Shown: positions 1 to 64,000 of the stretch, piece by piece
Position numbering within the stretch: the stretch's first letter is position 1
Layout: each line of letters begins with the position of its first letter
DNA from: an uncultured Gammaproteobacteria bacterium
Lineage (GTDB): Bacteria; Patescibacteriota; Patescibacteriia; Magasanikbacterales; GWA2-37-8
Length of the DNA stretch: 64,000 nucleotides
NCBI GenBank assembly: GCA_964634875.1
Contig: CAZWKA010000003.1
Coordinates: 85,928 to 149,927, forward strand
Direction of reading: 5' to 3'
Notes under the pieces: model-generated
What the model saw: the letters and a program-made list of their open reading frames with translations, nothing else
What the model was told of the DNA's origin: nothing
Database searches by the model: none
Program-made: the position numbers and the translations under genes

Positions 1-19
1 TCGGCCAATATAAGCGGGT

Positions 20-898
20 ATGAAGACGGATTTGGCCCTAATTAAGGAAGAGCTGCAGCGTCGTTTTTCCGAGACCTCTACTAAAAGTAGGTGGGAATTT
101 TTGGTACGTACGCAAAACTATTTTAATTTTATTAGTACTGTACCAGCCTTAAAATCTATTATTGAAAACGAGGAGAAAAATTTTAGTAAGAAAATTAAGG
201 ACAAGACTTATCGTCATGCACAATTCTTGTTTTCGCCAATATACCGAGACATGCCTAAAATGATCAGTGCGTTACTTGAAGCAGAGTCTCCTGGGGCACA
301 GGTGCTAATTAAACGGACTCGTGTACAGAAAATAATTAAATGGTTTGGATTGGAGGATGGGTCAGATAATAAACAGCTGCCACGATTTTTTCCATTTGTA
401 AAAATTTTCCATAATCAGTTGCTTGATCGGATGGCAGAACAAGAGTTTGGTAGTCAAGAGAATGTCCCCGTCTCAGAAGCGATCAAAAAATTGAATATTA
501 GTTCCGCAACCAAGTGGGAGGATTTAGAGCTATCTTTTAGGAATGGATTTGAAGTGATTGTTAAATGTAAGGGTGCTGAGTTTGTAGCAAACCATGAGCA
601 AATGGGTTTTGTGGATCAAAGAAAAGGTCTCGCACCAAAAAAGGCCTGGGATTTTTTACAGTTATTATCAGCTAACGAAGGGGTTTATAATTTTCGAGGT
701 GAGACTGAGGATAGAATAAAGAAGGTAAGAAAACGTAAACAAGAACTCGTTGCTGCGTTGCAAGAATTTTTTCAAATTAAGGATGATCCGTTTGAGTCCA
801 TAAGAAAGGGGGATAGGACTTATAAATTGAGGTTTGCTTTACGTCCTGAGCCTGATATGAGAGAGGATTACCGTGATAAAGATCTCTTTGACGAATAA
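20..898 (+). CDS. Hypothetical protein (cargo of the integrated element)
   Basis: 292 aa ORF followed by a hairpin and T-tract terminator. No recognisable motifs. Confidence 0.5.
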   Translation: MKTDLALIKEELQRRFSETSTKSRWEFLVRTQNYFNFISTVPALKSIIENEEKNFSKKIKDKTYRHAQFLFSPIYRDMPKMISALLEAESPGAQVLIKRTRVQKIIKWFGLEDGSDNKQLPRFFPFVKIFHNQLLDRMAEQEFGSQENVPVSEAIKKLNISSATKWEDLELSFRNGFEVIVKCKGAEFVANHEQMGFVDQRKGLAPKKAWDFLQLLSANEGVYNFRGETEDRIKKVRKRKQELVAALQEFFQIKDDPFESIRKGDRTYKLRFALRPEPDMREDYRDKDLFDE

Positions 899-900
899 CT

Positions 901-928
901 GAGCGAGAATTTTCTCGTTCTTTTTTTA
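901..928 (+). terminator. Rho-independent terminator
   Basis: GAGCGAGAA-TTTTC-TCGTTC stem-loop followed by TTTTTTT. Confidence 0.5.
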
Positions 929-1350
929 ATACTTTTCTTTTTAGTAAGCCGCTTAATAAGCAGCTTTTTTTGTTTTAAGCGAAATTTCGTCCATAGAGGT
1001 TATAAATCAACCTCTTTATGACCTCCTTCAGCCCCGAACTTATTTTACGTCTGCAAAAGCATCTTTGGAATCGCTATGGCATTCCTATTGCCAATGACAA
1101 GGCGGTCGATCAGCTCTACGTTCTCGGTGATTTCTTTTTGTCGTTTGCAAATACAACCAGTAAACCCGTTGACGCCGGCTGCGCTGGCGGTAACGGTCTG
1201 CCGTCATCAAAGGCACCAACTCATCCGCCTTAAAGGATCAAGCATTGGCCGCGTAGCGGAGCATACAAAGCGCGGCCATTTCATCGCCGCCGCAGCGGCG
1301 ACACCGCTGGCAGTTATTTATATTTAACACACACTTAACCCGACAATTTT

Positions 1351-2151
1351 ATGCCTATCACTGATCAAAAATTGGTAATTTCTGGGAATATAGTCGAGCA
1401 TGATTCTTATCGGATTAGCACTTTTTACGGCACCACTAATAGGAAGAAATCTAAAGGTCATAAAACAGGTCTGTCTACTTCTCGTGAAAATGAGTTGAAA
1501 TCGGCTTATCGTGCTAAATCTACTGTTAGGCATCTCGTTAATGCGAATGCCTCTAGGTGGTATAAGCCAGATGGCTCACCCTGTCTTCCTATTTTTATTA
1601 CACTTACGTTTGAAGCTGATGTCCGTGATCTTGCTGTTGCGAATGAGATGTTTACTAGTTTCATTCAAAGGCTCAATTATTATATTGAAGGTGTTAAAAA
1701 GAATATCCTGCGCTATTTAGTTGTTCCTGAGTTTCAGGATGAGAATCGTGGTGGAGTGATACACTATCATGTTCTATTTTTTAACCTTCCGTATATCGTT
1801 ATGGTTTATGATGAAATGCGTAAAATTTGGAGTAAGGGTAATATCAATGTTAAGTCTGTACGTCGTGTTAAAGACCTGGGGAAGTATCTGACAAAGTATA
1901 TGGTCAAGAGTATGCATGACGGAAGGCTGAAAGGTAGGAAGAAGTATTTTACAAGCAAGAGTCTTTTTAAACCGCATGTCTATCGCGACCCAGCCGTAGT
2001 TGGTTTAATTATTACATCATTACCAAAAAATGCTGCTATTTCAACCTTTTCTTGGGAAAACGAGTATAGAGGGACGATTACTAGAACTATTTATAATTTG
2101 AATGAAAGTCCTGAAGCACTTGATAAGTTTAGAGGCTTAGTGGTAGATTAG
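1351..2151 (+). CDS. HUH-superfamily rolling-circle replication initiator (Rep)
   Basis: Three Rep motifs in canonical order: FITLTF (motif I), HYHVLFF (HUH motif II), YLTKYMVK (catalytic Tyr motif III). Confidence 0.7.
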   Translation: MPITDQKLVISGNIVEHDSYRISTFYGTTNRKKSKGHKTGLSTSRENELKSAYRAKSTVRHLVNANASRWYKPDGSPCLPIFITLTFEADVRDLAVANEMFTSFIQRLNYYIEGVKKNILRYLVVPEFQDENRGGVIHYHVLFFNLPYIVMVYDEMRKIWSKGNINVKSVRRVKDLGKYLTKYMVKSMHDGRLKGRKKYFTSKSLFKPHVYRDPAVVGLIITSLPKNAAISTFSWENEYRGTITRTIYNLNESPEALDKFRGLVVD

Positions 2152-2168
2152 CCCCAATTAAAACCATT

Positions 2169-3662
2169 ATGAAATATATTGCTTACGCCCGTAAATCAAC
2201 AGAATCTGACGATCGACAGGTTTTATCCATTGAATCGCAGTTTAATGAAGTGAAGCGCCTTGTAGAGCGTGATGGTATTATTTTAGATGAAGTATTCTCC
2301 GAGAATAAATCGGCTAAAGCTCCTGGGCGTCCAGAATTTCAGAAAATGCTTAAATTCATCCAGAAAAATAAATGCACTATTTACGCTTGGAAGCTTGATC
2401 GACTTGCCAGAAACCCAAAGGATGGGGGAGAGCTGTTATGGCAAATGGATGAGGGTCAACTTTATGAGATAAGAACATTTGATCGATCGTACTCCAATAA
2501 GGCGGATGAAAAGTTCATGATGAATCTAGAGTTTGGAATGGCTAAAAAATATGTCGATGATCTGAGTGTTAATGTTCGCCGTGGTTTTCGTGCCAAGCTT
2601 GAGCGCGGTGAGTGGCCATATATGCCTCCGTTCGGGTATTCTTTTGATCCTGCTTCCCACTTGGTTGTTCTTAATTCTCAACAGGGTCAATTTATTACTG
2701 AAATGTTTAGATTGTATGCTTCTGGTAGTTATGGTATCCGCGAGCTTTCGCAAATCATGTACGAAAAAGGTCTGCGTAATAAAAGAGGTACACAGCTTGG
2801 TAAAACTCGTATTCACTGTATTCTATCAAATCCTTTTTATTATGGAATGATGGTAAAGGATGGGGTGCATTATCCTGGTAAGCATGAAGTTTTAATAACT
2901 AAGGAAATTTTTGATCAAGTACAGGAAGTTATAGGTGGTCGCTATAAAGCTCGGCCAAAAAAACAATTCTTTACGCACCGTGGATTTATGAATTGTCATG
3001 TTTGCGGTTGTGCGCTGACAGCTACGCTTAAAAAAGGACATGCTTACTACTATTGTACCAATGGTAAAAACATTTGCGACCAGCATAAGAAATATCTACG
3101 TTCTGAAGTGGTTGATGGAATGATGGGTGATATTTTGGGGCAGGTACAGTTTGATGAAGAAATGGTTGAAATTATGTACTTGGCAGCCAAAGAGAAGATT
3201 GGACTTAATGAAGAGTATGCCTTCTCCGCTATTCAGAACCTTAAAAAACAGCTTGATTTGACCCTTAGGAAGCAGGAGAGGCTTGTGAACAGCTATTTGG
3301 ACGGTTCAACCCCTGAAACAGTCTATAAGCCCCTTGTGCAATCTTTAGGTAATGAAATTGTTGCAACTCGGCAGCAGATCAAAAAAATGGAAGAAAAACA
3401 AACAGGGGAGACTAATACTTTGGAACTTACTAAAGAGTACTTTTTAACCGCAAGCAGAGCGAAAAAAGAATTTTTGAGTAAGGATGATGTGGGAAAACGA
3501 ACTATAGTAGAAAAACTACTTTGGAACCTTACGATTGAAAATAAAATTTTGGCTACGTATAAACTAAAAGAGCCCTTCCAATATATGGTAGGGGCTCCTC
3601 AGTTTCGAGATATTTCCGCTTGGCGGGTCGGACGGGACTCGAACCCGCAACTTCTGCCGTGA
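2169..3662 (+). CDS. Large serine recombinase (integrase)
   Basis: N-terminal resolvase catalytic motif YARKSTESDDRQVLSIESQ. Recombinase domain. Cys-rich zinc ribbon CHVCGC...YYYCTNGKNIC. C-terminal coiled-coil. The 3' end overlaps the tRNA-Asp 3' end. Confidence 0.85.
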   Translation: MKYIAYARKSTESDDRQVLSIESQFNEVKRLVERDGIILDEVFSENKSAKAPGRPEFQKMLKFIQKNKCTIYAWKLDRLARNPKDGGELLWQMDEGQLYEIRTFDRSYSNKADEKFMMNLEFGMAKKYVDDLSVNVRRGFRAKLERGEWPYMPPFGYSFDPASHLVVLNSQQGQFITEMFRLYASGSYGIRELSQIMYEKGLRNKRGTQLGKTRIHCILSNPFYYGMMVKDGVHYPGKHEVLITKEIFDQVQEVIGGRYKARPKKQFFTHRGFMNCHVCGCALTATLKKGHAYYYCTNGKNICDQHKKYLRSEVVDGMMGDILGQVQFDEEMVEIMYLAAKEKIGLNEEYAFSAIQNLKKQLDLTLRKQERLVNSYLDGSTPETVYKPLVQSLGNEIVATRQQIKKMEEKQTGETNTLELTKEYFLTASRAKKEFLSKDDVGKRTIVEKLLWNLTIENKILATYKLKEPFQYMVGAPQFRDISAWRVGRDSNPQLLP

Positions 3663-3696
3663 CAGGGCAGTGCTCTAACCATTGAACTACCGACCC
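3621..3696 (-). tRNA. tRNA-Asp (anticodon GTC), CCA encoded
   Basis: The reverse complement folds as a cloverleaf. Acceptor GGGTCGG/CCGACCC, anticodon stem CTGCC/GGCAG with loop CTGTCAC, T-loop TTCGAGT, discriminator G plus CCA. Confidence 0.85.
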
Positions 3697-3711
3697 AGGT
3701 TTAACGTTATG

Positions 3712-3740
3712 ATTATAGAGGTTTGGTTATATTCTGTCAA
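3712..3740 (-). promoter_or_regulatory. Consensus sigma70 promoter for tRNA-Asp
   Basis: Minus strand reads TTGACA, 17 nt spacer, TATAAT, ending 15 nt upstream of the tRNA 5' end. Confidence 0.6.
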
Positions 3741-3966
3741 TTGTTTGTGGGGTGTATAAAATTGTTGTCCCCGCCTGTGCGGGAATGACGCAATGTACCC
3801 GTGGTATTTGGAATAATATAAAAGGCCCTTGAAGTGTTCGGTAATAGGTAAGAGTAAAGGAGGGGGTACTCAATACCAGATTACCAAACACATTTCAGGG
3901 CCTTTTAGCTTGTTTATACTAGCAGCCAGTGTCTTTCCTGTCAATGATTGCAATGTGGATAATGGC

Positions 3967-4311
3967 TTATTTTGCTGCCGCAACGACTTTTTCAAAGATG
4001 CCTTTGTGTTTTGCAGCGAGTGCAGACAAGATTTTGCGGTCAAGCGCAATATTGTGCTTTTTGAGCGCACCCATAAGTTCGCTGTAGGTTACGCCTAACT
4101 GGCGGGCAGCAGCATTGATCTTGATTTGCCACAGCGATCGATTCGTGCGTTTTTTCATTTTACGCGAGTCAAAGGCGTACTGCTCAGCCTTTTTGGCAGC
4201 AGTGCGGGCAAGTTTGAGTTTTGATTTGCGGCCCCAGCGGTAACCTTTGGTCAATTTCAGGATGCTTTTGCGGCGTTTGGCGTGGATGAGACCACCTTTA
4301 ATACGGGTCAT
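3967..4311 (-). CDS. rplT: 50S ribosomal protein L20
   Basis: MTRIKGG...KRRK... is typical L20. It is the last gene of the infC-rpmI-rplT operon. Confidence 0.9.
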   Translation of the reverse strand: MTRIKGGLIHAKRRKSILKLTKGYRWGRKSKLKLARTAAKKAEQYAFDSRKMKKRTNRSLWQIKINAAARQLGVTYSELMGALKKHNIALDRKILSALAAKHKGIFEKVVAAAK

Positions 4312-4320
4312 AGCGGTACT

Positions 4321-4515
4321 TTAGTTCGGTAAATTAATTTGCATGATGCGATTGAGGGTAGTGCTCATGATCACGTCTGATTTTTTGTTGCGGCCGGTGT
4401 TGCCGTTTTCACGACCGTTGAAATGGTTTTGGCCGGCAGCGCGTTTTTCGATTTTACCTGTCTTCGTGACTTTATAGCGTTTGCTTGTCGCTTTGTGCGT
4501 TTTCAGTTTAGGCAT
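4321..4515 (-). CDS. rpmI: 50S ribosomal protein L35
   Basis: MPKLKTHKATSKRYKVT matches the L35 N-terminal signature. Sits between infC and rplT. Confidence 0.85.
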   Translation of the reverse strand: MPKLKTHKATSKRYKVTKTGKIEKRAAGQNHFNGRENGNTGRNKKSDVIMSTTLNRIMQINLPN

Positions 4516-4582
4516 ATTCATTAAAACATTAAAGCATTAAAACATGAAAACAAGTGTTTCGATGTCCTAAGGCCTGTATGGT

Positions 4583-5128
4583 TTAAGCTTTGGCAATAAT
4601 GGCGGTTACTTTGTTGCCTTGTTTTTCGGTAGGTTGTTCGACTCGGGTAGCAACTTCTTTGTTGACGCTTTCAATGAATTTTTTGACATTATCGAAAGCC
4701 AATGCAGATTGTTGCATTTCGCGACCACGCAAGATGATTTCAATTTTGACTTTGTCGCCGTTATTCAAAAATTTAAGCGTCTGGAGGCGACGGATTTCCA
4801 TGTCGTGGGTTCCGATACGCAGTGACAGGCGGATACCCTTAATTTCCACCACGTGCTGGTGGGCTTTCCGGATACGCTGCTCTTTTTCTTGGGTGTAGCG
4901 GAATTGACCAAAGTCAATGATGCGGGCAACTGGTGGATCGGATTTCGGGTTGATCTCTACTAAATCTAATTCCTTTTCACGCGCCAAGCGGACTCCTTCG
5001 GCGGTAGTCATAACGCCGAGGTTGGAGCCGTCAGTATCAAGAACCAAAAGTTTAGGGGCCTGAATGCCCTCGTTGAACTGGTAGATCTTTTTTGGTTCTT
5101 CTTTTTTTCCGCGACGGGAAATGCGCAT
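4583..5128 (-). CDS. infC: Translation initiation factor IF-3
   Basis: Correct IF3 length and conserved operon position. The C-terminal domain sequence is IF3-like. Confidence 0.85.
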   Translation of the reverse strand: MRISRRGKKEEPKKIYQFNEGIQAPKLLVLDTDGSNLGVMTTAEGVRLAREKELDLVEINPKSDPPVARIIDFGQFRYTQEKEQRIRKAHQHVVEIKGIRLSLRIGTHDMEIRRLQTLKFLNNGDKVKIEIILRGREMQQSALAFDNVKKFIESVNKEVATRVEQPTEKQGNKVTAIIAKA

Positions 5129-5226
5129 AAAAGTTTAAAGTGTAAAGCAAAAAGTATAAAATAGTTGTGTCGCCTTGGCGACCCGGTCATTTTTAGCTTT
5201 TAGCTTTTAATTTTTCGTTTGTTCAG

Positions 5227-5619
5227 TGGAAGTGGCGAGAGTTGAACTCGCGTCCAAAAACACGGGGCTAGAGCGTCTACGGTATGTAGTCCTCTTGTTG
5301 GTGTCCTGTCTACCTGAAAAGAGAACCAAAAGGCAAACAGTAAGCCGAAATCAATTTCACGTTTTTATCCAATCAGCGGTGGTAAAAACGCTACTCCTGG
5401 TGTTTTTACACCAGAACAAAGTTACCAGGTGTGGCCTTGTCTGATGGGCACGGCCGTTAGGCCATTGCCGGCGCAAAGGTGCTGAAAGCGTTAGCTAGAG
5501 CAGATTTGGCTTTGGAGAATAAGTTGGCACTTATTGAGTTGCCCCAACTATTAACGAGACCTGAGGCCGTCTCGATACGCGACTCTATCAGCTTGTCTCT
5601 GTCGAAACCCAGCACTCCC
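5227..5619 (-). ncRNA. ssrA: tmRNA (SsrA)
   Basis: Minus-strand 3' end GGACGCGAGTTCAACTCTCGCCACTTCCA is near-identical to the E. coli tmRNA 3' tRNA-like end. The 5' end GGGAGTGCTGGGTTTCGACAG resembles the E. coli 5' GGGGCUGAUUCUGGAUUCGACGG. The acceptor pairs GGGAGTG/CACTTCC. Located directly downstream of smpB. Confidence 0.7.
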
Positions 5620-5620
5620 T

Positions 5621-6112
5621 TTAGAGTTCTTTGATTTGGCGTTTTGACTCCCGATCAATGTCTCGGTTTTTAAGCGACTCACGTTTGTCGTAGGTATGTT
5701 TACCTTTGGCAACTGCGAGTTCGACTTTGATAAGGCGACTTTTAGTATACACGCTTAAAGGGATGATTGTCAAGCCTTTTTCGAGTGCCTTGGTGCGTAA
5801 ATACTCAATTTCTTTGCGGTGGAGCAAGAGGCGACGGCTGTGGGTGGGGTCGTAGTCTTTTTGGGGTCCAGCTTGAAGGTAGGGTGGGACGTGGGCGTTC
5901 GTAAGGTACGCTTCATTATTATGGAAGCTGACAAAAGCCTCTTTGAGGCTGATATGGCCGGATTTGATTGATTTTACTTCGCCGCCGGTTAATAACAAAC
6001 CGGCCTCGATTTTTTCGAGGATTTCATAGTTAAAATGGGCTTTTTTATTATCGGCTAGGGTAGGCATAGGGGATAATTGGCTCACTTTAGCATTATTTTG
6101 GTTAAAAAGCAA
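5621..6112 (-). CDS. smpB: SsrA-binding protein SmpB
   Basis: 163 aa. Basic C-terminal tail. SmpB-like core. Adjacent to tmRNA. Confidence 0.85.
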   Translation of the reverse strand: MLFNQNNAKVSQLSPMPTLADNKKAHFNYEILEKIEAGLLLTGGEVKSIKSGHISLKEAFVSFHNNEAYLTNAHVPPYLQAGPQKDYDPTHSRRLLLHRKEIEYLRTKALEKGLTIIPLSVYTKSRLIKVELAVAKGKHTYDKRESLKNRDIDRESKRQIKEL

Positions 6113-6199
6113 ACTTAGATTTTAAGGCACTATCTTGACAAAAGATGGTTTTTATGCAAGCCTTATGCTACTGCGCTTGAAGCAGTTCGGGAGGAAGCG

Positions 6200-6664
6200 A
6201 TGCGTGTTCAGAAACTCGTTTTTGTGTTCGGTCTATTGGCCGGTTGTGCCGGTGGTCCGCGGGCCTTTGAATCGAGTCCGCCACCCATCCACTACGGCAA
6301 TGTGACCGTATCTTCGGGTGACGGATGCTGGTCTGTCGACCTGCAGGCCGGGGCTACGCCCTATGCCGTGCCTTTGGATGAGAGTGACACACAGACCCTT
6401 GGCTTCGCTCTCCAGCGGACCTGCCCGTCCCCCGCTGACCAGTACTCCGAGGTCGCTGTCACCTTCGTGCCGTCGAGAGCGATTCCTCAGGATGTCGCCT
6501 ACCAACTGACGGGCTGTGGGCGTCAGAAGGCTATGGGTCTGGCCGAGGGTAGTAATCCTCCGCTCCGTAAGATCAGCGATGTCGTTCTCCATGTGCCGAA
6601 CAATATCGACCATCACATCTGTTTCATACATGTGGTGGAGATGCGTATCCCGGCCATCAACTAG
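6200..6664 (+). CDS. GC-rich small lipoprotein (possibly horizontally acquired)
   Basis: Signal peptide with lipobox (LLAGC). Strong SD GGGAGG. The segment is about 60% GC against a roughly 47% background. The antisense ORF 6233-6631 is judged spurious. Confidence 0.45.
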   Translation: MRVQKLVFVFGLLAGCAGGPRAFESSPPPIHYGNVTVSSGDGCWSVDLQAGATPYAVPLDESDTQTLGFALQRTCPSPADQYSEVAVTFVPSRAIPQDVAYQLTGCGRQKAMGLAEGSNPPLRKISDVVLHVPNNIDHHICFIHVVEMRIPAIN

Positions 6665-6851
6665 AACGTCCTTGCTCCAGTGATCCTTGATCTTGGGGCA
6701 ACATGCTACGCTTGCCGAACGCTGTCCGCTTCGGCAAGCCTGACTCCTTAGCGTATTAGGAAATCTAACCTAGTACATTAAGGAGAAAAACAGTTTTCTA
6801 GGACTGTTTTACGCTTCCATTTTTACATCCTTCGAGGTATACTGTTCTCGT

Positions 6852-7646
6852 ATGAAGCAATTTCCGTATCTTTCCTTGCATCCCAAGCTGGCAGTAGCCA
6901 TTGAAGTGGTTTTTGGTTTTGTCTGGCTTACCTTTTTGCCGCAAATTGACGTGTGGTGGAAGTTTGGGGTGTGGATCGGGATACGGCTCTTCTGGTGGAT
7001 GTTACTTATCCGAGTTATCTTTTTTTCAGCTGCCCTAAGCCGTATCAAACACTGGGTTTCACTTGGTTTTTTTCTCGTTGGCTGCAGCGCTTATATTGTT
7101 TTTATTGACCAAGCCCGTGTAGGTCAAGGCGTAGAAGCGGCAGCAGTTTTGTTGCCGGCAATTAGCTTTTTGTTATTGCCGAGTACTGACCAAGAATTAT
7201 CGTTTGCCCTTAAACCAGAGCGCCGATGGCGGTTTTTTATGGTTGTGCTGGGGTTGTCCGGCATTTGGAGTGGAATAATTGGCGGTAAGGCATTTGGTGT
7301 GTACCTTTTTAATATTGGATGGCTAGTAATCGCTGGATCAATTGCGACGTTGGCTATAAGCGCATGGTGGTGGCGAGAGTACGGCTTACCTGTTGGGAAA
7401 CGTTTTTGGCAAAGTTCGGTGGCAATTTTTTTGTTGACACTCGAGACGGCTTGGGCCGTAACTGTTTCACCGCTCGGGTTTTTTGAGGGAGCGCTGGTTA
7501 TTACGTGGCTTTGGTATGTCCTTTGGCTTTTATTCCGCTTCCACCTTTCAGCCGAAGGGGTAGTGTGGCGTAAGCAGTGGTTTTTCTTGGTTTTTAATGC
7601 GCTCGGCATGATCGTTTTCTTGACGCTTGTTGTTCGCTGGAAATAA
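6852..7646 (+). CDS. Integral membrane protein (multi-pass), first gene of the long operon
   Basis: Multiple hydrophobic, Trp-rich helices. TATACT -10 element ending 8 nt upstream suggests a near-leaderless start. Confidence 0.6.
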   Translation: MKQFPYLSLHPKLAVAIEVVFGFVWLTFLPQIDVWWKFGVWIGIRLFWWMLLIRVIFFSAALSRIKHWVSLGFFLVGCSAYIVFIDQARVGQGVEAAAVLLPAISFLLLPSTDQELSFALKPERRWRFFMVVLGLSGIWSGIIGGKAFGVYLFNIGWLVIAGSIATLAISAWWWREYGLPVGKRFWQSSVAIFLLTLETAWAVTVSPLGFFEGALVITWLWYVLWLLFRFHLSAEGVVWRKQWFFLVFNALGMIVFLTLVVRWK

Positions 7647-7655
7647 TTTTATTGT

Positions 7656-8726
7656 ATGTCTTCACTTAATCATTTGCCGCCGCATTTGCCGGCACCAACC
7701 TGTAGTATCGAACAACATGCCCGGCATGAGCGGCTGAAGTTTTTTTTCATTGCTGCTTTTTTTGGAGTCCTGGGTGGTCTCACAGGCGCGTCAATTTTAC
7801 TCGGGTGGATCTGGCCAGGGTATGGCGGGGGAGATACCTGGAGTTTTTCAGCGTACCACGCTGGTGCAGTAGTTAATCCGCTTGAAGGGCGTGTGGCCGA
7901 AGATAGCAGTGACCGGTTGGTTTCTGTCTATAAGGATACTTCAGTGGCTGGCGAAACACGCTATCTGACGGATAAAAATAAAGTTGGCGAGGCCGTCGTC
8001 TTGAGTACTGATGGCTGGCTCGTGATGTACACCCCTTCTTTTGACGGTGTTATTAAAAATTGGCAGGTACTTGATGCTGATGGTCAAGTCTTGCCACTTG
8101 AAAAAACGCTTTTTGACCGCGTTGCTGGACTGCTGTATTTAAAAGTGGTGAGCCAAGACCGGGTGGTGGCATTTGCTGACGTGCCCAAAATTGGTGATGA
8201 TGTTTTTGTTCATGAGAACGGTAGGTGGACCCAGGCAGCGATTGAGTCCACGGATGGTTCACTTTTTGAGCTGAGTCATCTCGACAGTGCGCCGACAACG
8301 GCCTATGTGGTTACGCGTTCGTTTGAAGCTGGTGCGCCTGTTTTTTCACGCCAAGGCCGGTTGGTTGGTTTTATCGCCAAAAATAACCTTATTTTACCGG
8401 TTGAATCTTTTGCCCCAATCGTAACTTCGGTCCTCAGTGGGCAAGGGGTTCGTTATCCTTCATTTGGTGTGGAGGGTTTATTTGATGAAGATGAGCCAAT
8501 CATTATTTCTGGCAAACGCGTTTCTGGTTTTTTGGTGCAAAAGGTACTTGTAAAAAATAGTCTGTTGAAGCGTGGAGATGTTATTCTAGAGGTGAATGGT
8601 CAGATTGTAACCAAACCAATTTTGTGGCATACTATGTATAGCAACAAAGAAGTACGAGCGGTAGTTCTGCGTGCTGGAACCAAGATTCCGCTTGTCCTAA
8701 ATTTTCTACCTATTTCTAATCCTTAG
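7656..8726 (+). CDS. Membrane-anchored trypsin-like/PDZ protein, probably a catalytically inactive HtrA-like pseudo-protease
   Basis: N-terminal TM helix. HtrA-like core in which GNSGGPL is replaced by EAGAPVF and no catalytic His is present. C-terminal PDZ-like segment (GFLVQKV...GDVILEVNGQ). Confidence 0.5.
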   Translation: MSSLNHLPPHLPAPTCSIEQHARHERLKFFFIAAFFGVLGGLTGASILLGWIWPGYGGGDTWSFSAYHAGAVVNPLEGRVAEDSSDRLVSVYKDTSVAGETRYLTDKNKVGEAVVLSTDGWLVMYTPSFDGVIKNWQVLDADGQVLPLEKTLFDRVAGLLYLKVVSQDRVVAFADVPKIGDDVFVHENGRWTQAAIESTDGSLFELSHLDSAPTTAYVVTRSFEAGAPVFSRQGRLVGFIAKNNLILPVESFAPIVTSVLSGQGVRYPSFGVEGLFDEDEPIIISGKRVSGFLVQKVLVKNSLLKRGDVILEVNGQIVTKPILWHTMYSNKEVRAVVLRAGTKIPLVLNFLPISNP

Positions 8727-8732
8727 TAATGT

Positions 8733-9326
8733 ATGCTCAGCCTCCTTCTTAAACACAGTAAGACGCTTATCGCGTGGGGGGTTTTGGTAGCTGTGATTTC
8801 GGTTGGGGTAAGCTTTATTTTTCCTAAACAATATAGCGCTGTTAGTCGTGTCATTATCATTTCGCGGGACAAAACAGGTGTTGACCCCTATACCCAGGCC
8901 AAAGCAGCCGAACGAGTTGGTCAAGATTTGGCGCAGATCATGAAAACAACTGATTTTTACGATAAAGTTGTAGGTGAAAATGCCTCGGTATTTCAAGCTG
9001 GATCTTGGAAAAACCTTGACGACCGTGCGCGGCGTAAAAAATGGCAGAAAGATGTCCGGGCACAGATGGTCTATGGTGCCAGCCTCCTCGAAGTTACTGC
9101 TTATGCCGTTGGGCCAGACAACGCTCTGGCTTTATCTGCGGCGGTTACAAAAACACTGGCGGCACACGGGTGGGAATATAGCGGTGGCGATGTTGCGATC
9201 AAGCAAGTGGACAGCGCGCTTGTCTCGCTTCTTCCGGCACGTCCTAATTTTGTCCTGAATGGAGCGGTTGGTTTTTTGGTGGGTGGTTTTTTAGCAGCCC
9301 TCTGGGTGGTTCGCTCGAAAGGTTAA
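8733..9326 (+). CDS. Wzz/PCP-like chain-length-determinant-type protein (two TM helices flanking a soluble domain)
   Basis: N- and C-terminal TM helices. Overall architecture of short PCP/Wzz-family proteins. Low sequence certainty. Confidence 0.4.
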   Translation: MLSLLLKHSKTLIAWGVLVAVISVGVSFIFPKQYSAVSRVIIISRDKTGVDPYTQAKAAERVGQDLAQIMKTTDFYDKVVGENASVFQAGSWKNLDDRARRKKWQKDVRAQMVYGASLLEVTAYAVGPDNALALSAAVTKTLAAHGWEYSGGDVAIKQVDSALVSLLPARPNFVLNGAVGFLVGGFLAALWVVRSKG

Positions 9327-9348
9327 ACTATTCTTAGGTTCAAGCAGT

Positions 9349-10743
9349 ATGCTCACTGAATCAGGAGATTATTATCCTGGTGAAGAACTAGAGAAACCTC
9401 GGCAACTTACCTTGACTGAACGTCTGCAAGGAACCTTTCAGGAAATACAGCAGGGTTTGTATGACGGGCAGCACACCCAGGTGTTAGAAAATACACATTA
9501 TCAAGACAAAGTTGCTGAGATTGCTTTTTTATTGGCTGATCTCGATAAGGATCCGACTCTGACGGTAGAAGGACCGGCTCGAATCGGGCGGATGAAACTG
9601 TGTGAAACAAAAATACGTCAATTAGACCGATTTATTAATAATTTATTGGAATCGAAGTACGGGTATAAAAAACGAGAGAAAGAACAGGTCGAAAAACGGG
9701 AGCGAGCCTACCAGTTTAGTGAGGATGGCCAGCAGATGGTAGTTGAGGGTGTAGCTGTTTCACTTCTGCGCACTGATGTTGCGGAGCTTCCCCGGATAAT
9801 CCACGGTGCGCATTCTGACCAGATCAGTTATGGTAACAAGCTGATTTTTGAATTGTATCCTTTTAATGCCAGTATCGATCCCAATGATCCTCAGCCTCAA
9901 AAAATAGAAATTATTTTTAAACAAGGAAGAGAAACAGATGGTAAGTGGTTCTATGAAGTCAGACGGGCGGCGGTAGAACGATCTGCTCAGGCGCTCGCAG
10001 AATTTTTCCGCACTTGTGGTTTGCCCGCTTCTGATTATGCAAAGAAGAAGGTTGAAGCTGATGATGAGGACGATGATTCCCCGCTTATAGAGGAAGTGGT
10101 AGTGCCAACAAACGAAGAACATGCGCCAGTCATTAGGACAATTACGCCAGATGAGTTGGCTCATCGTGAATGGGTCGCAGACCAAAAAAATAAATCCGCA
10201 CGCTGGAATGGTGTTGCTACACCATTTGTACCCCTAGCTCCACTCGGTAGATTAGTCCAGCGTTTTAAGCGACCACTGCTTGCACTTGGCTTTGCTGGCG
10301 GCCTCTTGGCTACTCCCGAAACTGCCCAGCAGAACAATGAACGTCCAGCAGCACTTATTGCTCAAAAGAGAGGGGAAGAAGAGGTGAAAAAAATTGAATC
10401 TTTACATGCTGAGGATCTGCGAGCTGAGTTGGTGCGAAAGAGCCTGGTTGAAACGCTGGTTGATCAGGCGATCCTTGCGGATAAAGACCTGCAACGTGAG
10501 CGTGGTAAGAAAAGATATGATCGCACGCAAATCACTGCTTTTGTGAAAGAACATCTACAGTCGCTGGCTGGGCAACATAATGTGGTAGTAGAAGGGAAGG
10601 TGCTAGTTGACCAGGCGCTCGTTTCTGGGTTAGTACAGGAAATTATGACTGATAATCCTCGGCACGCCAAAAGGTTCAGTCGAAAAATTATTAAACCGCT
10701 AATTAAGGCTGCAAAAAGGGCTTCAGCCAATCATACCTCTTAA
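9349..10743 (+). CDS. Hypothetical charged protein (464 aa)
   Basis: Long ORF translationally coupled to downstream genes. No signal peptide or TM helix. Confidence 0.6.
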   Translation: MLTESGDYYPGEELEKPRQLTLTERLQGTFQEIQQGLYDGQHTQVLENTHYQDKVAEIAFLLADLDKDPTLTVEGPARIGRMKLCETKIRQLDRFINNLLESKYGYKKREKEQVEKRERAYQFSEDGQQMVVEGVAVSLLRTDVAELPRIIHGAHSDQISYGNKLIFELYPFNASIDPNDPQPQKIEIIFKQGRETDGKWFYEVRRAAVERSAQALAEFFRTCGLPASDYAKKKVEADDEDDDSPLIEEVVVPTNEEHAPVIRTITPDELAHREWVADQKNKSARWNGVATPFVPLAPLGRLVQRFKRPLLALGFAGGLLATPETAQQNNERPAALIAQKRGEEEVKKIESLHAEDLRAELVRKSLVETLVDQAILADKDLQRERGKKRYDRTQITAFVKEHLQSLAGQHNVVVEGKVLVDQALVSGLVQEIMTDNPRHAKRFSRKIIKPLIKAAKRASANHTS

Positions 10744-10747
10744 ATTT

Positions 10748-13033
10748 ATGAAGAAATTAGCTTCTCCTGACGCAGAATCATCTGCGCGCCACTATCCTCA
10801 GTTTGACACTACGGATTTTGATGATGCACCAACCCCCGTTTTTGAGCGTCCGAAAAAAATGCGGCCGGTGTTTTCGTCTGCTGATTCCGAAAGCACCCCG
10901 ATCCCTAGTGGGCGCTCGGAAATAGATTCTACTCTACAAGATATTGGGATCAAGCGAGAAAAACGTTTAGATACTACGGTGGTAGACCACGCCCAGCCGG
11001 AGAAAAAAAAGACGCCTAAAAAAGAGCTGGAGCGTAGGGGAGATATTGTCTATGTTGGTGACAAGGAAGTTGATCTAACGCTTCCCACCAATCCGTCGCT
11101 GCCTTTTGAGAAGCCGTGGTACCCGGCTCGGGGCCGTAACTTGCTTATTTTTGGTTATGGCAAGAGTAATGTTTTTGTTTTGTATAAAGAAGGAGCCAAA
11201 TTAATGCTTCAAACTAAGATCGGCGGTAAAGAGAATTCCCCGGTACACTTAAAAACAGGTCACGATATTATAAATGCAATAGGGGTATTTAAGGGTAATG
11301 TCCAATTTAATTACCGATCCAAAGAACCCGGAATAGCTTCGGCGACTGAAGATGACGACACGGAAATCCCTGCGCAAATGTCTCGTGATGCCGATGAACT
11401 TCCGCCTACCCCCGACCTCGTTGTTCCGCTTCGTCCGACTAATGAACCGCCGACGGGAGGACGAGAAATACCTTTTAGTGAAAACCAGAAAGTAGAATTA
11501 GGCATGGCCTTTGATGATTTGATCGACGAACATAACGCTCCAGAAGTAATTGTCGAAAAAACTAGGTCAACAGAAACTGCGGCAGGTGAGATCGACATGG
11601 AAGCGACAGTGGTTACCCCTGAAGAGAAGGCGGGTATCAGTGAGTTGGTGGCTGCTTTGAGTGAAGAGGGGTATGATGCAGCGTACTATAAAGAAGGCCC
11701 TGTAGAAGATTTTCCGTCGCGCGACGAAAAAAAAGTGCGCGTTGGTTCGGCGGGAAGTATCTTTGGTACGAGTTCTACGGGTGGTAAGGATTTTGTATAT
11801 TCGCGGGTTTCGCCGGTTGAAAGAGAGAGTGTCGAACCTCTCAGGTCTAATTATACTGCAATCGTGAGCGAAGTTGCGTCTGACGGAACACTGAGTGGTG
11901 CAGTTACTGAAGCCAGTACGGCAAAAGCCTTACGTGCCAGCCAAGATATTTTGCGTTTAGCTTTGAGGGAGCAAGACCATTTTACGCTTGAAGCCGCTTT
12001 TGGGGCGACCCACCAAATCGCCCACGGATTTGTTAAGCCGGGTGACTGTATTTCAGTTGCAGCTACCACGCTTGACGCTAAGGGGCAAGTAACGTTTGGT
12101 TCGTGGGGTGATACAGGGGTTTTGATGATTCGGGATGGTAAACAGGTGAGTGTCGTTGACCAGGCAGAAGTAACGCCGATTAAGGCTGAAAGTAAGAGTG
12201 TGGAAGTGGATCCACAGATTGAGATGCGTTCAGTTACAGGTAAAGATCATGACCAGGTTATTCAAGCAACCAAGCAATTTTGGAAGTTGGTCACTGTATA
12301 TGAAGTTGAGAAATTATCCAAGCGGTACCGCGGTCAGGCTTTGGAAAAGGCTTTGTTTAATCTTGCAACAGAACGTAATAACGCAACCAAAGATTATACG
12401 ATTGAAGAAGATGTGGGGGTTAAAGTGACTAAAATTTTTCGCGAACTTAAACCAGAAAGCTTCGCTATCCAGGTTGTGCACGTGGAGCTGCCAGAACAAC
12501 GCGGAATTCTTTCAAAGATTGCAAGTAGTAAAGTAGGTAAGTGGCTGCGCGGCGCGGCGTTGGTCGCATTTGGTTTGTCGGGAACGGGCGAGGTGCGCCA
12601 GGCTGAAAAACCCGTTGTGCAAGGCCGGGCAGTGGAGCCCCAAGCAGGGCCGGTTCGTACGCTGGAACACAAAGTACCAGGAATGGTTGCTTTTGAAGTA
12701 CAGCGTGATAATGAGGCTGAGCTGGTTCACTTTGTGAATGAGCGCAATAAAGAGCTTAAAATGCTCGGAAAATTGGCCGATGATAAAGGCCGGATCGTTT
12801 GGGTGGCGGCAGTGCTTAAACAGCTTTTGCGTGGTAAAGATACGGCCGGCTTTAAGACTGCTGACCTGACGCCCATGGTTAAGATTAATCCAGAAAAAGG
12901 CACTTTTGAATTCACAAATGTCGACCAGCTAGATGAGTTGCTTGGTAAAATTGCTGAAGCGAGCAAACACAAGAAGCATATTAAAGTAGTAAAAGGCTAT
13001 GCTGCGGGAGTGTATAAAGATGCCTTCAAATAA
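10748..13033 (+). CDS. Hypothetical large protein (761 aa) with a degenerate PP2C/SpoIIE-like stretch
   Basis: Weak PP2C-like motif order (ATTL ... GDTG ... RDG ... VVDQ). Starts 4 nt after the previous stop. Confidence 0.55.
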   Translation: MKKLASPDAESSARHYPQFDTTDFDDAPTPVFERPKKMRPVFSSADSESTPIPSGRSEIDSTLQDIGIKREKRLDTTVVDHAQPEKKKTPKKELERRGDIVYVGDKEVDLTLPTNPSLPFEKPWYPARGRNLLIFGYGKSNVFVLYKEGAKLMLQTKIGGKENSPVHLKTGHDIINAIGVFKGNVQFNYRSKEPGIASATEDDDTEIPAQMSRDADELPPTPDLVVPLRPTNEPPTGGREIPFSENQKVELGMAFDDLIDEHNAPEVIVEKTRSTETAAGEIDMEATVVTPEEKAGISELVAALSEEGYDAAYYKEGPVEDFPSRDEKKVRVGSAGSIFGTSSTGGKDFVYSRVSPVERESVEPLRSNYTAIVSEVASDGTLSGAVTEASTAKALRASQDILRLALREQDHFTLEAAFGATHQIAHGFVKPGDCISVAATTLDAKGQVTFGSWGDTGVLMIRDGKQVSVVDQAEVTPIKAESKSVEVDPQIEMRSVTGKDHDQVIQATKQFWKLVTVYEVEKLSKRYRGQALEKALFNLATERNNATKDYTIEEDVGVKVTKIFRELKPESFAIQVVHVELPEQRGILSKIASSKVGKWLRGAALVAFGLSGTGEVRQAEKPVVQGRAVEPQAGPVRTLEHKVPGMVAFEVQRDNEAELVHFVNERNKELKMLGKLADDKGRIVWVAAVLKQLLRGKDTAGFKTADLTPMVKINPEKGTFEFTNVDQLDELLGKIAEASKHKKHIKVVKGYAAGVYKDAFK

Positions 13034-13131
13034 AGCTGGCAGGATGGTATGCTCGTTTGTTTGGTAAAAAAACTTCTGAAAAACCAAAAAGAGTGCTATA
13101 CTAATGGATAATTCATTTTTTACCTTTTTTT

Positions 13132-13479
13132 ATGGCCCAGATTACCCCTTTTTCGGATGACTCCTTACCAGAATTTGAGGAGATGGCGATTTCCCAGGGA
13201 CGAAAGCTGGGCTTTTTGATTGCCAAGTCCGAACTTTTGAGTGATGAAGAAAAAGAAGCCTTGCTCACGGTGCTCCCTGAGATGTCGCCAGAGCAGCTGG
13301 ATGAATTAACTGTCACCCTTGAAGCTCAGCATGTACTTCAACAAAAAGACCCGAATGATGCTGTGGTCAAAGAGGGTTTGGTTCAAGCTGAAGACGAGTA
13401 TAACCAGGCGATGGATAAGGCAAGTGGTGATACGCTTAAGAAGCTTGATCAGCTGCAGAAAAAGGTAAGCGGTCGTTAG
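13132..13479 (+). CDS. Small acidic helical protein (115 aa)
   Basis: Glu/Asp-rich. Lies between giant ORFs, which suggests a chaperone or adaptor-like role. Confidence 0.45.
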   Translation: MAQITPFSDDSLPEFEEMAISQGRKLGFLIAKSELLSDEEKEALLTVLPEMSPEQLDELTVTLEAQHVLQQKDPNDAVVKEGLVQAEDEYNQAMDKASGDTLKKLDQLQKKVSGR

Positions 13480-13489
13480 AATATAACCT

Positions 13490-13711
13490 ATGCTTGATAG
13501 CGATGCAATGAAACCGTCCACGTCTGAACCAGAGAAAGGACTTACTCCAGAGGAGCAGGTTGCTTTGTACTCGGAGCAGATTGCTGAACTTGAGACGCTC
13601 CACCGCCAAGGTTTGGTTTTGAAGCACCAGTTGCTTGAGGCGGTTTCAAATGAAAAACGGGCAGCTCTTCTCCAGTCTATTAAGCAATCTATTCCTAAGA
13701 AAAATAACTAA
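13490..13711 (+). CDS. Small helical protein (73 aa)
   Basis: Tightly packed between neighbouring genes in the operon. Confidence 0.4.
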   Translation: MLDSDAMKPSTSEPEKGLTPEEQVALYSEQIAELETLHRQGLVLKHQLLEAVSNEKRAALLQSIKQSIPKKNN

Positions 13712-13717
13712 CAGCGT

Positions 13718-16700
13718 ATGCCTAAAAAAGCGCCTGGTAAGGAGGGTGGTGGAGAAGTTTCGCTGCAGGATAAGGTTTTGCGTTTAGTTACCCGAGAACA
13801 TAGTAATCCTGACCGTAAAGTGCTTGAAACAGCGCTCCATTTGCGTGAGAAAGTTAGGTTTCTCTCGGCTGAGCAGGCTCGGTTAGTCGATGAGTTGACT
13901 GCGTTGTATGATTTGCTTACCGATGTGGTTGGTGAAGACCAGCAAGAGAAACGAAAAGAACTTTTGTTGCAGGCAGAGAAGTATTTCGTTGCTGCACGCG
14001 AACATATCATGAAACAATTTCCAACACCAAAAGATGCCCAGAAGTTTACCGGTGTTGAAAAACCGGCTGAACAATTAACGGCTGCGGGAGCCGAAACCTG
14101 GCTCCAGGGAGAAGAAGCAAAATTGGCGCCATACAATCTTTCAAAGCGGCAGCGCAAAGATTTGGCCGCGGGTAAAAAGCAATTTGAAGTTTTGGTTGGA
14201 AAATTAAAGACTGGTCAGATTACCGAACATGAAATTTTGACGACCTATCCAAAAGCACAAAGAGAGGTGGTTGAGACCGTCCGCCTTATTCTAAAGAAAC
14301 AGCAAGACCAATCACCAGCCTTTGCTGCCCCGGAACCGGAAGAGTCCGAAGTGCAAGAAGAGGCTCCTCGACAAAAACGGGTTGTAGAACAAATTGCTTC
14401 GCCTGATGTTGACCCTCAAGTTGAGGAGGAGTCGGTTGAAACTGGAGCTGAAAATGAAACCGATGAACAAATTTTTGACCGGATCAAAGCCGAGATTGAA
14501 AGCGGTGCTTTTACACTTGAAAAAGCCAAAGCATCTATTGAATTGGCTCGGACTGTCGGCGGACAAACTATTCGTGATCCTCGAAATGAAGAAGACACTT
14601 TGGCGACAGGTTGTTATTGGTACGCTTTTGGGGAAAATGGTTTGCCTCCGGATGCAGCGAAAGCACTGGCGCGTACCATGCGTGATCACTTTACCAAAGG
14701 AAAGGCCGAACAAAAAGATCGGCAAGGTGAAGCACGGTTTAATGAAATAAAAGCCCGTTTTCTAGTTGATAACCCGGCAGATATTTTGGCAGTGGCCGAC
14801 GAAATGATTGAAAAGGCAAAATCAACCCCCAAAGGACTCATGTCGACATTCAAAGCGACTTCGCCGGAGCAACAGGTATCGGTTGGTGCTTTTTGGTTTT
14901 TTAAGATGTACAAAACACCCTATAAAGGGATAGATGCAGATGCTAAAGTTTTTGCTAGCCAAGCAGCGGCTCATTTCAAAGATAAGGAGCCAAAAGTCGA
15001 AAAATCAAAAGAAGTACCCTTGGTTCGCAATAAACCAGGTTTTAATGACGCTGCAGCTCAAAAAAATGCAGAAGAAGCGGAGTATAAGGCTCAGCACCCG
15101 GAACATCCCGCACCAGCTGAGTCGCACGAAACTGAGAGTGCGGGGGCGCACGTCTTTTCTTTAGCTGATGCTATTGAAGTATTCAATGCGCTTTCTGCAG
15201 AGCAGCAAAAAAAAGTTAAAACCAGACCACGAAGAAGTCCTGAAGAACCGTTTCAAGATCCAGCGTTTACTGTGGGTGAGGCTCGTTACTGGAAAGCGTT
15301 CTTGGACAATCCAGATGTTGAACAGGCTGAAGCGGAGGCCCTAGGTAAACAAGCTGAACTTGAGTTTAGATCAATGATGGATAAGTGCATTCGCCAGCTT
15401 ATTTCTAAAGATCCAGAACAGGCTGTTTCAACTGCTCAGGATATAATTGAGCAGGCGGAGCAGCTGGAGGACAGGGAAATTTTTCCTGAAAAGGGAAGTG
15501 AAGCGGACTCGGATGCAAATATCGTTGCTCTTGGTGCTTTTTTGGTGGCTAAACATTTTGGCGGTCGAAGTCGGTCTGAAGCTAATCAGTTTGCAGAGCA
15601 CGCAAAGGATATTTTTATGACGGCTGAAGCGGCGCTGGAAGAAGCAGTTCCAGACGTAGCACCGACTCCTCGAGAGAGCGCTGAACCGGCACCGAAAGTT
15701 GAGTCGGTATCTCAGCGGTCAGTTGAAAATGAAATGAAGGTGGTTAGTCATATTGATCCTATTTTTAAAGCTTTAGATGAGGGCGAAGATTTACAATTTA
15801 CTTTTGTGGAAATAAGTCGGGCCGCTGAAAACCTGCTTAGCTCACCAAATTTTCAGGATGGAAGTTTTGATCTCGCAAAAAAAACAAACACTGAGAAAAT
15901 TGTCAGAGCCCGTTATTTGTACGCCCTTAATGTTGAGAATCTGGGAGAGCGGAAAGCTGCCCAGCTGGCCAGCGAAACCAGAAAAGCGTGCCAGCGGATT
16001 GAAAAGCTGCAAAAACCGGTTGAAAAAGTACTGATTGTTCCGGATGAAGATGAGGAGGACGATGCTGACCGCCGAGCGGCTAGTATCGCTGCGCGCAGAG
16101 GGGATGTAGTAAGTACGCACTATACGAGTGGGGTGGCGAATGAAATGCGTCGGCCGGCAAAGGATCGGACTGATATGCCGGAAGTTGAACAGCTGTCTCC
16201 GGAAGAAAAGAATAAAGCGAGTCTCTTGAGTAATCTCAAACGAACGTATTACCGGCCATTGAGTGAAAATATTGAAACATTTACATTCAAAAAAATAACT
16301 GGCAAAGAAGCTGATGAGCGGGACGCATCCCGCTTACTCCGCCGCTTGTATGATGCGCAAGTTGCGCCTTTGGTTGCTGCTTTTGAAGCGGCTGATCCAA
16401 AGAATGCCGATGAACTGGCTCGTCTGGAACGGGAAATTAAGAGCGCGGTCAAAGACCTTGATCTTAAAAGACAAGTCGCTGAGAATGCGGAATCGCTCGA
16501 CTCTATATCGATTGATTGGTTGCGTGATGGTGTTAAGAAATTAGCTGAGCAAGAATACTCTGAAAAAATCACTCTCTATAATAGTTTAGTACGTGACAAG
16601 AATGAACTTATGACTGAGTTCTCCCTCTTGCGTGATTCGTTCCCAGAAATTGACCAAGGGTTAACTACGTTTGGCCGTGAGCTGGCGAAGGCTGACGCGA

Positions 16701-16849
16701 TATATAGAAAGTCCCGGCAACCAGGTATCAAAGGAACTGAGGCAGCCAAGGTTTTTCAAGAAGCTTTTGCTGAGGCTGTCCAACAAGCTGCTAAAGAACG
16801 TAATAGCGTCCTCTTTACGCTTGAGAAGATAACCGGGGTAGCCCTTTAG
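13718..16849 (+). CDS. Giant Glu/Lys/Ala-rich alpha-helical protein (1043 aa)
   Basis: Uninterrupted 3.1 kb ORF. Highly charged. No TM helix or signal peptide. Confidence 0.65.
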   Translation: MPKKAPGKEGGGEVSLQDKVLRLVTREHSNPDRKVLETALHLREKVRFLSAEQARLVDELTALYDLLTDVVGEDQQEKRKELLLQAEKYFVAAREHIMKQFPTPKDAQKFTGVEKPAEQLTAAGAETWLQGEEAKLAPYNLSKRQRKDLAAGKKQFEVLVGKLKTGQITEHEILTTYPKAQREVVETVRLILKKQQDQSPAFAAPEPEESEVQEEAPRQKRVVEQIASPDVDPQVEEESVETGAENETDEQIFDRIKAEIESGAFTLEKAKASIELARTVGGQTIRDPRNEEDTLATGCYWYAFGENGLPPDAAKALARTMRDHFTKGKAEQKDRQGEARFNEIKARFLVDNPADILAVADEMIEKAKSTPKGLMSTFKATSPEQQVSVGAFWFFKMYKTPYKGIDADAKVFASQAAAHFKDKEPKVEKSKEVPLVRNKPGFNDAAAQKNAEEAEYKAQHPEHPAPAESHETESAGAHVFSLADAIEVFNALSAEQQKKVKTRPRRSPEEPFQDPAFTVGEARYWKAFLDNPDVEQAEAEALGKQAELEFRSMMDKCIRQLISKDPEQAVSTAQDIIEQAEQLEDREIFPEKGSEADSDANIVALGAFLVAKHFGGRSRSEANQFAEHAKDIFMTAEAALEEAVPDVAPTPRESAEPAPKVESVSQRSVENEMKVVSHIDPIFKALDEGEDLQFTFVEISRAAENLLSSPNFQDGSFDLAKKTNTEKIVRARYLYALNVENLGERKAAQLASETRKACQRIEKLQKPVEKVLIVPDEDEEDDADRRAASIAARRGDVVSTHYTSGVANEMRRPAKDRTDMPEVEQLSPEEKNKASLLSNLKRTYYRPLSENIETFTFKKITGKEADERDASRLLRRLYDAQVAPLVAAFEAADPKNADELARLEREIKSAVKDLDLKRQVAENAESLDSISIDWLRDGVKKLAEQEYSEKITLYNSLVRDKNELMTEFSLLRDSFPEIDQGLTTFGRELAKADAIYRKSRQPGIKGTEAAKVFQEAFAEAVQQAAKERNSVLFTLEKITGVAL

Positions 16850-16867
16850 TTTTTAATGCCTGCTTAG

Positions 16868-17050
16868 ATGTCTATGTCAAAAAATGTATCCCAGCCAATA
16901 AAAGCAAAGGCTCAGGCGCTTGGCAGAAAAGTGAGCCAATTAAAAAATAAGATTGCGGAGACGCGTGAAGACGGGGAAGCCCTCAAGCGGCAGCTAACTG
17001 TAGCACTCGACCGGGCGAAAGTGAGCAAAATTTTAAAAAAAATTAAGTAG
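16868..17050 (+). CDS. Small basic coiled-coil protein (60 aa)
   Basis: Operon position. Reported only because of its context. Confidence 0.35.
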   Translation: MSMSKNVSQPIKAKAQALGRKVSQLKNKIAETREDGEALKRQLTVALDRAKVSKILKKIK

Positions 17051-17075
17051 CCTTTAGTTTTATTACTACGTTTTT

Positions 17076-20000
17076 ATGGCGAGCCCTGAAAAAAAATTGA
17101 TCACCCCTGAGTTCAAACTGCATGTGCAGCTGGTGAAAGAGCTGAATGAAGGTGACCGTAGCGACCAGCACCTGCAGGCCCTGTTTGAATTGAATGAGCG
17201 TTTTAAGTCAGTGAAGGATGTCATGAAAGACCTGCGCAGGCTCTTGAAAGAGTGGGGTGCGATCCATGACCAAAAAGAGGGGCTTCCCCCACGTGAACTC
17301 AACCAGGCAATTGCTGAGTATGCCAAAAAAGTAGTGGCTTTAGAAAACGAGTTGCTCGAGCTTGAGGCGGAAGAAAAAGAGGTTGAGGAGGCGTGGTGGA
17401 AGGAGCAGCAGGCTACAATTAAGTCTTTGGTAGCACAAAAAGATCCGCGTCATACCGCCAAAGACATCCAAAAAAGACGGGATTTAAAAAATGCTACATT
17501 TGAGGCGTTGGCTTTGTTTAAAAAGAATCAAGAGGGACAAGCGAGCCAGTCCGACCTTCACGAGTACGGGCGTTTCAAACGCCAGGTTATTGATTCGCTG
17601 GCGGAATTAGCTCCGCGGGTCCAGACAGACGAACTAGACGAGGCGGTTGATGCCCGTGATACTCAACCTAATCCGGTTGTCCCCGATGTGGCTTCCGAGC
17701 CAAAACCAGTCGATGCCCGTGATACTGCTCCACACACACCAGTTATGGATGATGAACCAGATGCCCGGGACACTGCGCCGCATACTCCAGTGTTTAATGA
17801 CACTAATCCTGATGCTCGTGACACCGCTCCTCATACGCCGGTTTTTGATGATCCTGATGCCCGTAACACTGCTCCCCACACACCAGTATTTGCCGAACCA
17901 CCAGCGCCGCCAAAGAAAAAAGGTTTTTGGGGTCGGATTAAAGAAGTCTTTTCTAGCAAAGAAGTTCAGAAAAAAGCAGCTAAAACAATTTTGTACGATG
18001 TGCCGATGCGCGCTCTGGGGGCAAAGGCAGTTTTTGATTGGATCGGTGCGTCTCCGCTTGCTGCTGCCCGTGTCGCTGAAATGGTCGGGGGTGAAAAATT
18101 AAAAAATAAAGTTAAGGGGTATGTTGGTGAGGGCAGGGGAGATGTTGCTGCTTACTATAAGGGCGGTCGCGAGGCTGAAGAAGAATTAGAACAACTGCAA
18201 CCTCAGATCGATGAAGTGGTGCTTGCGCTTGGTCGTGACATGAAAGAACGTCGTGCTCAGGACACGGACGCTGAGCTGCGCGTGCAAGCAAAATTAGATA
18301 CTTTGCAACACATGATCGCGGGGGCAAAAAATATCGCTCCGGCCGAGCGCGCTGTTTTGTTTGAATCGCTGACGGATATCGTTACAAGCTACGGTGAAGC
18401 CCAAAAAACTGCCGAAGCTGCTTTGCTCAAAAAAACCCAAGCGCTCCTTGAGCGTCATGTACGTAACCAGGCCAACAAATTGGCTTTGGTTCGTGATGGT
18501 GTTAACGCCATTCTTACTGCAGCTGGTTTACCAATGGTTCGGGCAGTTGCCTACGCTGGTATGAGTGCCTATGAAGCAGTGCGACGGGTAAGTCTTGAGC
18601 GTAAAGGCGGGGCGGCGGGTGAATCTAAAAAAGATGCTGCTAAACGGTATGCCAGTACTGTTGGAACTGCTGCGCGCGAATCGTTTAATGCTTTGCTCTT
18701 CAGAGGCCGCAAAAATGAAGGTTCGGTGGCGCAACGTGGTATTGAAGGTGTGGCTGCGTGGGGTCAGGCTCTGTCTGTCTTTGGTATCAGTGTTCAAGCG
18801 CTTGATGGTCATGCACCAACGAGTAGTGAAGGTTTCCAATCGCTCATTAATGCGATTAAAGAACGAGGTGCCGAAGGCGCACTTGACCAAATGGGTAGCA
18901 ATATTGCCCAGAATGCAGACCGTGTTGCCAATATCCCCGCTACGTTTGCCCGTGGCGTGGGGCATGCGTATGATGCGGGGCACACTGCGGTCGATTATGT
19001 AACTGGTACCTCGCATGATACTTCTCGGCTACTTGATGGTGCGCCAGAATTTTCTTTTAATAATTTTGCTCAAGAAAACCATCTGAGTAAACCAGAAGGA
19101 GATTTTTTGGCCGGTCTGCTTAAATACCCCAGCCTTCGCAATAATCCGGAAGTATTTCAAAATATTCTTAAGCTCTCGGATGCCGGCAACCATAATGGTG
19201 TAGCAGAACGAATACTTGGGGACGTTAAAATGTATACCTTCAAAGCAATGGTGGATGCCGGAGCTGGTAAAGAAGAGTTGGCCGGTTTTGTTCGCGATCA
19301 ACATTTTAGTAGTCGTCATTTGGAACACCTCAAAGGCGTACACCTGGGTTCAAAACCCAGTGCGGAAAAAATTGCTGAAGCGCTCCAGGCAGCGATGGGT
19401 AAGAAGTCAAGCGGCGTTTATGATGTCTTCAAAGCTAAGGCAACAAGTGAGTACCAACATGCCCTTGCCCAGAAACATGGTGACCATTTACGTTTGCGCG
19501 GAAATGATTTGCGTCTGTATGGCTTTGACAAAGATGGTAACCCAATTTTGGGTGGCAAAGGTACGGCAACGCTGCTGCACCGTTCTGGTGGAAGTCATGG
19601 TGTTCTTCAGGCTGGAAAATCCAGCGTGTCGTCTGCTCAGGCGGTTGAAGCGTATGCCAAGCAGCTTGGGTATGCTGATCCAGAAGCATATGAAGTATAT
19701 AAAGATAATGATGCCCTGGACGATGCCGGTGATATGTCACCGCCAGCCAGCTGGAAACTCGCCGGCTCGAGTTCGGCGGCCGAGAGTATACGGCATTTGG
19801 AAGAAATGTTTGCTATGGAAGACCCTCAAGCCTATGCGCTCTATCAAGCGGGTAAAGAGAACGGTGGTCTCGAAGATTTTGATACCTCTACCCTTGTCGC
19901 TAGTCGCACTGACATGGTGCCAAGTTCGTCTGGTTCAGTTACGGCTGAGGCAATGCAACGTGCTCCGGCGGCGGAGGCGTTGCGAACTACTCCTCGTGAA

Positions 20001-20675
20001 ACGGTTGTGGCTGCGTTCCATCCGCAAAAAGAACATGATTGGGGAGTTGATTCAAAAGCAGAAGCTCCGGTTGAAGCCCGTGCTCCTCGTGTTAGTTCCC
20101 GCGCCCTAGAAACTGCAGCTGGTTCAGAAGCTGCCCAGGGTGGATGGGGGATGGATGCGCAAACAGCGGAAAGGAATTTGAGTAGAATGGAAGCGGCTCT
20201 CGAGCGTTCGATTAATGGAGTTGACCTTACCGGCGCCGGTTTTTCCAAGAATCGTATTATGGATGCTTTTGCGGCTTGGCGTGACCGGGTGAGCGGTGCG
20301 ATTGAAGATGGAAAGCCGCTTGATGCGGGAGTTAAGGCCAGTGCCACCGAAGCACTGCAACGGTTTAATGTTTCTAGTAAAGATACTGAAGCTCTTGGGT
20401 TTGCGATTTTTGATGCTGATCCTAAGCTGCATAGTGTCGCACGAGAAATTAGTTTGATTATGGCACCTAAAGATCCTAATGTGGGTTTTGCGGCTAATGG
20501 TAGCCGCGGGGTCTGTGTCTTTGACCGGTCAGCCGGTACTTGGCAGTTTTCGACCTATTCAGACAAGCTTTTCTCAATGAGCGGCGGAAGATTGGTTAAA
20601 GCTGACCTCCAGGGCAATATAGAAAAGGTCTATGAAGACCCCCAAGCCTTTTTAGAAGTTCAGCGAGAAGAGTAA
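17076..20675 (+). CDS. Giant protein (1199 aa) with tandem DARDTAPHTPVF repeats
   Basis: 3.6 kb ORF containing four to five peptide repeats and a Pro-rich spacer. Confidence 0.65.
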   Translation: MASPEKKLITPEFKLHVQLVKELNEGDRSDQHLQALFELNERFKSVKDVMKDLRRLLKEWGAIHDQKEGLPPRELNQAIAEYAKKVVALENELLELEAEEKEVEEAWWKEQQATIKSLVAQKDPRHTAKDIQKRRDLKNATFEALALFKKNQEGQASQSDLHEYGRFKRQVIDSLAELAPRVQTDELDEAVDARDTQPNPVVPDVASEPKPVDARDTAPHTPVMDDEPDARDTAPHTPVFNDTNPDARDTAPHTPVFDDPDARNTAPHTPVFAEPPAPPKKKGFWGRIKEVFSSKEVQKKAAKTILYDVPMRALGAKAVFDWIGASPLAAARVAEMVGGEKLKNKVKGYVGEGRGDVAAYYKGGREAEEELEQLQPQIDEVVLALGRDMKERRAQDTDAELRVQAKLDTLQHMIAGAKNIAPAERAVLFESLTDIVTSYGEAQKTAEAALLKKTQALLERHVRNQANKLALVRDGVNAILTAAGLPMVRAVAYAGMSAYEAVRRVSLERKGGAAGESKKDAAKRYASTVGTAARESFNALLFRGRKNEGSVAQRGIEGVAAWGQALSVFGISVQALDGHAPTSSEGFQSLINAIKERGAEGALDQMGSNIAQNADRVANIPATFARGVGHAYDAGHTAVDYVTGTSHDTSRLLDGAPEFSFNNFAQENHLSKPEGDFLAGLLKYPSLRNNPEVFQNILKLSDAGNHNGVAERILGDVKMYTFKAMVDAGAGKEELAGFVRDQHFSSRHLEHLKGVHLGSKPSAEKIAEALQAAMGKKSSGVYDVFKAKATSEYQHALAQKHGDHLRLRGNDLRLYGFDKDGNPILGGKGTATLLHRSGGSHGVLQAGKSSVSSAQAVEAYAKQLGYADPEAYEVYKDNDALDDAGDMSPPASWKLAGSSSAAESIRHLEEMFAMEDPQAYALYQAGKENGGLEDFDTSTLVASRTDMVPSSSGSVTAEAMQRAPAAEALRTTPRETVVAAFHPQKEHDWGVDSKAEAPVEARAPRVSSRALETAAGSEAAQGGWGMDAQTAERNLSRMEAALERSINGVDLTGAGFSKNRIMDAFAAWRDRVSGAIEDGKPLDAGVKASATEALQRFNVSSKDTEALGFAIFDADPKLHSVAREISLIMAPKDPNVGFAANGSRGVCVFDRSAGTWQFSTYSDKLFSMSGGRLVKADLQGNIEKVYEDPQAFLEVQREE
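17649..17895 (+). repeat. In-frame tandem repeat (about 39-45 nt unit) encoding DARDTAPHTPV(F/M)DD
   Basis: Repeated GATGCCCGTGA(T/C)ACTGCTCC(A/T)CA(C/T)ACACCAGT units are visible in the sequence. Confidence 0.7.
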
Positions 20676-20723
20676 GATTGATGGTTTTTATCGAATTAGC
20701 GCTCTTGCCCTCAGTATATATAA

Positions 20724-20762
20724 AAAACACCTTACCACCCTCGTGGAAGGTGTTTTTATTTT
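20724..20762. terminator. Bidirectional intrinsic terminator closing the long operon
   Basis: AAAAACACCTT-loop-AAGGTGTTTTT with flanking A and T tracts. Confidence 0.7.
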
Positions 20763-20853
20763 ATTTAGATCTGGTAAAGAGTTTGGGTGGGGTTGTGAAG
20801 TAGCAAAAAAAGCCTTATTTTAGCCAAAAAACTGTTTTTACGCGCTGCAGCCC

Positions 20854-20882
20854 TTGACAAAACCCAAAAAGTATGCTATAGT
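20854..20882 (+). promoter_or_regulatory. Near-consensus sigma70 promoter facing the GC-rich island
   Basis: TTGACA, 17 nt spacer, TATAGT. Confidence 0.55.
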
Positions 20883-20997
20883 ATGTCGTTACCTCAAAAA
20901 GAGACTAGTATACGTAAGAGAGACGTATCCTAGACACCGGCCCAAATTGATGCTATATCCTCTCTACACTTAGGGAGTTTTTTTAAAACCAACGCGT

Positions 20998-21165
20998 TCT
21001 TTACAATATCACACTATTCTACACTGCTTCTGAAAGAAGACAGGACATCTTTCTCTTGAATCTACTATAGATTGAAGAAAGAAACGCCCTGTCTTCGGAC
21101 AGCAAGCACCAACTTGATCCCCACGCCGGGGATTGCTACGGATCACTGAGACAAAGGAGCCGCCC
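20998..21165 (+). promoter_or_regulatory. Structured leader 1: TCTTTACAA box, then a long imperfect hairpin plus an ATCCCC/GGGGAT hairpin, then an SD
   Basis: AAGACAGGACAT...CCCTGTCTT hairpin. CTGTC-TTCG-GACAG tetraloop. CCCCACGCCGGGG hairpin. AGGAG SD 7 nt before the ATG. Confidence 0.5.
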
Positions 21166-21612
21166 ATGAACGCTTCCAAGATTGCCCTCGGTTTCGCCGC
21201 CCTCGCCATCGCCCTCAGCACCGGCTGCAGCGGCACCCCGTTCTCCGGCAGCAGCGGCATCGACGCCGGCCGCAGCCTCAGCCGGAGCACGACGACGGAG
21301 ATCGACACCACCACCACCGTCGTCGACGGTCCCGCCTTCACCAAGGCGGACAGGGCGCTCCTCGCCCGGCTGCGCACCACGGTCTACGGTGGGAAGAAGA
21401 CGGTCGGTCTCGTCCGCCGCGTCGACTACCTCGAGTACAGGACCGGGCACAAGGCCGACCTCGACGCCCTGGCCGAGATGGACGCGCGCACCAAGCTCGC
21501 CCAGATCGAGGCCCGCCGCGCCACCAAGGCCCCCAAGCTCGCCCAGAACGACGGCGGCACGGTCAACGTGCTCGTCCGCACCCCCGCGGACGCCACGGTC
21601 GAGAAGCGGTAG
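21166..21612 (+). CDS. Lipoprotein (148 aa), GC-rich
   Basis: Start MNASKIALGFAALAIALSTGCSG (lipobox) with a good SD. GC3-rich codons. The ORF-track start at 21133 is upstream of the SD. Confidence 0.6.
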   Translation: MNASKIALGFAALAIALSTGCSGTPFSGSSGIDAGRSLSRSTTTEIDTTTTVVDGPAFTKADRALLARLRTTVYGGKKTVGLVRRVDYLEYRTGHKADLDALAEMDARTKLAQIEARRATKAPKLAQNDGGTVNVLVRTPADATVEKR

Positions 21613-21793
21613 CTACGGCTGCCGTTGGTATAGGATAGTGTGAAGGTCGCCCGCGCATATTGGCGCGGGGGATCGAGCGACCGGGAGTCATACGTAGAGG
21701 TTGGCGATATAATCGCCGACCGCTCGAGACTCCTGGTCGACCTCGCTTTTTCTTCAGCATTACGATGATGCAGAAAAAGTGAGTGAAGTTGCT

Positions 21794-21924
21794 CTTTACA
21801 AACGCAAGACAGGACATTTTTAACTTCAATATCGTTGAAGTAAGAAACGCCCTGTCTTGCGAAAAACAGATTGGTCCCCACGCAGGGACTGTAACGGCTC
21901 ACTGACAGAATGAAGGAGTCCATC
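21794..21924 (+). promoter_or_regulatory. Structured leader 2, paralogous to leader 1
   Basis: Same TCTTTACAA box. AAGACAGGACAT...CCCTGTCTT stems with a different but still complementary inner hairpin. GTCCC/GGGAC hairpin. CACTGA and AAGGAG elements conserved. Confidence 0.5.
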
Positions 21925-22578
21925 ATGAAGGCCATCCGCACGCTCTCCCTCATCGCCGCCGCTCTCGTCCTCACCGCTGGCATCGCCCGCGCGGACGATG
22001 CGGGCATGAAGACCACGGTCATCAAGTGCACGAAGGCGGAGATCGCCGCCGGGACCTGCACGATCGACGTGACCCTGCCCACCCCGGCGCCCCCCGTCGT
22101 CGTGGCTCCCTCCGAGCCGCCCCCCCCGCCCCCCCCCCCCCCCCCCGGCGGGGGCCCCCCCCCGCCCCTCGGCGCCCCCCCCCCCCCCGCGCACCACCCC
22201 CCCCCGAGCCGCCCCCGCCGCCCCTCGCCCCGCCCCCGGTCGTCGTCACCCCCGAGCCGATCGTCGCCCCGCCCCGCCTCGCGAACAGCCCCGCCCTGCA
22301 GAAGGCCTTCACCCAGACGGCTGAGGAGCACAAGGGCCTCAGCCGCCAGGCCAAGCTCGGGATCGGCTTCGGTGTCGGCGGCGCGGTCCTCGCTGGTGTC
22401 GCGGTCGGCCTCATCGTGTGGCACGTCACCAACGACGGCCTCTACCAGATCAAGCCGCCGATCACCGTGGCGCCCAACGCCCTGACGAACCTCGGCAGCG
22501 GCCCCCTCCGGCTCTCCGGCGCGTCCGTCACCCCGATCCCCGGCGGTGCGGTTCTCTCCGCGGCTCTCGTCTTCTAGA
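21925..22578 (+). CDS. Signal-peptide, proline-rich, C-terminally membrane-anchored protein. The reading frame shifts within the poly-C tracts (frameshifted or phase-variable).
   Basis: Frame 1 (from 21925) encodes a signal peptide, a domain, then poly-Pro. A different frame (22026 track) carries poly-Pro, PPVVVTPEPIV, a TM helix (LGIGFGVGGAVLAGVAVGLIVW), and ends at 22578. The two frames are joined only through the C12-C17 homopolymers. Confidence 0.5.
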
Positions 22579-22694
22579 CCCCCTTCCTCACATGAGGAGC
22601 AGCTCCCGGTTCCTACCGGTCGAAGCTCGCTCCTCGCCCTTTCAACAACGATGAAACTTTCGTGGTTGTTGAAAGGGTTGAAAGACCCACAAGT

Positions 22695-22805
22695 TCTTTA
22701 CAACAGGTTCGGGAAATTTTAACTGCCTAAGTACTATAGGCAAGTGGAATGTCCCGAACCGACAATGTCCCAGCCTAAGAACTGGGCCAAAACCTGGAGA
22801 AGTGC
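22695..22805 (+). promoter_or_regulatory. Structured leader 3 (TCTTTACAA box plus GTTCGGGA...TCCCGAAC hairpin plus CCCAG/CTGGG hairpin)
   Basis: Shares the box and two-hairpin architecture with leaders 1 and 2. Contains AATGTCCC twice. Confidence 0.45.
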
Positions 22806-23795
22806 ATGAACACGATGACTCGCGGTTTGCTTGTCCTTTGTCTCGCCCTCGCCGCCGCGTGCGGCCCCGACCGCACCCTCTGCGCCCCGGGCGCCGAGGC
22901 GATCCTCGCCGTCGGCAACAACACCACCGATTCCCACGGCTTCCTCTGCGGCTGCGACAGCACCTCCGAGTGCGTCGCGGGCCAGCGGTGCGGGTGGTCC
23001 TCCGACTACAAGCGCAACGTCTGCTCCGACAACCTGCTCCAGTCCCTGCCCCCCGGGAGCAATCCCTGCAGCCTGAACAATGGCGGCTGCCGGTCGGACG
23101 AGACCTGCGTCTACAACACCGCCCTGAACTCGGTGTCCTGCACGCCGCCGCCCAAGCCCCAGTGCAACATCACCTGCGGCGCGGGCCAGAAGGCGGCCAC
23201 GAACGCCAACGGGGGCTGCTTCTGCGCCCCGACCTGCGAGGGCGTGGTGTGCGGCGCGGGCCAGACCTGCCAGCTCAACTTCGACCGCGGCCTGTGCGTG
23301 AGCAACTGCCGCGCCCCCTACGTCGAGTGCGGCGGATCCTGTGTCCTGACCCAGCTCAACAACAGCCACTGCGGCGGCTGCGGGAACATCTGCGGCCCCG
23401 GCTCGACCTGCCAGGGCGGCACCTGCCAGCAGATCCCGGCCCCCCAGGATGTGACCTGCCATGGGATGCGGTTCACGCTGGCCCAGGGCACGAACACGAA
23501 CACCACGGCGCGCGAGTGCCGCGGCTACGACATCCGCGGCGACCAGGCCTGGTCCATCGCCCCGCCGACCCCCGGCACCGAGACCAGCGCTCCCAACGGC
23601 ATCTGCGCCGCGACCTGCCTCTCGCAGGCCGGCACCGAGACGGTCGTCCCGGCCAACGGCAGCGCGATCTGGATCCCCGGTGGCAACCAGGACGTCCCGC
23701 GCTACACGCGCCCCGGCTGCCCGCGCCTCCGCTGGCACCCGGTCGGCGACCCCTTCGGCGCCGGCTTCGCGTGGGACGCCTTCTGCGAGCAGTAG
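22806..23795 (+). CDS. Cysteine-rich secreted lipoprotein with EGF-like and CxxGQxC repeats
   Basis: Signal peptide plus lipobox LAAAC. Repeated C-x-x-G-(A/Q)-G-Q-x-C units and a CSLNNGGCRSDETC EGF-like module. GC3-rich. The antisense 334 aa ORF is judged spurious. Confidence 0.65.
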   Translation: MNTMTRGLLVLCLALAAACGPDRTLCAPGAEAILAVGNNTTDSHGFLCGCDSTSECVAGQRCGWSSDYKRNVCSDNLLQSLPPGSNPCSLNNGGCRSDETCVYNTALNSVSCTPPPKPQCNITCGAGQKAATNANGGCFCAPTCEGVVCGAGQTCQLNFDRGLCVSNCRAPYVECGGSCVLTQLNNSHCGGCGNICGPGSTCQGGTCQQIPAPQDVTCHGMRFTLAQGTNTNTTARECRGYDIRGDQAWSIAPPTPGTETSAPNGICAATCLSQAGTETVVPANGSAIWIPGGNQDVPRYTRPGCPRLRWHPVGDPFGAGFAWDAFCEQ

Positions 23796-23833
23796 GCTCG
23801 ACCTAGCTCTCGGCTTCTAGCCGATTGAGCAAG

Positions 23834-23863
23834 GGGCGGGCACACTTCACCGTGTGCCCGCCC
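23834..23863 (+). terminator. GC-rich hairpin (12 bp perfect stem) ending the island
   Basis: GGGCGGGCACAC-ttcacc-GTGTGCCCGCCC. No T-tract follows. Confidence 0.45.
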
Positions 23864-24052
23864 GACCCCTTATCCTGATCATGAACAAAACGTTCGTGGC
23901 AAGAATAAGAGGAAAGAAAATAAAAAAATAATCTTTCAACAATTACTTCTGACGCAGAAATAGTTGTTGGCAGATTACGTACTTCGGTACTAATCCACCA
24001 ACCCAAAAATTCCGCCTATCTCTCTGGGTGGATTTTTGTTTATGGACCAGTA

Positions 24053-24084
24053 CTAAGCAAAGTAGGCAGAGTAAGCAGATTAAG
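24053..24084. repeat. Short palindromic repeat family, copy A (left arm flanking the 4HB gene)
   Basis: AGCAAAGTAGGCAGAGTAAGCAG. Inverted partner at 24463-24500. Related copies at 29411-29480 and 41377-41410. Confidence 0.7.
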
Positions 24085-24463
24085 TTTTGTTTTGTGGAAG
24101 ATAGCTTCTTTGTACTTGGATCCAGCGTGTGAGGAGTTTTCCGACTTCCTCGCAAAGTTGTAGGGCAGAATCGTGCTCTGCTTTTTTTATATATTCCAGA
24201 TCTTTGGCTAAAAGAAAGTGGTATTTTGTCTCTTCAAGAGATGCGTCAGCAATATTATAAAAATGAAGACTGTCGCGTAAATTTCTTCTTCTAAAACCCT
24301 CAACTATATTAGTAGGTACCGAAGCTGCAGACCGCCGCACTTGGCTAGTCAATCCAAATAATTCTGTTTTTGGGAAATCGCTAGTTAGTTTATAAACTAA
24401 AAGAACCAAGGTATGTGCTTTCTGCCAAACTTGTAAATCCCGAAAAATTTTGATTGTCGCCAT
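24080..24463 (-). CDS. Four-helix-bundle protein (TIGR02436 family; 23S-rRNA intervening-sequence protein / DGR Avd-like)
   Basis: Family signature ...LTSDFPKTELFGLTSQVRRSAASVPTNIVEGF... within a 127 aa protein. Confidence 0.8.
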   Translation of the reverse strand: MATIKIFRDLQVWQKAHTLVLLVYKLTSDFPKTELFGLTSQVRRSAASVPTNIVEGFRRRNLRDSLHFYNIADASLEETKYHFLLAKDLEYIKKAEHDSALQLCEEVGKLLTRWIQVQRSYLPQNKT

Positions 24464-24500
24464 ACTTACTCTGCTTAGAACTTACTCTGCTTACTTTGCT
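24463..24500. repeat. Short palindromic repeat family, copy A' (right arm, inverted; tandem CTTACTCTGCTTAG units)
   Basis: Its reverse complement is AGCAAAGTAAGCAGAGTAAG, matching the left arm with one mismatch. Confidence 0.7.
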
Positions 24501-25941
24501 GGCTAGCCGCCCAATACCCCCACACGGCCCAGAACCACCAGATGACTGGGGTGTGGTGGAGCATGTTGTCGGACAAGCTCATGATGAGATAGATAAGGAT
24601 GCTCAGAATGAACGAAAAATGGATCCAGCGTCCACTGAGGAGTGTTTTAAATTCGTGGTACATGAGGGTGACGAAGATGCAGAGATACAAGAAAAGCCCG
24701 ATCAGGCCGCTTTCAAAAGCGACTTTGAGATAGTCGTTGTGGGCTTCGGAAGTGTTGTCGAATAAATTTTCGACCCCTTTGTTATAGTCCCAGACTTTGC
24801 TAAATGAGCCATAGCCATAGCCAAGGTAGGGCCGGGCCTGGAAGAGGGGAATAATTTTATTAGCAATATCTGCGCGCCATTTGATGGAATCGGCATCTTC
24901 GTTGCGGCCGGTTAGGCGGCCAATGACACTATTTGATTGCAGGTTGATATTGTAGGTGTGGCCGACCCAGTTATTGATTGGGTAAAAGAGCGTATAAAAA
25001 AGTATGGCGCCACCCACCAGGTATAGGAATACTTTTTCGTAATAAAAAAAACAAATTGCCAGAATAAAAGCAGCCAGGCCGATCCAAGCTACGCGCGTAT
25101 AGGTAAAAACAATAATAAGCGTCAGGAAGGCAAAAGCAAGCGGTGTGTACGTATGCCAGTGTTCGGTGGTGCGCCCAGAGAACCGGCGGAAAAATTGGGC
25201 CACAGGATGGAGGAACTGGTCGACGAGGTTCCTTTTTTCAAAGCGTAGCTGGAACCGATAGGTATAATCCGCCAGTACAATGAACAAGACGACAGCGAAA
25301 GTGGCGAGGAGGTTCGGGTGGGCAAACGTGCCAAAAATACGGTTGGTTACGCCGTCGATGGTCATGCCGCCACCAGTAAGTAATTGGTAAAGAGCTAAGA
25401 GCAGTGGAAAACCGGCGGCAATAATCAGGCTTAGGTAAAAGGGCCAGACAAATTTGTCGCCTTCTTTGCGGCGCAGAATATTGCAGACGCCGAAAAGGGC
25501 AAAGAGATTGGCGGCTTTCAGTGTTTCGGTAACAGTAGAAGAAGGATCGAAACTATAAAGAAAGCTAAAACCGCACCAGGCAATGAAAATAAGCCAGGGG
25601 TAGCGGGCAGGAATCTGGTTCCAATAGCTCCGGTTCTTAATAAAAAAATAAACTGCCCAGCCCGCTAGAAGGAGTGAGATGGCTGCGTTGAGGTTAAAGG
25701 TGACGCTACCGAGGGTAAAGAAGGCATAGTCCCTCAGGCCGTCAATCGTAGGCCGAATCGCTAAGAACAAGAGGATGGCTCGCTCACCAAAAAGCTTGTG
25801 AAGGACAATGAGGGCAATGAGGAGAAACGCAAAGACATCGCCGCCGCTGGTTGGGTTAAAAACCGTAAAAGCAATCAGGCTAATGATGAGCCAGGCCCAC
25901 AAAGCAAAGGAATCACGCATAGTTGAGCGAAAAAACGCCAA
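24475..25941 (-). CDS. O-antigen ligase/polymerase-family (Wzy_C/WaaL-like) membrane protein
   Basis: At least ten TM helices. SEAHNDYLKVAFESGLIGL motif. A large periplasmic loop. Confidence 0.7.
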   Translation of the reverse strand: MAFFRSTMRDSFALWAWLIISLIAFTVFNPTSGGDVFAFLLIALIVLHKLFGERAILLFLAIRPTIDGLRDYAFFTLGSVTFNLNAAISLLLAGWAVYFFIKNRSYWNQIPARYPWLIFIAWCGFSFLYSFDPSSTVTETLKAANLFALFGVCNILRRKEGDKFVWPFYLSLIIAAGFPLLLALYQLLTGGGMTIDGVTNRIFGTFAHPNLLATFAVVLFIVLADYTYRFQLRFEKRNLVDQFLHPVAQFFRRFSGRTTEHWHTYTPLAFAFLTLIIVFTYTRVAWIGLAAFILAICFFYYEKVFLYLVGGAILFYTLFYPINNWVGHTYNINLQSNSVIGRLTGRNEDADSIKWRADIANKIIPLFQARPYLGYGYGSFSKVWDYNKGVENLFDNTSEAHNDYLKVAFESGLIGLFLYLCIFVTLMYHEFKTLLSGRWIHFSFILSILIYLIMSLSDNMLHHTPVIWWFWAVWGYWAASQQSKQSKF

Positions 25942-26034
25942 GAACAGTTGACAAAATCGTTCTTTTATGGTATACTCAGGCGTTGTTTAGTGATTTAAGT
26001 ATAGCACATTTTGTGGTATACTACAGCTATCTTT

Positions 26035-28083
26035 ATGAAGCGTTTCAATCAACGTACGGCCAAAAAAGCTCCAGTCCCAAAAAGTACCCTCACCTGGTAC
26101 CGAGCTCTTGCAGGTGTAGCCATCGGCCTTTCGGCCCTGGTTTTTTGTTTTCAGGGAACATCAACGTCGGCTCCGCTTTTGGCTAATTATTACCTGGGCA
26201 CGCTTCCGCAAGATGATGCGACAATCAGCCTCTTGGCTCGTAACGATGTTTTGGTTTTGAGCAGCGAACAAGGAGTGATTCGTAAGGATGTTATCCAGAA
26301 AATTAAGCAAAAAAATCCGAAAATTGTTTTACTGGCTTATGTGATCAGTAAGAGTTACGATCAGAATTGGAAGAATTATCCGGCAAATACTGTCTATAAT
26401 AATTTTAGGGTTGACGATAGTTGCTGGCTCAAAGACGCCCAAGGAAATATTTTGTCAGATTGGCCGGGGCAGAAAAGTTTAAACATGAAAGAGCAGTGCA
26501 CTGATTATTTGATCCAGTATACCAAAGACAATATTTTAACCCAAGGGCATTGGGATGGTATATTTTGGGATGTTGTGAATGGAAATATCGCCTGGACAAA
26601 TAAAGGCAATATTGATTTGAATGCTGATGGTCAGCCGGATAAAGCGAGTGAAGCTGATGCCGAATGGCTCCGCCGCACGAATTATTTGCTTAGTCAGAGT
26701 CGCAAGCAGTTGCCGGTAAAATATTTTGTTATCAACGGAACTTCGATCCCGGGCGTCCAGCCACATGTGAACGGACGTATGTTTGAAAATTATCCGACAC
26801 CCTGGGAAGCAAATGGGTCGTGGGGTGGGCTTATGACTACGCTTGCCGCCAACCAGAAAACAAATGTTGCACCACAGCTGTATATTTTTAATGCCAATAC
26901 AAATAATACCGGTAACAAGAATGATTTCCGCAATATGCGGTTTGGCCTTACGAGCAGTCTCTTGACCAATAATACCTATTTTAGTTTTGACCATGGCACC
27001 AACGACCATAGTCAGACCTGGCAGTACGATGAATACAATGTAAAACTTGGTGACCCGGTTGCTCCGGCTGTTTCGCGTAATAATGAAACGCAATTCAAAG
27101 AAACTGATGTGTGGAAACGAGAGTACGCCAACGGCATTACGCTCGTAAACCCGACCGGGCAATCACAGACTGTTGATCTGGGCGCAGAGTATGAAAAAAT
27201 TATTGGTACACAGGATAAAAAAGTGAATGACGGGGCAATTACCGACCGGGTAACGCTTGGAGCAAAAGATGGGATTGTAATGATGAAAACGCTGGATGGT
27301 ATTAGTAGTATCAAGAATACCGCTTTCAAGAATGGCTCATTCCTACGGTTTTTTGACCTTAAGGGCAATCGTGCGCGTAACGGTTTTTTTGCCTTTGATG
27401 ATGACTACCAGGGTAGTGCGACGATTTATCAGGGCGATTTGGATGGCGACGGTGCAGAAGAAAAAGTAGTTGCTACCGGGGCAAAACTTGAAATTTTTAA
27501 TAGTAGCGGTGAACGTTGGTTCAACGATTATCCGTACGGTGCTAATTTTAAAGGTACGATCCAAATTACAGTTGGTAAGTTTTTTGGTGCGAGTACAAAC
27601 CAAATCGTTGTTGCCCCATCAAAAGGTGGTAAAGTTTTGGTATATAATTACCATGGTAAACTTCTAAAAAATGATTTCTATCCGCTTGGTACAAAATACC
27701 AAAATGGTTTTACCGTAGCCGTTGGTAGTCCGGCCGCTAAAGATGCTGGTGAGTTGGTCGTGGGGGTAGGCAAAGGCAGCCCGACCGAACTTTTGGTCTA
27801 TACGACCAGCTACACTAAGGTGGCTAAGCGTTTTTTCCCCTATGATAAAAAATATACCGGCGGCGTAACGCTGGCTGTCGGCGACATTAACAGCGATGGT
27901 GTGAACGAAATCGTAACGTTGCCGCTCAAAGGCACTGCTACGGCTCGGGTGTACACGACTGATGGCAAGAAACTATCTGAATTCAGGATTCCTTCCCTTT
28001 TTGGCTCAGTGCCAGTTGATATTACCATTGCGGATATTAACTTTGATGGCAAGCAGGAAATTGCGGTGATGAATGGACAATAG
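26035..28083 (+). CDS. Secreted/anchored GH114-like TIM-barrel glycoside-hydrolase-like domain protein with C-terminal FG-GAP repeats
   Basis: N-terminal TM/signal segment. GHWDGIFWDVV (GH114 GFDGVFLD-like). Several D-x-D/N-G-D-G FG-GAP repeats (DLDGDGAEE, DINSDGVNE, DINFDGKQE). Confidence 0.55.
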   Translation: MKRFNQRTAKKAPVPKSTLTWYRALAGVAIGLSALVFCFQGTSTSAPLLANYYLGTLPQDDATISLLARNDVLVLSSEQGVIRKDVIQKIKQKNPKIVLLAYVISKSYDQNWKNYPANTVYNNFRVDDSCWLKDAQGNILSDWPGQKSLNMKEQCTDYLIQYTKDNILTQGHWDGIFWDVVNGNIAWTNKGNIDLNADGQPDKASEADAEWLRRTNYLLSQSRKQLPVKYFVINGTSIPGVQPHVNGRMFENYPTPWEANGSWGGLMTTLAANQKTNVAPQLYIFNANTNNTGNKNDFRNMRFGLTSSLLTNNTYFSFDHGTNDHSQTWQYDEYNVKLGDPVAPAVSRNNETQFKETDVWKREYANGITLVNPTGQSQTVDLGAEYEKIIGTQDKKVNDGAITDRVTLGAKDGIVMMKTLDGISSIKNTAFKNGSFLRFFDLKGNRARNGFFAFDDDYQGSATIYQGDLDGDGAEEKVVATGAKLEIFNSSGERWFNDYPYGANFKGTIQITVGKFFGASTNQIVVAPSKGGKVLVYNYHGKLLKNDFYPLGTKYQNGFTVAVGSPAAKDAGELVVGVGKGSPTELLVYTTSYTKVAKRFFPYDKKYTGGVTLAVGDINSDGVNEIVTLPLKGTATARVYTTDGKKLSEFRIPSLFGSVPVDITIADINFDGKQEIAVMNGQ

Positions 28084-28128
28084 GTGCGAATGTCAAAATC
28101 TTAATGAAAAATTTCAAATAAAATTTCT

Positions 28129-28168
28129 AAAACCAAATGTCAAAATTTTGACATTTGGTTTTTTATTT
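28129..28168. terminator. Bidirectional intrinsic terminator
   Basis: CCAAATGTCAAAA-TT-TTGACATTTGG followed by TTTTTTATTT. Confidence 0.75.
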
Positions 28169-28199
28169 GGCATTAGACATTAGGATTTAGGATTTTTAT

Positions 28200-29096
28200 T
28201 TAATCTCCTGTAATTAAACACACCACCGGGCCTGTAAAGGCGTGGTGGTTTTTTATTGCTTGGTCGAGGGCCGCGACGGAGAGCGCGCTATTTGGAGATA
28301 TGGTCAGGTCTTTGGTTTTTTTAATCAGGTATATCGCGTTCGTGATTTGGTCGTTGGTAATCGTCCAGCCATCCCCGCCGCTGGTTTTGGTAAGTGCGGC
28401 AACCCGATCCTTGCGGAGGCCAACTTTGTCGACGATGGCGCTCGCGAGTGATGCTTCGGGGTTCGGTTCCTCGACCGACCCTTTGATGGCGTCAACGAAT
28501 GGATGGCAGCTTTGGGTCTGGGCAATATGAATTTGAGGGTTAATTCCGAGTTTTTGAAAGCCGAGCGCCAAGCCTTCGGCAGTTGTGCCGCTCGAGGTGG
28601 GAATAAAAATCGCAGATAGGTTTTCAATCTTAGCTACATCTTGCGCCAACTCCATGTAACCCCGCAGCGCTATTTCACTCGTCGCTTGGCGCAAGAGGCA
28701 GTAGCCTTCTGTTTTTTCGTACTGAAAAGCCGACTGGCGCGGATTATCAACTTGAGTAATTTTTATTTGTCCGTCTTCAAGTGCCTTTGTCAGCTTAGCT
28801 TGTTTTTTTGGGTCAATATTGGGGCCAATAAAAATTTCGAGTGTGTACGGGTCGGCCGGTTTACTCTTATTGTGGTTTTGGACGGTAATTATGGCTGAGA
28901 GCGCGGCATTGCCCGATGATGAAATAACAAACTTACGGATACCGGCGCGGGCGGCTTCGTCGATCATGAGGGGAATTGAGCGGCCTTTATGTGAGCCGTG
29001 TCGGTGCAGATCTTCTCGTTTAAGCCAGATTTCCTGGTTGAAGTTAAGCGCAGTTGAAAGCTCAGGGACGGGTGTTTGAGGGGTTTTCATAGGCAC
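28200..29096 (-). CDS. PLP-dependent enzyme, fold type II (Trp-synthase-beta superfamily; threonine synthase/dehydratase-like)
   Basis: SHKGRS Lys motif. Gly-rich PLP-phosphate loop (TSSGTTAEGLA). Confidence 0.55.
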   Translation of the reverse strand: MPMKTPQTPVPELSTALNFNQEIWLKREDLHRHGSHKGRSIPLMIDEAARAGIRKFVISSSGNAALSAIITVQNHNKSKPADPYTLEIFIGPNIDPKKQAKLTKALEDGQIKITQVDNPRQSAFQYEKTEGYCLLRQATSEIALRGYMELAQDVAKIENLSAIFIPTSSGTTAEGLALGFQKLGINPQIHIAQTQSCHPFVDAIKGSVEEPNPEASLASAIVDKVGLRKDRVAALTKTSGGDGWTITNDQITNAIYLIKKTKDLTISPNSALSVAALDQAIKNHHAFTGPVVCLITGD

Positions 29097-29170
29097 GTAT
29101 CACGTAACACATAGCACGTATCATGCAGCACGTATATTTGTTACGTGTTACGTGCTATCTGCTACGTGTT
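29094..29170. promoter_or_regulatory. Array of seven ACGT-core boxes (4x CACGTA then 3x TACGTG) in a divergent intergenic region
   Basis: Direct reading of cacgtatcacgtaacacatagcacgtatcatgcagcacgtatatttgttacgtgttacgtgctatctgctacgtg. Confidence 0.35.
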
Positions 29171-29234
29171 CAGGGGTTGCTTAATTTAACAAAATATTGT
29201 AGTATACTAACCACTAATTCTAAAGTTTACCTTT

Positions 29235-29402
29235 ATGAACCTTACTTGTCCAGAATGTAAAAATGCTGTCGATATGGCACCTTATGCTACGCTTGATGTC
29301 GGGCATGTCGTGGAGTGTAATAGCTGTGGTATGACGCTCATGGTGAAAGACATTGATGAAGCCAAAAACGTACAGGTTGAGATTGTAGACGAAGGGAAAT
29401 AA
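29235..29402 (+). CDS. Small zinc-ribbon protein (55 aa; LysW/TFIIB-ribbon-like), absent from the ORF track because it is below 60 aa
   Basis: MNLTCPECKNAV...VECNSCGMTL with two CxxC pairs and an acidic tail. Confidence 0.4.
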   Translation: MNLTCPECKNAVDMAPYATLDVGHVVECNSCGMTLMVKDIDEAKNVQVEIVDEGK

Positions 29403-29410
29403 ACAGTACG

Positions 29411-29480
29411 AAGCAGATTAGGCAGAGTAAGCAGATTAAGCATTGGTTTACTTACTCTGCTTAGTACTTACTCTGCTTAG
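29411..29480. repeat. Short palindromic repeat family, copy B (both arms adjacent, an empty-site hairpin)
   Basis: AAGCAGATTAGGCAGAGTAAGCAGATTAAG-cattggttta-CTTACTCTGCTTAGTACTTACTCTGCTTAG. Confidence 0.7.
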
Positions 29481-30857
29481 TACTTCAACAAGTTCTTCAA
29501 TCATTCCTCTGAATCCGTGACTGCCTAAGAACACGACTACACCCCCTTTGGGTGTTTTTTCGTTGAGATAGGTAATGAGTTTTTTATCGTCATCGATATA
29601 TGAAACAGCAGTGTGTGTTTTGGAGATAATTTTGGCCAGCTTGTCGCCTTCGAGTATTTTTGTATCTTGGGCAGAATCCTTTTTTACCAAGGTCAGGCGG
29701 GGAATAACTACTTCGTCAGCGGCGCTAAAGGCGTGTGCATACCCGGGGGCAGCTTGGAGCTGGCGATTGCCGGTGTTTGGCTCAAATACGGCAATAATTT
29801 TTCCTGAGTACAGTTTTCGGAGCGACGATAACACGGCTTCGGCTTTGCTCGGCGAATGGGCGATGTCGTCAAAGATTGTTGCGCTGCCTTCATACCGTTT
29901 TTCCAGGCGGCGTTTCATGCCTTTAAAACTAGCGATAGCGGCAATTATTTTTTCTGGTTCTATACCCATTTTAGTAGTCAGTGCAAAACAACCCGTGATA
30001 TTGTCGGCCATGTATTCTCCGAGCGTGGCCGTTTGTAGTTTGTAGGCAGTGCCGTCATGCGTGATAGTGAATTTGAGGCCGTCTTTCGTTTGAGCAATAC
30101 CGGAATACCTAAAATCGTTGTCAGTATTTTTTCCATAACTGACAACGCTCAGCTGTTTGGCTTTTTTGGTGGTAATGACGGGCAGTGCTTTTTCAGAAAC
30201 AACCAGAAGTCCGGCTTTAGGTAGCGAGTCGACTAATTTTTGAAATGCTTCGCGGTATAGCGCTTCGGTTGGATAGACGTCAGCATGATCCCAAACAACT
30301 GAAGTGAGGAGTAGTTCGGTAGGAGCGTAGTATGCAAACTTAGGACCTGTGTCCCAGCGTGAGGCTTTGTATTCATCGCCCTCGACCACGGCCCAGTCGC
30401 TTTTGGTGAGTTCTGCGGCCGGCAGGTCGTTCAGGGCGAGCCCGCCAAACATGTAACTCGGATCGTACCCGGCTTCTTTGAGGATCCAGGTGAGCAGTGT
30501 GGTCGAGGTCGATTTACCATAGGTACCGGCACAGACGATGGAATGTTTTTTGCGTTTGATAAAAAAATCACGGATCACTTCGGGGTAGGATTTATAGGGA
30601 AGGTTTTTTTCTTGGACGGCCAGCCATTCCGGGTTGCTAGAACCGGCAACATTCCCAACAATCACTAAATCGGGCGTGCCCATATTTTCGGGATGCCAGC
30701 CTGGGTAGAAGTCAATGTCAGCGTCTTTGAGGTGAGTCGAAACCGGTGGGTAAAATCCGACGTCTGAGCCGGTAACTTTGTATCCTTCGCGCTTAAAGGC
30801 GAGGGCAAGGGCGCTCATCGCAACGCCGCAGATGCCGATGAAGTGGAAGTGTTTCAT
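29448..30857 (-). CDS. Mur ligase family, MurC/Mpl-type
   Basis: N-terminus MKHFHFIGICGVAMSALA. GTYGKSTST P-loop. Mur ligase middle and C-terminal domains. Confidence 0.7.
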   Translation of the reverse strand: MKHFHFIGICGVAMSALALAFKREGYKVTGSDVGFYPPVSTHLKDADIDFYPGWHPENMGTPDLVIVGNVAGSSNPEWLAVQEKNLPYKSYPEVIRDFFIKRKKHSIVCAGTYGKSTSTTLLTWILKEAGYDPSYMFGGLALNDLPAAELTKSDWAVVEGDEYKASRWDTGPKFAYYAPTELLLTSVVWDHADVYPTEALYREAFQKLVDSLPKAGLLVVSEKALPVITTKKAKQLSVVSYGKNTDNDFRYSGIAQTKDGLKFTITHDGTAYKLQTATLGEYMADNITGCFALTTKMGIEPEKIIAAIASFKGMKRRLEKRYEGSATIFDDIAHSPSKAEAVLSSLRKLYSGKIIAVFEPNTGNRQLQAAPGYAHAFSAADEVVIPRLTLVKKDSAQDTKILEGDKLAKIISKTHTAVSYIDDDKKLITYLNEKTPKGGVVVFLGSHGFRGMIEELVEVLSRVSTKQSK

Positions 30858-31543
30858 AGTGGTTTCTGAAAATATGCTAACCAAAAGTTCCGTTTGTAAC
30901 TGCGATTGTTCATTTTGGAATAACTTTCTTTTTTATCAAGGTTCAGTAAGGTGAAATATTTGCCGTACATGGTTGTGAAATCCAGCCGATCAAAGACGCG
31001 TTCGGTTAACCCAAGTTCCTTCATATAATAGGTGTCTTTTTCACGCCCCGGACTTTTTTTGAGGAGTTCTTTGGCATTTTTATCGCCTTCTTTACAAAGT
31101 GCTTTGACGAACAGATAACCACCTGGTTTGAGGGTGCGGTTTATTTCGGTTAGGTATACTTCCCGTTCCTGTTCATTGAGCGAGTTTGATGAGGTAACAT
31201 CCATAATAAGATCAAACGTGAGGTCGGGAAAGGGGAACGATTCACCAAAGCTTTTAATCAGGTAGTTTACCGATACGCGCATTTTTTGGGCGTCGCCTTT
31301 GGCAATGGCAACTGCGGTCGGTGAGATTTCGATGCCAGTAACAACGGCGCCCTCTTTGGCTAGGTGGTTGGCGTTGCGCCCGGTGCCGCTCCCCAGGTCG
31401 AGGGCGCGTTTGCCTTCCAAATCAAAATCACGTTCTTTACGCAAAAATTTTAAGAAACGCAAAGTGTCTTTTTGTGGTTCAGGGTTGAAGTGAAGGAGTT
31501 TGCTCTGTCGGTACTCCTGTTCCCAGACTTTTCCTTGCGCCAT
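30854..31543 (-). CDS. Class I SAM-dependent methyltransferase
   Basis: LDLGSGTGRN motif I. Confidence 0.7.
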   Translation of the reverse strand: MAQGKVWEQEYRQSKLLHFNPEPQKDTLRFLKFLRKERDFDLEGKRALDLGSGTGRNANHLAKEGAVVTGIEISPTAVAIAKGDAQKMRVSVNYLIKSFGESFPFPDLTFDLIMDVTSSNSLNEQEREVYLTEINRTLKPGGYLFVKALCKEGDKNAKELLKKSPGREKDTYYMKELGLTERVFDRLDFTTMYGKYFTLLNLDKKESYSKMNNRSYKRNFWLAYFQKPL

Positions 31544-31597
31544 AGATTAAATGCAAAGTGTAAAGTGAAAAGTGTAAAATAATGACCGTTGTTGGTT

Positions 31598-32404
31598 TTA
31601 TAATTTTTCTAAAATTTTTTTTAATTCATCGCGGTCAGTTTTCCACGCTTCGCCATCGAACCATTCTAATCCTTCGAATTGGAGTTTGTACGTATCGGTT
31701 GGTCGTTGTGCTGAGCCGAGGTAGATGTATTTTTTACCCTGGTCTTTTGCATACACAATTGCTTTCAGCATCATCCCTAGGCCGAGGTTAGGAAGCGTAT
31801 TCTCAAGTTGATAGAATGGATAGCAGTAGTGAACGAGATCGTTTGTCTCGAGAGTAATGCAGTAGCCGATTGCTGCACTGTCATTGCTAGGAGGGCGATT
31901 TGCATCGTCTGACGTGGCAATCTCCTGGATTTCAACGTTCATCTTTTTATCATGTAAACCCTGGATGCCAGGGGATTGCTTCGTCGTTCGTTCCGCACTC
32001 CTCGCAATGACAAAAGCGAATAGCGTGTTGAAATTACTTTTTTCAGGGTCAGTTAAAAGTTCTTTTATTTTGTTGGCACTAAATATTCCGTCACCAAACT
32101 TTGTGGTATAAAAATCTTTACCTAATTTTCCAATGGTCCAGTCGTAGTTGGCGTAGGGGAGGGGGTATTTTTTTAACAAAACCTCTTCGGTTTTTCGGAG
32201 GATGCGACGGTTCTCGCTGGTTAATTCAAACTTTGTAAGATCGATCCGCAGGCTTCGGGTTTGATAGAGTAGATTTTTTTCATTACGCCCAAAAAGAAAA
32301 CCTTCGTTATAGAGGTCGTTTATTTTTGCTTCGTCAAAAGCAGGGTTTTTTTCTTCTTTCCATTTGAGGTACGGTTTCATTGTTTCATGGTTATATTGTT
32401 TCAT
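31598..32404 (-). CDS. GNAT-fold aminoacyl-tRNA-dependent transferase-like protein (ATE/Bpt or FemAB-like). Uncertain.
   Basis: Weak similarity pattern only. Start chosen at MKQYNH to avoid overlap with mraY. Confidence 0.35.
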   Translation of the reverse strand: MKQYNHETMKPYLKWKEEKNPAFDEAKINDLYNEGFLFGRNEKNLLYQTRSLRIDLTKFELTSENRRILRKTEEVLLKKYPLPYANYDWTIGKLGKDFYTTKFGDGIFSANKIKELLTDPEKSNFNTLFAFVIARSAERTTKQSPGIQGLHDKKMNVEIQEIATSDDANRPPSNDSAAIGYCITLETNDLVHYCYPFYQLENTLPNLGLGMMLKAIVYAKDQGKKYIYLGSAQRPTDTYKLQFEGLEWFDGEAWKTDRDELKKILEKL

Positions 32405-32459
32405 TGTTGGTAAGCTGATAACAATGAAACTGGCAGATTCAAAATTTGAAGGAGAAGCT

Positions 32460-33590
32460 CTAATGAAGACTAATCCAAAGACCCAAGAGTACAAAACCGG
32501 CATGAATAATCCAAAAACGCATCACGGTTTTTTCTTCGCTCCAACCACGGATTTCGAAGTGGTGGTGGATCGGGGCCATTTTGAAAATACGTCGTCCAAG
32601 CAGATGACGGCCAAGGATTTGGATGATTACGCTTGCGAGCTCGGCATAGAAAATAAAACCGAGGAGCGGAATAAGGATGAGCCGGTTAATGACGATGCAA
32701 TTAATCGCAAGGAGCGCGCCGAGGCCGAGGGAACCCACGTCGCCCATTTGGAAGCGCGCGGGCTTAATATTAAAATAGGTGTACGTGATGAGTGCTCCAA
32801 CGGTTGTGGCGTTTACGATGGCAATTGAGGAGTAACCTTCGATCCAGGATAGTACGGTAAGTGTTGAAAAGGTGATGATGAGTGCGCCACCAGCGAGGCC
32901 GTCCATGCCATCGGTAATATTAACGGCGTTTGAAGTCAAGAAAACCAGAATAATGATGAGGGGGATGATGAGCCAGCCTATCGAGATGAAGCCGTGGAAC
33001 GGAATATACACGTCGCGCCACTGCTCGCCGAGTTTATTGTAGATCCACCAAGCAGTGATGGCACCAGCGGCCAACTGAAAGAGCATGCGTTCGTGGACAT
33101 GCAATCCTTTGCCTGGGTGAGAGCCGAGCCACATTCCAATGCGTTTGAAGGCTGACCAGGGAAATGTGATAGCGAGCCATAGACGCTGTTTCCAGTCTTT
33201 GTGGACACGAATGAGCGTAAGGATGTGTTTGATTTTTTTGGTGCGCCGTTCGTGACCCATGATGTTGAGTATGTCGTCGATACCACCGAGAAGGGCAGAG
33301 AGAAGCATGACGCCAATCGGTACCCAGGTATATTGGCGATTCCAGTTAAAGAGTATGGTAATGACAGCGACCGTAACAATGACCAGGATGCCGCCCATGA
33401 CCGGCACCCCTGCTTTGCTGCGGCGGGCACCCATAGCGAGCGTGGCGTCGTATTCGGGGTTACGGACGATTTTATACTTGTAGAGGAAGGAAATGAGGAG
33501 TGGCGCCCATAAAAAGGCAATAAACGACGAAAGTAAGCCAAAAAAAATGGCTGTCTTGAGCACGTCCAGTATCTCGGGGGAAATCGGCAT
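32460..33590 (-). CDS. mraY: Phospho-N-acetylmuramoyl-pentapeptide transferase
   Basis: NAVNITDGMDGLA and APIHHHFE motifs. Ten TM helices. Confidence 0.85.
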   Translation of the reverse strand: MPISPEILDVLKTAIFFGLLSSFIAFLWAPLLISFLYKYKIVRNPEYDATLAMGARRSKAGVPVMGGILVIVTVAVITILFNWNRQYTWVPIGVMLLSALLGGIDDILNIMGHERRTKKIKHILTLIRVHKDWKQRLWLAITFPWSAFKRIGMWLGSHPGKGLHVHERMLFQLAAGAITAWWIYNKLGEQWRDVYIPFHGFISIGWLIIPLIIILVFLTSNAVNITDGMDGLAGGALIITFSTLTVLSWIEGYSSIAIVNATTVGALITYTYFNIKPARFQMGDVGSLGLGALLAINCIVINRLILIPLLGFIFYAELASVIIQILGRHLLGRRIFKMAPIHHHFEIRGWSEEKTVMRFWIIHAGFVLLGLWISLH

Positions 33591-33686
33591 AATACGCGTA
33601 GTTTAGCATAAAACTGGGCTTTTGAGCAAGTTGCGGGGTCGAGTTGGGCTGTGGTATAGTATTTTCTCTAGTTATAGCTATTTTTT

Positions 33687-34940
33687 ATGGAAACAACCGA
33701 CGTCGTTATCGTGGGAGCAAGTTTTGCGGGCTTAACTATGGGGCACCATCTTCCAAGTAATCTTAAGACTATTATTCTTGACCGCAAGACGCGGCTCGAT
33801 ACGGCAATCGAAACCACGGGTCTTATCACCGAAGCCACCCGTGAATTATTTAAAAAATTCTGCGATGTTGATCGGTTTATTCCTAATCAGATCACCACGA
33901 TTGGAGTTGTTTCGCCGGATTATAATAAGTATTTTTTTTCACATACCGAGAAGCCTTGGATCTATTCGACTGATACGCCGCTCCTCGTGAAGCATTTGGG
34001 CGACACCCTCCCGCCACATATTGAACTGCATCTCGGAGCCGGCCTCCTCGCCTATGAGCGCGATACGCATGAAACACATCCGATTCTGGTTACGTACTTA
34101 AGCGGTGGAGAAAAGAAACAGATCCGTACTAAATTTTTGGTCGGCGCAGACGGTTCGCATTCGACGGTTGCGAAGTTGAACATCTGCCTTTCTAAAAATA
34201 CTAAGTTCCTGGCGGGTTTTGAAAAAGTATTTTATGGAGAGATTATGTTTGGCGAACACCCGGATAACACGATCTACCATTTTTGGTTTGGTGAATTTTC
34301 GATCGGCTATGGCGGTTGGTTGTCACCGACAATTATTAGCGGACGTAAAGCATTCCGCCTGGGACTCGCCAAGCTTGAAAAAGATTTGAAGGATATTAAA
34401 AAAATCGACGAGTTTATCGCGATTTTGCAGGAGAAAAAAATTATTCGGATTGACGGGGACCCCGCTAAGGCCGCGCTAGCATTTGGCCACCTGATTCCAA
34501 TCGGTGGAATTTTACCCAATGTTGTTGATGGCAATATTTTACTTATTGGCGACGCGGCCGGATTTTGTGGTGCGTTTGCCGCGGACGGGATTAAGGGCGC
34601 TGTTGTTTCCGGGCAGGTAGCAGCCAAATTAGTTCCCGAGTATTTGGGTGGTAAGAAAGACGCTTTTAAAGCGTATCATGCCCGCATTGAAGCACATAAT
34701 GCCCTCATGACGTATTTTAAAAAACAGGTGGTCTATCGTTTTTTGTGGGATCGGATGAAATCAGACCGTGCCTTCCATGCGTTATTTGATTTGGTAGCCC
34801 GGCAGAAAGATACGTTTGTGTATCAATTTTGTGAGAGCAAGGATCGGCGGAAAAGCTTGGTCTGGATTGTGCTTCGCGTATCTAACATCCCTTTGTTACT
34901 TAAATATAGTTGGTTTGTTTTCTTGGACTTATTTGTTTAA
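33687..34940 (+). CDS. FAD-dependent geranylgeranyl-reductase-family oxidoreductase
   Basis: DVVIVGASFAG dinucleotide motif. GDAAG motif. About 400 aa. Confidence 0.65.
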   Translation: METTDVVIVGASFAGLTMGHHLPSNLKTIILDRKTRLDTAIETTGLITEATRELFKKFCDVDRFIPNQITTIGVVSPDYNKYFFSHTEKPWIYSTDTPLLVKHLGDTLPPHIELHLGAGLLAYERDTHETHPILVTYLSGGEKKQIRTKFLVGADGSHSTVAKLNICLSKNTKFLAGFEKVFYGEIMFGEHPDNTIYHFWFGEFSIGYGGWLSPTIISGRKAFRLGLAKLEKDLKDIKKIDEFIAILQEKKIIRIDGDPAKAALAFGHLIPIGGILPNVVDGNILLIGDAAGFCGAFAADGIKGAVVSGQVAAKLVPEYLGGKKDAFKAYHARIEAHNALMTYFKKQVVYRFLWDRMKSDRAFHALFDLVARQKDTFVYQFCESKDRRKSLVWIVLRVSNIPLLLKYSWFVFLDLFV

Positions 34941-35699
34941 TTCTTTTAGACGGCGCAATTCAAGCTTCTGGGCTTCCCAGGCGCGCTTGTAGGTCTCGTT
35001 AGTTTCGTTGCCACAGTTTTGTTCGGTCCACGCGGCGGCAATGAGGGCAGGTTTTTCGTTTGGAATAGCAATTGTGCCGCGGCGAACGCCATGATTGTAT
35101 TTGCCGTCACTGGCCCATTGGAGGGAGTGAACATAGCTGAGAATGATGTGTTTTTTTTCTACGGCGACGTCGGTAATAAGTACGACGTGGTCATAGTCGT
35201 GCGCGGGACCAGATCCAAGCATGACGATATAATCACCGGGGCGTGCCTTGTTCGCCTCAATCACATCGCTGTTACGGTCGTGCGCTAGTACTTTAACCCC
35301 CGCATTTTCAGCTGGTCGCAATTTAATAATCAATCGCCTAAGTATATTTGTGGCTTGTGGGAAAAATAAACAGTCACGCAGATTTTTTTTACGCGTCGCG
35401 CAGAGCTCGGCATTGAGAACGTGGTAAGCAAATCCCGAGCAGTCGACACCGAGCCTGTGGTCAACCAAAAATTTTTTTAATCCTTCGTCATCAAGTCCTT
35501 CAAGGTTAATCTTATCCTTTAATGAAATTATTAGGGCTTCTTCGGTAATGTCTTCAGGTGTGCCTTTGCCAATAAGGACGCGGAGCCCGCCGCGCATACC
35601 GCTGCGGCGGTTGTTATAATACGGACAGGCCACCTGGCGGTTCGGAAAGGGAAGTGCGAGGTAGTCATTAATCGCCTTTTCAGCTTGGGGTGAAAGCAT
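34929..35699 (-). CDS. Papain-fold (NlpC/P60-like) domain protein
   Basis: GVDCSGFAYHVL Cys motif with a downstream His. Low certainty. Confidence 0.4.
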   Translation of the reverse strand: MLSPQAEKAINDYLALPFPNRQVACPYYNNRRSGMRGGLRVLIGKGTPEDITEEALIISLKDKINLEGLDDEGLKKFLVDHRLGVDCSGFAYHVLNAELCATRKKNLRDCLFFPQATNILRRLIIKLRPAENAGVKVLAHDRNSDVIEANKARPGDYIVMLGSGPAHDYDHVVLITDVAVEKKHIILSYVHSLQWASDGKYNHGVRRGTIAIPNEKPALIAAAWTEQNCGNETNETYKRAWEAQKLELRRLKELNK

Positions 35700-35705
35700 A
35701 TGCTC

Positions 35706-36965
35706 CTAACTTAAAGTGCCTGTTTTTAAATATCGTTCTTTTTCTACTCGGCTTTTTTCTTTGATCGCTTCCAGTTCTTTTTTGTCGGCGAATATTCCCT
35801 GGTGGGGCGATTGGATCCGTAAGCAGTCTGTTTCAAGTTCTGTGTTGGTGTAGGGGATTACCCGGCAGCCTTCGCCGGCAGCATTTTTAATAATGTTTTT
35901 CTGTTGTTTTTTTATTTCTTTAAAAAGGCTTGTTACTTTAACAATAATCTGCCCTCCGGTCGTGATAACAGCTGGTTCGTACGGTATGTTTTTTAAGCCG
36001 AGCAAGCTCGCCAGATGGCCTTCAAAAATTGTGTCAATACTTTTTTTCTTTTGCTTCATTTGTAGTTCCGATTCATAGGTAGTACTCGCTGGTTGCCGGG
36101 CATTGATTTCAATCAGGTGTAGTTTTTTATTTTTTTCATCAAAAACTACATCAATACCGAAAAGGCCTTTCCAACCGCTCGCCGCTAGCTTTTTGCCAAT
36201 CGCCCCCGCCATCGCGCAGTATTGTTTGGCCAATGTGCCGTTAAGGAATTCATAAGGTAGCCCCCAGTCATTGCCGACGGTAGCAAATGAGCGTTCGGTA
36301 AACGGCCATAGCCCGGTAATTTGGTAACTGATATTCCCGATAAAGGTCGTGTTATTCCACTCGACGTTATTGCTCGTGAACACTGGTCCTTCAATATATT
36401 TGGTAACCCGAGCGGGTCGATCAGGAAATTGTTTTTGAATTTCCTGGAGCTGTTTTTTGGTTTCGATCAGGAGGGTGCCGCTCCCGGTGTGAGCGCGGTT
36501 AAATTGCAAAATAAACTTTTCGCCAGTAAATTTAATTTTTTTACACGGAAGAATCTGGTGAGGTGGTAAATACTTGGTTAGCTTTCCAAGCCACTCAACC
36601 TGAGTAATTTTTTCTTCAACTTTATTGGCTAGTTCGGCCGATGGGTTGAGTAGTGGCCAGCCTTGTTCTTTGCATGCGGTTTCGATCGCTCCGGTATTTT
36701 TGAAAACGAGAATATGAGGATTTTTGATTTTTTTAATGAATTTTACAGTGGAAAGGTGAGTGAGCAATTCGCGGGTGTCAAGCAGCGTCTTGCTTTTGAT
36801 TAAAAGTATGCCCGAGCGGGTTTTGGCAACCTGCTTCCCAAAGGGGGTGTTGTTTGTTACTATGAAGTAGTTTTTAGTCTTTGGCGGTAACCCTAATGCC
36901 CGCTCGATATCGCGGGTTACATAGACGATTGGTTGTTTTTTTAGGGCTATTTCAAGGGCTTTCAT
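35706..36965 (-). CDS. ATP-grasp family ligase
   Basis: GIDVVFDEKNKKLHLIEINARQ ATP-grasp signature. Confidence 0.6.
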   Translation of the reverse strand: MKALEIALKKQPIVYVTRDIERALGLPPKTKNYFIVTNNTPFGKQVAKTRSGILLIKSKTLLDTRELLTHLSTVKFIKKIKNPHILVFKNTGAIETACKEQGWPLLNPSAELANKVEEKITQVEWLGKLTKYLPPHQILPCKKIKFTGEKFILQFNRAHTGSGTLLIETKKQLQEIQKQFPDRPARVTKYIEGPVFTSNNVEWNNTTFIGNISYQITGLWPFTERSFATVGNDWGLPYEFLNGTLAKQYCAMAGAIGKKLAASGWKGLFGIDVVFDEKNKKLHLIEINARQPASTTYESELQMKQKKKSIDTIFEGHLASLLGLKNIPYEPAVITTGGQIIVKVTSLFKEIKKQQKNIIKNAAGEGCRVIPYTNTELETDCLRIQSPHQGIFADKKELEAIKEKSRVEKERYLKTGTLS

Positions 36966-37014
36966 AAGGTGGTAGTGTACTAAAAAAGATGGTTTTTGGC
37001 AACTAAAACAGGGT

Positions 37015-37953
37015 ATGCAAGAGTTATATAAAGAACTTAAAAACTACGGCCATGTCCGCCCAGGGGCTCTCATGTCCAAATACACCACGTTCCACATTGG
37101 CGGACCCGTGCAGTTTATGGTTGAAGTAAAAGAAAATGATAAATTAGTAGTCTTATTGAATTATTTGATGGGGGAGGGTATATCGTATTTCGTTTTGGGT
37201 GGTGGCTCGAATTTGCTTTGGCAGGATGATGAGTGGGAGGGTGTGGTTATAAAAGTGCAAAGTGAAAAAATAAAAGTGCAAAATAATGTGATAGAAGCTG
37301 AAGCTGGGGCGTCGTTTGCGGCAATGGTGATGACCGCGGTTCAAAATAATCTTGCTGGCTTAGAATGGGCGGCCGGAATGCCGGGCACGGTGGGCGGTGC
37401 GGTGCGAGGGAATGCTGGAGCAATGGAAAGTGATACGGGTCGATCGCTCGAAAGAATTGAAGTCTGGCGTGATGGTGAAGTTATGATCCTCAAACCAGAA
37501 GACTGTGAATATGGTTATCGTGACAGTGCTTTTAAGCGTAATACTGATGTTATTCTGCGGGCGTGGTTTAAGACGGTGCCTGGCGATAAAATCGCTTTGA
37601 TGCAAACTATGCAGGCGACGATTAGAGGGCGAAATGGTAAGTATCCGGCTTCGCCTTCCGCAGGAAGCTTCTTTAAAAATATCGATGTTAGCGCCTGGAG
37701 TGGGGATAGGTCTAAACTTCCCGAAAAGTTTTTGACAACAGGCAAAATTCCGGCGGGGTGGATTAATGAGCAAAACGGCCTTAAAGGTTTTGCAGTTGGA
37801 GGAGCAAAGGTGTCAGACGAACATGGTAATTTTTTAATCAATTATAACGGTGCGACACAACAGGATGTTTTGGGGGTGGTTGAGGAAGTACAAAAACGGG
37901 TGTATGATACTTTTAAGGTGGCATTGGATACTGAAGTCGTTATTAAGCAATAG
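37015..37953 (+). CDS. murB: UDP-N-acetylenolpyruvoylglucosamine reductase
   Basis: FAD-binding GGGSNLL motif. GNAGA motif. Correct length. Confidence 0.85.
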   Translation: MQELYKELKNYGHVRPGALMSKYTTFHIGGPVQFMVEVKENDKLVVLLNYLMGEGISYFVLGGGSNLLWQDDEWEGVVIKVQSEKIKVQNNVIEAEAGASFAAMVMTAVQNNLAGLEWAAGMPGTVGGAVRGNAGAMESDTGRSLERIEVWRDGEVMILKPEDCEYGYRDSAFKRNTDVILRAWFKTVPGDKIALMQTMQATIRGRNGKYPASPSAGSFFKNIDVSAWSGDRSKLPEKFLTTGKIPAGWINEQNGLKGFAVGGAKVSDEHGNFLINYNGATQQDVLGVVEEVQKRVYDTFKVALDTEVVIKQ

Positions 37954-37976
37954 TGTTTACTCTTAATTCTAGGTAT

Positions 37977-38336
37977 ATGCAGATCACTACAACGGGAAAA
38001 GGAGTTGAGCTCACAGAGGCTATTAAGGAGTATGTTGAAAAAAAGATTGGAGCGTTAGAAAAATTTTTTGATCGTATTGAGCGGGTAGAAGTTACTGTGG
38101 GTATGGAATCGCGTCACCATGCGAAGGGTGATATATTCTTCGCAGAAGCGAAACTCCTAGTGCCTGGAAATGATTTATTTGTTAAGGAAGTTAATTCGAC
38201 GCTCTATACGGCCATCGATGCGATTCGTGATCGGCTGGAAAATGATCTTAAAAAACATAAAATTACACTTGCAGGAAATGTAAAAAAACAAAAAGCCGAA
38301 GGACGGGCAGTGAAGGAGTACGTTCCTGAGGAATAA
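37977..38336 (+). CDS. hpf: Ribosome hibernation promoting factor (HPF/RaiA)
   Basis: MQITTTGKGVELTEAIKEYVEKKIGALEKFFDRIERVEVTV is the canonical HPF N-terminus. Confidence 0.75.
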   Translation: MQITTTGKGVELTEAIKEYVEKKIGALEKFFDRIERVEVTVGMESRHHAKGDIFFAEAKLLVPGNDLFVKEVNSTLYTAIDAIRDRLENDLKKHKITLAGNVKKQKAEGRAVKEYVPEE

Positions 38337-38345
38337 TATAGAACT

Positions 38346-40619
38346 ATGCAGCTGATTAAAAAGGTGTTTCTGTTTTTTTGGGCCAGAGTATACTCTCTGG
38401 CTGCTGCTTTTGTTATTGCCGGCGGATGGATGTGGTACCACGGTAATAAACACCATTTGGTACGCCTGGTGATTACGACATTTTGTTTGGCGGTAGGTAC
38501 CTTTGTCGCTTACCAAATTGGCGAATGGTTCTACGGATTTTTGGTGCGCCATTTTCGCCGGCATCCGTTTTGGCAAAAAGACTTCCGCGGTTTTCTTGAT
38601 CGGATTTTTTTTATTTTTTCACTCTTGTTTGTCGTTTTCTTGTCTCGTAATGAGCTCGTAAGTATTATATATGTTTCGCTGGTTTTATTTGTCTTATTCT
38701 GGCGCCTGCAGACGTATATTGCCCGACACCCAGCGCCCGACCTTTGGCTGGTAGTCAATAAGCAAATTTTTGCTTTAGCGTATTTTGTTTTTATTGTCCA
38801 AGCGGCGCTGCAGTATGCTGCGTACCATTATTATATTTTGGATTCTAATATCAAGTTCTTTAATATTGTCTTATTCCGCTCGGCCGCAATGACCGGTTTT
38901 TGGCTTTTGGGGTTTGCGGTCGCAAGTACGCTGTACTGGCGGCTACAAGGATTTTTCCGGTATGTCGCAGTGACACTCTGGGGATTATTTTTTTCTTTGA
39001 CGATGGCGCTCTGGGCGGTAAATATCGGCATTTTGTATTACTCAGGATTGTATTTTAGCCCGGTCGTGATCGACCATGCGACAGGGGCGGGAAGTGTCGC
39101 TGGTAATCGGATTGCGTATGTCCTTGCTATCATCTTTCTGGCTGTTTTAACCGCTTTTATTTGGTTGCTCCGTTCGGTGTTTAAGGCTCATGGCCGAACG
39201 CAGGGTCGCTATTGGCATTATTACAACGCGGTAATTGCGCTCATGGCTTTTGGTGCAATTTTTGGGCTATCTTCCTTCAAGAATACCCCGGAACATCAGG
39301 TGGTGAGGTCTTTTTATAATCACTATTTCGGTACAGAGACCAAAGTTGAGCTTCCGCTTGCGCTCCAGGAAAAATTGGAACGTTTTGGTCTTGTGTACGA
39401 CCTTGGGGCTTTTAAAGTAAGCCATCACCCCACTGTTTTTAGCACAAGCACACCGGTGCAGAAATTATTGCCTGAAAAGTTTTTGGCCAAAAAACCGAAC
39501 ATAGTTATTTTCTATTTGGAATCCTATTCAGCCCGCCTGACTGAAGTGTATAATCCTGGTCGGTTCCCGGGTTTGACTCCCGGTCTCGTAGCTTTTGCTG
39601 CTGATCCGGGCACCACAGTCTTTAGAAATTTTTACAACGCGTCAACGCCGACGATTACTGGAACATTGTCCCAGATGTGTTCGTTTTTACCACCGACCGG
39701 ACATAATGAGATACAGAATGACCGTAAATTGCAGAATCACCACTTGCTTTGTTTTCCGGAAATTCTCAAAAAGAATGCTGGGTATAAACACACAGCGTAT
39801 GTGACGGCGGTAGACAAGGAATACGCGAATAAAGAAGGTATTTTTACGAGCGCTGGCGTTGATAAGGTGTACGGTACCGATGAGTTAAAAAAATATATTG
39901 CCGGCGAGCCGTTGTCATGGGGGTATTCTGACCACCAGCTGTTTCCAGCGACGTGGAATTTTATAGAAGCTGCGCCACAACCTTTTTTGATGATGCTCGC
40001 GACCGTTGACACGCATCCGCCGTTTAATCTTGCACAAGATGTTGTTCCCTATGGCGATGGTAAACAGGACGTCTTAAATTCGTTCCATACAACTGATAAT
40101 GCCTTCCGGAAGTTTTGGGAACAATTCAAGGAAAGCCCGCTCTATGAGAATACGATCGTAGTAGCGGTTGCTGACCACGCTATTTTTCCGGCCGCTTTGA
40201 CAAAAGATCTATTCCCGGCCGAAGCCAAGACGCTTAGTTACTATGATGAAAATGCTTTCTTGATGTATGTGCCTGATAGTGTGTTGCCGAAAGAAGTGAC
40301 AACGTATTCGTCGGGTATTGATGTGACGCCAACGCTCCTGCATATGTTAGACATCAACGTGCCTAATTCATTTGAGGGACATTCGATTTTTGACGACCGA
40401 ACCTTGTACCCCAACCTTCTTGGCATGCATGAATTGGGTTTGTACATTAATCAGTCGGTTGTCGGAAAGCGAAAAATTGATTATGATATTCCTGACGAGC
40501 TTGATTGTCCGGAGCAATTGAGTGTTTCTTCAACAGCGCCTTTGACGCTCTGTGAGTTCGCGCAGTTTTACAAATGGAAACGGCAGATGTTTGAAGAAGG
40601 AAGGTTGTGGGAAAAATAA
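38346..40619 (+). CDS. Membrane-anchored sulfatase-family protein (LtaS/phosphoglycerol-transferase-like)
   Basis: Multi-TM N-terminus plus an alkaline-phosphatase-superfamily domain (FYLESYSARL...NASTPTITGT). Confidence 0.7.
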   Translation: MQLIKKVFLFFWARVYSLAAAFVIAGGWMWYHGNKHHLVRLVITTFCLAVGTFVAYQIGEWFYGFLVRHFRRHPFWQKDFRGFLDRIFFIFSLLFVVFLSRNELVSIIYVSLVLFVLFWRLQTYIARHPAPDLWLVVNKQIFALAYFVFIVQAALQYAAYHYYILDSNIKFFNIVLFRSAAMTGFWLLGFAVASTLYWRLQGFFRYVAVTLWGLFFSLTMALWAVNIGILYYSGLYFSPVVIDHATGAGSVAGNRIAYVLAIIFLAVLTAFIWLLRSVFKAHGRTQGRYWHYYNAVIALMAFGAIFGLSSFKNTPEHQVVRSFYNHYFGTETKVELPLALQEKLERFGLVYDLGAFKVSHHPTVFSTSTPVQKLLPEKFLAKKPNIVIFYLESYSARLTEVYNPGRFPGLTPGLVAFAADPGTTVFRNFYNASTPTITGTLSQMCSFLPPTGHNEIQNDRKLQNHHLLCFPEILKKNAGYKHTAYVTAVDKEYANKEGIFTSAGVDKVYGTDELKKYIAGEPLSWGYSDHQLFPATWNFIEAAPQPFLMMLATVDTHPPFNLAQDVVPYGDGKQDVLNSFHTTDNAFRKFWEQFKESPLYENTIVVAVADHAIFPAALTKDLFPAEAKTLSYYDENAFLMYVPDSVLPKEVTTYSSGIDVTPTLLHMLDINVPNSFEGHSIFDDRTLYPNLLGMHELGLYINQSVVGKRKIDYDIPDELDCPEQLSVSSTAPLTLCEFAQFYKWKRQMFEEGRLWEK

Positions 40620-40643
40620 AAATTTTATTTTTAATTTTTTAGT

Positions 40644-41021
40644 ATGAATGAAATTGCTCGAGAAATCCCCGTTTTAAGAGAAAAAGTGCAAAAAACAGGA
40701 GAAAAAGAAACAGTAAAAGCTCGTGACCCGGAAAGCATGGCCGAAGTAATCGCGCTTGATGTTGGTGATAGTGCGGCAGGTTTACCAACCGCACTGATCG
40801 AAAGCAGATTAATTCCAAAACTTAAATCTCTGGAGTTGGGGCAAAAGATGACATCGGTTTTTGATAAAAATATTGTGACTGTGGAAAGAACTCTGGAAGG
40901 TTTTGTTGCTACCTATGAAGCAGCTAAGGCAGACGTTGTGTTTGCCACAGCGGAAGCTCCTAAAAAGCCTATATCTTTAACTGTGGACGAAGAAAATACT
41001 GATGTACAGGAAGCTGCTTAA
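40644..41021 (+). CDS. Hypothetical protein (125 aa)
   Basis: ORF followed by a strong terminator. Confidence 0.4.
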   Translation: MNEIAREIPVLREKVQKTGEKETVKARDPESMAEVIALDVGDSAAGLPTALIESRLIPKLKSLELGQKMTSVFDKNIVTVERTLEGFVATYEAAKADVVFATAEAPKKPISLTVDEENTDVQEAA

Positions 41022-41035
41022 ATTATGCTACAAAA

Positions 41036-41066
41036 AAACCACTCACTGAGTGAGTGGTTTTTTATT
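41036..41066. terminator. Bidirectional intrinsic terminator
   Basis: AAAAAAACCACTCACT-GA-GTGAGTGGTTTTTTATTT. Confidence 0.75.
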
Positions 41067-41356
41067 TATTCTTCAGGAAATATTTGTTTGCCTTGTTCGT
41101 CGTAGAGGAGGATTGCAAGAACAGGGCAGGACTGGGCAGACATGAGGAGTGTGTCGTCGTCGGCAGCGTCGGGGTCAACGATGTAGGCCAGGTTTTCGTC
41201 GTCCATTTGGAATACGCCGGGGGTAACCGCAACGCACGAACGAGCACCAATACATTTCGCCCGGTCAACAACAATATGACGGATGGAACCGGTTTTTTTA
41301 ACGGCGTAATCATTTTTTTCAGGAAGCGGAAAGGGGAGTGCTGTGACTGGTTCCAT
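41066..41356 (-). CDS. Single-cluster ferredoxin
   Basis: CIGARSC...SCPVLAI Cys pattern. Confidence 0.5.
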   Translation of the reverse strand: MEPVTALPFPLPEKNDYAVKKTGSIRHIVVDRAKCIGARSCVAVTPGVFQMDDENLAYIVDPDAADDDTLLMSAQSCPVLAILLYDEQGKQIFPEE

Positions 41357-41376
41357 AGGACGATTTGGTAAAAGCT

Positions 41377-41410
41377 GTAAGCAGATTAGGCAGAATAGGC
41401 AAAGTAAGTA
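41377..41410. repeat. Short palindromic repeat family, copy C
   Basis: GTAAGCAGATTAGGCAGAATAGGCAAAGTAAGTA. Confidence 0.55.
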
Positions 41411-41437
41411 TAATTTTAGCTTTGCTCAGGGTTATTG

Positions 41438-41854
41438 TCAACGTTTCAGATACGCTTCAAACACAGGGTACAGGTTTGGAATGATATTTGCCTGCGTATA
41501 TTCTTTAGGGTCTATCCACGCAAAAGCAGTATGGTCCGCGCTGAGGGCCACCGTGTCTGTTGCACTTTCGCATTCAAAGAAAATGCCGACAATTTGCCAG
41601 GGCTCGTCTTTAACCGTTGGCCGCCATTCATTTACAAAAAATGGTTTGCCGATCGTTATCGCAAGCCCAGTTTCTTCGAGGACTTCACGCCGTAGTGCAT
41701 CGTCAAATCGTTCACCAGGTTGTATTCGTCCGCCAACAACATCATATTTATTCACGTTTGTTCCGTCCTGGTAGTTACTCGATTCTTGCAAAACTAAAAT
41801 TTTACCCTTGTGGGTGATGAATGCTTTGGTGGCAACAAATAGCTTTGGTTCCAT
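41438..41854 (-). CDS. NUDIX hydrolase
   Basis: NUDIX box GGRIQPGERFDDALRREVLEETGL. Confidence 0.85.
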   Translation of the reverse strand: MEPKLFVATKAFITHKGKILVLQESSNYQDGTNVNKYDVVGGRIQPGERFDDALRREVLEETGLAITIGKPFFVNEWRPTVKDEPWQIVGIFFECESATDTVALSADHTAFAWIDPKEYTQANIIPNLYPVFEAYLKR

Positions 41855-41858
41855 AGGT

Positions 41859-42173
41859 TTAAAAAATATCTCCTAAAAAATCGTCCTTGGCAATAGTGTC
41901 AAGTGTTGGGTGCACTAGTTTTTCTACCTCGTTTTTCTCAATTTTTTCAGCAATCGTTTTGGTATTGGCCTCGTGAATAATATATTCGTCGTTTATAACT
42001 ACGTTAGGGCCTTGTTCGCAATAATCGACGCACTCCGTAAAATCTAAATCAACCTGTTCGTTTTTCAAACCAAACGCTAACCCAGAATGTTCTTCGAGCC
42101 TGTCCATAATAGATTGTGAATTGCGTGCGGAGCATTTATTGCCGCAACAGACGCGAATTTGTTTGGGTGGCAT
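41859..42173 (-). CDS. Thioredoxin-like [2Fe-2S] ferredoxin (NuoE-like)
   Basis: VCCGNKC...ECVDYCEQGP four-Cys pattern. Confidence 0.55.
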   Translation of the reverse strand: MPPKQIRVCCGNKCSARNSQSIMDRLEEHSGLAFGLKNEQVDLDFTECVDYCEQGPNVVINDEYIIHEANTKTIAEKIEKNEVEKLVHPTLDTIAKDDFLGDIF

Positions 42174-42180
42174 AGGGGGT

Positions 42181-42462
42181 TTAGACGCCCATCATAACCC
42201 GGACTTCGTCGGGGATTTTGTAGGGTGGGTCAAAAGTGAGTTCAATAGTCACTTCCTGTCCACTACCGTCCAAGGCCTTTTTAATTTCCTCGTTAATTTG
42301 AGGGCCCCATGGACAAAACGGGGTGGTGTAGGTCATGAGAATATCGATTTTTTGGTCAGTAACTGTGAGTTTGTAAATCAGCCCCATAGTCCATATATCC
42401 AAGGCGATTTCGGGGTCTTTGACCGTTTGTAATTTTTCGATCACTGCTTGCTCAGTAAACAT
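42181..42462 (-). CDS. sufT: Fe-S assembly SufT/MIP18-family (DUF59) protein
   Basis: DPEI...TPFCPWGP motif. Start MFTEQ lies 4 nt from the sufC stop. The longer ORF-track start would overlap sufC. Confidence 0.65.
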   Translation of the reverse strand: MFTEQAVIEKLQTVKDPEIALDIWTMGLIYKLTVTDQKIDILMTYTTPFCPWGPQINEEIKKALDGSGQEVTIELTFDPPYKIPDEVRVMMGV

Positions 42463-42466
42463 ACAT

Positions 42467-43198
42467 TTAGTTTCTGAATTGATAATAGCCTGTTTTTTCA
42501 ACTTCTTCGGCAACTGTTTTATCTCCTGAAAGTACGATGGTGCCATCGACCATAATATGAACAAAATCCGGTACGATATATTCGAGGATGCGGTTGTAGT
42601 GGGTAATAAGAAGCAGTCCCTTTTCTGAGGAGCGAAAAGCATTGATTCCTTCGGCAACTATACGTAGAGCATCAACATCTAGCCCTGAATCTGTTTCATC
42701 GAGAACGGCGTAGCTTGGGTTGAGAAGTACGAGTTGTAAAATTTCGAGACGTTTTTTTTCACCGCCTGAAAACCCGGTGCCCAGTGAGCGTTTGATAAAA
42801 GCAGGGTCAATGCCTAGTGCTTTCATTTTTTCAATCAGAAGGGCGTGGAACTCGAGCGGATGTTGGAGTTTGCCAGTCATCGCCTGTACGGCCAGTCGAA
42901 GAAAGTGACCAACGGTGACGCCGGGTAATTCCGGAGGATATTGCATCGATAAAAATAGCCCGGCTTTAGCTCGTTCATCTGGTGAGAGCGGAAGTATATC
43001 TTTTTTATCGAGTGTGATACTGCCTTGAGTCACGGTATATTTAGGGTGCCCAGCGAGCGTATTGGCCAAAGTTGATTTACCGGAACCGTTCGGTCCCATG
43101 ATAACATGAACTTCACCCGGCTTAATGGTGAGATTTATATAGGTGATGATTATTTTTCCAGCGCTGGTAACGCTTAGGTCTTCGATTTTCAAGCTCAT
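42467..43198 (-). CDS. sufC: Fe-S cluster assembly ATPase SufC
   Basis: GPNGSGKST Walker A. ABC signature FSGGEKKR. Walker B LDETDSGLD. Confidence 0.9.
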   Translation of the reverse strand: MSLKIEDLSVTSAGKIIITYINLTIKPGEVHVIMGPNGSGKSTLANTLAGHPKYTVTQGSITLDKKDILPLSPDERAKAGLFLSMQYPPELPGVTVGHFLRLAVQAMTGKLQHPLEFHALLIEKMKALGIDPAFIKRSLGTGFSGGEKKRLEILQLVLLNPSYAVLDETDSGLDVDALRIVAEGINAFRSSEKGLLLITHYNRILEYIVPDFVHIMVDGTIVLSGDKTVAEEVEKTGYYQFRN

Positions 43199-43596
43199 AT
43201 ATGGTTGGCTAGGGTCTCGGCGTGCGCCAGACTCTTTTTAATTGCAGTTAATCCCAAGAGGGCGCAGCGTAGTCGGGTTGGATTTAATTTTTTTAAACCC
43301 ATTAGTTCAAGAAGTTTTTCACCATCAAACTCTTTGATTTGTTGTTTGGTTTTTCCTTTGACATGTTCGGTAGCCAAAGAAGTGGCTGCTTGTGAAATGG
43401 CACAGCCTTCACCTTGAAAACCGATATCAGTGAGCCTGTCAGCGCTATCAAATTTAAGAAAGAGTTCTGTATGGTCGCCGCAGAGCGGGTTGAATTCCAA
43501 ACCGGTTGCGTCAAAATCCGCCAACCTTTTTTTGTTGAGCGGGTTGCGATAGAGATCGAGCAGGAATTCGGAGTAAAGTTCATCGCTAGTTTCCAT
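43195..43596 (-). CDS. sufU: SufU/NifU-like Fe-S scaffold
   Basis: NPLCGD ... GCAIS ... C motifs. Confidence 0.8.
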   Translation of the reverse strand: METSDELYSEFLLDLYRNPLNKKRLADFDATGLEFNPLCGDHTELFLKFDSADRLTDIGFQGEGCAISQAATSLATEHVKGKTKQQIKEFDGEKLLELMGLKKLNPTRLRCALLGLTAIKKSLAHAETLANHI

Positions 43597-43598
43597 AG

Positions 43599-44792
43599 TT
43601 AGGTAAAAAGTTTTTTTACTTCTTTAATTCCGCTAATTAATTTATCAATATCTTCGATAGTATTGTAAACGCCAAACGAAATGCGAGTCGTGCCGGAGAG
43701 TTCTAAATAATCCATGAGCGGCATGGTGCAGTGGTGCCCAGCGCGAACAGCGACGTGGTGGCGATTGAGCACTTCGGCAATATCGTGCGGGTGAATGTTG
43801 GGGATGACAAAGGAAATAATAGCTTTGTGTGTTTCACTATTTTTGTTTCCGATTACGTTCACTTCTGGTGTGAGTTTTTCGAGTGCGTAGTTCATGAGCT
43901 GGTTATCGTGAGTTTGAATTGTTTCCCAGCCAGTACTGGTGACAAAATCAACGGCTGCGCCAAGGCCGATTGCTCCGGCGATGTTAGGCGTTCCGGCTTC
44001 GAATTTATTTGGCGCGTCGACCCACGTGGCTGATGTATAGGTGACGCTCTGCACCATGTCGCCGCCGTAGAATAGTGGTTCCAGGGTTTCGAGGTTTTTC
44101 TTTTTACCGTAGATAACCCCGATGCCGGTTGGTCCATACATTTTATGGCCCGAAAAAACCAAGTAGTCACAGCCAAGCTCGCGCACATTAATTGGTGTGT
44201 GTGCTACAAGTTGGGCGGCATCGATAATCGTGCAGGCACCTTGTCGTTCGGCAAGGGCAATAATTTTTTGAAGGGGGATAGTGGTGCCGAGGCTATTGGA
44301 GAGCCCGCTCACGCTGACGATTTTTGTTTTAGCATCAATTAATTCTTCAGCAGAGGCGAGGTCAATTTCTGTTGTCCCAGTGAGCTCGATAAAACGTACT
44401 TCGAAATCATGCTCCTTGGCCATTTCCTGCCAAGGGATGAGGTTGGCATGGTGTTCGAGACGGGTCAAGACGACGTTGTCGCCTGGGTTTACATTTTTAG
44501 TTAGGCTCTGAGCCAACAAGTTAAGTCCGTGTGTTGTGCCAGATGTAAAAATAATTTCGCCTGCATCGGCGCCAATAAACCGAGCAACTTTTTCTTTAGC
44601 AGTTTCGTAGGCACTGCTCGCTTGTTCGCTGAGCGTGTACACCCCGCGATGAATGTTGGCGCGATAGTTCGTATAATATTCGTTCATGGCATCAAGCACG
44701 ATCCTTGGTGTTTGAGTGCTGGAGGCACTATCAAGATAGACCAGATCAGGCTGATTTTGGAAAATGGGAAAATTTTCTTTGTAATTTTTCAT
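43599..44792 (-). CDS. sufS: Cysteine desulfurase SufS
   Basis: PLP Lys SGHKMYGPTG. Active-site RAGHHC. Confidence 0.9.
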   Translation of the reverse strand: MKNYKENFPIFQNQPDLVYLDSASSTQTPRIVLDAMNEYYTNYRANIHRGVYTLSEQASSAYETAKEKVARFIGADAGEIIFTSGTTHGLNLLAQSLTKNVNPGDNVVLTRLEHHANLIPWQEMAKEHDFEVRFIELTGTTEIDLASAEELIDAKTKIVSVSGLSNSLGTTIPLQKIIALAERQGACTIIDAAQLVAHTPINVRELGCDYLVFSGHKMYGPTGIGVIYGKKKNLETLEPLFYGGDMVQSVTYTSATWVDAPNKFEAGTPNIAGAIGLGAAVDFVTSTGWETIQTHDNQLMNYALEKLTPEVNVIGNKNSETHKAIISFVIPNIHPHDIAEVLNRHHVAVRAGHHCTMPLMDYLELSGTTRISFGVYNTIEDIDKLISGIKEVKKLFT

Positions 44793-44802
44793 ATTTTTTC
44801 TG

Positions 44803-45381
44803 CTATGCTTCCAAGAGCCAGCTGATAATCAAAAAGCTCAGACACTCAAGACCAATCACACCGGCCAAATAACGTACGTCTGGGTAGACTACACCAATAA
44901 GAATAAAAATTGAACAACCAAAGATTCCTATAATACGTCCGCAACCCCCGGCCATTTTAAGCGACGTGTGGTCGCTTTTGGTAATGATCCAGGCGACAGC
45001 AAAAGAAAATACGTTAAAAAGTAGTGGTGCCCACCAGCTGGAAAGCGGTTTTTCAAAAGGATAGTAACCAAGGGCTAGTAATGTCGTCGGTACAAGCATG
45101 GCTAGGGTGAAAATCAATTTAAAAATTTCATTGATAGAGCGGGGAATGCTAGTGCGTGCGGTGCGGTCGCTGTCAAGGAAAGATTTGATGCGTCCAGTAA
45201 CGACACGTTCAACGGCGAAAAAAAATAAAAACCACAACAACATTGGAATAATAACGCTGCTACGAATATTGGCCACAAAACCTTGAAAAATAAAATGACC
45301 GACGCAATAAAGTATGAGCATACTTCCGAGCGCCCCCCAATACGACTGTGGGTTTACTTCATGCATGTTTTTTTGGTTCAT
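44803..45381 (-). CDS. Hypothetical membrane protein
   Basis: Five predicted TM helices. Start trimmed to avoid overlap with the upstream gene. Confidence 0.4.
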   Translation of the reverse strand: MNQKNMHEVNPQSYWGALGSMLILYCVGHFIFQGFVANIRSSVIIPMLLWFLFFFAVERVVTGRIKSFLDSDRTARTSIPRSINEIFKLIFTLAMLVPTTLLALGYYPFEKPLSSWWAPLLFNVFSFAVAWIITKSDHTSLKMAGGCGRIIGIFGCSIFILIGVVYPDVRYLAGVIGLECLSFLIISWLLEA

Positions 45382-45397
45382 ATCCAAAACGAATTCA

Positions 45398-46156
45398 TTA
45401 TTTATCCCAAAAGTCGTACGCCGCTTTGAGCGTGGCCTCGGAACGTTCGTAGAGGTAATCAAAATTACCGTGGTTTGTTCCTTTTTTGCAACAAGTGTTT
45501 ATCTTTCTTAGTGCGAGTGCACAGTCCTGAACATTTTTTAGTAAGGCCAGTCCGGGGTTACCTTTGCTGCGCACACCTTCTAAGTCCCCAAGTACGTATT
45601 CCAGTTTGCTGTGCGTGGTTCGGTCGATGGAGAAAAAATAAGTGTCAAAGGGGATGGTGATACCAGCATGGGCCGCTCGCTCTGCTTCGGAAAAAACAAT
45701 ATCAACAACTTCTTTAAAATTCGTTATGTCTTCGACAACTTCACCTTGATGTTCGCTGGTATTCCCTGGAGTGAGTCCTCCGAGGCAAATGAACTCATTG
45801 TTTGTTCCATTAGTCATGAGAATATTTGTGGAGTCTTCGTTTTTACGATAGGTAGTAAAAACTTTAAAACCATTTTTTTTGAGAACCTCATAATTAGTGA
45901 GCGAACGCTCCACTAGTTCTCTGATGCGCTTGGCTGCTTTTTCTGGTCCAAAGTTTGGATCGGGGCGAAATTTTTTTATCACCATCATTGCTTGCTTGCC
46001 TTCAACATCAATAGTTGCCTCGTAAGCATCAGCATCGGCCCCGCTACCAATTTTTCTTTCGTTCACAATGCTTAGTTCACTGCTGCGGGCATCGTGCCGA
46101 GTAAAAGTATCTTTACGAAGCATATAATTTAAAAAAGATAAGTTTACTTTAACCAA
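45398..46156 (-). CDS. Hypothetical protein with a kinase-like Gly-loop/Lys motif (IGSGADADAYEATIDV...VIKKF)
   Basis: Motif resemblance only. Occupies the position where sufD is usually found. Confidence 0.4.
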   Translation of the reverse strand: MVKVNLSFLNYMLRKDTFTRHDARSSELSIVNERKIGSGADADAYEATIDVEGKQAMMVIKKFRPDPNFGPEKAAKRIRELVERSLTNYEVLKKNGFKVFTTYRKNEDSTNILMTNGTNNEFICLGGLTPGNTSEHQGEVVEDITNFKEVVDIVFSEAERAAHAGITIPFDTYFFSIDRTTHSKLEYVLGDLEGVRSKGNPGLALLKNVQDCALALRKINTCCKKGTNHGNFDYLYERSEATLKAAYDFWDK

Positions 46157-47567
46157 CAGCGCCTTCCATCTCGAGTTCGATCAGTTTGTTGAGCTCGAGT
46201 GCATACTCGACAGGCAAGGCTTTGATAATTGGTTCGATAAAACCCGCAACAACCAGGCGGATAGCCTCTTGCTCGTTGAGGCCGCGTGATTGCAAAAAGA
46301 AAATTTCTTCTTCGCCGATTTTGCCAATCCGGGCTTCGTGCGAAACAGTAACTTGTTCATTTTTAATTTTAAGTTCGGGAATGGTATTGGCGATGGCGTT
46401 TTTGCCAATAAGGAGTGCGTCACAGACCATGGAAGCGTTCACGTGTTCGGCTGCTGGCGTAATATGAATGAGGCCGCGAAAGGTATTGATGCCGCCATTG
46501 ACGGAAATGGATTTGGAAACGATTGTCGAACTGGTATTGGGAGCGGCGTGAATGGCTTTGGCACCGGTATCTTGGTTTTGACCGGGACCGGCAAAGGCAA
46601 TGCCAAGGCTGTCGGAGTGAGCGCCGCGACCGCGGAGAATTGACGATGGGTAGAGCATGGTGACACCTGAACCCATATTACCATTAACCCATTCAATCAC
46701 GCCGTCTTCGTCAACCAGCGCTCGTTTGGTATTAAGGTTGTAAGTATCTTTGGACCAGTTTTCAATGGATGAGTAGCGGACGCGAGCACCAGCGTGCACA
46801 AAAATTTCGACGCAGCCTGCGTGTAGCGAGCTCATGCCGTAACGCGGTGCGCTACAGCCTTCGATGTAGTGGAGTTTTGAGCCTTCGTCGGCAATAATAA
46901 GGGTGTGCTCAAATTGTCCACCCTGTTTCGCATTCATGCGAAAGTAGGCTTGCAGCGGTAAATCAATCGTAACATTTTTGGGCACATAAATAAATGTGCC
47001 ACCGCTCCAGACAGCGCCATGAAGCATGGTAAATTTGTGGTCATGCGCTGGCACACACTGCGTCATGAAATATTTTTTGACCAGGTCGGGATATTTTTGG
47101 ACAGCAGTGTCCATGTTTTCAAAAATAACGCCCTGCTCAGTCCATTGTTTTTTAAGGTTGTGGTAGATGATATCCGAATCGTACTGGGCACCAACACCAG
47201 CTAAAGCTTTTTTTTCAGCCTCAGGTATGCCGAGGCGATCAAAGGTTTTTTTAATATTTTCCGGCACATCTTCCCAGCTCGTGCTTTCACCTGTGTCGGG
47301 GCGGACAAAATAGGTGATAGCATCAAGGTCGAGTTTGCTAAGGTCCGGGCCCCACGCGGGTAGAGGCTTGTTTTTGAACAATTCTAAAGCATGGAGGCGT
47401 TTTTCAAGCATCCAATCCGGTTCGTTTTTTTGAGCTGCAATTTCGCGCACTAACGCTTCGCTCAACCCTGGCATAGCCCGATATTGGCTTTGTTCAGGGT
47501 TGGCATCATCGTAGAGCGAGCGATCGTCAGTAATTTTTGCGACGTTGTCTTTGCTAATTTTTGCCAT
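46149..47567 (-). CDS. sufB: Fe-S cluster assembly protein SufB
   Basis: 472 aa. SufB/SufD beta-helix C-terminal region. Confidence 0.85.
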   Translation of the reverse strand: MAKISKDNVAKITDDRSLYDDANPEQSQYRAMPGLSEALVREIAAQKNEPDWMLEKRLHALELFKNKPLPAWGPDLSKLDLDAITYFVRPDTGESTSWEDVPENIKKTFDRLGIPEAEKKALAGVGAQYDSDIIYHNLKKQWTEQGVIFENMDTAVQKYPDLVKKYFMTQCVPAHDHKFTMLHGAVWSGGTFIYVPKNVTIDLPLQAYFRMNAKQGGQFEHTLIIADEGSKLHYIEGCSAPRYGMSSLHAGCVEIFVHAGARVRYSSIENWSKDTYNLNTKRALVDEDGVIEWVNGNMGSGVTMLYPSSILRGRGAHSDSLGIAFAGPGQNQDTGAKAIHAAPNTSSTIVSKSISVNGGINTFRGLIHITPAAEHVNASMVCDALLIGKNAIANTIPELKIKNEQVTVSHEARIGKIGEEEIFFLQSRGLNEQEAIRLVVAGFIEPIIKALPVEYALELNKLIELEMEGAVG

Positions 47568-47638
47568 TGGTATAGAATAGGGATGTTTAGTGTCTCTAAC
47601 TGGTTAATCTTAGCTAATTTTAGCGATTTTGTCAATCT

Positions 47639-48343
47639 ATGACAGCTTCAGCACCCTTGTTCAGCCTTACCTTGACGCATAAGGCCGTTATTGCCCGCGA
47701 TGTCATTGAAATGAGATTCGCAAAACCGCCTAACCTTGTTTTTCGAGCTGGGCAATTTTTACAGTTTCATATCCCTACCGAAACCGGGGTTTTGCTCCGT
47801 AGCTATTCTATTGCCTCACCATCGGCTGAATCATACATCGATCTTTGCGTAAAGCTTTTGCCTGAGGGTAGGGCCTCACAGTTTTTTGCCAAGCTGCAGC
47901 ATGGTGATGTGGTAAAAGCTCAGGGACCCGAAGGTCATTTTGTCTGTAAGGAGGAGCACGCACCGCACAAGATATTTATCGCGACGGGCAGCGGTCTTGC
48001 TCCTATGGCCGCGATGATTCCAGATGAGTTAACCCGCCGGGTTCCTGGCGGTTCGGTCCAGCTTATTTTTGGGGTACGGAGCGAGGCTGATATTTTTTGG
48101 GCAGAGCGTTGGGAAAAGTTAGCACAGACAGACTCTCTTTTTACGTATAGCATAACTTTGTCGCGACCTGATCAACCCACCGGTTGGCAAGGACTCGTTG
48201 GGCGGGTTACCGAGCATGTTCCGCACCATCACCTTGAAGCAGAGTACTATTTGTGTGGCAGTCTTGAGATGGTCAAGGACGTGCGTAAAATATTGGTAGA
48301 TAAAGGCGTGCCTACAAAACAGATTCATTTTGAAATTTTTTAA
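47639..48343 (+). CDS. FNR-family FAD/NAD(P)-binding oxidoreductase
   Basis: RSYSIAS FAD motif. GSGLAP. CGSLEM. Confidence 0.75.
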   Translation: MTASAPLFSLTLTHKAVIARDVIEMRFAKPPNLVFRAGQFLQFHIPTETGVLLRSYSIASPSAESYIDLCVKLLPEGRASQFFAKLQHGDVVKAQGPEGHFVCKEEHAPHKIFIATGSGLAPMAAMIPDELTRRVPGGSVQLIFGVRSEADIFWAERWEKLAQTDSLFTYSITLSRPDQPTGWQGLVGRVTEHVPHHHLEAEYYLCGSLEMVKDVRKILVDKGVPTKQIHFEIF

Positions 48344-48845
48344 TTAGTATCTACTTACACTATGAGTCATGAAACTCCAGGTGCCGATGGCGTTGTCTTC
48401 GATAAGCTTATTATGAGCGAAAGCCGGAAGCAAAAACAGATGGGGGAAATAATGAGTCTCGCTATGCAGCACTACAAAGGGCGTGATTTACGCCAAGATA
48501 ACGAGAGTGGAAAAGTGTATATTCAAACAGACCAAGGTGAAAAAGAGCTCTATTTGGAAGAAGGAAAAATTTGGATGCGCTAGTTTTTTAAAAAAGTGCA
48601 TAAAGGCCTTGACAAAAGGTCTTTTTGGTACTATACTTTTGGCGTCTTTGAAAAAAGATAGAATCGTTCTTTACATAAGAAATGGAGAAGCAGGGCTCCC
48701 TGTTTGTGAGCGTTCCTGAATACGAAGAAAGACAGTCAAGTGTGGCTATTTTTCTCTGTATACGGGAGCTCCCCGGAGCTTAAAGCCCTTAATTCGGGCT
48801 TTCCCTACTTCACATTTCTTCAAGCACAAAAGGAGATCATCCTCA

Positions 48846-49417
48846 TGCGGACGCATGTCTTTGCTGGTGTCCTAGCGTTGTTCGCCCTTTTTGGCGGGTC
48901 TGCATTTGCGGCGTGTCACGAGACGAACGAGCATCACGCAAGGTTTGAGGTTTCGCTCAGCATGGGCGGGACTGTCTGGTTCAATCATTCACCGGAGGCA
49001 ACATTTGGCCTTGTTGTGGGTCACGCTGTCAGCCGCGATGGTTGTTGGTGGTTGCGGGGCGCGGTTGAGCTGTACAAGCCTATCGGAATTCATGCGCCTG
49101 GCCTAGCGGGAATCGTCTCGCTTACCAGACGCGTGCACCGCCTCGCTGAAGTTGGCTTCATGGCTACGGCTCTCATGCCGTTGTCGAGGGACGCTTACCA
49201 TAATCTTATGGGAGCCGACCATTCGTCGCGCGAACACCCGATTCTTGCGGGAGGACCGCAATTGAGGGTGTGGCCCGGACCGCTCTTCCCAACCGCTGTA
49301 ATCAGCCCACTGCTTGGGTATGGGCTTGGCAAGGCAGTGGTTGCTGGCGTTTCAGTTGAGTTTGAGTTCGACATTACCGGCCTCTTCACGGGGCGTTCTG
49401 TACACCCTAGGCCGTGA
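48846..49417 (+). CDS. GC-rich secreted protein (signal peptide MRTHVFAGVLALFALFGGSAFAA)
   Basis: Segment GC about 58%. Flanked by GGGAGCTCCCC-type palindromes. Confidence 0.45.
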
Positions 49418-49608
49418 TCTTCTTTTCCGTGCAAGAGTTCCACGGGAGCTTTCCAGCTCCCCGGTTACCAGAGCATATAAACTAATTGTTTGTTCTGGCA
49501 GACTGCACTCGTAAAAGCTTGATTTATTTAGCACTTTGTGCTAGACTTGCGCTGTACCCACGTAACCTTAATTTTACTGCTGGAAGCAGTTTTTTTGTTT
49601 AACATCGT

Positions 49609-51435
49609 ATGAAAATCCGTAACGTCGCGATTATTGCTCACGTTGACCATGGTAAAACAACGCTGGTTGACGCTCTTCTTCGCCAATCTAAAACTAAACT
49701 TGATAAGGAATACGCCGAAGTGACCACCATCATGGATAACAACGATCTTGAAAAGGAGCGTGGTATCACGATTTTCTCAAAAAACGCTTCAGTTGTTTGG
49801 GGTGATCCGACCAAGCCGGAAGATTTAACCAAAATTAATATTATTGATACTCCGGGTCACGCTGACTTTGGTGGTGAAGTGGAGCGGGTGCTTAAAATGG
49901 CCGACGGTTGTTTGCTTTTGGTTGATGCCAAAGAAGGCCCGATGCCGCAGACTCGTTTCGTGCTTAAAAAAGCTTTACAACTTGGTCACCGAGTGATTGT
50001 TGTCGTAAATAAGATCGATAAACCTGATGCTCGTATTCAATACGTGCTCGACAAGACTTTGGAATTATTCTTGGAGCTGGGAGCAAATGATGATGTTGCT
50101 GAATTCCCGGTTGTTTTTGCTTCGGCTAAAAATGGTAAGGCTGGCTTTGAGCCTGACCTTGCTACTATGACTGATATTTCTCCGATTTTTGAAAGTATTT
50201 TGAAAAATGTTCCGACACCGACCGGTGACCCAAGCGCACCACTGCAGCTGCTTGCAGTTTCAACCGTGCCAGATAACTATAAAGGACGTATTGCAATTGG
50301 CCGTGTGTATAATGGCACCATTAAGGCAAACCAAGATGTCATGCATATTGCTCGGGACGGAGCCCTGAAGAAATATCGCTTGACCGCGCTTATGACGTTT
50401 GAAGGTATGAACCGGGTGGAGGCCAAAGAGGCTGTAGCCGGCGACATCGTGGCTGTAGCGGGTATACCAGAAATTACGATCGGTGAAACGCTGGCCCAGG
50501 TAGATAATCCGATTGCCCTTCCAACACTCACGATTGACGAACCAACGGTGAAAATGACGTTTGAAGTTAATGATTCTCCGTTTGCCGGTAAGGAAGGGGA
50601 ATATAGTACCTCACGCCAAATTCGCGAGCGCCTCTTTAAAGAAATGGAAAATGATGTTGCTCTCAAAGTGGAAGATGGCCCAGAAGGTAACTGGATCGTG
50701 TCGGGTCGTGGTGAACTGCACCTTGCTATTTTGATTGAACGCATGCGCCGTGAAGGTTTTGAATTCCAGGTTTCTCGTCCGCAAGTGATTCTTAAAGAAA
50801 TTGATGGTAAAAAAATGTGTCCGTACGACCAGGTATATATGGAAATTCCAGAAGCCTATTCGGGTGTTGTGATGCAGAAGATGGGCGAGCGCAACGGTCG
50901 TATGAACGATATGCGCAGTGAGAATGGTATTATTTTTTATGAATTTATCATTCCGACCCGTGGCCTCTTTGGTTACCGTACAGAATATTTAACCGATACG
51001 AAGGGTATGGGTATTATGAATACAGTATTCTACGGTTATGACGAAGATCCGGGTAACTGGAAAGAGCGTAATCAAGGTTCCTTGGTTGCCCACGAAACTG
51101 GCGAAAGTAACCTATACGGTTTGCTTGGTGTTCAGGATCGCGGTGAATTGTTTATTGGGCCGAACGTAGAAGTGTACGAAGGTCAAGTGGTCGGGCAGAA
51201 TAATCGCGGCGGTGACCTCCGTATCAATGTCTGTAAGATGAAGCAATTATCGAACATGCGCTCGAAAGGGGATGGTAGCGCCGAACACTTCAACACTCCT
51301 CATACGATGGACTTGGAAGAGTCGCTTGAATATATTGGTGACGATGAGCTGGTTGAAATTACCCCGAAGAATATCCGTATCCGCAAGATGATTTTGAACG
51401 AGAATGAGGCTCGCCGGAAAGCCAAGAGTGCATAG
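49609..51435 (+). CDS. typA: Translational GTPase TypA/BipA
   Basis: [18 protein letters not shown] GTPase motifs. 608 aa. Confidence 0.9.
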
Positions 51436-51446
51436 TAAATAAAAAA

Positions 51447-51474
51447 ACCACCCCTTCGAAGGGGTGGTTTTTTG
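51447..51474. terminator. Intrinsic terminator
   Basis: ACCACCCC-TTCGAA-GGGGTGGT followed by TTTTTTG. Confidence 0.8.
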
Positions 51475-51526
51475 TTGTCCGTTTTTCAAAAAAAAGCTAT
51501 ACTAAGGTACTCTCTTAATCCATGCT

Positions 51527-52543
51527 ATGAAAACAAAGATAACCATTTTGGGGGCAGGTAATATGGGGACGGCGCTTGCTCGCGTGCTGGGGGATAGCGG
51601 ACATGCTGTAACCATGTGGAATTACGCAGGGGATCCTGACCCGCTTAACCAGATAGCGGCTTATCATGAGAATAAAAAATATTTGCCCGGAATTACCTTG
51701 TCAAAGAATATTTGTGCTGAACATGATTTGGCCGATGCGCTTCGTGGCGCGCGATTAGTTATTTTGGCAGTGCCGAGCAGTATTGTGGAGCGACAGTTAG
51801 AAGCCGCGACCCCTTTCTTGCCTGCCTCTGCCGTTCTTGTAGATGTAAGCAAGGGTTTTACTGGTGTTTTTGATAAAGAAAAAACGGTGTTGAGTACTGC
51901 TGCCCAAAAATGGTGGAATAAGCGGATTATTATTTCTGGACCTGCAGTTGCGGCGGATATTGCCAAGGGAGGCTTCACAACTATGTCGATAGCCGGTAAA
52001 AATAAAAAAGATATTATTTTTGCGCAGCAGGTGTTGACGAGCAGTCATCTGCATTTTTTGTCGACAACTGATGTGCTTGGCATTAAATTGGCAGGCTCGC
52101 TCAAAAATGTGTATGCCATCCTTCTGGGGATGGCAGATGGGCTGAATCTTACTTTGAATACAAAAGCATTCCTTGTGGTGCGCGCCCTGGAAGAAATGTC
52201 GCTCCTCATAAAAAAATGTGGCGGGAAAGCAGAAACACCTCACGCGCTTGCTGGACTTGGCGATTTGGTTGCTACCGGATTATCACCCGTTAGCCGTAAC
52301 CGCCGTTTTGGTGAATATTTAGGCCAAGGATTGGATCGGGTTAGCGCAGAAAAAGCAGTGGGTCAAGTAGTTGAAGGTGTGCCAGCAAGTGAAGGTGCTA
52401 TGAAGCTGGCGCACAAGCATAACATACGGCTGCCGCTTGTTGAATTGGTGTACACAGCTGCTTGGAAAGGGCGCAGTCCGGTAAGGTTGTTTGAGAAAAT
52501 TTTGTCCAAAGACTATGTTCAAAAAAAAGGCCGTAGCCGATAA
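51527..52543 (+). CDS. gpsA: Glycerol-3-phosphate dehydrogenase [NAD(P)+]
   Basis: ILGAGNMGTALA Rossmann motif. GpsA length. Confidence 0.85.
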   Translation: MKTKITILGAGNMGTALARVLGDSGHAVTMWNYAGDPDPLNQIAAYHENKKYLPGITLSKNICAEHDLADALRGARLVILAVPSSIVERQLEAATPFLPASAVLVDVSKGFTGVFDKEKTVLSTAAQKWWNKRIIISGPAVAADIAKGGFTTMSIAGKNKKDIIFAQQVLTSSHLHFLSTTDVLGIKLAGSLKNVYAILLGMADGLNLTLNTKAFLVVRALEEMSLLIKKCGGKAETPHALAGLGDLVATGLSPVSRNRRFGEYLGQGLDRVSAEKAVGQVVEGVPASEGAMKLAHKHNIRLPLVELVYTAAWKGRSPVRLFEKILSKDYVQKKGRSR

Positions 52544-54242
52544 CCACTTGCGGGTTATCTCGATCGTGTTTTTGGTCATTGCCCTCTGGGTACTGGGTCG
52601 GCTTTTTTTTCTGCAGGTTTTGCAGCATGATTATTACAGCTTGTTCGCCCTTAATACGCATGAAATTTATGAAACCCTCCATCCGCAGCGTGGCACTATT
52701 TATGTTCAAGATGCCGCTGGTGAGGAGTACCCGGTGGCGGTGAACAAACAATTTTACCAGGTGTATGCCGTGCCAAAAGAATTTGAGAAAGGCACTGCCT
52801 CAACGACAGCTGCTCAACTAATCGAGATCTTGGGCATAACCGACCAAACAAAAAAAGACCGTTTATTTAACCGTCTTAGTAAAGAAGATGATCTGTACGA
52901 AGCAGTTGAGCGAAAAGTGCCCGAAGAATTGGCTGATAAAGCAACGGCGCTTAAAGGTGTACATAGTACGCCGGAACAATACCGTTTTTATCCCGAGCAA
53001 AATTTGGGTGCGGCAGTTTTTGGTTTCTGTGGTTTGAATGATGATGGTAATAGTGTTGGGCGTTATGGCCTGGAAGCGTATTGGGATGATAAATTGGCTG
53101 GCACACCAGGTTTCCGAATGGGAGAACGCGGCGCCTTTGGCAGTTGGATCACGACGGCGGGTATGACGCTTAACCCTTCGCACAATGGCGCTGATTTGCT
53201 CCTGACGATTGATCGGACATTACAATATACTGCCTGCAAGAGGCTTCAGGAGGGCTTGGTCGAGTTTGGTGCCCAGCGGGCAGCACTCGTTATGATGGAT
53301 CCGAAGACCGGTGCAGTATTGGCGATGTGTAGTTTGCCGGATTTTGATCCGAATAATTTTTCAAAAACACCGGACATTGACGCTTTCAATAATCAGGCGA
53401 TTTTTACTCCGTATGAACCTGGTTCGGTTTTTAAGCCGATTACGATGGCGCTGGCGATCGATGCTGGCTTGGTGCGCCCGGAAACGACTTTTACTGATCC
53501 GTGCGAGCGAAAAATTGACCGTTTTACCATTCGCAACGCTCTGCGCAAATGTTATGGTCTTCAGACAATGACCCAGGTATTGGAAAATTCGATTAATACT
53601 GGCATGATTTGGATTCAAGAAAAACTTGGGCGTGCTGCATTCCAGGCTGGGGTTGCTAAATTTGGTTTTGGACAAAAAACAGGTATTACGCTCAGCACTG
53701 AAATTGCCGGGGATATTTCGTCACTCGATAAAAAAAATTCGCCTATTTACGGTGCGGTTGGTTCGTTTGGTCAGGGGCTCACAGCGACTCCTATCCAGTT
53801 GGCAACAGCCTATTCAGCGCTGGTTAACAATGGTAAGCTTCCCAAACCCTATATTGTTGAGGAAATCCGTTATCCTGATGGGAGCACTGAAAAAACCAAG
53901 CCTTATATTATCGATACGGTTATTTCAGACAGGGCATCGCAGCTAATCCGCGGCATGCTGGTTTCGGTTGTAGAGAATGGTTCAAGTTACATAAAGACAA
54001 AATTACCTGATTACTATGTGGGTGGTAAAACTGGTACGGCTCAGATCCCTGGCAAGGGTGGGTATACAGACGAAACAAACCACACCTTTGTCGGGTTTGG
54101 GGCAGCAAACGACCCGCGTTTTGTACTTGTGGTAAAATATGAAAAACCAGCCCGGCAATGGGCAGAATCTACCGCTGCTCCAGTATTTAAAGATATTATG
54201 CAGTTTGCCCTGCAGTACTATGGTATTGCGCCCGAGCGCTAG
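52515..54242 (+). CDS. Class B penicillin-binding protein (PBP2/FtsI-type transpeptidase)
   Basis: N-terminal TM helix. SVFK (SxxK), SNT-like and KTGTA motifs. Confidence 0.8.
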   Translation: MFKKKAVADNHLRVISIVFLVIALWVLGRLFFLQVLQHDYYSLFALNTHEIYETLHPQRGTIYVQDAAGEEYPVAVNKQFYQVYAVPKEFEKGTASTTAAQLIEILGITDQTKKDRLFNRLSKEDDLYEAVERKVPEELADKATALKGVHSTPEQYRFYPEQNLGAAVFGFCGLNDDGNSVGRYGLEAYWDDKLAGTPGFRMGERGAFGSWITTAGMTLNPSHNGADLLLTIDRTLQYTACKRLQEGLVEFGAQRAALVMMDPKTGAVLAMCSLPDFDPNNFSKTPDIDAFNNQAIFTPYEPGSVFKPITMALAIDAGLVRPETTFTDPCERKIDRFTIRNALRKCYGLQTMTQVLENSINTGMIWIQEKLGRAAFQAGVAKFGFGQKTGITLSTEIAGDISSLDKKNSPIYGAVGSFGQGLTATPIQLATAYSALVNNGKLPKPYIVEEIRYPDGSTEKTKPYIIDTVISDRASQLIRGMLVSVVENGSSYIKTKLPDYYVGGKTGTAQIPGKGGYTDETNHTFVGFGAANDPRFVLVVKYEKPARQWAESTAAPVFKDIMQFALQYYGIAPER

Positions 54243-54301
54243 GGGGAGAAAAGCGAAAAGGTAAAAATAATATTTTGAGTTTTTAGTTTTACGTTTGTAT
54301 T

Positions 54302-55588
54302 ATGTCAAAAACTTTCTTGCAAAAAATTCTCGCGACGCTTTCTAAAAAAATTCTCGCTAAGTATAAGCCGAAAGTGGTTGGTATAACTGGTTCGGTTGGT
54401 AAGACCACTGCCAAAGAAATGACTGCGGCGGTTTTGGCCGGACGTTTCCGTGTTGGCGCAACGAGTAAAAACAACAACAATGAAATTGGCGTACCGCTTG
54501 CAATCATTGGTGTTTACAATGCCCCCGGCTCATCATTTTTTGCTTGGGCGGGCGCTCTCCTGAAGGGGTTGGGTTTGCTTGTGTTTACCAGTAAAAACTA
54601 TCCCGAGGTGCTTGTTTTAGAAATGGGCGCAGATAAACCGGGTGATATCCGGTATCTGGTTGATTTGGCGCCATGCACCGTGGGTGTTTTGACGTGGATT
54701 TCACATGCGCATACGGAGTTTTTTAAGACCCTCAAACAAATTGCGGAAGAGAAGAAAAAAATTGTTTCACATCTCGATAAGACGGGCTGGGCAGTCTTAA
54801 ATTTTGACAACGAATTAGTTCGTGAGACGGCCTCGGCAACCAAAGCGACTGTTATTTCTTATGGGTTTAAGGACGGTGCTGACCTGCGCGCGACTGACCT
54901 TAGGATTTTGTATGACCAGAGTACGAATTGGCCAAGCGGTATTAATTGTAAAATTAATTTTAAGGGCCACAGTGTGCCTTTGTTTTTTCCAGGAGTCATT
55001 GCTGAGCACATTATTTGTTCGAGCTTGGCTGCCCTTGCGGTTGGGGATGTATTTGGTATTAATTTAGTTGAAGCAGCAGCTGCTCTGACCTCGGCTGAGC
55101 CGCCCAAGGGCAGGATGCGGCTTTTGAAAGGCGTAAAAGATACCTTGCTTATTGATGATACCTACAACTCAAGCCCCGATGCTACCAAGTCGGCGCTTAA
55201 GACCTTGGCTGGGTTACAAAAATCTGCTGGAAAGCGCTATGCCGTTTTGGGAGATATGCTTGAGCTTGGCGCAGAGACTGAAGCGGCTCACCGCGAAATT
55301 GGTTTTGCCGTAGCTGAAGGTGATATTGATTATTTAATTACGGTGGGTGAAGCCAGTAAAGCGACGTGCCGAGCCGCGGAAGAAGCCGGGTTATCAAGCG
55401 ATCAGATAGCGGCCTTTGCAGATAGTGTTTCGGCGGGCAGATTTTTGCAAGAGAAAATAAAAGAAGGGGACATGGTTTTGGTTAAAGGTTCGCAGGGTAT
55501 TCGGATGGAACGGGTAGTTAAAGAAGTGATGCAAGATCCGCTTGAGGCTGAACGCTTGTTGGTTAGGCAGAGTAGGGAATGGAAGTAG
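54302..55588 (+). CDS. Mur ligase, MurF-like (short N-terminus)
   Basis: GITGSVGKTT P-loop at residue 28. IDDTYNSSPDATKSAL (MurF IDDSYNANP-like). Confidence 0.65.
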   Translation: MSKTFLQKILATLSKKILAKYKPKVVGITGSVGKTTAKEMTAAVLAGRFRVGATSKNNNNEIGVPLAIIGVYNAPGSSFFAWAGALLKGLGLLVFTSKNYPEVLVLEMGADKPGDIRYLVDLAPCTVGVLTWISHAHTEFFKTLKQIAEEKKKIVSHLDKTGWAVLNFDNELVRETASATKATVISYGFKDGADLRATDLRILYDQSTNWPSGINCKINFKGHSVPLFFPGVIAEHIICSSLAALAVGDVFGINLVEAAAALTSAEPPKGRMRLLKGVKDTLLIDDTYNSSPDATKSALKTLAGLQKSAGKRYAVLGDMLELGAETEAAHREIGFAVAEGDIDYLITVGEASKATCRAAEEAGLSSDQIAAFADSVSAGRFLQEKIKEGDMVLVKGSQGIRMERVVKEVMQDPLEAERLLVRQSREWK

Positions 55589-55659
55589 TTTTGGGTTGAC
55601 GATCTTGATAGATTATGGTATTTTCCTTCTGCTTAAGCGCTTGCCTTGGCAAGCAATTT

Positions 55660-55731
55660 GGCCCGTTCGTCTATCAGTTAGGACAGTGCCCTCTCACGGC
55701 GCAAAGACGGGTGCGATTCCCGTACGGGCTA
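55660..55731 (+). tRNA. tRNA-like element (possible non-canonical tRNA-Glu, anticodon CTC, no CCA) or tRNA-derived fragment
   Basis: Folds into a 72 nt cloverleaf. 7 bp acceptor GGCCCGT/ACGGGCT. Anticodon stem GTGCC/GGCGC with loop CTCTCAC. T-arm ACGGG-TGCGATT-CCCGT. The D-arm is weak and position 55 is G. Confidence 0.3.
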
Positions 55732-55761
55732 CAAAACAGTGCGCACAGAGGTTCCGAGAGA

Positions 55762-55792
55762 CCGGGACGGCCTTATAGCCGTCCCGGTTTTG
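55762..55792 (+). terminator. Intrinsic terminator
   Basis: CCGGGACGGC-cttata-GCCGTCCCGG followed by TTTTG. Confidence 0.7.
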
Positions 55793-56041
55793 TAATTGCT
55801 TCAATTACTTAATTAAAGGCATGCTAGGTTTGTTATAAAATTTAAGCTCACGCAATACAAAAGAATCCTGGTGGTCGTCTTATATTTGTTGGCTCTTTTG
55901 CTATTTATAGTTTTATCGGTGGTAATCTCAATAGTTTAGTTTGGAGCAGTAATTCTGACTCAAGTATTTGGTTTTATTCAGGAGCGTTCATGGTTATTTT
56001 GGGCGGTTCCAGGCTCTGTTCGAAAAATATGGAATCAAGAG

Positions 56042-56413
56042 TTGTTATTGTCTGATGCTCGAAAAAATTTGGCACCAGAAGAATTAATAGTTTTTGAAAA
56101 GATATATAACTTCTGTAAGAATAATGGTGCAGAGATAAACTTTGGTACCGGCTCAAATGGATCTTTTAGTCCAATCTTTTCTGTACTTTCTAAAAAATCT
56201 CTTTTTACCCTCTCTACGAGAAATCGTCTTAGGTTTAATTTTAAATGGGTGGCAGCTGATAATCCACGTTTTGCTTATAAGCTTGGTAAGATGTTTTACG
56301 AAGCTGGATTTAAATTTCCTCAGAACTATGAGGAGCTACATCCGAGTTTTTCTGCCCAAGAGTGGTCACATATGGCTGATCGTATTCCAGTGATTATTGG
56401 TAGGTTGTTGTAA
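56042..56413 (+). CDS. Hypothetical protein (123 aa) in the AT-rich island
   Basis: ORF only. Confidence 0.4.
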   Translation: MLLSDARKNLAPEELIVFEKIYNFCKNNGAEINFGTGSNGSFSPIFSVLSKKSLFTLSTRNRLRFNFKWVAADNPRFAYKLGKMFYEAGFKFPQNYEELHPSFSAQEWSHMADRIPVIIGRLL

Positions 56414-56522
56414 CAATACAGAAATTGGCGATTAAAACGAGGCCAGTTGCCTCGTTTTACCTTTACTAAGTCGATAAATAGGCGTAGATTAAAGAAAAAT
56501 TTAAGCTATTCGTAGAATTTAT

Positions 56523-58115
56523 ATGAAGTTGTCGGATAAAGACCGTTTTTTTCTTTTGCAAAGATTATTTTCTCAAAAAGGAGAAACTCCGCTTTTTCTT
56601 GTTCATCATTATGATGAAAATCTTTTAAATGATATTAAAACGCTTAAAAATCGTCTTCGCAAAAAAGGAAATTTTGTCATAGAAACCTACCAGGGTGAAC
56701 TTGAGAAGCGAGTTATCTCGGGAGCATCAGGAGTTGTAAAAGAGATCATAGACTATACGGCTTATGCTGCTACTATTCTATTTGACGTTACAAAAGTAGC
56801 CGGAGAAGTATATGGAATATGGCAAGCAGCTTTTGCCTTTAATAAATTTATCGAAAAAATTTCTTTTGAAAAAGACATGCTCCTGATAAACGAGATTGAA
56901 AGGGAAAATAATTTTCCTTTGCAAGTTTGTTTTATTGTAAACAGCAGAATGTCTGACCATTTTAGATTAAAGGCCCTTAATGATATAGTTGCCACATCCA
57001 ACGCGGTTAAGGATAATATTCTACAGTATAAGAACATAGAAATAATGGTTTTAAATTATAATATTGCTAGTCAAATTTGGGATCTTGAAAACCCTAAATT
57101 TTTTTTACGTAACCATGGAACAGTCGCAATTACGACACAACGTACCGGTAAGATTTTTGGCTTTTTCCTTGCCTCAGATGTTTTTGAAGGTCCTTATAAT
57201 AATTACTGGGAATATATAAATAATACTGATGTTTCAGAAAAGGCCAAGAAGAATGCCTTAATGCTTAGACACTCTTATTATCAGAAGCTTAGAAGTGTGG
57301 GTGATATCCGGTCAGCTTTAAAAACAGTCGGTGCGGCTCAGGTTTGTGTTTATATGTATGATAATTTTTTATCACCTCTTGAAGGAAGAGTTTCTTTGCC
57401 TGCTGAAAACGCAAAATATATTGGCGGTCACGCGGTAAGTGTTATTGGATTTGATGATGAAAAGAAAGAATTTACTTTCAATAATAATTGGGGTGAAAAT
57501 TGGGGAGATAAGGGGCGAGGTTATTTACCTTATGAATATGTTGATAAATACTTGATGGAAGCGTGGGCCAATTCGCCATTATTTAACATAAAATGGCGTT
57601 TAAAACGATTGGCTAATCCTCTTAGATGGCCTTTTCAGGTTAAAAGATTTATAAAGGCTCTAAAGGAGAAAAGTTTAGAAAAAGTGGTTAGAAAAGGGCG
57701 GTTTATAGACAAAAGGCGAGTTTCGGTAAAATATGAAGTAAAGGTTGTTCGGTCTCTAAATCAAAAGGGATATTTTTATGTAATTAACCTCTTTAATACT
57801 AAAGAATCATTGGCTTATGGTGCGTGGTGTCACTTCAATTTAGACCCCAGAAATAACTATGTTGAAATTGAAGAGCTTTTTGTGTCTGAAGACTTTAAAG
57901 GTTTTGGTTGGGGTAAGTTTATGATCAATCTTGTTGAGGAATATGCTCGTAGAGAAAAAATAGAAAAAGTCTATGGATGGGTTTACATATATGATGCATT
58001 TAATGAACTTTTAGCAAATTTTCTAAAAAGATTTTATGAAAAAAAGGGTTATCAATGCATAAATGACACGGGTGCGCATGTTGGCTCCTTATTTCGTTTT
58101 GAAAAGTTTCTATAA
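56523..58115 (+). CDS. Fusion protein with a papain-like (C1-type) peptidase His region and a C-terminal GNAT acetyltransferase domain
   Basis: GGHAVSVIGFDD...NNNWGENWGDKGRGYLPYEY (C1 His plus NSWG box). FKGFGWGKFM GNAT motif A. Confidence 0.5.
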   Translation: MKLSDKDRFFLLQRLFSQKGETPLFLVHHYDENLLNDIKTLKNRLRKKGNFVIETYQGELEKRVISGASGVVKEIIDYTAYAATILFDVTKVAGEVYGIWQAAFAFNKFIEKISFEKDMLLINEIERENNFPLQVCFIVNSRMSDHFRLKALNDIVATSNAVKDNILQYKNIEIMVLNYNIASQIWDLENPKFFLRNHGTVAITTQRTGKIFGFFLASDVFEGPYNNYWEYINNTDVSEKAKKNALMLRHSYYQKLRSVGDIRSALKTVGAAQVCVYMYDNFLSPLEGRVSLPAENAKYIGGHAVSVIGFDDEKKEFTFNNNWGENWGDKGRGYLPYEYVDKYLMEAWANSPLFNIKWRLKRLANPLRWPFQVKRFIKALKEKSLEKVVRKGRFIDKRRVSVKYEVKVVRSLNQKGYFYVINLFNTKESLAYGAWCHFNLDPRNNYVEIEELFVSEDFKGFGWGKFMINLVEEYARREKIEKVYGWVYIYDAFNELLANFLKRFYEKKGYQCINDTGAHVGSLFRFEKFL

Positions 58116-58118
58116 AGT

Positions 58119-58844
58119 ATGTCAAAATACACTGATACAAGTAAAAAATTTGTTGACAATCTAATTAGGGATGTTCTTCCGATCATGCGTCAGGAAATGA
58201 AAGGATGGGTAAAAGGAAAGGATCTAAAAATTAGATATTCCGATAGAGAACAATTTTTAATTTCTCTAGCAAGATATGTGTCAAAAATTGATGGGTGCCT
58301 ACAAAGACAGCAAGTCTTTCCAAAATTAATTCAATCATACTCGGCTAGCTATGAAAAATTAGGATTTTCCAGGGTTGCACAACTTATTTATCATATAGAG
58401 AATTATCTATCGGAAGTTTATATTTTTCACGAAAGAACCATTGCTTTTTTAAAATACTTAAAAAAGGAGTGTAAAAAAATAGGCGAACAAGATTTAATGA
58501 TTCTCATTGAGGATGTCACAGGTGCATTCGTTGAAACATTAGAACCCATCATTAGGACGAGGGGTGTGCATACTCATGTGGAGCGTTTTTCAGACGAACA
58601 GTTATCTGATCTCGAGACAATTGATTTAGGGTTTCAGTTGGAAATGAAGAAAAATAAAAAATCTAAACAAATACACTATTTTAAAATGGCGAGAAAAATA
58701 AAACTTCTTGCTGTTAGAAGAAAGTGGAAGAGTACTTTTAAAAAAAATTATGAAGTTTTTAAGGAATTGCTAGATCAAATTTATTACATTCTAGATAAAA
58801 AACGTATTATTAAAGTAATCATAGATAAAAAGTGTAATAGTTAA
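58119..58844 (+). CDS. Hypothetical protein (241 aa), start 4 nt after the previous stop
   Basis: Translationally coupled to the fusion gene. Confidence 0.45.
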   Translation: MSKYTDTSKKFVDNLIRDVLPIMRQEMKGWVKGKDLKIRYSDREQFLISLARYVSKIDGCLQRQQVFPKLIQSYSASYEKLGFSRVAQLIYHIENYLSEVYIFHERTIAFLKYLKKECKKIGEQDLMILIEDVTGAFVETLEPIIRTRGVHTHVERFSDEQLSDLETIDLGFQLEMKKNKKSKQIHYFKMARKIKLLAVRRKWKSTFKKNYEVFKELLDQIYYILDKKRIIKVIIDKKCNS

Positions 58845-59013
58845 GATCGGTTTTTTATACTGTCCATCGTGTCCGTCGAAAAGATCTTCTCTTTTGTTCT
58901 AGTTTTGATAAAATAAACCCGACCGAGACGGCTAATTCAGAAAGGGGAGGGGGTCCCTAAAAACCCCTCAACGGTCTGCCCCCTGTGGGTGTGAGACCGG
59001 AACGTCCTACTTA

Positions 59014-59046
59014 ATAAAAAAACAGAGATCACTCTCTGTTTTTTTG
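59014..59046. terminator. Bidirectional intrinsic terminator
   Basis: AATAAAAAA-ACAGAGA-tcac-TCTCTGT-TTTTTTT. Confidence 0.75.
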
Positions 59047-59063
59047 TCACGCAGTAAGGAATA

Positions 59064-59122
59064 AACCCCTGACCTGCCAGCGTATCCAGACCTGGATACG
59101 CTGGCAGGAAAAGGCAGGGGTT
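59064..59122. other. Nested perfect hairpin (16-17 bp inner stem inside an 8 bp outer stem)
   Basis: AACCCCTG-ac-CCTGCCAGCGTATCCAG-acc-TGGATACGCTGGCAGG-aaaagg-CAGGGGTT. Confidence 0.5.
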
Positions 59123-59147
59123 GGTAACGCATCTATCGGAGCGAAGC

Positions 59148-59660
59148 TCATTTGGTCATGAGCGTCAATCGCCCCTCGTTGCCCGAGCGAGCAAAAGCTT
59201 TCTCAAGTAGGTGCATCATGCTGAGACCGACGGTCCACCCGGGGCCGCTTTTCGTCTCAGTCAACAGGACTTCTCGAAAGGGAAAATGGTTGAATCCGTT
59301 GTTGTGCATGACTACATTGAAACGGTCGCAGTAGGGCTGTCCTACTTCAAACCGTTCCGTTGCTTCAAGCCAGACTGCCCGCCCAGTGTTGCTGGCCTGG
59401 CAGATCGCTTCCGACAGGGGGCGGTAGACTTCGCGGACCTTTTTTGCTAGCTCTTGGCCGCTCAGCTCCATGAAAATCAAGCCTATCGGATCGCCGTCCC
59501 TTTGGGCGTCGCCCAGCGCAACTGCAAGTGGGCGCTGGAAGTAACTCTCTTGCATATCGAGGGCGAAAAGCCCGGCTTGCAACTCATCTTGGGACAGGCT
59601 GCCGTTACCAAGTCGGGTAATCATTTTCCACGCATCAACAAACAAAATTCTCACCGCCAT
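59148..59660 (-). CDS. Hypothetical protein (170 aa)
   Basis: ORF with the terminator/hairpin downstream. Somewhat GC-enriched. Confidence 0.45.
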   Translation of the reverse strand: MAVRILFVDAWKMITRLGNGSLSQDELQAGLFALDMQESYFQRPLAVALGDAQRDGDPIGLIFMELSGQELAKKVREVYRPLSEAICQASNTGRAVWLEATERFEVGQPYCDRFNVVMHNNGFNHFPFREVLLTETKSGPGWTVGLSMMHLLEKAFARSGNEGRLTLMTK

Positions 59661-59939
59661 GGACGACCTCCTGGTTGCTTTTTATTTGCAGCATACCCTA
59701 CCATAAAAAACGCTTCGTGTCTAGGTGTAAGGCCTGGCATTATTTTAAGCTATCTGTTATATTTTCAACGTAAATTAACCTTTTATCCATCACATGAAAC
59801 CAGGATTCGATTATAATGTGAAGGTTGGGGCTGGTATGATTTTGATAAATTGCGTGCACTGTTATTTGGTTGTGAGTCGAATTATCTGATAGCATGAAGA
59901 CGGTAGAGTCTGCTTTAGTGTTTAAGGAATTAATCGTGT

Positions 59940-60680
59940 ATGTCAGAATACCGGGGGCCGGAAAGGCCGAGGACAACCACAAAAAATTATGAAAAAGATG
60001 ATAGCGGCTCTGTTCCGCTTCCTTTTGATATTTCAGTTTCACGGGAAGAATATGATCGGATTACTACGTCTGGCCCTGAGGCGGACTTTAAAGCAATGAT
60101 TGGTGAACGTAGTGTGCTGGCTTTTGATGAGTTTAAAAAATTAGTGAAGGATGCAGGTTTGGTGCATTTTAAAGCGGGTACGTACCATACGCCTGATAAG
60201 CAGTTGTGGTTGTATGCTAAAAAAGGTTTTTATTCCCGCACGATCGAGCAAGCTCAGGCGGATAAAATCACCGCCGAAGCTTTGACTGAGCGTGGAGTCG
60301 TTTTTCCAGGAACCAAGTGGGGAATATATCAGACAGAAAATGGTAATTACCATTTGTTTGCTTACACTCGTGGCCTGAAGCATTCATCGTCAGATGCGGC
60401 TGCTTTTGATGTAAGTATTTTGATGGAAGATTTATCTGTTCGGGTGGGCATCAAGGATCCGGATACGGGAGAATTTTTGAAGGATGCTCGCTATATCAGC
60501 AATTTTAATTATCGGGAAGCAAATCATTCCCAAAACTGGGGTTTTTCACCAGAGTTGGGTCAGTACTTTCCGGTTGATGTAGAAGTTATTGAGTTTGAGA
60601 CTGCAGATAATCGCGAGGCGCGTAGAAGTGAAGAGTTGGCTGTGTTAAGCCGCTTGGCCGGGCAAGACCAGAACATTTAG
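59940..60680 (+). CDS. Hypothetical protein (246 aa)
   Basis: ORF followed by a CCTTGC...GCAAGG plus T-tract terminator. Confidence 0.5.
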   Translation: MSEYRGPERPRTTTKNYEKDDSGSVPLPFDISVSREEYDRITTSGPEADFKAMIGERSVLAFDEFKKLVKDAGLVHFKAGTYHTPDKQLWLYAKKGFYSRTIEQAQADKITAEALTERGVVFPGTKWGIYQTENGNYHLFAYTRGLKHSSSDAAAFDVSILMEDLSVRVGIKDPDTGEFLKDARYISNFNYREANHSQNWGFSPELGQYFPVDVEVIEFETADNREARRSEELAVLSRLAGQDQNI

Positions 60681-60737
60681 TTTTAAAAAACAGAAGCACA
60701 CCCTTGCCTTTAGCAAGGTTTTTTGTTTTTATGAATA

Positions 60738-61883
60738 TTGCTGTCCTTAAACCCCTGTGCTATAGTCCAAATCATGAAACTCATCGAATCGCCTGTTTCC
60801 TATCAATTTCATACGACCACGCAAGCGGCTTGGGACGCTATGTACCAAACCTTGCTTAAGGCTGAAAAATCGATTTATTGGGAGGTGTATATACTGACTG
60901 ATGATTCAGTTGGAAGGCGGTTTATTGATCTTTTGTGCGCCAAAGCTTTGACTGGTGTTGATGTAAAAATTATTGTTGACGGGCTTGGTAGCGTTGCTCT
61001 ATCTGGGGCAGCCGAAGCGCGACTGAAGGCCTCTGGCGTCTCGGTTGTTTGGTATAACAGTATTAGCTTTAAACCCAACTTATGGTTGTGGGTTCGGAAT
61101 TTATGGATACGTAACCACCGCAAGATTTTAATAGTTGACCAAGGAACCGCCTTTATTGGCGGAGTAAATGTTGATGCTATGTCGACTGCATGGGATGACC
61201 TGCACCTCGAAATGGAGGGGCCGATCGTGCAGTCATTGACCCGTGCGTTCGCTAAAAGTTATATCCGTTCGGGGGGTGACAGGGAGGCGGTCGCGCCGTT
61301 ATTGAAGCGGACTCGCTTGTTCGATCTTGAAAAATTGCGTAATAAAATAAACGTTTTAATGCATACGCCTAAATCGCTCCGGGCTGTGTCGTCGCTCTGG
61401 TATTTTTATCGTTTCGCTATGGAGCGGGCGGAGCGGACCGTAACGATGTTAACGCCTTACTATGTTCCAGATAAGCGTTTTTTGCGTCTGATTAAAGAAA
61501 CAAAAAATCGCGGAGTAACAATTAATATTTTAATTCCCGGCCGAAGCGACCATCGTTTTATGGAGTATATGGCTGAGTCGTTTTATGAGTTGACTGCGCG
61601 TGCCGGGGCAAATTTATTCTTACTAAAGAACATGAATCATGGTAAGGCGTTGAGTGTCGACGGACGTCTGGGGTTTGTGGGGAGCGCGAATATTACGCCG
61701 CGCAGCTTTTTTTTGAATGAAGAGGCGGGGGTCTATTTTACAGATAGGCCAATGGTGGCTGACTTAGATCGAGTGCTTGAGGCTTGGCGAAGCGGAGCAG
61801 AACGGGTTGTTGTCGCGCAGAACCGTAACTGGTATGACCGGTTGCTCCGCCCAGTAGTCGCTTGGTTTAAAAATTATGTCTAA
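60738..61883 (+). CDS. Phospholipase D-family enzyme (cardiolipin-synthase-like, two HKD motifs)
   Basis: HRKILIVD...GGVN and HGKALSVDGRLGFVGSANI. Confidence 0.75.
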   Translation: MLSLNPCAIVQIMKLIESPVSYQFHTTTQAAWDAMYQTLLKAEKSIYWEVYILTDDSVGRRFIDLLCAKALTGVDVKIIVDGLGSVALSGAAEARLKASGVSVVWYNSISFKPNLWLWVRNLWIRNHRKILIVDQGTAFIGGVNVDAMSTAWDDLHLEMEGPIVQSLTRAFAKSYIRSGGDREAVAPLLKRTRLFDLEKLRNKINVLMHTPKSLRAVSSLWYFYRFAMERAERTVTMLTPYYVPDKRFLRLIKETKNRGVTINILIPGRSDHRFMEYMAESFYELTARAGANLFLLKNMNHGKALSVDGRLGFVGSANITPRSFFLNEEAGVYFTDRPMVADLDRVLEAWRSGAERVVVAQNRNWYDRLLRPVVAWFKNYV

Positions 61884-63129
61884 GAAAAAAATTTCCCTTA
61901 CCTATAGCGGTCCGGTTCCGTTGGCTGAACGGATGCGCCCGCGTTCGTTCCTCGAGTTCGTGGGGCAGAAAAAAATTGCCGGACCAAAAACAATTCTTCG
62001 TCGCCTGATTGAGCAGGATGAATTGACGTCGCTTATTTTTTGGGGTCCCCCAGGAGTAGGCAAGACGACCTTGGCCCAGCTGATCGCTGTGGAAAGTAAG
62101 GCCGTATTCGTGAGTGTCTCCGCCGTTTTGAGCGGCAAAGATGAGCTTCGGCGTTGTCTCGACGAAGCGCAGGAGCGACGGGAAAAAAATAATGAACGAA
62201 CAATTTTGTTTGTTGATGAGATTCACCGGTGGAGTAAAGCGCAGCAAGATGCCCTCTTGCCGGCAGTTGAGCGGGGAGTAGTTACGCTGATTGGGGCGAC
62301 GACGGAAAACCCCTCGTTTGAAATTATCGGCGCTTTGTTGTCGCGTTGCCGAGTGATTATTCTTGAAGCGCTTGCCGCCGCGGAAATTGTTGTGATTTTA
62401 AAAGAAGCCCTGGCCGATACGGAGCGAGGTATGGGCGCATTTGCGGTAGTGGTTGAGGATGAAACATTGCTTTTACTGGCAGACCTAGCCAACGGGGATG
62501 CCCGGAGCGCTCTTAATGCCCTGGAAATTGCCGTGAAGAGCGCGGCAAAAATAGCAGGTAAAAAAACTGTCATTACCAAAGAAATTATTAAGGAAGCGCT
62601 GCAACGGACACACTTAATTTTTGATAAGCAGGGGGAAGAATTTTATAACGCTATTTCAGCGCTCCACAAGTCGATGCGCGGATCGGATGCTGATGCGTCG
62701 CTCTATTGGTTGGCGCGGATGCTCGAGGGCGGGGCGGATCCTTTGTATATTGCCCGGCGGGTGCTCCGGTTTGCGAGTGAAGACATTGGCATGGCCAACA
62801 GTGAGGCGATGATCCAGGCGAATGCGGCGTATGATGCCTGTCACAAGATCGGGTACCCCGAATGTAGTGTGCATTTGGCGCAGGCGGTAGTGTATTGTGC
62901 TAAGTCGGCAAAATCTAACGTGCTGTATAGGGCGTACAAAGCAGCAGCTGAAGATGCGCGCAACACTTCTCGTCTTGGCGTTCCGCTTCATTTACGTAAT
63001 GCGCCGACGAAGTTAATGAAAGATATCGGGTACAGCAAGGATTATAAATATAATCCTGATTATGAGGGTCCGGTGGAGCAGGATTATTTTCCGAAGGAAT
63101 TAAAAGGAAGGAAGTATTTAAAAAAATAA
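61876..63129 (+). CDS. rarA: Replication-associated recombination protein A (AAA+ ATPase)
   Basis: LIFWGPPGVGKTTLA Walker A. Walker B DEIHR. MgsA C-terminal helical domain. Confidence 0.85.
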   Translation: MSKKKISLTYSGPVPLAERMRPRSFLEFVGQKKIAGPKTILRRLIEQDELTSLIFWGPPGVGKTTLAQLIAVESKAVFVSVSAVLSGKDELRRCLDEAQERREKNNERTILFVDEIHRWSKAQQDALLPAVERGVVTLIGATTENPSFEIIGALLSRCRVIILEALAAAEIVVILKEALADTERGMGAFAVVVEDETLLLLADLANGDARSALNALEIAVKSAAKIAGKKTVITKEIIKEALQRTHLIFDKQGEEFYNAISALHKSMRGSDADASLYWLARMLEGGADPLYIARRVLRFASEDIGMANSEAMIQANAAYDACHKIGYPECSVHLAQAVVYCAKSAKSNVLYRAYKAAAEDARNTSRLGVPLHLRNAPTKLMKDIGYSKDYKYNPDYEGPVEQDYFPKELKGRKYLKK

Positions 63130-63165
63130 ATCCCGATTGAATCGGGATTTATTTTTTATTCCTCG
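63128..63165. terminator. Bidirectional intrinsic terminator
   Basis: AAATCCCGATT-g-AATCGGGATTT followed by ATTTTTTATT. Confidence 0.75.
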
Positions 63166-63229
63166 CTCACGGGGTGTCATTGCGAGGAGCGAGTTGAGTG
63201 TGCGGTTGAAACGTGTGCGGCGATTGATT

Positions 63230-63700
63230 TTATTCAATTATTATTTTTCTTTCGTCACCACTGACGTGTTCGAGGGTGATGGTGGTGACGGTTTTATTTT
63301 TGAGCAGGTTCTCGATTTTTTCTGGCCATTCAATTATGGTGATACTGCCCGGTTGCCCCAGGTAATCTTCTACGCCGATTTCAACAAGTTCTTGTTCATT
63401 TTTTAAACGGTAGGTGTCGATGTGTATCAAGTTGGTAGCCTGTCTGCTGGTAGGCATGGTTTGTAGTTTGTTTGTAGACGGGATGTTGTAGACGTTCATG
63501 AGGGTAAATGTCGGACTGGTAATGTCTTCAGTGATACCAAGCCCTTCAGCAATACCTTTGACGAGCGTGGTTTTACCGGCACCTAGGTCGCCGTATAAAC
63601 AAAGAATCGTGCCACCCTGGAGGGTGGTAGCGATGTGGTGGCCAATTTTTTTGGTTTCGTCGCTTGAATGAGAGATTTTTTCCATAGTGGTATATTCCAA
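63230..63700 (-). CDS. tsaE: tRNA t6A biosynthesis protein TsaE (YjeE ATPase)
   Basis: LYGDLGAGKTTLVKGIAEGLGI P-loop. About 155 aa. Confidence 0.75.
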   Translation of the reverse strand: MEYTTMEKISHSSDETKKIGHHIATTLQGGTILCLYGDLGAGKTTLVKGIAEGLGITEDITSPTFTLMNVYNIPSTNKLQTMPTSRQATNLIHIDTYRLKNEQELVEIGVEDYLGQPGSITIIEWPEKIENLLKNKTVTTITLEHVSGDERKIIIE

Positions 63701-64000
63701 AAAAGTATAGCATTCTCGTTTTAAAAACGAAAGACCCTCCAGTTCGCGAGGGCGAGCGGAGGGTGGATGGTGTCGGGAGATCGTTGCCTAGTCGTTCGGC
63801 CTGCAGACGAGCTGGCCACTGCTCTCCGTGACCGTCACCTCTTGTGCAGAGCAGGCCGCTGCACAAGCATCGTCTCGCCTGACTGAAGGCGGGACGCATT
63901 GGGGCGGTGTGAAGCCTGCCGGAGGCGGCTCGGGGTCGAAGGTGCACAGCATGACGCCCTCGGGTTGACCCGGCATCTGGCGGCCCGTTTGGCCGTCTAG

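What the first reader, a model, noticed from the sequence alone, without database searches (positions are those of the whole stretch)
22120..22230. Long poly-C homopolymers (C12-C17) split the proline-rich gene across two frames; phase variation or assembly error
The signal-peptide-containing frame (21925...) and the frame carrying the TM anchor and stop (...22578) are both open. They are connected only through a run of C-tracts that encode poly-Pro in either frame. Tracts of at least 9 identical bases are classic slipped-strand-mispairing switches that turn surface proteins ON and OFF. They are also classic homopolymer sequencing errors. A PPVVV(A/T)PxEP motif sits on both sides of the tract.
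Basis: seen in the sequence. Interest (0 to 1): 0.55.

Follow-up and report, generated by a model that had tools for sequence, protein, structure and literature searches.

The report
Poly-C proline stalk breaks envelope gene
A small bacterial membrane-protein gene carries a proline-rich stretch written as five long runs of C, and the assembly is one base out of frame there; this is most likely an unreliable or unstable run length rather than two genes, and the gene sits in an unusually GC-rich three-gene island.

Summary
Five C runs (C8, C18, C9, C14, C9) lie at 22120-22205, and they are the only C or G runs of 8 or more in the 64 kb. The signal-peptide frame (ATG 21925) and the membrane-anchor frame (stop 22575-22577) meet only inside them. 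Adding one C, or removing two, in any of the five runs gives one ORF of 217 or 216 aa.

Two homologues (P0004, 158 aa, intact; a partial copy in L002) have head, linker, anchor and tail in one frame and no C run longer than 5. So this is one gene, and the poly-proline segment is a lineage-specific expansion of its linker.

An independent short-read assembly of a near-identical strain stops 24 nt before the first run. It agrees with the window at all 17 ordinary homopolymers it overlaps.

I read the frame break as an unreliable or heterogeneous run length in a very mutable tract, not a pseudogene or a conserved evolved switch. Without reads, technical error and real phase variation cannot be separated.

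More surprising is the context. The gene lies in a three-gene envelope island with 94-96% G/C at third codon positions, inside a 46% GC chromosome. The island has conserved AT-rich spacers and no homologues elsewhere.

The parts
21792..21861 (+). Upstream control region of gene 2. It holds CTCTTTACAA (a -35-like TTTACA at 21795-21800), followed by a 27-nt-arm inverted repeat (21803-21829 / 21835-21861).
   Evidence: repeat I2. The same layout precedes gene 1 (TTCTTTACAA 20997-21006, repeat I1 21036-21096) and gene 3 (TTCTTTACAA 22694-22703, repeat I7 22706-22760). The exact 10-mer occurs 3 times in the window against 0.21 expected. Promoter function is inferred.
21914..21918 (+). Ribosome-binding site AGGAG, 6 nt before ATG 21925.
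   Evidence: Read directly from the sequence.
21925..22119 (+). Gene 2, N-terminal part in the frame of 21925. It holds the signal peptide (21925-21993, ARA|DD), a two-cysteine head (Cys35 and Cys45 at 22027 and 22057) and the first PPVVVAPSEP motif (22090-22119).
   Evidence: It aligns with the N-termini of P0004 and the L002 copy. GC3 is 0.94.
22120..22205 (+). Poly-proline linker written as five C runs (C8, C18, C9, C14, C9). The frame break lies somewhere in this 86-nt stretch, which is 80% C.
   Evidence: All three frames are open here. All four canonical G-quadruplex motifs of the window lie on the minus strand at 22073-22231.
22197..22205 (+). The last C9 run, the simplest place for the frame change if it is a single event.
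   Evidence: Up to 22196 the signal-peptide frame has no A/T-ending codons, while the anchor frame has three (CCT 22167, GCA 22191, CCA 22194). After 22206 only the anchor frame has none. This is weak evidence (P about 0.15).
22206..22577 (+). Gene 2, C-terminal part in the frame of the stop codon. It holds EPPPPPLAPPP, the second motif PPVVVTPEP (22233-22259), the transmembrane segment (22362-22421), a conserved tail (ALTNLGSGPLRLSG...) and the stop at 22575-22577.
   Evidence: A phmmer search of 1.84 billion representatives hits P0004 at E = 6.9e-10. Alignment A2. GC3 is 0.94.
22578..22805 (+). Spacer between genes 2 and 3. It holds nested hairpins, including CCCTTTCAACAACGATGAAA / TTTCGTGGTTGTTGAAAGGG (22637-22677), then TTCTTTACAA and a hairpin.
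   Evidence: The spacer has 84% mean column identity across four loci (three distinct sequences), although the flanking proteins are only 30-59% identical.
21166..21612 (+). Gene 1 of the island: a 148-aa predicted lipoprotein (lipobox ALSTGC).
   Evidence: GC3 0.96. No family match.
22806..23795 (+). Gene 3 of the island: a 329-aa cysteine-rich predicted lipoprotein (LAAAC).
   Evidence: P0001, 58% identity, full length. (alignment A1 lists 24 invariant Cys columns). One search gives a weak match to MXAN_6577-like cysteine-rich proteins (E = 6.9e-7, below the cut-off). GC3 is 0.96.

Best explanation
Positions 21925-22577 are one gene. It encodes a small envelope protein of about 217 aa: a cleavable signal peptide, a short two-cysteine head, a proline-rich linker, one transmembrane helix, and a tail of about 50 aa.

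In this lineage the linker has grown by about 45 residues relative to its relatives. The growth probably came from duplication of a PPVVVxPEP unit plus slippage of CCC codons. Because this gene uses only G/C-ending codons, the poly-Pro is written as C runs of up to 18.

The reading frame depends on the summed length of five very slippage-prone runs. The assembly is one base short, or two long, of the in-frame sum. I think the organism makes the intact anchored protein, and the break reflects a run length that cannot be trusted. Either it is a plain consensus miscall, or it is a consensus of modal run lengths drawn from a population that is mixed at these runs.

Shown here: one gene, the restoring edits, the lineage-specific tract, and the failure of an independent assembly at this spot. 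Inferred: a high slippage rate in vivo, the membrane topology, and that the in-frame form is the functional one.
For: 1. P0004 (158 aa, intact) and the L002 copy carry signal peptide end, Cys head, linker, transmembrane helix and tail in one frame. A search with the window's C-terminal 113 aa hits P0004 at E = 6.9e-10.
2. Adding 1 C or removing 2 in any run gives 217 or 216 aa with signal peptide and anchor.
3. Both halves keep the island's extreme codon bias, GC3 0.94, and there is no other lesion.
4. Orthologues have no C run longer than 5, so the tract is a recent expansion of the linker. CCC is over-represented in it, P = 0.006.
5. The Logan assembly of SRR12762304 matches the window at 12775-22096 with 5 mismatches and no indels, and ends 24 nt before the first run. 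Its next contig that I found begins at 23693 and is identical over 3.7 kb.
6. All 17 ordinary homopolymers of 7 or more in the overlaps agree between the two assemblies. The window is therefore accurate except where no platform is reliable.
7. The region is 92% GC over 100 nt and holds the window's only G-quadruplex motifs.
8. The literature treats isolated frame breaks whose two sides hit one homologue as mostly sequencing errors (PMC3711429).
Against: No reads were available, so technical error was not shown. Codon endings place the simplest single break in the last C9 run, and accurate platforms usually call a C9 correctly. That raises the chance that the frameshift is real.

The Logan contig also breaks at 23693, which is not a homopolymer. 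Its break at 22096 may therefore reflect generally poor coverage of the GC-rich island rather than the runs themselves.

All three frames are open across such C-rich sequence, so the absence of stop codons says little about whether the gene is intact.
Confidence: 0.55

Rival explanations
1. This is a genuine phase-variable locus. Slipped-strand mispairing in the C runs switches the population between an anchored form and two exported forms without an anchor (186 aa and about 132 aa). The assembly caught a real, dominant out-of-frame state.
For: Runs of C9 to C18 exceed the lengths of proven switches. The product is an envelope protein with a signal peptide and a transmembrane helix. Frame changes alter only the C-terminus, as in the 'C-terminal phase variation' described for Helicobacter canadensis (PMC2823697). 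The simplest break point is a C9 run, which is normally sequenced correctly. The break in the independent assembly could be due to mixed run lengths.
Against: The tract is absent from all three orthologous copies. There is no read or strain evidence of length variation. Five runs in one frame look like an expanding linker rather than a tuned switch. No other candidate tract exists in the 64 kb.
Confidence: 0.3
2. This is a fixed frameshift. The gene is a recent pseudogene that lost its anchor and tail.
For: The assembled sequence is out of frame. Gene 2 evolves fast, at 37-42% identity between lineages. The product as assembled lacks the anchor.
Against: There is no second lesion. The downstream frame keeps GC3 at 0.94 and the conserved tail motif. 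A tract this unstable would revert quickly. The promoter-like and terminator-like elements are intact and conserved.
Confidence: 0.1
3. The DNA is truly out of frame and is decoded by recoding. RNA polymerase slips on the long run (or the ribosome shifts frame), so that part of the mRNA or protein is in frame.
For: Homopolymers of 8 or more promote transcriptional realignment (PMC1088944 and PMC5009743; PMC3711429). A C18 run would probably give mixed transcripts.
Against: Programmed sites are conserved among orthologues, and this one is not. The known bacterial cases use A or T runs. No stimulatory structure was found.
Confidence: 0.05

Closest known systems
Homopolymer (poly-G/poly-C) contingency loci of Neisseria, Campylobacter, Helicobacter and Haemophilus, including C-terminal phase variation in Helicobacter canadensis (PMC2823697)
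   Same: A G/C homopolymer lies inside the coding region of an envelope protein. A change of one base alters the frame. Because the tract lies mid-gene, the C-terminus changes rather than the protein being lost.
   Different: Here there are five runs of up to 18 nt that together encode a poly-proline linker. They are not conserved in orthologues. No length variation has been observed. The organism is an uncultured environmental bacterium, and no other such tract occurs in the window.
Homopolymer-length errors in assemblies (isolated frame breaks whose two sides hit one homologue; PMC3711429)
   Same: The break lies inside a homopolymer. Both sides match a single homologous protein. An independent assembly fails at the same place.
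   Different: Outside the island the window's homopolymers are correct. The simplest break point is a C9 run rather than the C18.
Proline-rich spacers of bitopic envelope proteins (for example the TonB Pro-rich region); comparison from general knowledge, not tested here
   Same: A run of prolines joins a membrane anchor to an extracytoplasmic part. Its length varies between relatives.
   Different: There is no sequence relationship (Pfam and NCBIfam gave nothing). Here the stretch is nearly pure Pro, written as homopolymer DNA.
Borrelia vls antigenic-variation locus (PMC3585125)
   Same: A surface-protein locus whose codon use departs strongly from its genome. It has strand-biased G/C runs capable of forming G-quadruplexes, and this is conserved across lineages. 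This parallels the island's GC3 of 0.92-0.98 in 46% GC genomes and the cluster of G-quadruplex motifs.
   Different: No silent cassettes or paralogues were found. There is no evidence of gene conversion. The G runs are on the template strand and are confined to one linker.

Membership tests
Slipped-strand-mispairing phase-variable (contingency) gene | A hypermutable simple repeat lies inside the coding region or promoter. | tested here: met
   C8, C18, C9, C14 and C9 at 22120-22205.
Slipped-strand-mispairing phase-variable (contingency) gene | A change in the number of repeat units switches the reading frame or the product. | tested here: met
   In silico, adding 1 or removing 2 gives 217 or 216 aa with the anchor. 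Removing 1 or adding 2 gives 132-133 aa. As assembled, the product is 186 aa without the anchor.
Slipped-strand-mispairing phase-variable (contingency) gene | Tract length is observed to vary within a population or between strains, reversibly. | not testable with these tools
   No reads were available. The only near-identical assembly (L001) ends 24 nt before the tract. No protein containing this C-terminus other than P0004 exists in the 1.84-billion-representative library.
Slipped-strand-mispairing phase-variable (contingency) gene | The repeat tract is kept at the same site in orthologues or related strains. | tested here: not met
   The copies in L002, L003 and L004 have no C run longer than 5 and no poly-Pro. 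Only three copies were available.
Slipped-strand-mispairing phase-variable (contingency) gene | The product is exposed on the cell surface. | tested here: inconclusive
   A signal peptide with an AxA site and one transmembrane helix are predicted from hydropathy. The structure model was of low confidence, pLDDT 56. Topology was not shown.
Assembly or sequencing homopolymer error | The frame break lies within a homopolymer, and both sides align to one homologous protein. | tested here: met
Assembly or sequencing homopolymer error | Reads support a different length from the consensus. | not testable with these tools
   There was no access to reads. Indirect evidence: an independent short-read assembly breaks just before the tract.
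Programmed transcriptional realignment or ribosomal frameshift | The slippery site is conserved among orthologues, which all share the frame transition. | tested here: not met
   Orthologues are single ORFs without the tract.
Known protein families (Pfam, NCBIfam, PHROGs) | A match above the family's curated threshold. | tested here: not met
   The only hit is DUF6112 at E = 0.017 and 15.4 bits, against a cut-off of 25, over the transmembrane helix. NCBIfam and PHROGs gave nothing meaningful.

The most novel reading that the evidence does not exclude
The poly-C tract may be only one symptom of an unusual locus. Three fast-evolving envelope genes have no homologues elsewhere. Something actively keeps G/C at more than 92% of their third codon positions in about 46% GC genomes, while the AT-rich spacers between them are held nearly constant.

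The most novel reading is a dedicated surface-protein expression site that undergoes a GC-biased process, such as targeted hypermutation or gene conversion, or is under selection on DNA or RNA structure. This would be loosely like the Borrelia vls locus, with the G-quadruplex-forming poly-C/poly-G stalk as its most unstable point.
Probability: 0.12. Interest if true: 0.75.

Novelty: new member of a known kind. Interest (0 to 1): 0.38.

Why it matters
For annotation, the two ORFs should be merged into one envelope-protein gene and flagged as 'frame uncertain in homopolymer'.

Biologically, a reading frame that depends on five C runs of up to 18 nt would be among the most unstable coding tracts described in bacteria. 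If the run lengths prove real and mixed, this would be stochastic switching between anchored and released forms of a surface protein in an uncultured environmental lineage, outside the pathogens where such switches are known.

The surrounding GC3-saturated island has synonymous sites at saturation and spacers that are still conserved. It is a clean natural case for asking what can hold codon composition far from the genome's equilibrium.

Tried and rejected
1. A word-indexed search with the joined 218-aa protein found nothing. A profile without the poly-Pro found only P0004.
2. Scans with the gene-3 alignment found no relatives in GTDB species genomes, JGI metagenomes or IMG/VR.
3. Scans with the conserved spacer hairpin found nothing. 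The first pattern fixed a 5-nt loop and would have missed the 4-nt-loop variants. The JGI scan did not recover L003's own contig, so that sample is not in the collection.
4. Exact look-ups of gene 1, gene 3 and both gene-2 ORFs found them absent from the protein collection. Gene callers chose wrong-strand ORFs in the GC-rich DNA (and the gene list). No contig crossing the tract could be found.
5. A chimeric-assembly explanation for the GC-rich island is rejected. Independent contigs cross both junctions between island and host DNA, and L003 and L004 show the same layout.
6. Recent horizontal transfer from a high-GC donor is not supported. No donor homologues exist, the position next to the bAvd-like and Wzy genes is conserved, the spacers are AT-rich and conserved, and synonymous sites are saturated.
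7. There are no paralogues or silent cassettes in the window.
8. Rfam gave no match in 20650-24500, even at E up to 1.
9. The tract has no special hairpin as single-stranded DNA, z = -0.5.
10. The AlphaFold model of P0004 was too poor for a fold search, pLDDT 56.
11. The organism could not be named. A sequence identical to the window's BipA is recorded in NCBI on a 155-kb contig, and the sample accessions appear in no paper.

Full report
**The observation.** The 86 nt at 22120-22205 contain five C runs: C8, C18, C9, C14 and C9. No other C or G run of 8 or more exists in the 64 kb; the remaining runs are A8 or T8. The stretch is 80% C, and the surrounding 100-nt window is 92% GC.

One frame starts at ATG 21925, six bases after an AGGAG. 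It encodes a typical signal peptide, MKAIRTLSLIAAALVLTAGIARA|DD, and stays open to 22485. The frame that ends at stop 22575-22577 is open from 22026 and contains the only other strongly hydrophobic segment (22362-22421). The two PPVVV motifs are at 22090-22119 (PPVVVAPSEP) and 22233-22259 (PPVVVTPEP).

Adding one C or removing two in any of the five runs gives a single ORF of 217 or 216 aa with signal peptide and anchor. Removing one or adding two gives 132-133 aa. As assembled, the product is 186 aa with an out-of-frame Arg/Ser/Pro tail and no anchor.

**One gene or two.** A full HMMER scan of 1.84 billion representative proteins with the C-terminal 113 aa found one true relative, P0004 (158 aa, E = 6.9e-10). 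P0004 has a signal peptide, a two-cysteine head, a short Pro/Val linker (VVEPVTAAPVVEPV), a transmembrane helix, and the same tail (…LTTLGNGSLRLTGFGIAP…) in a single frame.

A second relative, cut off at its 5' end, lies upstream of a gene-3 homologue on contig L002. It also reads head, linker, helix and tail in one frame. The three sequences align end to end (A2). So 21925-22577 is one gene.

Neither relative has a C run longer than 5 or a poly-Pro stretch. The roughly 45-residue proline segment is therefore a lineage-specific expansion of the linker, bracketed by two copies of the linker motif.

Proline in this gene is coded only by CCC or CCG, so long C runs partly follow from coding poly-Pro. 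About 8% of random synonymous recodings reach 18 or more. CCC is nevertheless over-used in the tract, 17 of 20 codons against 30 of 54 elsewhere (P = 0.006). That fits growth by slippage.

**How far the assembled lengths can be trusted.** An independent assembly (Logan, SRR12762304) contains contig L001. It equals window 12775-22096 with five substitutions and no indels, and it ends 24 nt before the first run. A second contig from the same run, L005, equals 23693-27406 exactly. All 17 homopolymers of 7 or more in these overlaps agree. The window is therefore accurate in ordinary sequence, while the GC-rich island, and the tract in particular, is hard to assemble from short reads.

The minus strand of 22073-22231 carries the only four canonical G-quadruplex motifs in the window. 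From general knowledge, such sequence stalls polymerases and lowers coverage.

The frame depends on the sum of five unstable runs. A consensus of the commonest length of each run need not match any real haplotype. Codon endings give a weak pointer to where the break is. Up to 22196 the signal-peptide frame has no A/T-ending codons, and the anchor frame has three. After 22206 only the anchor frame has none (P about 0.15). The simplest single event is therefore C9 to C10 (or C7) at 22197-22205. This slightly favours a real frameshift, because a C9 is usually called correctly.

**Interpretation.** I consider it most likely (0.55) that the organism has an intact gene and that the break reflects an untrustworthy or mixed run length. 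True phase variation comes second (0.3): the features 'repeat in coding region' and 'frame switches product' are met, 'conserved tract' is not met, and 'observed length variation' could not be tested. A fixed pseudogene (0.1) and recoding by transcriptional slippage (0.05) are less likely. There is no second lesion, the downstream frame keeps the island's codon bias and the conserved tail motif, and programmed sites are normally conserved (PMC3711429, PMC1088944).

If switching is real, it would resemble the 'C-terminal phase variation' of Helicobacter canadensis (PMC2823697), toggling between anchored and released forms. The protein's function is unknown. Pfam, NCBIfam and PHROGs give nothing above threshold, and a single-sequence structure model was poor: a helix at 75-109 and a C-terminal hairpin, pLDDT 56.

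**Context: the more unusual finding.** The window is a bacterial chromosome carrying SufB/SufS, BipA, GpsA, MurB, two Mur ligases, an MraY-like transferase, a PBP and tmRNA. A sequence identical to the window's BipA is recorded in NCBI on a 155-kb contig.

The window is about 46% GC, but 21130-23800 is 60-77% GC. Three genes lie there: a 148-aa lipoprotein, gene 2, and a 329-aa cysteine-rich lipoprotein. Their GC3 is 0.94-0.96, against 0.30-0.59 in neighbouring genes. The spacers between them are only 41-51% GC. Each gene is preceded by (T/C)TCTTTACAA and a long hairpin.

The same layout occurs in L002, and in L003 and L004, which are near-identical copies of one island from two samples. There GC3 is 0.92-0.98. 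In L003 the island lies next to the same bAvd-like gene as in the window, and that gene is 69% identical.

The island proteins are only 30-59% identical between lineages. Their four-fold sites are at saturation (for example 0.64 same base against 0.59 expected), yet about 90-97% of those sites are G or C. The gene 2-gene 3 spacer has 84% mean column identity. No homologues of genes 2 or 3 exist outside these islands in the protein libraries searched.

A chimeric assembly is excluded. Recent transfer from a high-GC donor is not supported. I cannot explain what keeps the G/C-ending codons. The nearest analogy is the atypical, G-run-rich codon use of the Borrelia vls locus (PMC3585125), but no silent copies were found here.

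**Verdict.** The finding itself is a real sequence feature of a known kind: a homopolymer-borne frame break in an envelope gene. Its biological reality can only be settled with reads, so interest is moderate to low. The surrounding island deserves its own follow-up.

Noticed in passing
window 21130-23800 (also L002, L003, L004): A three-gene envelope island has GC3 of 0.94-0.96 inside a 46% GC chromosome. Spacers are 41-51% GC. The proteins have no homologues elsewhere. Between lineages the synonymous sites are saturated but remain G/C, and the position next to the bAvd-like and Wzy genes is conserved.
   Followed up: partly
window 20888-20985 (promoter 20854-20882, terminator 20960-20977 plus a T run); L004 34-117: A candidate small RNA of about 95 nt lies just upstream of the island. 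It has a near-consensus promoter (TTGACA, 17 nt, TG-n-TATAGT) and an intrinsic terminator. L004 has the conserved promoter, a hairpin whose stem differs but whose AAGAGAG loop is conserved, and a terminator. There is no Rfam match.
   Followed up: partly
window 22578-22805, 21613-21924, 20990-21165; L002 431-656; L003 1595-1827: The spacers between island genes are more conserved than the genes themselves. They hold nested hairpins after the stop codon (including CCTTTCAACAAC…GTGGTTGTTGAAAGG), with some compensatory changes, then a TTCTTTACAA box and a long hairpin overlapping the likely -10 and 5' UTR.
   Followed up: partly
window 24080-24463 (-): A gene for a 23S rRNA intervening-sequence / bAvd-like four-helix protein (PF05635, E = 5e-38) lies directly next to the island, downstream of a Wzy_C gene. 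The same neighbour is seen in L003. No reverse transcriptase was seen among the ORFs scanned, and not all ORFs were scanned.
   Followed up: no
window 22073-22231 (- strand): All four canonical G-quadruplex motifs of the 64-kb window lie here, on the template strand of gene 2.
   Followed up: partly
window 1351-3696 and 5226-5619: A replication protein (REP_ORF2-G2P) and a large serine recombinase abut tRNA-Asp (3621-3696), with tmRNA nearby (tag ANLFSKAKSALANAFSTFAPAMA). This is probably a small integrated element.
   Followed up: no
window 56000-59000: A low-GC block (33-35%) lies just after tRNA-Glu (55660-55732). It encodes a 530-aa protein with papain-like peptidase and GNAT domains and two small ORFs. 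This is a second compositional island, of the opposite sign.
   Followed up: no
window 9349-20675: Four consecutive large genes (464, 761, 1043 and 1199 aa) have no Pfam match. The 1199-aa protein contains tandem D-A-R-D-T-A-P-H-T-P-V repeats.
   Followed up: no

What the first reader, a model, noticed from the sequence alone, without database searches (positions are those of the whole stretch)
24053..24500. Four-helix-bundle (TIGR02436/Avd-like) gene inserted between the arms of a palindromic repeat; filled and empty copies in one window
The 127 aa 4HB gene (24080-24463) is flanked by inverted copies of a roughly 20 bp repeat: AGCAAAGTAGGCAGAGTAAG on the left and its one-mismatch reverse complement on the right. 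At 29411-29480 the same two arms lie adjacent and form a hairpin with no gene inside. A third, single copy is at 41377-41410. TIGR02436 genes are known to sit in loops of 23S rRNA intervening sequences and to act as Avd in DGRs. Here the gene again occupies the loop of a hairpin-forming element, which suggests this protein family, or the element carrying it, targets palindromic structures. The repeat also supplies the last codons (…SKQSK) of two unrelated neighbouring genes (24475-25941 and 29448-30857).
Basis: partly seen in the sequence, partly recalled or inferred. Interest (0 to 1): 0.65.

Follow-up and report, generated by a model that had tools for sequence, protein, structure and literature searches.

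The report
Four-helix-bundle gene inside tandem-repeat foldback
A small four-helix-bundle gene and its two flanking inverted arrays of a 9-base repeat form one compact element that sits at different places in related genomes, and the same layout, with other repeat units, surrounds this gene family in cyanobacteria and Xanthomonas, linking an enigmatic protein to unexplained short-repeat families.

Summary
A 127-aa PF05635/TIGR02436 gene (24080-24463, minus strand) lies between inverted arrays of the 9-mer TARGCAGAN. An ORF-less hairpin of the same arms is at 29405-29485, and a solo array is at 41378-41408.

The interpretation needs inverting. The arms belong to the gene; they are not a host palindrome that the gene invaded.
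- All eight distinct close homologues (63-77% identity) carry the same 9-mer arms. They occupy six different intergenic positions, five of them in one syntenic cell-wall gene block. One position is exactly where the window has its empty hairpin.
- ORF-less hairpins outnumber filled copies (27 against 4) in Magasanikbacteria-type genomes.
- The architecture is general. In 68 metagenomic homologues, 43% have strong flanking inverted repeats made of 7-9-nt tandem units. Only 1.9% of neighbouring ORFs do.
- Unit sequence tracks the protein clade across hosts of different GC content.
- Cultured cyanobacteria show the same layout, and so does Xanthomonas. There the crystallised XCC0516 sits between accB and accC inside inverted GGGAATC arrays.

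No reverse transcriptase or DGR is present. The mechanism is inferred: a promoter-less selfish cassette related to ORF-bearing 23S rRNA intervening sequences, whose protein probably recognises its own repeat units.

The parts
24464..24500 (-). 5' arm of the element. On the gene strand it reads AGCAAAG TAAGCAGAG TAAGTTC TAAGCAGAG TAAGT and is followed directly by the ATG. It also holds the last codons and the stop (24475-24477) of the upstream Wzy_C-type gene.
24080..24463 (-). 127-aa four-helix-bundle ORF (PF05635 / TIGR02436). It has the conserved Q..R...S...N..EG..R and SLEE..Y motifs.
24049..24084 (-). 3' arm. On the + strand it reads CAGTAC TAAGCAAAG TAGGCAGAG TAAGCAGAT TAAG. It overlaps the ORF's stop codon at 24080-24082.
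29405..29485 (.). ORF-less copy of the same element. Left arm 29410-29440, loop CATTGGTTT 29441-29449, right arm 29450-29485. It lies between the convergent LysW-like gene (29235-29402) and Mur ligase (29448-30884), and it overlaps the last Mur ligase codons.
41378..41408 (+). Solo, degenerate array (TAAGCAGAT TAGGCAGAA TAGGCAAAG TAAG) in the spacer just beyond the 3' end of a NUDIX gene (41438-41854, minus strand).
24475..25941 (-). Upstream co-directional host gene (Wzy_C O-antigen-ligase family). The element follows it after 11 nt, with no promoter-like site in between, so the 4HB gene is probably co-transcribed with it.

Best explanation
The 4HB gene and its two arms (24049-24500) are one copy of a compact (about 450 bp), promoter-less selfish cassette. 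This cassette is typical of the whole PF05635/TIGR02436 family.

Its layout is an ORF bracketed, right up to its start and stop codons, by arrays of a lineage-specific 7-9-nt unit. The arrays are nearly always head-to-head. The cassette sits immediately behind a co-directional host gene.

The hairpin at 29405-29485 is the ORF-less form of the same element. In Magasanikbacteria-type genomes this form is about seven times as common as the ORF-bearing form in the DNA sampled.

Shown:
- Arms and ORF occur together at different sites in relatives.
- The same site can be unoccupied, hold an ORF-less hairpin, or hold an ORF-bearing element. This is seen both here and in Xanthomonas.
- Arm sequence co-varies with the protein clade, independently of host GC.
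- The gene has lower GC than its surroundings.

Inferred:
1. The pentameric, Avd-like 4HB protein recognises the repeated units of its own arms, as DNA or RNA.
2. The arms fold back in the read-through transcript, as in an ORF-bearing rRNA intervening sequence. RNase III processing would then make insertion inside operons (accB-accC, cmr2-cmr3, cell-wall genes) harmless.
3. ORF-less hairpins are deletion derivatives or non-autonomous copies maintained or spread in trans.

The DNA-level mobility mechanism is unknown.
For: 1. All eight distinct homologues of 63-77% identity carry inverted TARGCAGAN arrays.
2. They sit at six different intergenic positions, five of them inside one conserved block: GT4, ATE_C-like, methyltransferase, Mur ligase, LysW, PALP, GHL15, Wzy_C.
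3. L007 has the filled element exactly at the Mur ligase/LysW junction, where the window has the empty hairpin. L002 has an unrelated plain hairpin there.
4. In about 60 Magasanikbacteria-type loci there are 27 ORF-less hairpins, 43 solo arrays and 4 filled copies. None is in the reversed (-,+) order.
5. Among metagenomic homologues, 43% of 68 4HB genes have a flank inverted-repeat score of 30 or more. Only 1.9% of 158 other ORFs in the same loci do (Mann-Whitney p = 5e-16). The arms are tandem 7-9-mers.
6. Arm similarity correlates with protein identity (Spearman 0.43, p = 1e-70). 61% of close-protein pairs whose host GC differs by 0.10 or more share arms, against 0% of distant-protein pairs with similar GC. 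Gene GC is below flank GC in nearly every one of these loci.
7. The upstream neighbour is co-directional in 43 of 49 cases, with a median gap of 49 nt.
8. None of the 80 metagenomic loci lies in an rRNA gene.
9. Cultured cyanobacteria show the same layout: Nostoc punctiforme, Trichormus variabilis and Picosynechococcus PCC 7003, the last between cmr2 and cmr3.
10. In Xanthomonas campestris and X. citri, XCC0516 lies between accB and accC inside inverted GGGAATC-type arrays. The same site is a 10-nt spacer in Stenotrophomonas and an ORF-less (GGGACTC)4 hairpin in X. translucens.
11. A published table lists 186 GGGAATC arrays in X. campestris. 70 are convergent pairs, and one overlaps the XCC0516 start (PMC4692102).
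12. The RNA fold of the whole element pairs the two arms.
13. DGR Avd is described as a pentameric, positively charged barrel, and Avd-binding RNA stem-loops are sought downstream of TR (bioRxiv 10.1101/2023.10.23.563531). The two PDB relatives each have five chains per entry.
Against: - Arm mismatches on the sense strand show no G-U over A-C bias (30 against 38). RNA-level selection for pairing is therefore not demonstrated.
- In Magasanikbacteria hairpins, within-element complementarity is no better than between-element complementarity (median 32 against 33).
- No target-site duplication could be defined.
- No transposase, recombinase or reverse transcriptase accompanies the element.
- One cyanobacterial copy (Pseudanabaena galeata) has direct, not inverted, arrays.
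- About half of the metagenomic homologues show no strong flanking repeat.
- At the Xanthomonas accB-accC site the ORF-less hairpin uses a different unit (GGGACTC) from the filled element (GGGAATC/GGGAGTN).
- Protein binding to the units has not been tested.
Confidence: 0.6

Rival explanations
1. The inverted arrays are an independent host or mobile hairpin family. The 4HB ORF alone is the invader and moves into the loops of cognate hairpins or into tandem arrays. It could do so by recombination through the arms, or by protein-directed homing, as homing-endonuclease genes enter intron loops.
For: - ORF boundaries coincide with the inner ends of the arms.
- ORF-less hairpins far outnumber filled ones.
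- Arms within the Magasanikbacteria family are interchangeable.
- In Pseudanabaena galeata the gene appears to split a direct heptamer array.
- The ORF-less hairpin in X. translucens has different units from the filled element at the same site.
Against: - Arm type follows the protein clade even between contigs whose GC differs by 0.10 or more.
- All eight close homologues carry arms, and none was found bare.
- The window's empty hairpin matches its own filled element best, but only marginally.
- No nuclease or recombinase motif is known in the protein.
Confidence: 0.2
2. The arms are purely cis-regulatory RNA elements of the 4HB gene: a long-range stem controlling translation or RNase III processing, with SD-like units. 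The ORF-less hairpins are unrelated intergenic regulatory or terminator hairpins built from the same slippage-prone unit. Nothing is mobile as such.
For: - The predicted long-range stem encloses the ORF.
- Many 5' units contain GGAG at Shine-Dalgarno distance, for example GGAGTCAGAATAAATG.
- Placement is co-directional behind host genes.
- The rRNA intervening-sequence precedent is cleaved by RNase III (PMC4990558).
Against: - There is no G-U bias and no element-specific covariation.
- The hairpins lack T-tracts and are not called terminator-like.
- They lie mostly between co-directional genes.
- Gene plus arms occupy different sites in relatives, and presence varies at orthologous sites.
- Gene GC is lower than host GC.
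Confidence: 0.12
3. The gene is the accessory variability determinant (Avd) of a diversity-generating retroelement.
For: - A weak match to the bAvd Pfam model (39.8 bits against a cutoff of 40).
- A PHROG annotated 'Avd protein of DGR' matches with E 1.6e-12.
Against: - NF033474 (DGR Avd equivalog) scores 46 bits against a cutoff of 80.
- No reverse-transcriptase domain was found in any of the 39 window ORFs (105-1199 aa) scanned against Pfam, which include every plausible gene of 250 aa or more.
- No TR/VR-like direct repeat is in the window.
- No RT gene is called in the related loci.
Confidence: 0.03

Closest known systems
ORF-bearing intervening sequences (IVS) of 23S rRNA genes (Leptospira, Coxiella burnetii S23p)
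   Same: - The same protein family (PF05635).
- The same layout: terminal inverted repeats form a long stem and the ORF sits in the loop.
- GC lower than the host, sporadic distribution, and a long-standing suspicion of mobility (PMC4990558).
   Different: - This element is not in an rRNA gene. No rRNA is in the window, and none of the 80 homologous loci is in rRNA.
- It sits behind protein-coding genes.
- Its arms are arrays of short tandem repeats.
- Abundant ORF-less hairpin copies exist in intergenic DNA.
- RNase III processing has not been shown here.
MITEs / foldback elements and REP/BIME-type intergenic palindromes
   Same: Small, multi-copy, intergenic inverted-repeat elements. A rare longer form carries a gene and many short forms lack it. 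Presence or absence varies between related genomes.
   Different: - No transposase or RAYT was found.
- No target-site duplication could be defined.
- The arms are built of tandem 7-9-mers.
- The cargo is a 4HB protein with no known DNA-breaking activity.
Unexplained short tandem repeat families: Xanthomonas GGGAATC arrays (PMC4692102), TAACTGA heptamers of Beggiatoaceae, Cyanobacteria and Bacteroidetes (PMC4679880), cyanobacterial STRR heptamers (own knowledge)
   Same: [quoted passage not shown]
- The Xanthomonas family is the very one that brackets XCC0516.
   Different: Those papers interpret the arrays as G-quadruplex-forming or translational signals. They do not connect them to 4HB genes: '23S', 'S23' and 'helix bundle' do not occur in either main text. 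Whether the TAACTGA and STRR families are linked to 4HB genes was not tested here.
DGR accessory protein Avd
   Same: A homologous four-helix-bundle fold that forms a pentamer. It acts on structured RNA.
   Different: There is no RT, template repeat or variable repeat. The score is below the Avd family cutoff.
Integron gene cassettes (own knowledge)
   Same: A promoter-less single ORF. It relies on read-through from upstream and is bounded by an imperfect inverted-repeat, hairpin-forming site.
   Different: There is no integrase or attI. The repeats lie on both sides of the ORF, and insertions are scattered rather than arrayed.

Membership tests
TIGR02436 / PF05635 four-helix-bundle (23S rRNA IVS protein) family | Sequence matches the family models above their curated cutoffs | tested here: met
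   PF05635: 129.9 bits against 33.8. TIGR02436: 119.3 bits against 24.
TIGR02436 / PF05635 four-helix-bundle (23S rRNA IVS protein) family | Four-helix bundle that assembles into a pentamer | not tested
   Only sequence similarity to 2GSC and 2RLD was checked; both entries have five chains. No structure prediction was run.
ORF-bearing 23S rRNA intervening sequence | Inserted in a helix of the 23S rRNA gene | tested here: not met
   The window has no rRNA gene (Rfam). The element lies between a Wzy_C-type gene and a GC-rich island. None of the 80 homologous loci is in rRNA.
ORF-bearing 23S rRNA intervening sequence | Terminal inverted repeats form a long stem that encloses the PF05635 ORF | tested here: met
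   The arms pair in both the MFE and the centroid fold of 24040-24510. The inverted repeat is 20 nt at 95% complementarity.
ORF-bearing 23S rRNA intervening sequence | Excised from the transcript by RNase III | not testable with these tools
   This needs transcript-end mapping or an in vitro cleavage assay.
DGR Avd | Matches the Avd equivalog model above its cutoff | tested here: not met
   NF033474: 46.1 bits against 80. The Pfam bAvd model scores 39.8 against 40.
DGR Avd | Adjacent reverse transcriptase and a TR/VR repeat pair | tested here: not met
   No RT domain in any of the 39 window ORFs (105-1199 aa) scanned against Pfam, including every plausible gene of 250 aa or more. The only long direct repeat family is the arms themselves.
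MITE / non-autonomous transposon | Terminal inverted repeats, small size, many copies, insertion polymorphism | tested here: met
MITE / non-autonomous transposon | Target-site duplication and a cognate transposase-encoding parent element | tested here: inconclusive
   No direct repeats were evident outside the folded stems. The only 'parent' carries a 4HB gene, not a transposase.
Intrinsic (rho-independent) terminator hairpins | GC-rich stem followed by a T-tract | tested here: not met
   The array hairpins were not called by the terminator scan and no T-run follows them. Most lie between co-directional genes.

The most novel reading that the evidence does not exclude
PF05635 four-helix-bundle proteins are sequence-specific partners of short (7-9 nt) tandem-repeat arrays. 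Protein plus arrays would then form a widespread, so far unrecognised class of selfish or regulatory element.

Under this reading, ORF-bearing rRNA intervening sequences are one special case. The abundant, unexplained heptamer and nonamer repeat families would be its ORF-less derivatives or targets: Xanthomonas GGGAATC, and possibly cyanobacterial STRR- and TAACTGA-type arrays, which were not tested here. The 4HB genes scattered inside cas and other operons would also be explained. DGR Avd would be a domesticated member recruited by a reverse transcriptase.
Probability: 0.3. Interest if true: 0.85.

Novelty: new variant of a known kind. Interest (0 to 1): 0.75.

Why it matters
Three things have lacked an explanation for decades:
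- the way intervening sequences spread;
- the meaning of abundant heptamer-type tandem-repeat arrays in bacteria.

The data tie the three together. The gene is systematically bracketed by arrays whose unit co-varies with the protein. Arrays without the gene form whole repeat families.

This gives concrete experiments in tractable organisms:
- Xanthomonas campestris XCC0516, which has a crystal structure and sits in the accBC operon;
- Nostoc punctiforme;
- Picosynechococcus PCC 7003.

It also cautions against two current readings. 4HB genes inside cas operons need not be functional CRISPR partners, and the Xanthomonas arrays need not be purely G-quadruplex signals.

Tried and rejected
- **G-U against A-C mismatches in arms on the sense strand:** 30 against 38, so no bias. 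An RNA-only constraint is not supported.
- **Within- against between-element complementarity in 27 Magasanikbacteria hairpins:** no difference.
- **Target-site duplications outside the folded stems:** none evident, and the boundaries are fuzzy.
- **Does the window's empty hairpin derive from its own filled copy?** The window's own filled element scores highest for the 3' arm and ties for the 5' arm. Arms from other genomes score almost as well, so the test is not decisive.
- **DGR, RT and transposase in the window:** none found. The only recombinase is a Rep plus serine-recombinase island at 1351-3662.
- **Terminator and promoter scans:** the array hairpins are not terminator-like, and there is no promoter-like site in the 5' arm.
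- **Anti-phage defence models (PADLOC):** no match.
- **Literature searches:** 'TIGR02436' occurs in no paper. No paper holds both 'intervening sequence protein' and 'tandem repeat'. PF05635, 23S_rRNA_IVP, 'S23 ribosomal protein' and 'four helix bundle protein' appear only in passing. None of these searches, nor the heptamer/STRR term searches, turned up a paper describing repeat arrays around these genes. The 1993 Ralph and McClelland paper is not held.
- **Second cargo ORF of L023 (4104-4466):** no family match in Pfam, NCBIfam, PADLOC or PHROGs.

Full report
**Observation**

The ORF at 24080-24463 (minus strand, 127 aa) is a clear member of PF05635 (E 5e-38) and TIGR02436 (119 bits, cutoff 24). 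Its one-mismatch reverse complement is at 24481-24500, and a two-mismatch copy is at 29412-29431. That is 3 matches against 0.01 expected by chance.

The repeat is in fact a tandem 9-mer, TARGCAGAN, with occasional 7-nt units. The ORF fills the space between the arms exactly. Its stop codon lies inside the left arm and its ATG abuts the right arm.

At 29405-29485 the same two arms are separated by only 9 nt and form a hairpin of about 35 bp (dG -33 to -36 kcal/mol, z -5 to -6). A degenerate solo array lies at 41378-41408. Both neighbouring ORFs (Wzy_C family, Mur ligase) read into an arm and end in ...SKQSK(F).

**Close relatives**

The protein has hundreds of homologues, the closest in Magasanikbacteria and other Patescibacteria. 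I fetched the DNA around eight distinct homologues of 63-77% identity. Every one is bracketed by inverted arrays of the same 9-mer.

Five of the six positions lie in one syntenic block: GT4, ATE_C-like, methyltransferase, Mur ligase, LysW-like, PALP, GHL15, Wzy_C. The six positions are:
- behind Wzy_C (window, L002);
- between GT4 and ATE_C-like (L003, L012/L013);
- between a methyltransferase and GT4 (L009);
- between ATE_C-like and Mur ligase (L023, with a second 120-aa ORF as extra cargo);
- between Mur ligase and LysW (L007);
- one unrelated site (L015).

The L007 position is exactly where the window has its empty hairpin. L002 has an unrelated plain hairpin there. Conversely, L002 has an empty 9-mer hairpin between PALP and GHL15, where the window has none. 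Gene plus arms therefore behave as one unit with changing location, and ORF-less hairpins also come and go.

**Census**

About 60 of these come from Magasanikbacteria-type MAGs, many of them mis-titled 'uncultured Gammaproteobacteria'. In these loci I counted 27 ORF-less hairpins (loops of 1-70 nt), 43 solo arrays and 4 filled copies. All paired arms are in the order (TARGCAGAN)n, loop, inverse array, and never the reverse. Most lie between co-directional genes. They have no T-tract and are not called terminator-like.

**Generality**

A metagenome scan with an alignment of 26 family members returned 80 loci encoding homologues of 45-60% identity. None is in an rRNA gene.
- The local alignment score between the 90 nt upstream and the reverse complement of the 90 nt downstream has a median of 26. 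Mismatched upstream/downstream pairs give 14.
- 43% of 68 4HB genes score 30 or more, against 1.9% of 158 other ORFs in the same loci (p = 5e-16).
- The arms are inverted arrays of short tandem repeats whose unit differs by lineage: GGAGTCA/GAATTCA, GGAGTAG, GGAGCTA, CCACCTA, GAACACAA, GGATACAA, GGAATCA, TAGTAGC and others. Among the 26 strongest cases they end 0-35 nt before the ATG in all but two and often begin at or overlapping the stop codon.
- Arm similarity between elements rises with protein identity (Spearman 0.43, p = 1e-70). Among pairs with close proteins whose host contigs differ in GC by 0.10 or more, 61% share arms. Pairs with distant proteins in hosts of similar GC never do.
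- The gene is less GC-rich than its flanks in nearly every locus.
- The upstream neighbour is co-directional in 43 of 49 cases, at a median distance of 49 nt.

Together these results say that the arms are intrinsic to the element. The element moves between hosts, and it depends on read-through transcription.

**Cultured organisms**

tblastn against plasmids found the family almost only in cyanobacteria.
- Nostoc punctiforme, Nostoc C052 and Trichormus variabilis copies have (GGAGTCA/GAATTCA)n before the ATG and the inverse after the TGA.
- The Picosynechococcus PCC 7003 copy sits between cmr2 and cmr3 with inverted (GGAGATA)n.
- Anabaena sp. 90 has outer (GGTGACA)n arms, between cas6 and cas4.
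- Pseudanabaena galeata is an exception, with direct arrays on both sides.

In Xanthomonas campestris and X. citri the crystallised protein XCC0516 (PDB 2GSC) lies between accB and accC. It is preceded by GGGAATC GGGAGTG GAGAATC GGGAATC and followed by the inverse array, which abuts the accC ATG. The same junction is a 10-nt spacer in Stenotrophomonas. In X. translucens it is an ORF-less (GGGACTC)4, 40-nt loop, (GAGTCCC)4 hairpin with dG -92 kcal/mol. In X. albilineans it is a degenerate hairpin.

Rehm et al. list 186 GGGAATC arrays in X. campestris. 70 are convergent pairs, and one overlaps the XCC0516 start. They read the arrays as G-quadruplex candidates and make no link to the protein (PMC4692102). 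This repeats, in a model organism, the filled / empty / unoccupied pattern seen in the window.

**Mechanism**

The points above on arms, sites and hosts are shown. The rest is inference.

The whole element folds with the arms paired around the ORF. This matches the ORF-bearing 23S rRNA intervening sequence, whose stem is cut by RNase III (PMC4990558). However, arm mismatches show no G-U bias on the sense strand (30 against 38). Within-element pairing in Magasanikbacteria hairpins is no better than between-element pairing. What is conserved is therefore 'inverted arrays of the cognate unit' rather than element-specific base pairs.

That pattern, together with unit-protein covariation, points to recognition of the units by the protein. 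Two known properties fit this reading:
- The protein's relative Avd is a pentameric, positively charged barrel associated with structured DGR RNA.
- The two PDB relatives have five chains per entry.

No target-site duplication, transposase, RT or DGR component was found. The means of DNA mobility remains open. The options are recombination through the arms into cognate hairpins, a hairpin-specific enzyme acting in trans, or RNA-mediated movement.

**Comparison and novelty**

The protein is a member of TIGR02436/PF05635. It is not a DGR Avd (46 bits against a cutoff of 80, and no RT). The element is not an rRNA intervening sequence, although it has the same architecture.

The idea that ORF-bearing intervening sequences are mobile elements dates from 1993, as cited in PMC4990558. 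Heptamer arrays have been described repeatedly without explanation (PMC4679880, PMC4692102). 4HB genes have been noticed inside cas loci (PMC3936711). In the searchable literature I found no description of the systematic bracketing of these genes by inverted tandem-repeat arrays. I also found none of unit-protein covariation, nor of ORF-less hairpin families as their derivatives.

I therefore class this as a new variant of a known kind. Its interest is raised because it connects three unexplained phenomena and is directly testable.

**Verdict**

- Observation: confirmed.
- Interpretation: partly supported. The association is real and general, but the arms belong to the element, and there is no DGR link.
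- Confidence in the 'single mobile cassette with ORF-less derivatives' reading is about 0.6 overall. It is higher for the structural and comparative statements. It is lower for protein-unit recognition and RNase III processing.

Noticed in passing
window 21000-23900: A 68% GC island sits in a genome of about 45% GC. It carries a Cys-rich lipoprotein-like ORF (22806-23795, +) and a proline-rich ORF (21910-22485), with no Pfam match to the Cys-rich ORF (the proline-rich ORF was not scanned). The junction with the 4HB element is reproduced in an independent Logan contig (L001). GC-rich DNA also follows the element in L002 (10480-10660). This looks like real foreign DNA rather than an assembly chimera.
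   Followed up: partly
window 1351-3696 and 5226-5619: A Rep protein (PF23343) and a large serine recombinase lie next to tRNA-Asp, with the tmRNA gene nearby. This is probably a small integrated replicon or phage remnant.
   Followed up: partly
window 13718-16849 and 17076-20675: Two very large ORFs (1043 and 1199 aa) have no Pfam match. The second contains short DARDTAPHTPV-type repeats.
   Followed up: no
L013 5150-5240: A different foldback, made of inverted heptamer arrays (AAAGTCK)n, occupies the Mur ligase/LysW junction. This is the same site that holds the 9-mer hairpin in the window and the filled element in L007.
   Followed up: no
L023 3690-4500: In Magasanikbacteria GW2011_GWC2_37_14 the arms enclose two genes: the 4HB ORF (3720-4097) and a 120-aa ORF (4104-4466). 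The second ORF has no match in Pfam, NCBIfam, PADLOC or PHROGs.
   Followed up: partly
L222 500-1060 (Pseudanabaena galeata plasmid pPg_01): A 4HB gene between cas6 and cas4 is flanked by long direct arrays, (GCTAAAA)n upstream and (GCCAAAA)n downstream. It looks as if the gene had split a tandem array, and it is an exception to the inverted rule.
   Followed up: no
L155 1502-1569; L160 886-953 and 1395-1467: Rfam DUF3800-IX RNA motifs (46 bits against a gathering score of 36.8) lie 100 nt to 1.5 kb upstream of 4HB genes of one clade.
   Followed up: no
L082 2000-2052 and 4473-4525: Two identical five-unit 9-mer arrays, with identical 25-nt flanks, lie 2.47 kb apart in direct orientation. Between them is a weak 4HB-like ORF (3954-4370, E 1e-4).
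   Followed up: no
L223 2845-2875; L226 2843-2873: In Xanthomonas the accC start codon follows the 3' arm directly, with no recognisable Shine-Dalgarno sequence. Stenotrophomonas, which lacks the element, has AAGGA upstream of accC.
   Followed up: no
loci L025, L026, L031, L036, L050 and others (record titles): Many MAGs whose gene content and repeats are plainly Magasanikbacteria/Patescibacteria are titled 'uncultured Gammaproteobacteria bacterium' in the public records.
   Followed up: no

Follow-up and report, generated by a model that had tools for sequence, protein, structure and literature searches.

A truncated papain-fold domain fused to a predicted GNAT acetyltransferase in a variable, tRNA-adjacent slot of a Magasanikbacteria-like genome

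The window analyzed here is a 64,000-nucleotide stretch of DNA from a member of the Patescibacteria that resembles Magasanikbacteria. It contains an AT-rich block in which the GC content falls to 33% (55790–58920) versus 48% in the flanks (z = −6.7), as a preliminary description of the sequence had proposed for positions 55800–58850. The composition profile gives GC values of 0.348, 0.343 and 0.332 for the 1-kb windows from 56001 to 59000 and ~0.46 elsewhere, the 1.5-kb flanks of the block have a GC of 0.477, and the lowest 3-kb window lies 6.7 standard deviations under the background of the 64-kb window. Three co-directional genes, also recognized earlier, fill the block and have GC3 values of 0.26–0.28, compared with 0.44–0.49 for the flanking PBP, MurF and PLD genes. 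The features of the locus are as follows.

55660–55732, plus strand: tRNA-Glu, anticodon CTC, left anchor of the slot (ARAGORN; Rfam RF00005, 47.6 bits, gathering score 29)
55734–60737, no strand: whole variable region, from the tRNA-Glu to the PLD gene (blastn versus L005)
55761–55788, plus strand: terminator-like G+C-rich hairpin with a trailing T run, after the tRNA (palindrome ACCGGGACGGCC..GGCCGTCCCGGT)
55790–58920, no strand: AT-rich block, GC 0.333 (change-point scan, composition profile)
56042–56413, plus strand: orf123, soluble orphan of 123 aa with a TTG start, GC3 0.28 (ORF listing)
56433–56459, plus strand: terminator-like hairpin between orf123 and orf530 (palindrome search, TAAAACGAGGCC-AGT-TGCCTCGTTTTA)
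56523–58115, plus strand: orf530, 530 aa, three domains
56523–57101, plus strand: orf530 residues 1–193, N-terminal alpha/beta domain (AF2 model)
57102–57575, plus strand: orf530 residues 194–351, truncated papain-fold (C1) domain (hhalign, Foldseek, conservation)
57675–58115, plus strand: orf530 residues 385–530, GNAT acetyltransferase domain (Pfam, Foldseek)
58119–58844, plus strand: orf241, soluble, helical, Lys-rich orphan of 241 aa (ORF listing, sequence)
59007–59108, no strand: two hairpins in the convergent orf241/orf170c gap (inverted repeats I4 and I5)
59148–59660, minus strand: orf170c, orphan in the variable region, GC-rich (GC 0.548, GC3 0.64)
59940–60680, plus strand: orf246, orphan in the variable region, ordinary GC
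60738–61883, plus strand: phospholipase-D-family (PLD) gene, conserved right anchor of the slot (precomputed Pfam PLDc_2)

The left boundary is sharp. The upstream element first described as tRNA-like is a genuine tRNA-Glu(CTC), 100% identical in the relatives L002 and L005; a search of the intergenic DNA found no Rfam element. A terminator scan places a site at 55777–55789, and the AT-rich DNA begins directly past that hairpin. The limits proposed for the island hold for the AT-rich block itself, and the variable DNA reaches further to the right, to 60737. This larger region is a mosaic: beyond the AT-rich block it holds one ORF that is GC-rich and another whose GC is ordinary. Of the two hairpins that follow orf241, the one at 59007–59054 is A/T-flanked and the one at 59073–59108 has a perfect 17-bp stem; as a pair, they look like bidirectional terminators.

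Comparison with related genomes reveals that the slot is a hot spot of variation. Against its closest relative, the sister genome L005, the window aligns by blastn only at 50002–55733 and 60738–62732, with nucleotide homology ending at 55733, immediately after the tRNA. The MurF gene is 84% identical and the PLD gene 75.6% identical to the L005 counterparts, and a PLD gene also lies downstream of MurF/tRNA-Glu in L003, L012, L013, L020, L040 and L044. The segment between the anchors is missing from all 70 related loci, where its five ORFs have zero tblastn matches. After the identical tRNA, L005 carries a different block of ~35% GC that encodes a type III restriction-modification (R-M) system with PDC-S18 (MTase_III, E = 3.7e-197; REase_III, E = 1.4e-132; PDC-S18, E = 5.8e-97), and the slot in more distant relatives holds other genes, metabolic ones (MTAP, APRT) among them. 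Several relatives' contigs terminate at or right after the tRNA-Glu. The GC profile, GC3 and ARAGORN thus agree with the early proposal of a compositionally foreign segment adjoining a tRNA, and the synteny comparison suggested at the time supports it; the further idea that the tRNA marks an integration site finds no backing, as no ORF from 55734 to 60737 encodes an integrase, and the 23-nt tRNA 3′ end has no second copy within the window when up to three mismatches are allowed.

Two of the three genes in the block are orphans, as first surmised. Orf123 matches nothing in Pfam, PADLOC, NCBIfam or PHROGs, nor anything by tblastn in the related loci, and its best PDB sequence match has an E-value of 0.14. 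The terminator-like hairpin at 56433–56459 suggests that it is a separate transcription unit. The orf241 ATG lies 4 nt past the orf530 stop codon, so the two genes are probably co-transcribed. Orf241 retrieves only itself from 5.8 billion protein clusters, has no Pfam, NCBIfam or PHROGs family match, and reaches only E = 0.084 in PADLOC (to PDC-M01B). The notion of a three-gene cassette is not sustained: orf123 and orf241 accompany no homologue of orf530, which is the sole gene of the AT-rich block with relatives.

The AF2 model of full-length orf530 has a pLDDT of 89 and a pTM of 0.88. The three motifs that had drawn attention to this gene all map within the 530-aa protein (GGHAVS at residues 301–306, NNNWGENWG at 320–328, and FKGFGWGKFM at 458–467). 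The N-terminal domain (residues 1–193) is modelled with pLDDT values mostly between 85 and 95 in the full-length protein and 78 when modelled alone. This domain is novel, with no recognized relatives outside the ‘long’ family described below: it has no Pfam match, Foldseek against the PDB yields no solved-structure match (best E = 0.07, TM ≤0.30), and positions of the family profile below 187 match nothing in the PDB. A PycTM-, TM- or EACC1-like identity was considered and rejected, given the lack of a Pfam match; one distant family member shows a sub-threshold C-terminal EACC1 match. Orf530 has no hydrophobic, TM-like segment, and in four relatives the hydropathy is borderline around residues 50–80. 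Two neighbour ORFs of other family members were considered as stand-alone versions of the fused domain: a 135-aa ORF at L139 does not match and was rejected, and a 186-aa ORF at L138 offers a hint in a weak hhalign match only (E = 0.009, probability 4%).

The central region had been described as a papain-type peptidase. The match to the papain fold stood up, and the active site did not: the catalytic Cys is absent, while the fold match is present. Pfam Peptidase_C1 scores 30.7 bits (cut-off 20.7), and the match spans only profile positions 98–198 of 220, which is the His/Asn half. Hhalign against canonical bacterial C1 enzymes is highly significant (probability 99.9, E = 2.6e-33) and aligned only to residues 147–299 of P0002, beginning 40 residues past the Cys, so that the canonical Q101 and C107 lie upstream of the homologous region; a PDB profile search likewise aligns solely downstream of C107. 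The best Foldseek match of this region is xylellain (3ois; E = 8e-11, 171–174 columns, rmsd 2.5–2.8), and a TM of 0.5 normalized to the target over ~172 columns indicates that about half of the papain fold is matched. The C1 motifs GxH, NSWG and WGDxGxGYxPY are kept, and family members retain His303 (70/70), Asn321 (69/70) and Trp323 (69/70). The 70 aligned relatives have no majority-Cys column upstream of His303, and the oxyanion Gln (papain Gln19) is missing along with the Cys25 segment. C136, a candidate nucleophile after the first MAFFT alignment, was rejected, being C, Y, G or F in nine full-length relatives. Members of the short family begin past the Cys helix and leave no room for a missing exon; one of them, P0030, starts 13 nt past the preceding gene and still has no Cys motif. 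As judged from the alignments, the papain-fold domain appears to have lost the Gln/Cys-bearing helix while its His-Asn-Trp sub-site is kept under strict conservation, and we infer that orf530 is a pseudo-peptidase rather than a papain-type peptidase.

The C-terminal acetyltransferase motif was correctly read: Acetyltransf_1 scores 30.6 bits (cut-off 20.7), and Foldseek matches include NatD, GCN5, RimI and PaiA, with TM values of 0.42–0.56 normalized to the target. Motif A reads K459-G-F-G462-W-G464, and the EIEELF strand is also there. Among 70 relatives, position 459 carries R in 56 members, Q in eight and K in one (65/70 altogether), G462 is found in 58, and position 464 is G or A in 62. The domain appears intact, with the acetyl-CoA-binding motifs kept, and is predicted to be an acetyltransferase. 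No NCBIfam equivalog applies to orf530 (best score 20 bits versus a cut-off of 154).

The pairing of the two domains, at first taken to be unusual, is recurrent though unstudied. The C1 domain is present in 66 and the GNAT domain in 62 of 70 relatives, at least 60 clusters carry the combination, and NCBI labels two of these clusters ‘C1 family peptidase’. Word-indexed protein searches, with the single sequence or the family profile, returned ordinary C1 peptidases only; the true relatives required an exhaustive HMMER search, which recovered eight full-length proteins at 28–41% identity (the long family) and a larger family of 300–395 aa (the short family). The family is rare and sporadically distributed, and its genes are all AT-rich (27–34% GC) regardless of the GC of their flanks. 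The long family has so far been seen in Patescibacteria, and locus scans added one metagenome contig only, the same as L072; members of the short family turn up in unrelated genomes of high GC. Searches of IMG/VR found nothing of the long family, and searches of IMG/VR, phages and plasmids (tblastn) and BFVD with the short family returned only single-domain C1 or GNAT proteins, so these collections offer no sign of a viral origin. A literature search on papain-GNAT fusions, PycTM-acetyltransferase pairing and LexA-S24-MTase fusions found nothing relevant.

The defence setting proposed for the locus is borne out at the level of the family, whose members adjoin R-M, GmrSD-like, MmeI-like or PycTM-like genes in several loci; the sample is small (12 loci), and we report counts only. 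In three of them (L073, L074 and L077–79), a gene combining LexA_DNA_bind, Peptidase_S24 and MTase lies divergently upstream, with a different MTase class each time, and the proteins paired with it are only ~30% identical to each other. L073 also has an EcoRV-like endonuclease and L074 a GmrSD/HEC-05-like gene. At L139 are an MmeI-like gene, an SNF2 helicase and DUF4238, and at L082 and L137 PycTM-like partners lie 3–13 nt upstream of short family members. A precomputed PF18967 match of the PycTM-like protein was not reproduced in our own Pfam scan. A serine recombinase accompanies the family gene in one locus. Among the seven long-family loci, three (L072, L075 and L076) have no recognizable defence neighbours. 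All three LexA-MTase-linked loci have the upstream motif AAGTTATCCACAG, which is common to the family gene and the LexA-S24-MTase gene; together with the divergent pairing, it suggests damage-responsive control in those three loci. The window copy has a 9/13, non-significant match to this motif and no R-M, LexA-MTase or PycTM partner. Known defence models likewise do not match the locus, as a PADLOC-DB 2.0 search gave no significant match for orf123, orf530 or orf241.

Our best explanation, which as a whole we consider about equally likely to be right or wrong, is that the 3.1-kb AT-rich block was acquired recently and horizontally in a slot that varies among close relatives, that orf123 and orf241 are lineage-specific passengers, and that orf530 is a defence-associated acetyltransferase that uses its pseudo-peptidase domain for recognition. 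Orf530 would be a cytoplasmic protein built of a novel alpha/beta domain, a papain-fold remnant and a GNAT domain, acting as an acetyl-CoA-dependent acetyltransferase and not as a protease. The pseudo-peptidase domain may recognize a ligand, peptide or protein, that is either the substrate of the enzyme or its trigger. The gene would work on its own in conflict or defence, possibly as a second layer of protection tied to restriction-modification, and its shorter relatives would be coupled to a PycTM-like membrane protein. A bolder version, put forward tentatively, is that the C1-remnant/GNAT family is a new, unnamed anti-phage or conflict class in which the thiol-less papain domain senses a phage peptide or protein, or contributes to a composite acyl-transfer site where the His-Asn dyad would work on the GNAT-bound acetyl-CoA thioester, the cofactor replacing Cys25. 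The output would be coupled to branch-specific partners: in the window the fused novel N-terminal domain, and in other branches a membrane effector resembling PycTM or an R-M module of the LexA-S24-methyltransferase type, the last of these derepressing the family gene upon DNA damage.

Four alternatives deserve consideration. The strongest, although we find it unlikely, is a non-conflict enzyme, namely an N-acetyltransferase of peptides, antibiotics or metabolites with a resistance or housekeeping role that rides in variable DNA, next to defence genes by coincidence, since slots of this kind collect cargo of every sort. The lack of a matching defence model, the three long-family loci without defence neighbours and the metabolic genes found in the same slot of other relatives agree with this idea, but it does not readily account for the repeated tight pairing of such divergent proteins with three LexA-S24-MTase classes, the closely spaced PycTM-like genes upstream of short members, or the rare and sporadic distribution of the family. 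A good deal less probable is an addiction or toxin module, in which a GNAT toxin (for example, one acetylating aminoacyl-tRNA in the manner of TacT or AtaT) stabilizes mobile DNA or R-M cassettes and is countered by orf241 or orf123 as its antitoxin. GNAT toxins are an established class, the gene travels on mobile AT-rich DNA (at one locus with the serine recombinase), and orf241 follows orf530 within 4 nt; yet no partner is conserved beside any homologue, neither orf241 nor orf123 has relatives or an antitoxin-type domain such as RHH or DUF1778, and orf530 is three times the size of a GNAT toxin, with two extra conserved domains. Very improbable is an episymbiosis effector, one that is delivered to, or acts on, the patescibacterium's bacterial host and acetylates proteins of that host: one source describes Patescibacteria as largely episymbionts (10.1101/2024.03.08.584096) and the long family has so far been seen in them, but the hydropathy scan finds no hydrophobic, TM-like segment, no secretion genes lie nearby, and the short family sits in unrelated high-GC genomes. 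Least probable, and largely refuted by conservation, is an active papain-type cysteine peptidase joined to a GNAT, for example cleaving and then acetylating a target, since the above-cut-off Pfam score, the conserved His303 and Asn321, the xylellain match and the NCBI name must be set against a half-covered profile, an alignment that starts past the Cys, a C136 replaced in close relatives, no majority-Cys column and a short family that begins beyond the Cys helix.

If orf530 and its relatives are indeed defence or toxin enzymes, they would represent a new sensor/effector architecture that combines a pseudo-protease with a GNAT, and the conserved link to LexA-S24-methyltransferase R-M genes would imply that such systems are connected to a second effector. 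Few defence systems have so far been identified in Patescibacteria genomes (PMC12366544), and in the closest relative defence genes occupy the tRNA-Glu/PLD slot. At the least, the public annotation ‘C1 family peptidase’ on this family should be corrected, and a His-Asn site that is strictly conserved although it has no nucleophile presents a well-defined biochemical puzzle.

The locus and the protein can be compared with five known systems. First: like tRNA-adjacent genomic and defence islands, the segment adjoins a tRNA 3′ end, deviates in composition and is absent in relatives, with an R-M cassette in its place in the sister genome; unlike them, the slot has no integrase, tRNA-end direct repeat or mobility genes and is a mosaic that includes a GC-rich ORF. 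Second: as in Pycsar (PycC cyclase with PycTM or PycTIR), a 3-TM protein that precedes short-family relatives matches PADLOC PycTM models across the whole length of the models; there is no cyclase, and the window has neither a PycTM-like gene nor any TM protein, which makes this likeness a lead on the family and not on the class of the locus. Third: the type II toxins TacT, AtaT, ItaT and KacT are single-domain proteins of ~170 aa, each encoded downstream of a conserved RHH/DUF1778 antitoxin. Like them, orf530 has a GNAT catalytic domain, is carried on mobile DNA and might act in growth arrest; it differs in its 530 aa, three domains and lack of a conserved partner. Fourth: with GNAT N-acetyltransferases such as NatD/Naa40, RimI, GCN5 and PaiA, it shares the fold, the pyrophosphate-binding loop of motif A (R/Q/K-x-x-G-x-G/A), the acidic EIEELF strand (beta-4) and a C-terminal FYEKKGY-type motif; unlike those enzymes, its GNAT is permanently fused to a pseudo-peptidase domain, and its GNAT structural neighbours are generic. 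Fifth: in relation to xylellain-type C1A papain-family peptidases (3ois), homology covers the R-domain and the distal portion of the L-domain, and the His-Asn-Trp sub-site is kept, whereas the N-terminal third of the mature domain, with the oxyanion Gln, the Cys nucleophile and the central helix, is missing and no substitute nucleophile is conserved. In place of that third, the orf530 family has an unrelated 190-aa domain (long family) or nothing (short family), and the papain-fold domain is always followed by a GNAT.

The window has a background GC content of ~0.46, which falls to 0.348, 0.343, and 0.332 in the 1-kb windows spanning 56001–59000. A change-point scan places the low-GC block at 55790–58920, with a GC content of 0.333 versus 0.477 in the flanks, and the lowest 3-kb window lies 6.7 sd under the background distribution. 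This confirms the preliminary description of a drop to ~33% GC across three co-directional genes, whose GC3 is 0.26–0.28 versus 0.44–0.49 in the PBP, MurF, and PLD genes. The 'tRNA-like element' reported upstream is a real tRNA-Glu(CTC), and the motifs quoted from the 530-residue protein were located at residues 301–306, 320–328, and 458–467. The block lies in a slot between this tRNA and a conserved phospholipase-D-family (PLD) gene:

55660–55732, tRNA-Glu(CTC), upstream of the AT-rich block
56042–56413, orf123, 123 residues, co-directional with orf530 and orf241
56523–58115, orf530, 530 residues, co-directional with orf123 and orf241
58119–58844, orf241, 241 residues, co-directional with orf123 and orf530
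59148–59660, minus strand, orf170c, GC 0.548 and GC3 0.64, deviating in the opposite direction to the AT-rich block
59940–60680, plus strand, orf246, ordinary GC

The slot is thus a mosaic of the AT-rich block, the GC-rich orf170c, and orf246 of ordinary composition; neither of the latter two has a family match or a relative among 70 related loci. MurF, encoded just upstream, has relatives in ~45 Patescibacteria/Candidatus Magasanikbacteria MAGs (47–84% identity), the closest being the sister genome L005 (84%). Nucleotide homology to L005 stops at 55733, one base past the tRNA 3' end (55732), and restarts at 60738, the exact start of the PLD gene, which is found downstream of MurF in 7 of the 70 related loci. 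The intervening 5.0 kb is private to the window genome, and tblastn of its five ORFs against the 70 loci gave no match for any. In L005, the slot holds a different block of ~35% GC that encodes a type III methyltransferase (E = 3.7e-197), a type III restriction enzyme (E = 1.4e-132), and the candidate defence protein PDC-S18 (E = 5.8e-97). The L005 slot is likewise a compositional mosaic, as this AT-rich restriction-modification block is followed, before PLD, by a cytochrome-P450-like ORF of 62–64% GC (17863–19209, minus strand). In two relatives at a greater distance, the slot is occupied by MTAP and APRT (L003) or by unrelated genes (L012). The contigs of four other related MAGs (L002, L031, L019, and L030) end at tRNA-Glu or a few hundred bases beyond, consistent with strain- or population-level heterogeneity of the slot breaking the assemblies. 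The AT-rich block is foreign, and in the sister genome L005 its slot is taken up by defence genes. The earlier proposal of a recently acquired island holds for its variability, absence from the 70 related loci, and deviant GC, and does not hold for the hallmarks of integration, since neither an integrase in the slot nor a repeat of the tRNA end in the window was found.

Several other features of the window were recorded. A high-GC island at 21000–24000 (0.60–0.70 versus the 0.46 background) contains a Pro-rich 191-residue ORF (21910–22485) and a Cys-rich, probably secreted 329-residue ORF (22806–23795); its origin is either a foreign donor of high GC or a chimeric assembly. Directly upstream, a 1199-residue ORF (17076–20675, plus strand) contains PDARDTAPHTPVF-type peptide repeats, arranged in tandem around residues 190–270. 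A tRNA-Asp lies at 3621–3696, and a tmRNA at 5224–5619 (minus strand) has a long predicted tag peptide, ANLFSKAKSALANAFSTFAPAMA.

Pfam detects Peptidase_C1 in orf530 over profile positions 98–198 of 220 only (residues 235–331) and GNAT models at residues 435–518; PHROGs and NCBIfam concur at the domain level. PADLOC, searched as the defence-database check suggested earlier, returned no match to orf530. A word-indexed search retrieved only orf530 itself and ordinary C1 peptidases covering 8–25% of it. Exhaustive HMMER searching found eight full-length relatives (P0021–P0028, 28–41% identity, E = 1e-108 to 1e-52), which together with orf530 make up the long family, and a larger set of 300–395 residues, the short family, with the C1 and GNAT parts and without the first ~190 residues. 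Peptidase_C1 is present in 66 of the 70 aligned members and Acetyltransf_1 in 62, so the pairing is recurrent and not, as first thought, unusual. The family comprises at least 60 clusters. The only two named relatives are called 'C1 family peptidase' by NCBI, and a literature search for a C1-GNAT fusion found no paper. Searches of IMG/VR, GenBank phages, PLSDB plasmids, and BFVD turned up no family member with both domains. Every long-family gene is AT-rich (27–34% GC) irrespective of its flanks, which fits a horizontally circulating gene.

The relatives of orf530 recurrently have defence-type neighbours. In three long-family loci, encoding proteins 28–36% identical to the query, the gene immediately upstream is divergent and encodes LexA_DNA_bind and Peptidase_S24 domains fused to a DNA methyltransferase, of a different class in each (D12, N6_N4, and N6_Mtase/Eco57I). 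The literature that could be searched yielded no account of such fusions. These genes, the intergenic regions common to the three loci, and the membrane-protein genes of two short-family loci are:

L073 (relative P0022), 1210–2916, minus strand, LexA-S24-methyltransferase fusion; intergenic region 2917–3025
L074 (P0023), 3–1289, minus strand, LexA-S24-methyltransferase fusion; intergenic region 1290–1398
L077 (of L077-79, P0028), 3078–4925, minus strand, LexA-S24-methyltransferase fusion; intergenic region 4926–5067
L082, 5467–5988, PycTM-like 3-TM gene
L137, 529–1005, PycTM-like 3-TM gene

L073 also encodes an EcoRV-like endonuclease and a C-protein-type HTH; L074, a GmrSD/HEC-05-like gene; and L077-79, an HTH, a 347–349-residue ORF, and a large serine recombinase. 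All three intergenic regions share AAGTT(A/G)TCCACAG, 5–35 nt ahead of the C1-GNAT start. In L074 and L077, the methyltransferase end additionally carries the inverse, CTGTGGATA(A/T), ~90 nt from TTATCCACAG, and the two regions share a similar stretch of 45 nt. It is a reasonable inference that the shared motif may be an operator for the LexA-like domain. The candidate sites in these relatives read CTGTGGATAA/TTATCCACAG; the latter, just upstream of the C1-GNAT start in L073, L074, and L077, is identical to the DnaA-box consensus, and tandem CCC(T/G)AAAA repeats occur in the intergenic regions of L074 and L077. The window copy of orf530 agrees with the upstream motif at a non-significant 9 of 13 positions and stands without the partner genes seen beside its relatives (LexA-S24-methyltransferase restriction-modification, PycTM-like).

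In the short-family loci L082 and L137, the 3-TM protein is encoded 3–13 nt upstream of the C1-remnant/GNAT gene and matches the PADLOC PycTM models over the full length of the models (E = 1.9e-6 and 9.9e-5); the precomputed PF18967 match did not recur in a Pfam scan. A conserved 44-residue Pro/Lys-rich ORF lies just downstream of the short genes in L082, L083, and L084. Because no cyclase is present, these two or three genes may form a system of their own, separate from Pycsar. Another short-family locus, L139, adjoins an MmeI-like methyltransferase/endonuclease, an SNF2 helicase, and DUF4238. We lean slightly towards a defence association of the family. In the remaining short-family loci, L080 and L138, no recognised defence gene was found. 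That orf530 is a modifying enzyme outside conflict is compatible with three long-family loci with nothing recognisable beside the gene (L072, L075, and L076); set against the neighbours at the other loci, we regard it as unlikely.

No counterpart of orf123 or orf241 was found beside any orf530 homologue, and a word-indexed search of 5.8 billion clusters returned no relative of orf241. Orf530 alone is therefore the functional unit, and the three-gene cassette first proposed is abandoned. A toxin-antitoxin-like arrangement, with orf530 as GNAT toxin and the adjacent orf241 as antitoxin, would suit the gene order in the window; with no relative of orf241 found in these searches, it is distinctly improbable. 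A role as a symbiosis effector is very improbable.

AlphaFold2 modelled orf530 from the 70-sequence alignment with a mean pLDDT of 89 and a pTM of 0.88, the latter suggesting that the inter-domain packing is fixed. The top Foldseek matches in the PDB are to xylellain (3ois; 171–174 columns, rmsd 2.5–2.8), with a target-normalised TM of 0.5 and about half of the protease matched, followed by GNATs such as NatD/Naa40, GCN5, RimI, PaiA, and bacterial protein acetyltransferases. No TM-like segment was found. Residues 1–193 form an alpha/beta domain (pLDDT 78 modelled alone) without a significant PDB match (best Foldseek E = 0.07, TM ≤0.30) or a Pfam match. A 186-residue ORF in L138 (1052–1612, minus strand), divergent from the short-family P0038, weakly matches the profile of long-family N-terminal residues ~100–192 (E = 0.009, 94 columns), a hint that this domain may once have been a separate partner protein that became fused.

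The papain-fold part has lost its nucleophile. Profile-profile comparison with 23 canonical C1 peptidases (probability 99.9, E = 2.6e-33) aligns query residues 194–351 only to residues 147–299 of the canonical P0002, and the nearly invariant Q101 and C107 lie at least 40 residues upstream of the aligned part. Against PDB sequences, the family profile matches xylellain residues 127–276, and positions below 187 match nothing. C136, which a first alignment with canonical bacterial enzymes set close to the catalytic Cys, was rejected on conservation: its column in the nine full-length members reads C, Y, C, C, G, G, C, C, F. No majority-Cys column exists upstream of His303 in the 70 members. Short-family proteins start directly past the Cys-helix position, and P0030 starts 13 nt past the preceding gene, so the missing helix is not a truncated gene call. 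His303 (70/70), Asn321 (69/70), and Trp323 (69/70) are conserved, and G288, G328, G331, and G333 are invariant. By these alignments, residues 194–351 are a papain-fold remnant whose His-Asn-Trp sub-site is strongly selected and from which the nucleophile and oxyanion Gln are absent. The papain-type peptidase first described thus stands as a fold and falls as an enzyme: the predicted protein cannot be a cysteine peptidase by the canonical mechanism, and an active protease, despite the retained His and Asn, is scarcely credible.

The GNAT part keeps its motifs. Motif A reads K459-G-F-G462-W-G464 in the query, with R/Q/K at 459 in 65/70 members, G462 in 58/70, and G/A at 464 in 62/70; in the acidic EIEELF strand, E450 is found in 58/70 and E/D at 451 in 69/70, and D491 is conserved. 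The domain looks catalytically competent from these residues. The anatomy is near-certain: a single conserved gene of three domains, with the protease nucleophile lost, His-Asn kept, and the GNAT motifs intact. Judged from sequence and neighbourhoods, we give an even chance to a defence-associated acetyltransferase with a pseudo-peptidase recognition domain. Orf530 would be an acetyl-CoA-dependent acetyltransferase functioning in conflict or defence. Its pseudo-peptidase domain would recognise a peptide or protein, as substrate or trigger, a mechanism that we propose tentatively. In some lineages, a self-cleaving LexA-like repressor attached to a restriction-modification methyltransferase would exert control; in others, output may pass through the PycTM-like membrane protein. 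More speculatively, the His-Asn dyad might act on the GNAT-held acetyl-CoA thioester, replacing the lost Cys25 thioester. The family is a testable candidate, its annotation calls for correction, and it retains a curious, conserved remnant of an active site.

Compared with known systems, the island resembles classical integrative islands in being tRNA-adjacent and variable, but lacks an integrase and att features. Orf530 is not a toxin of the TacT/AtaT type, nor does it form a Pycsar system. Although related to family C1, it lacks the Cys and Gln that define C1 peptidases and should not be classified as one of them. By fold and motifs it belongs with the GNAT acetyltransferases, and probably works partly like one. 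As candidate defence-island cargo, it is an assembly of known folds in an undescribed architecture.
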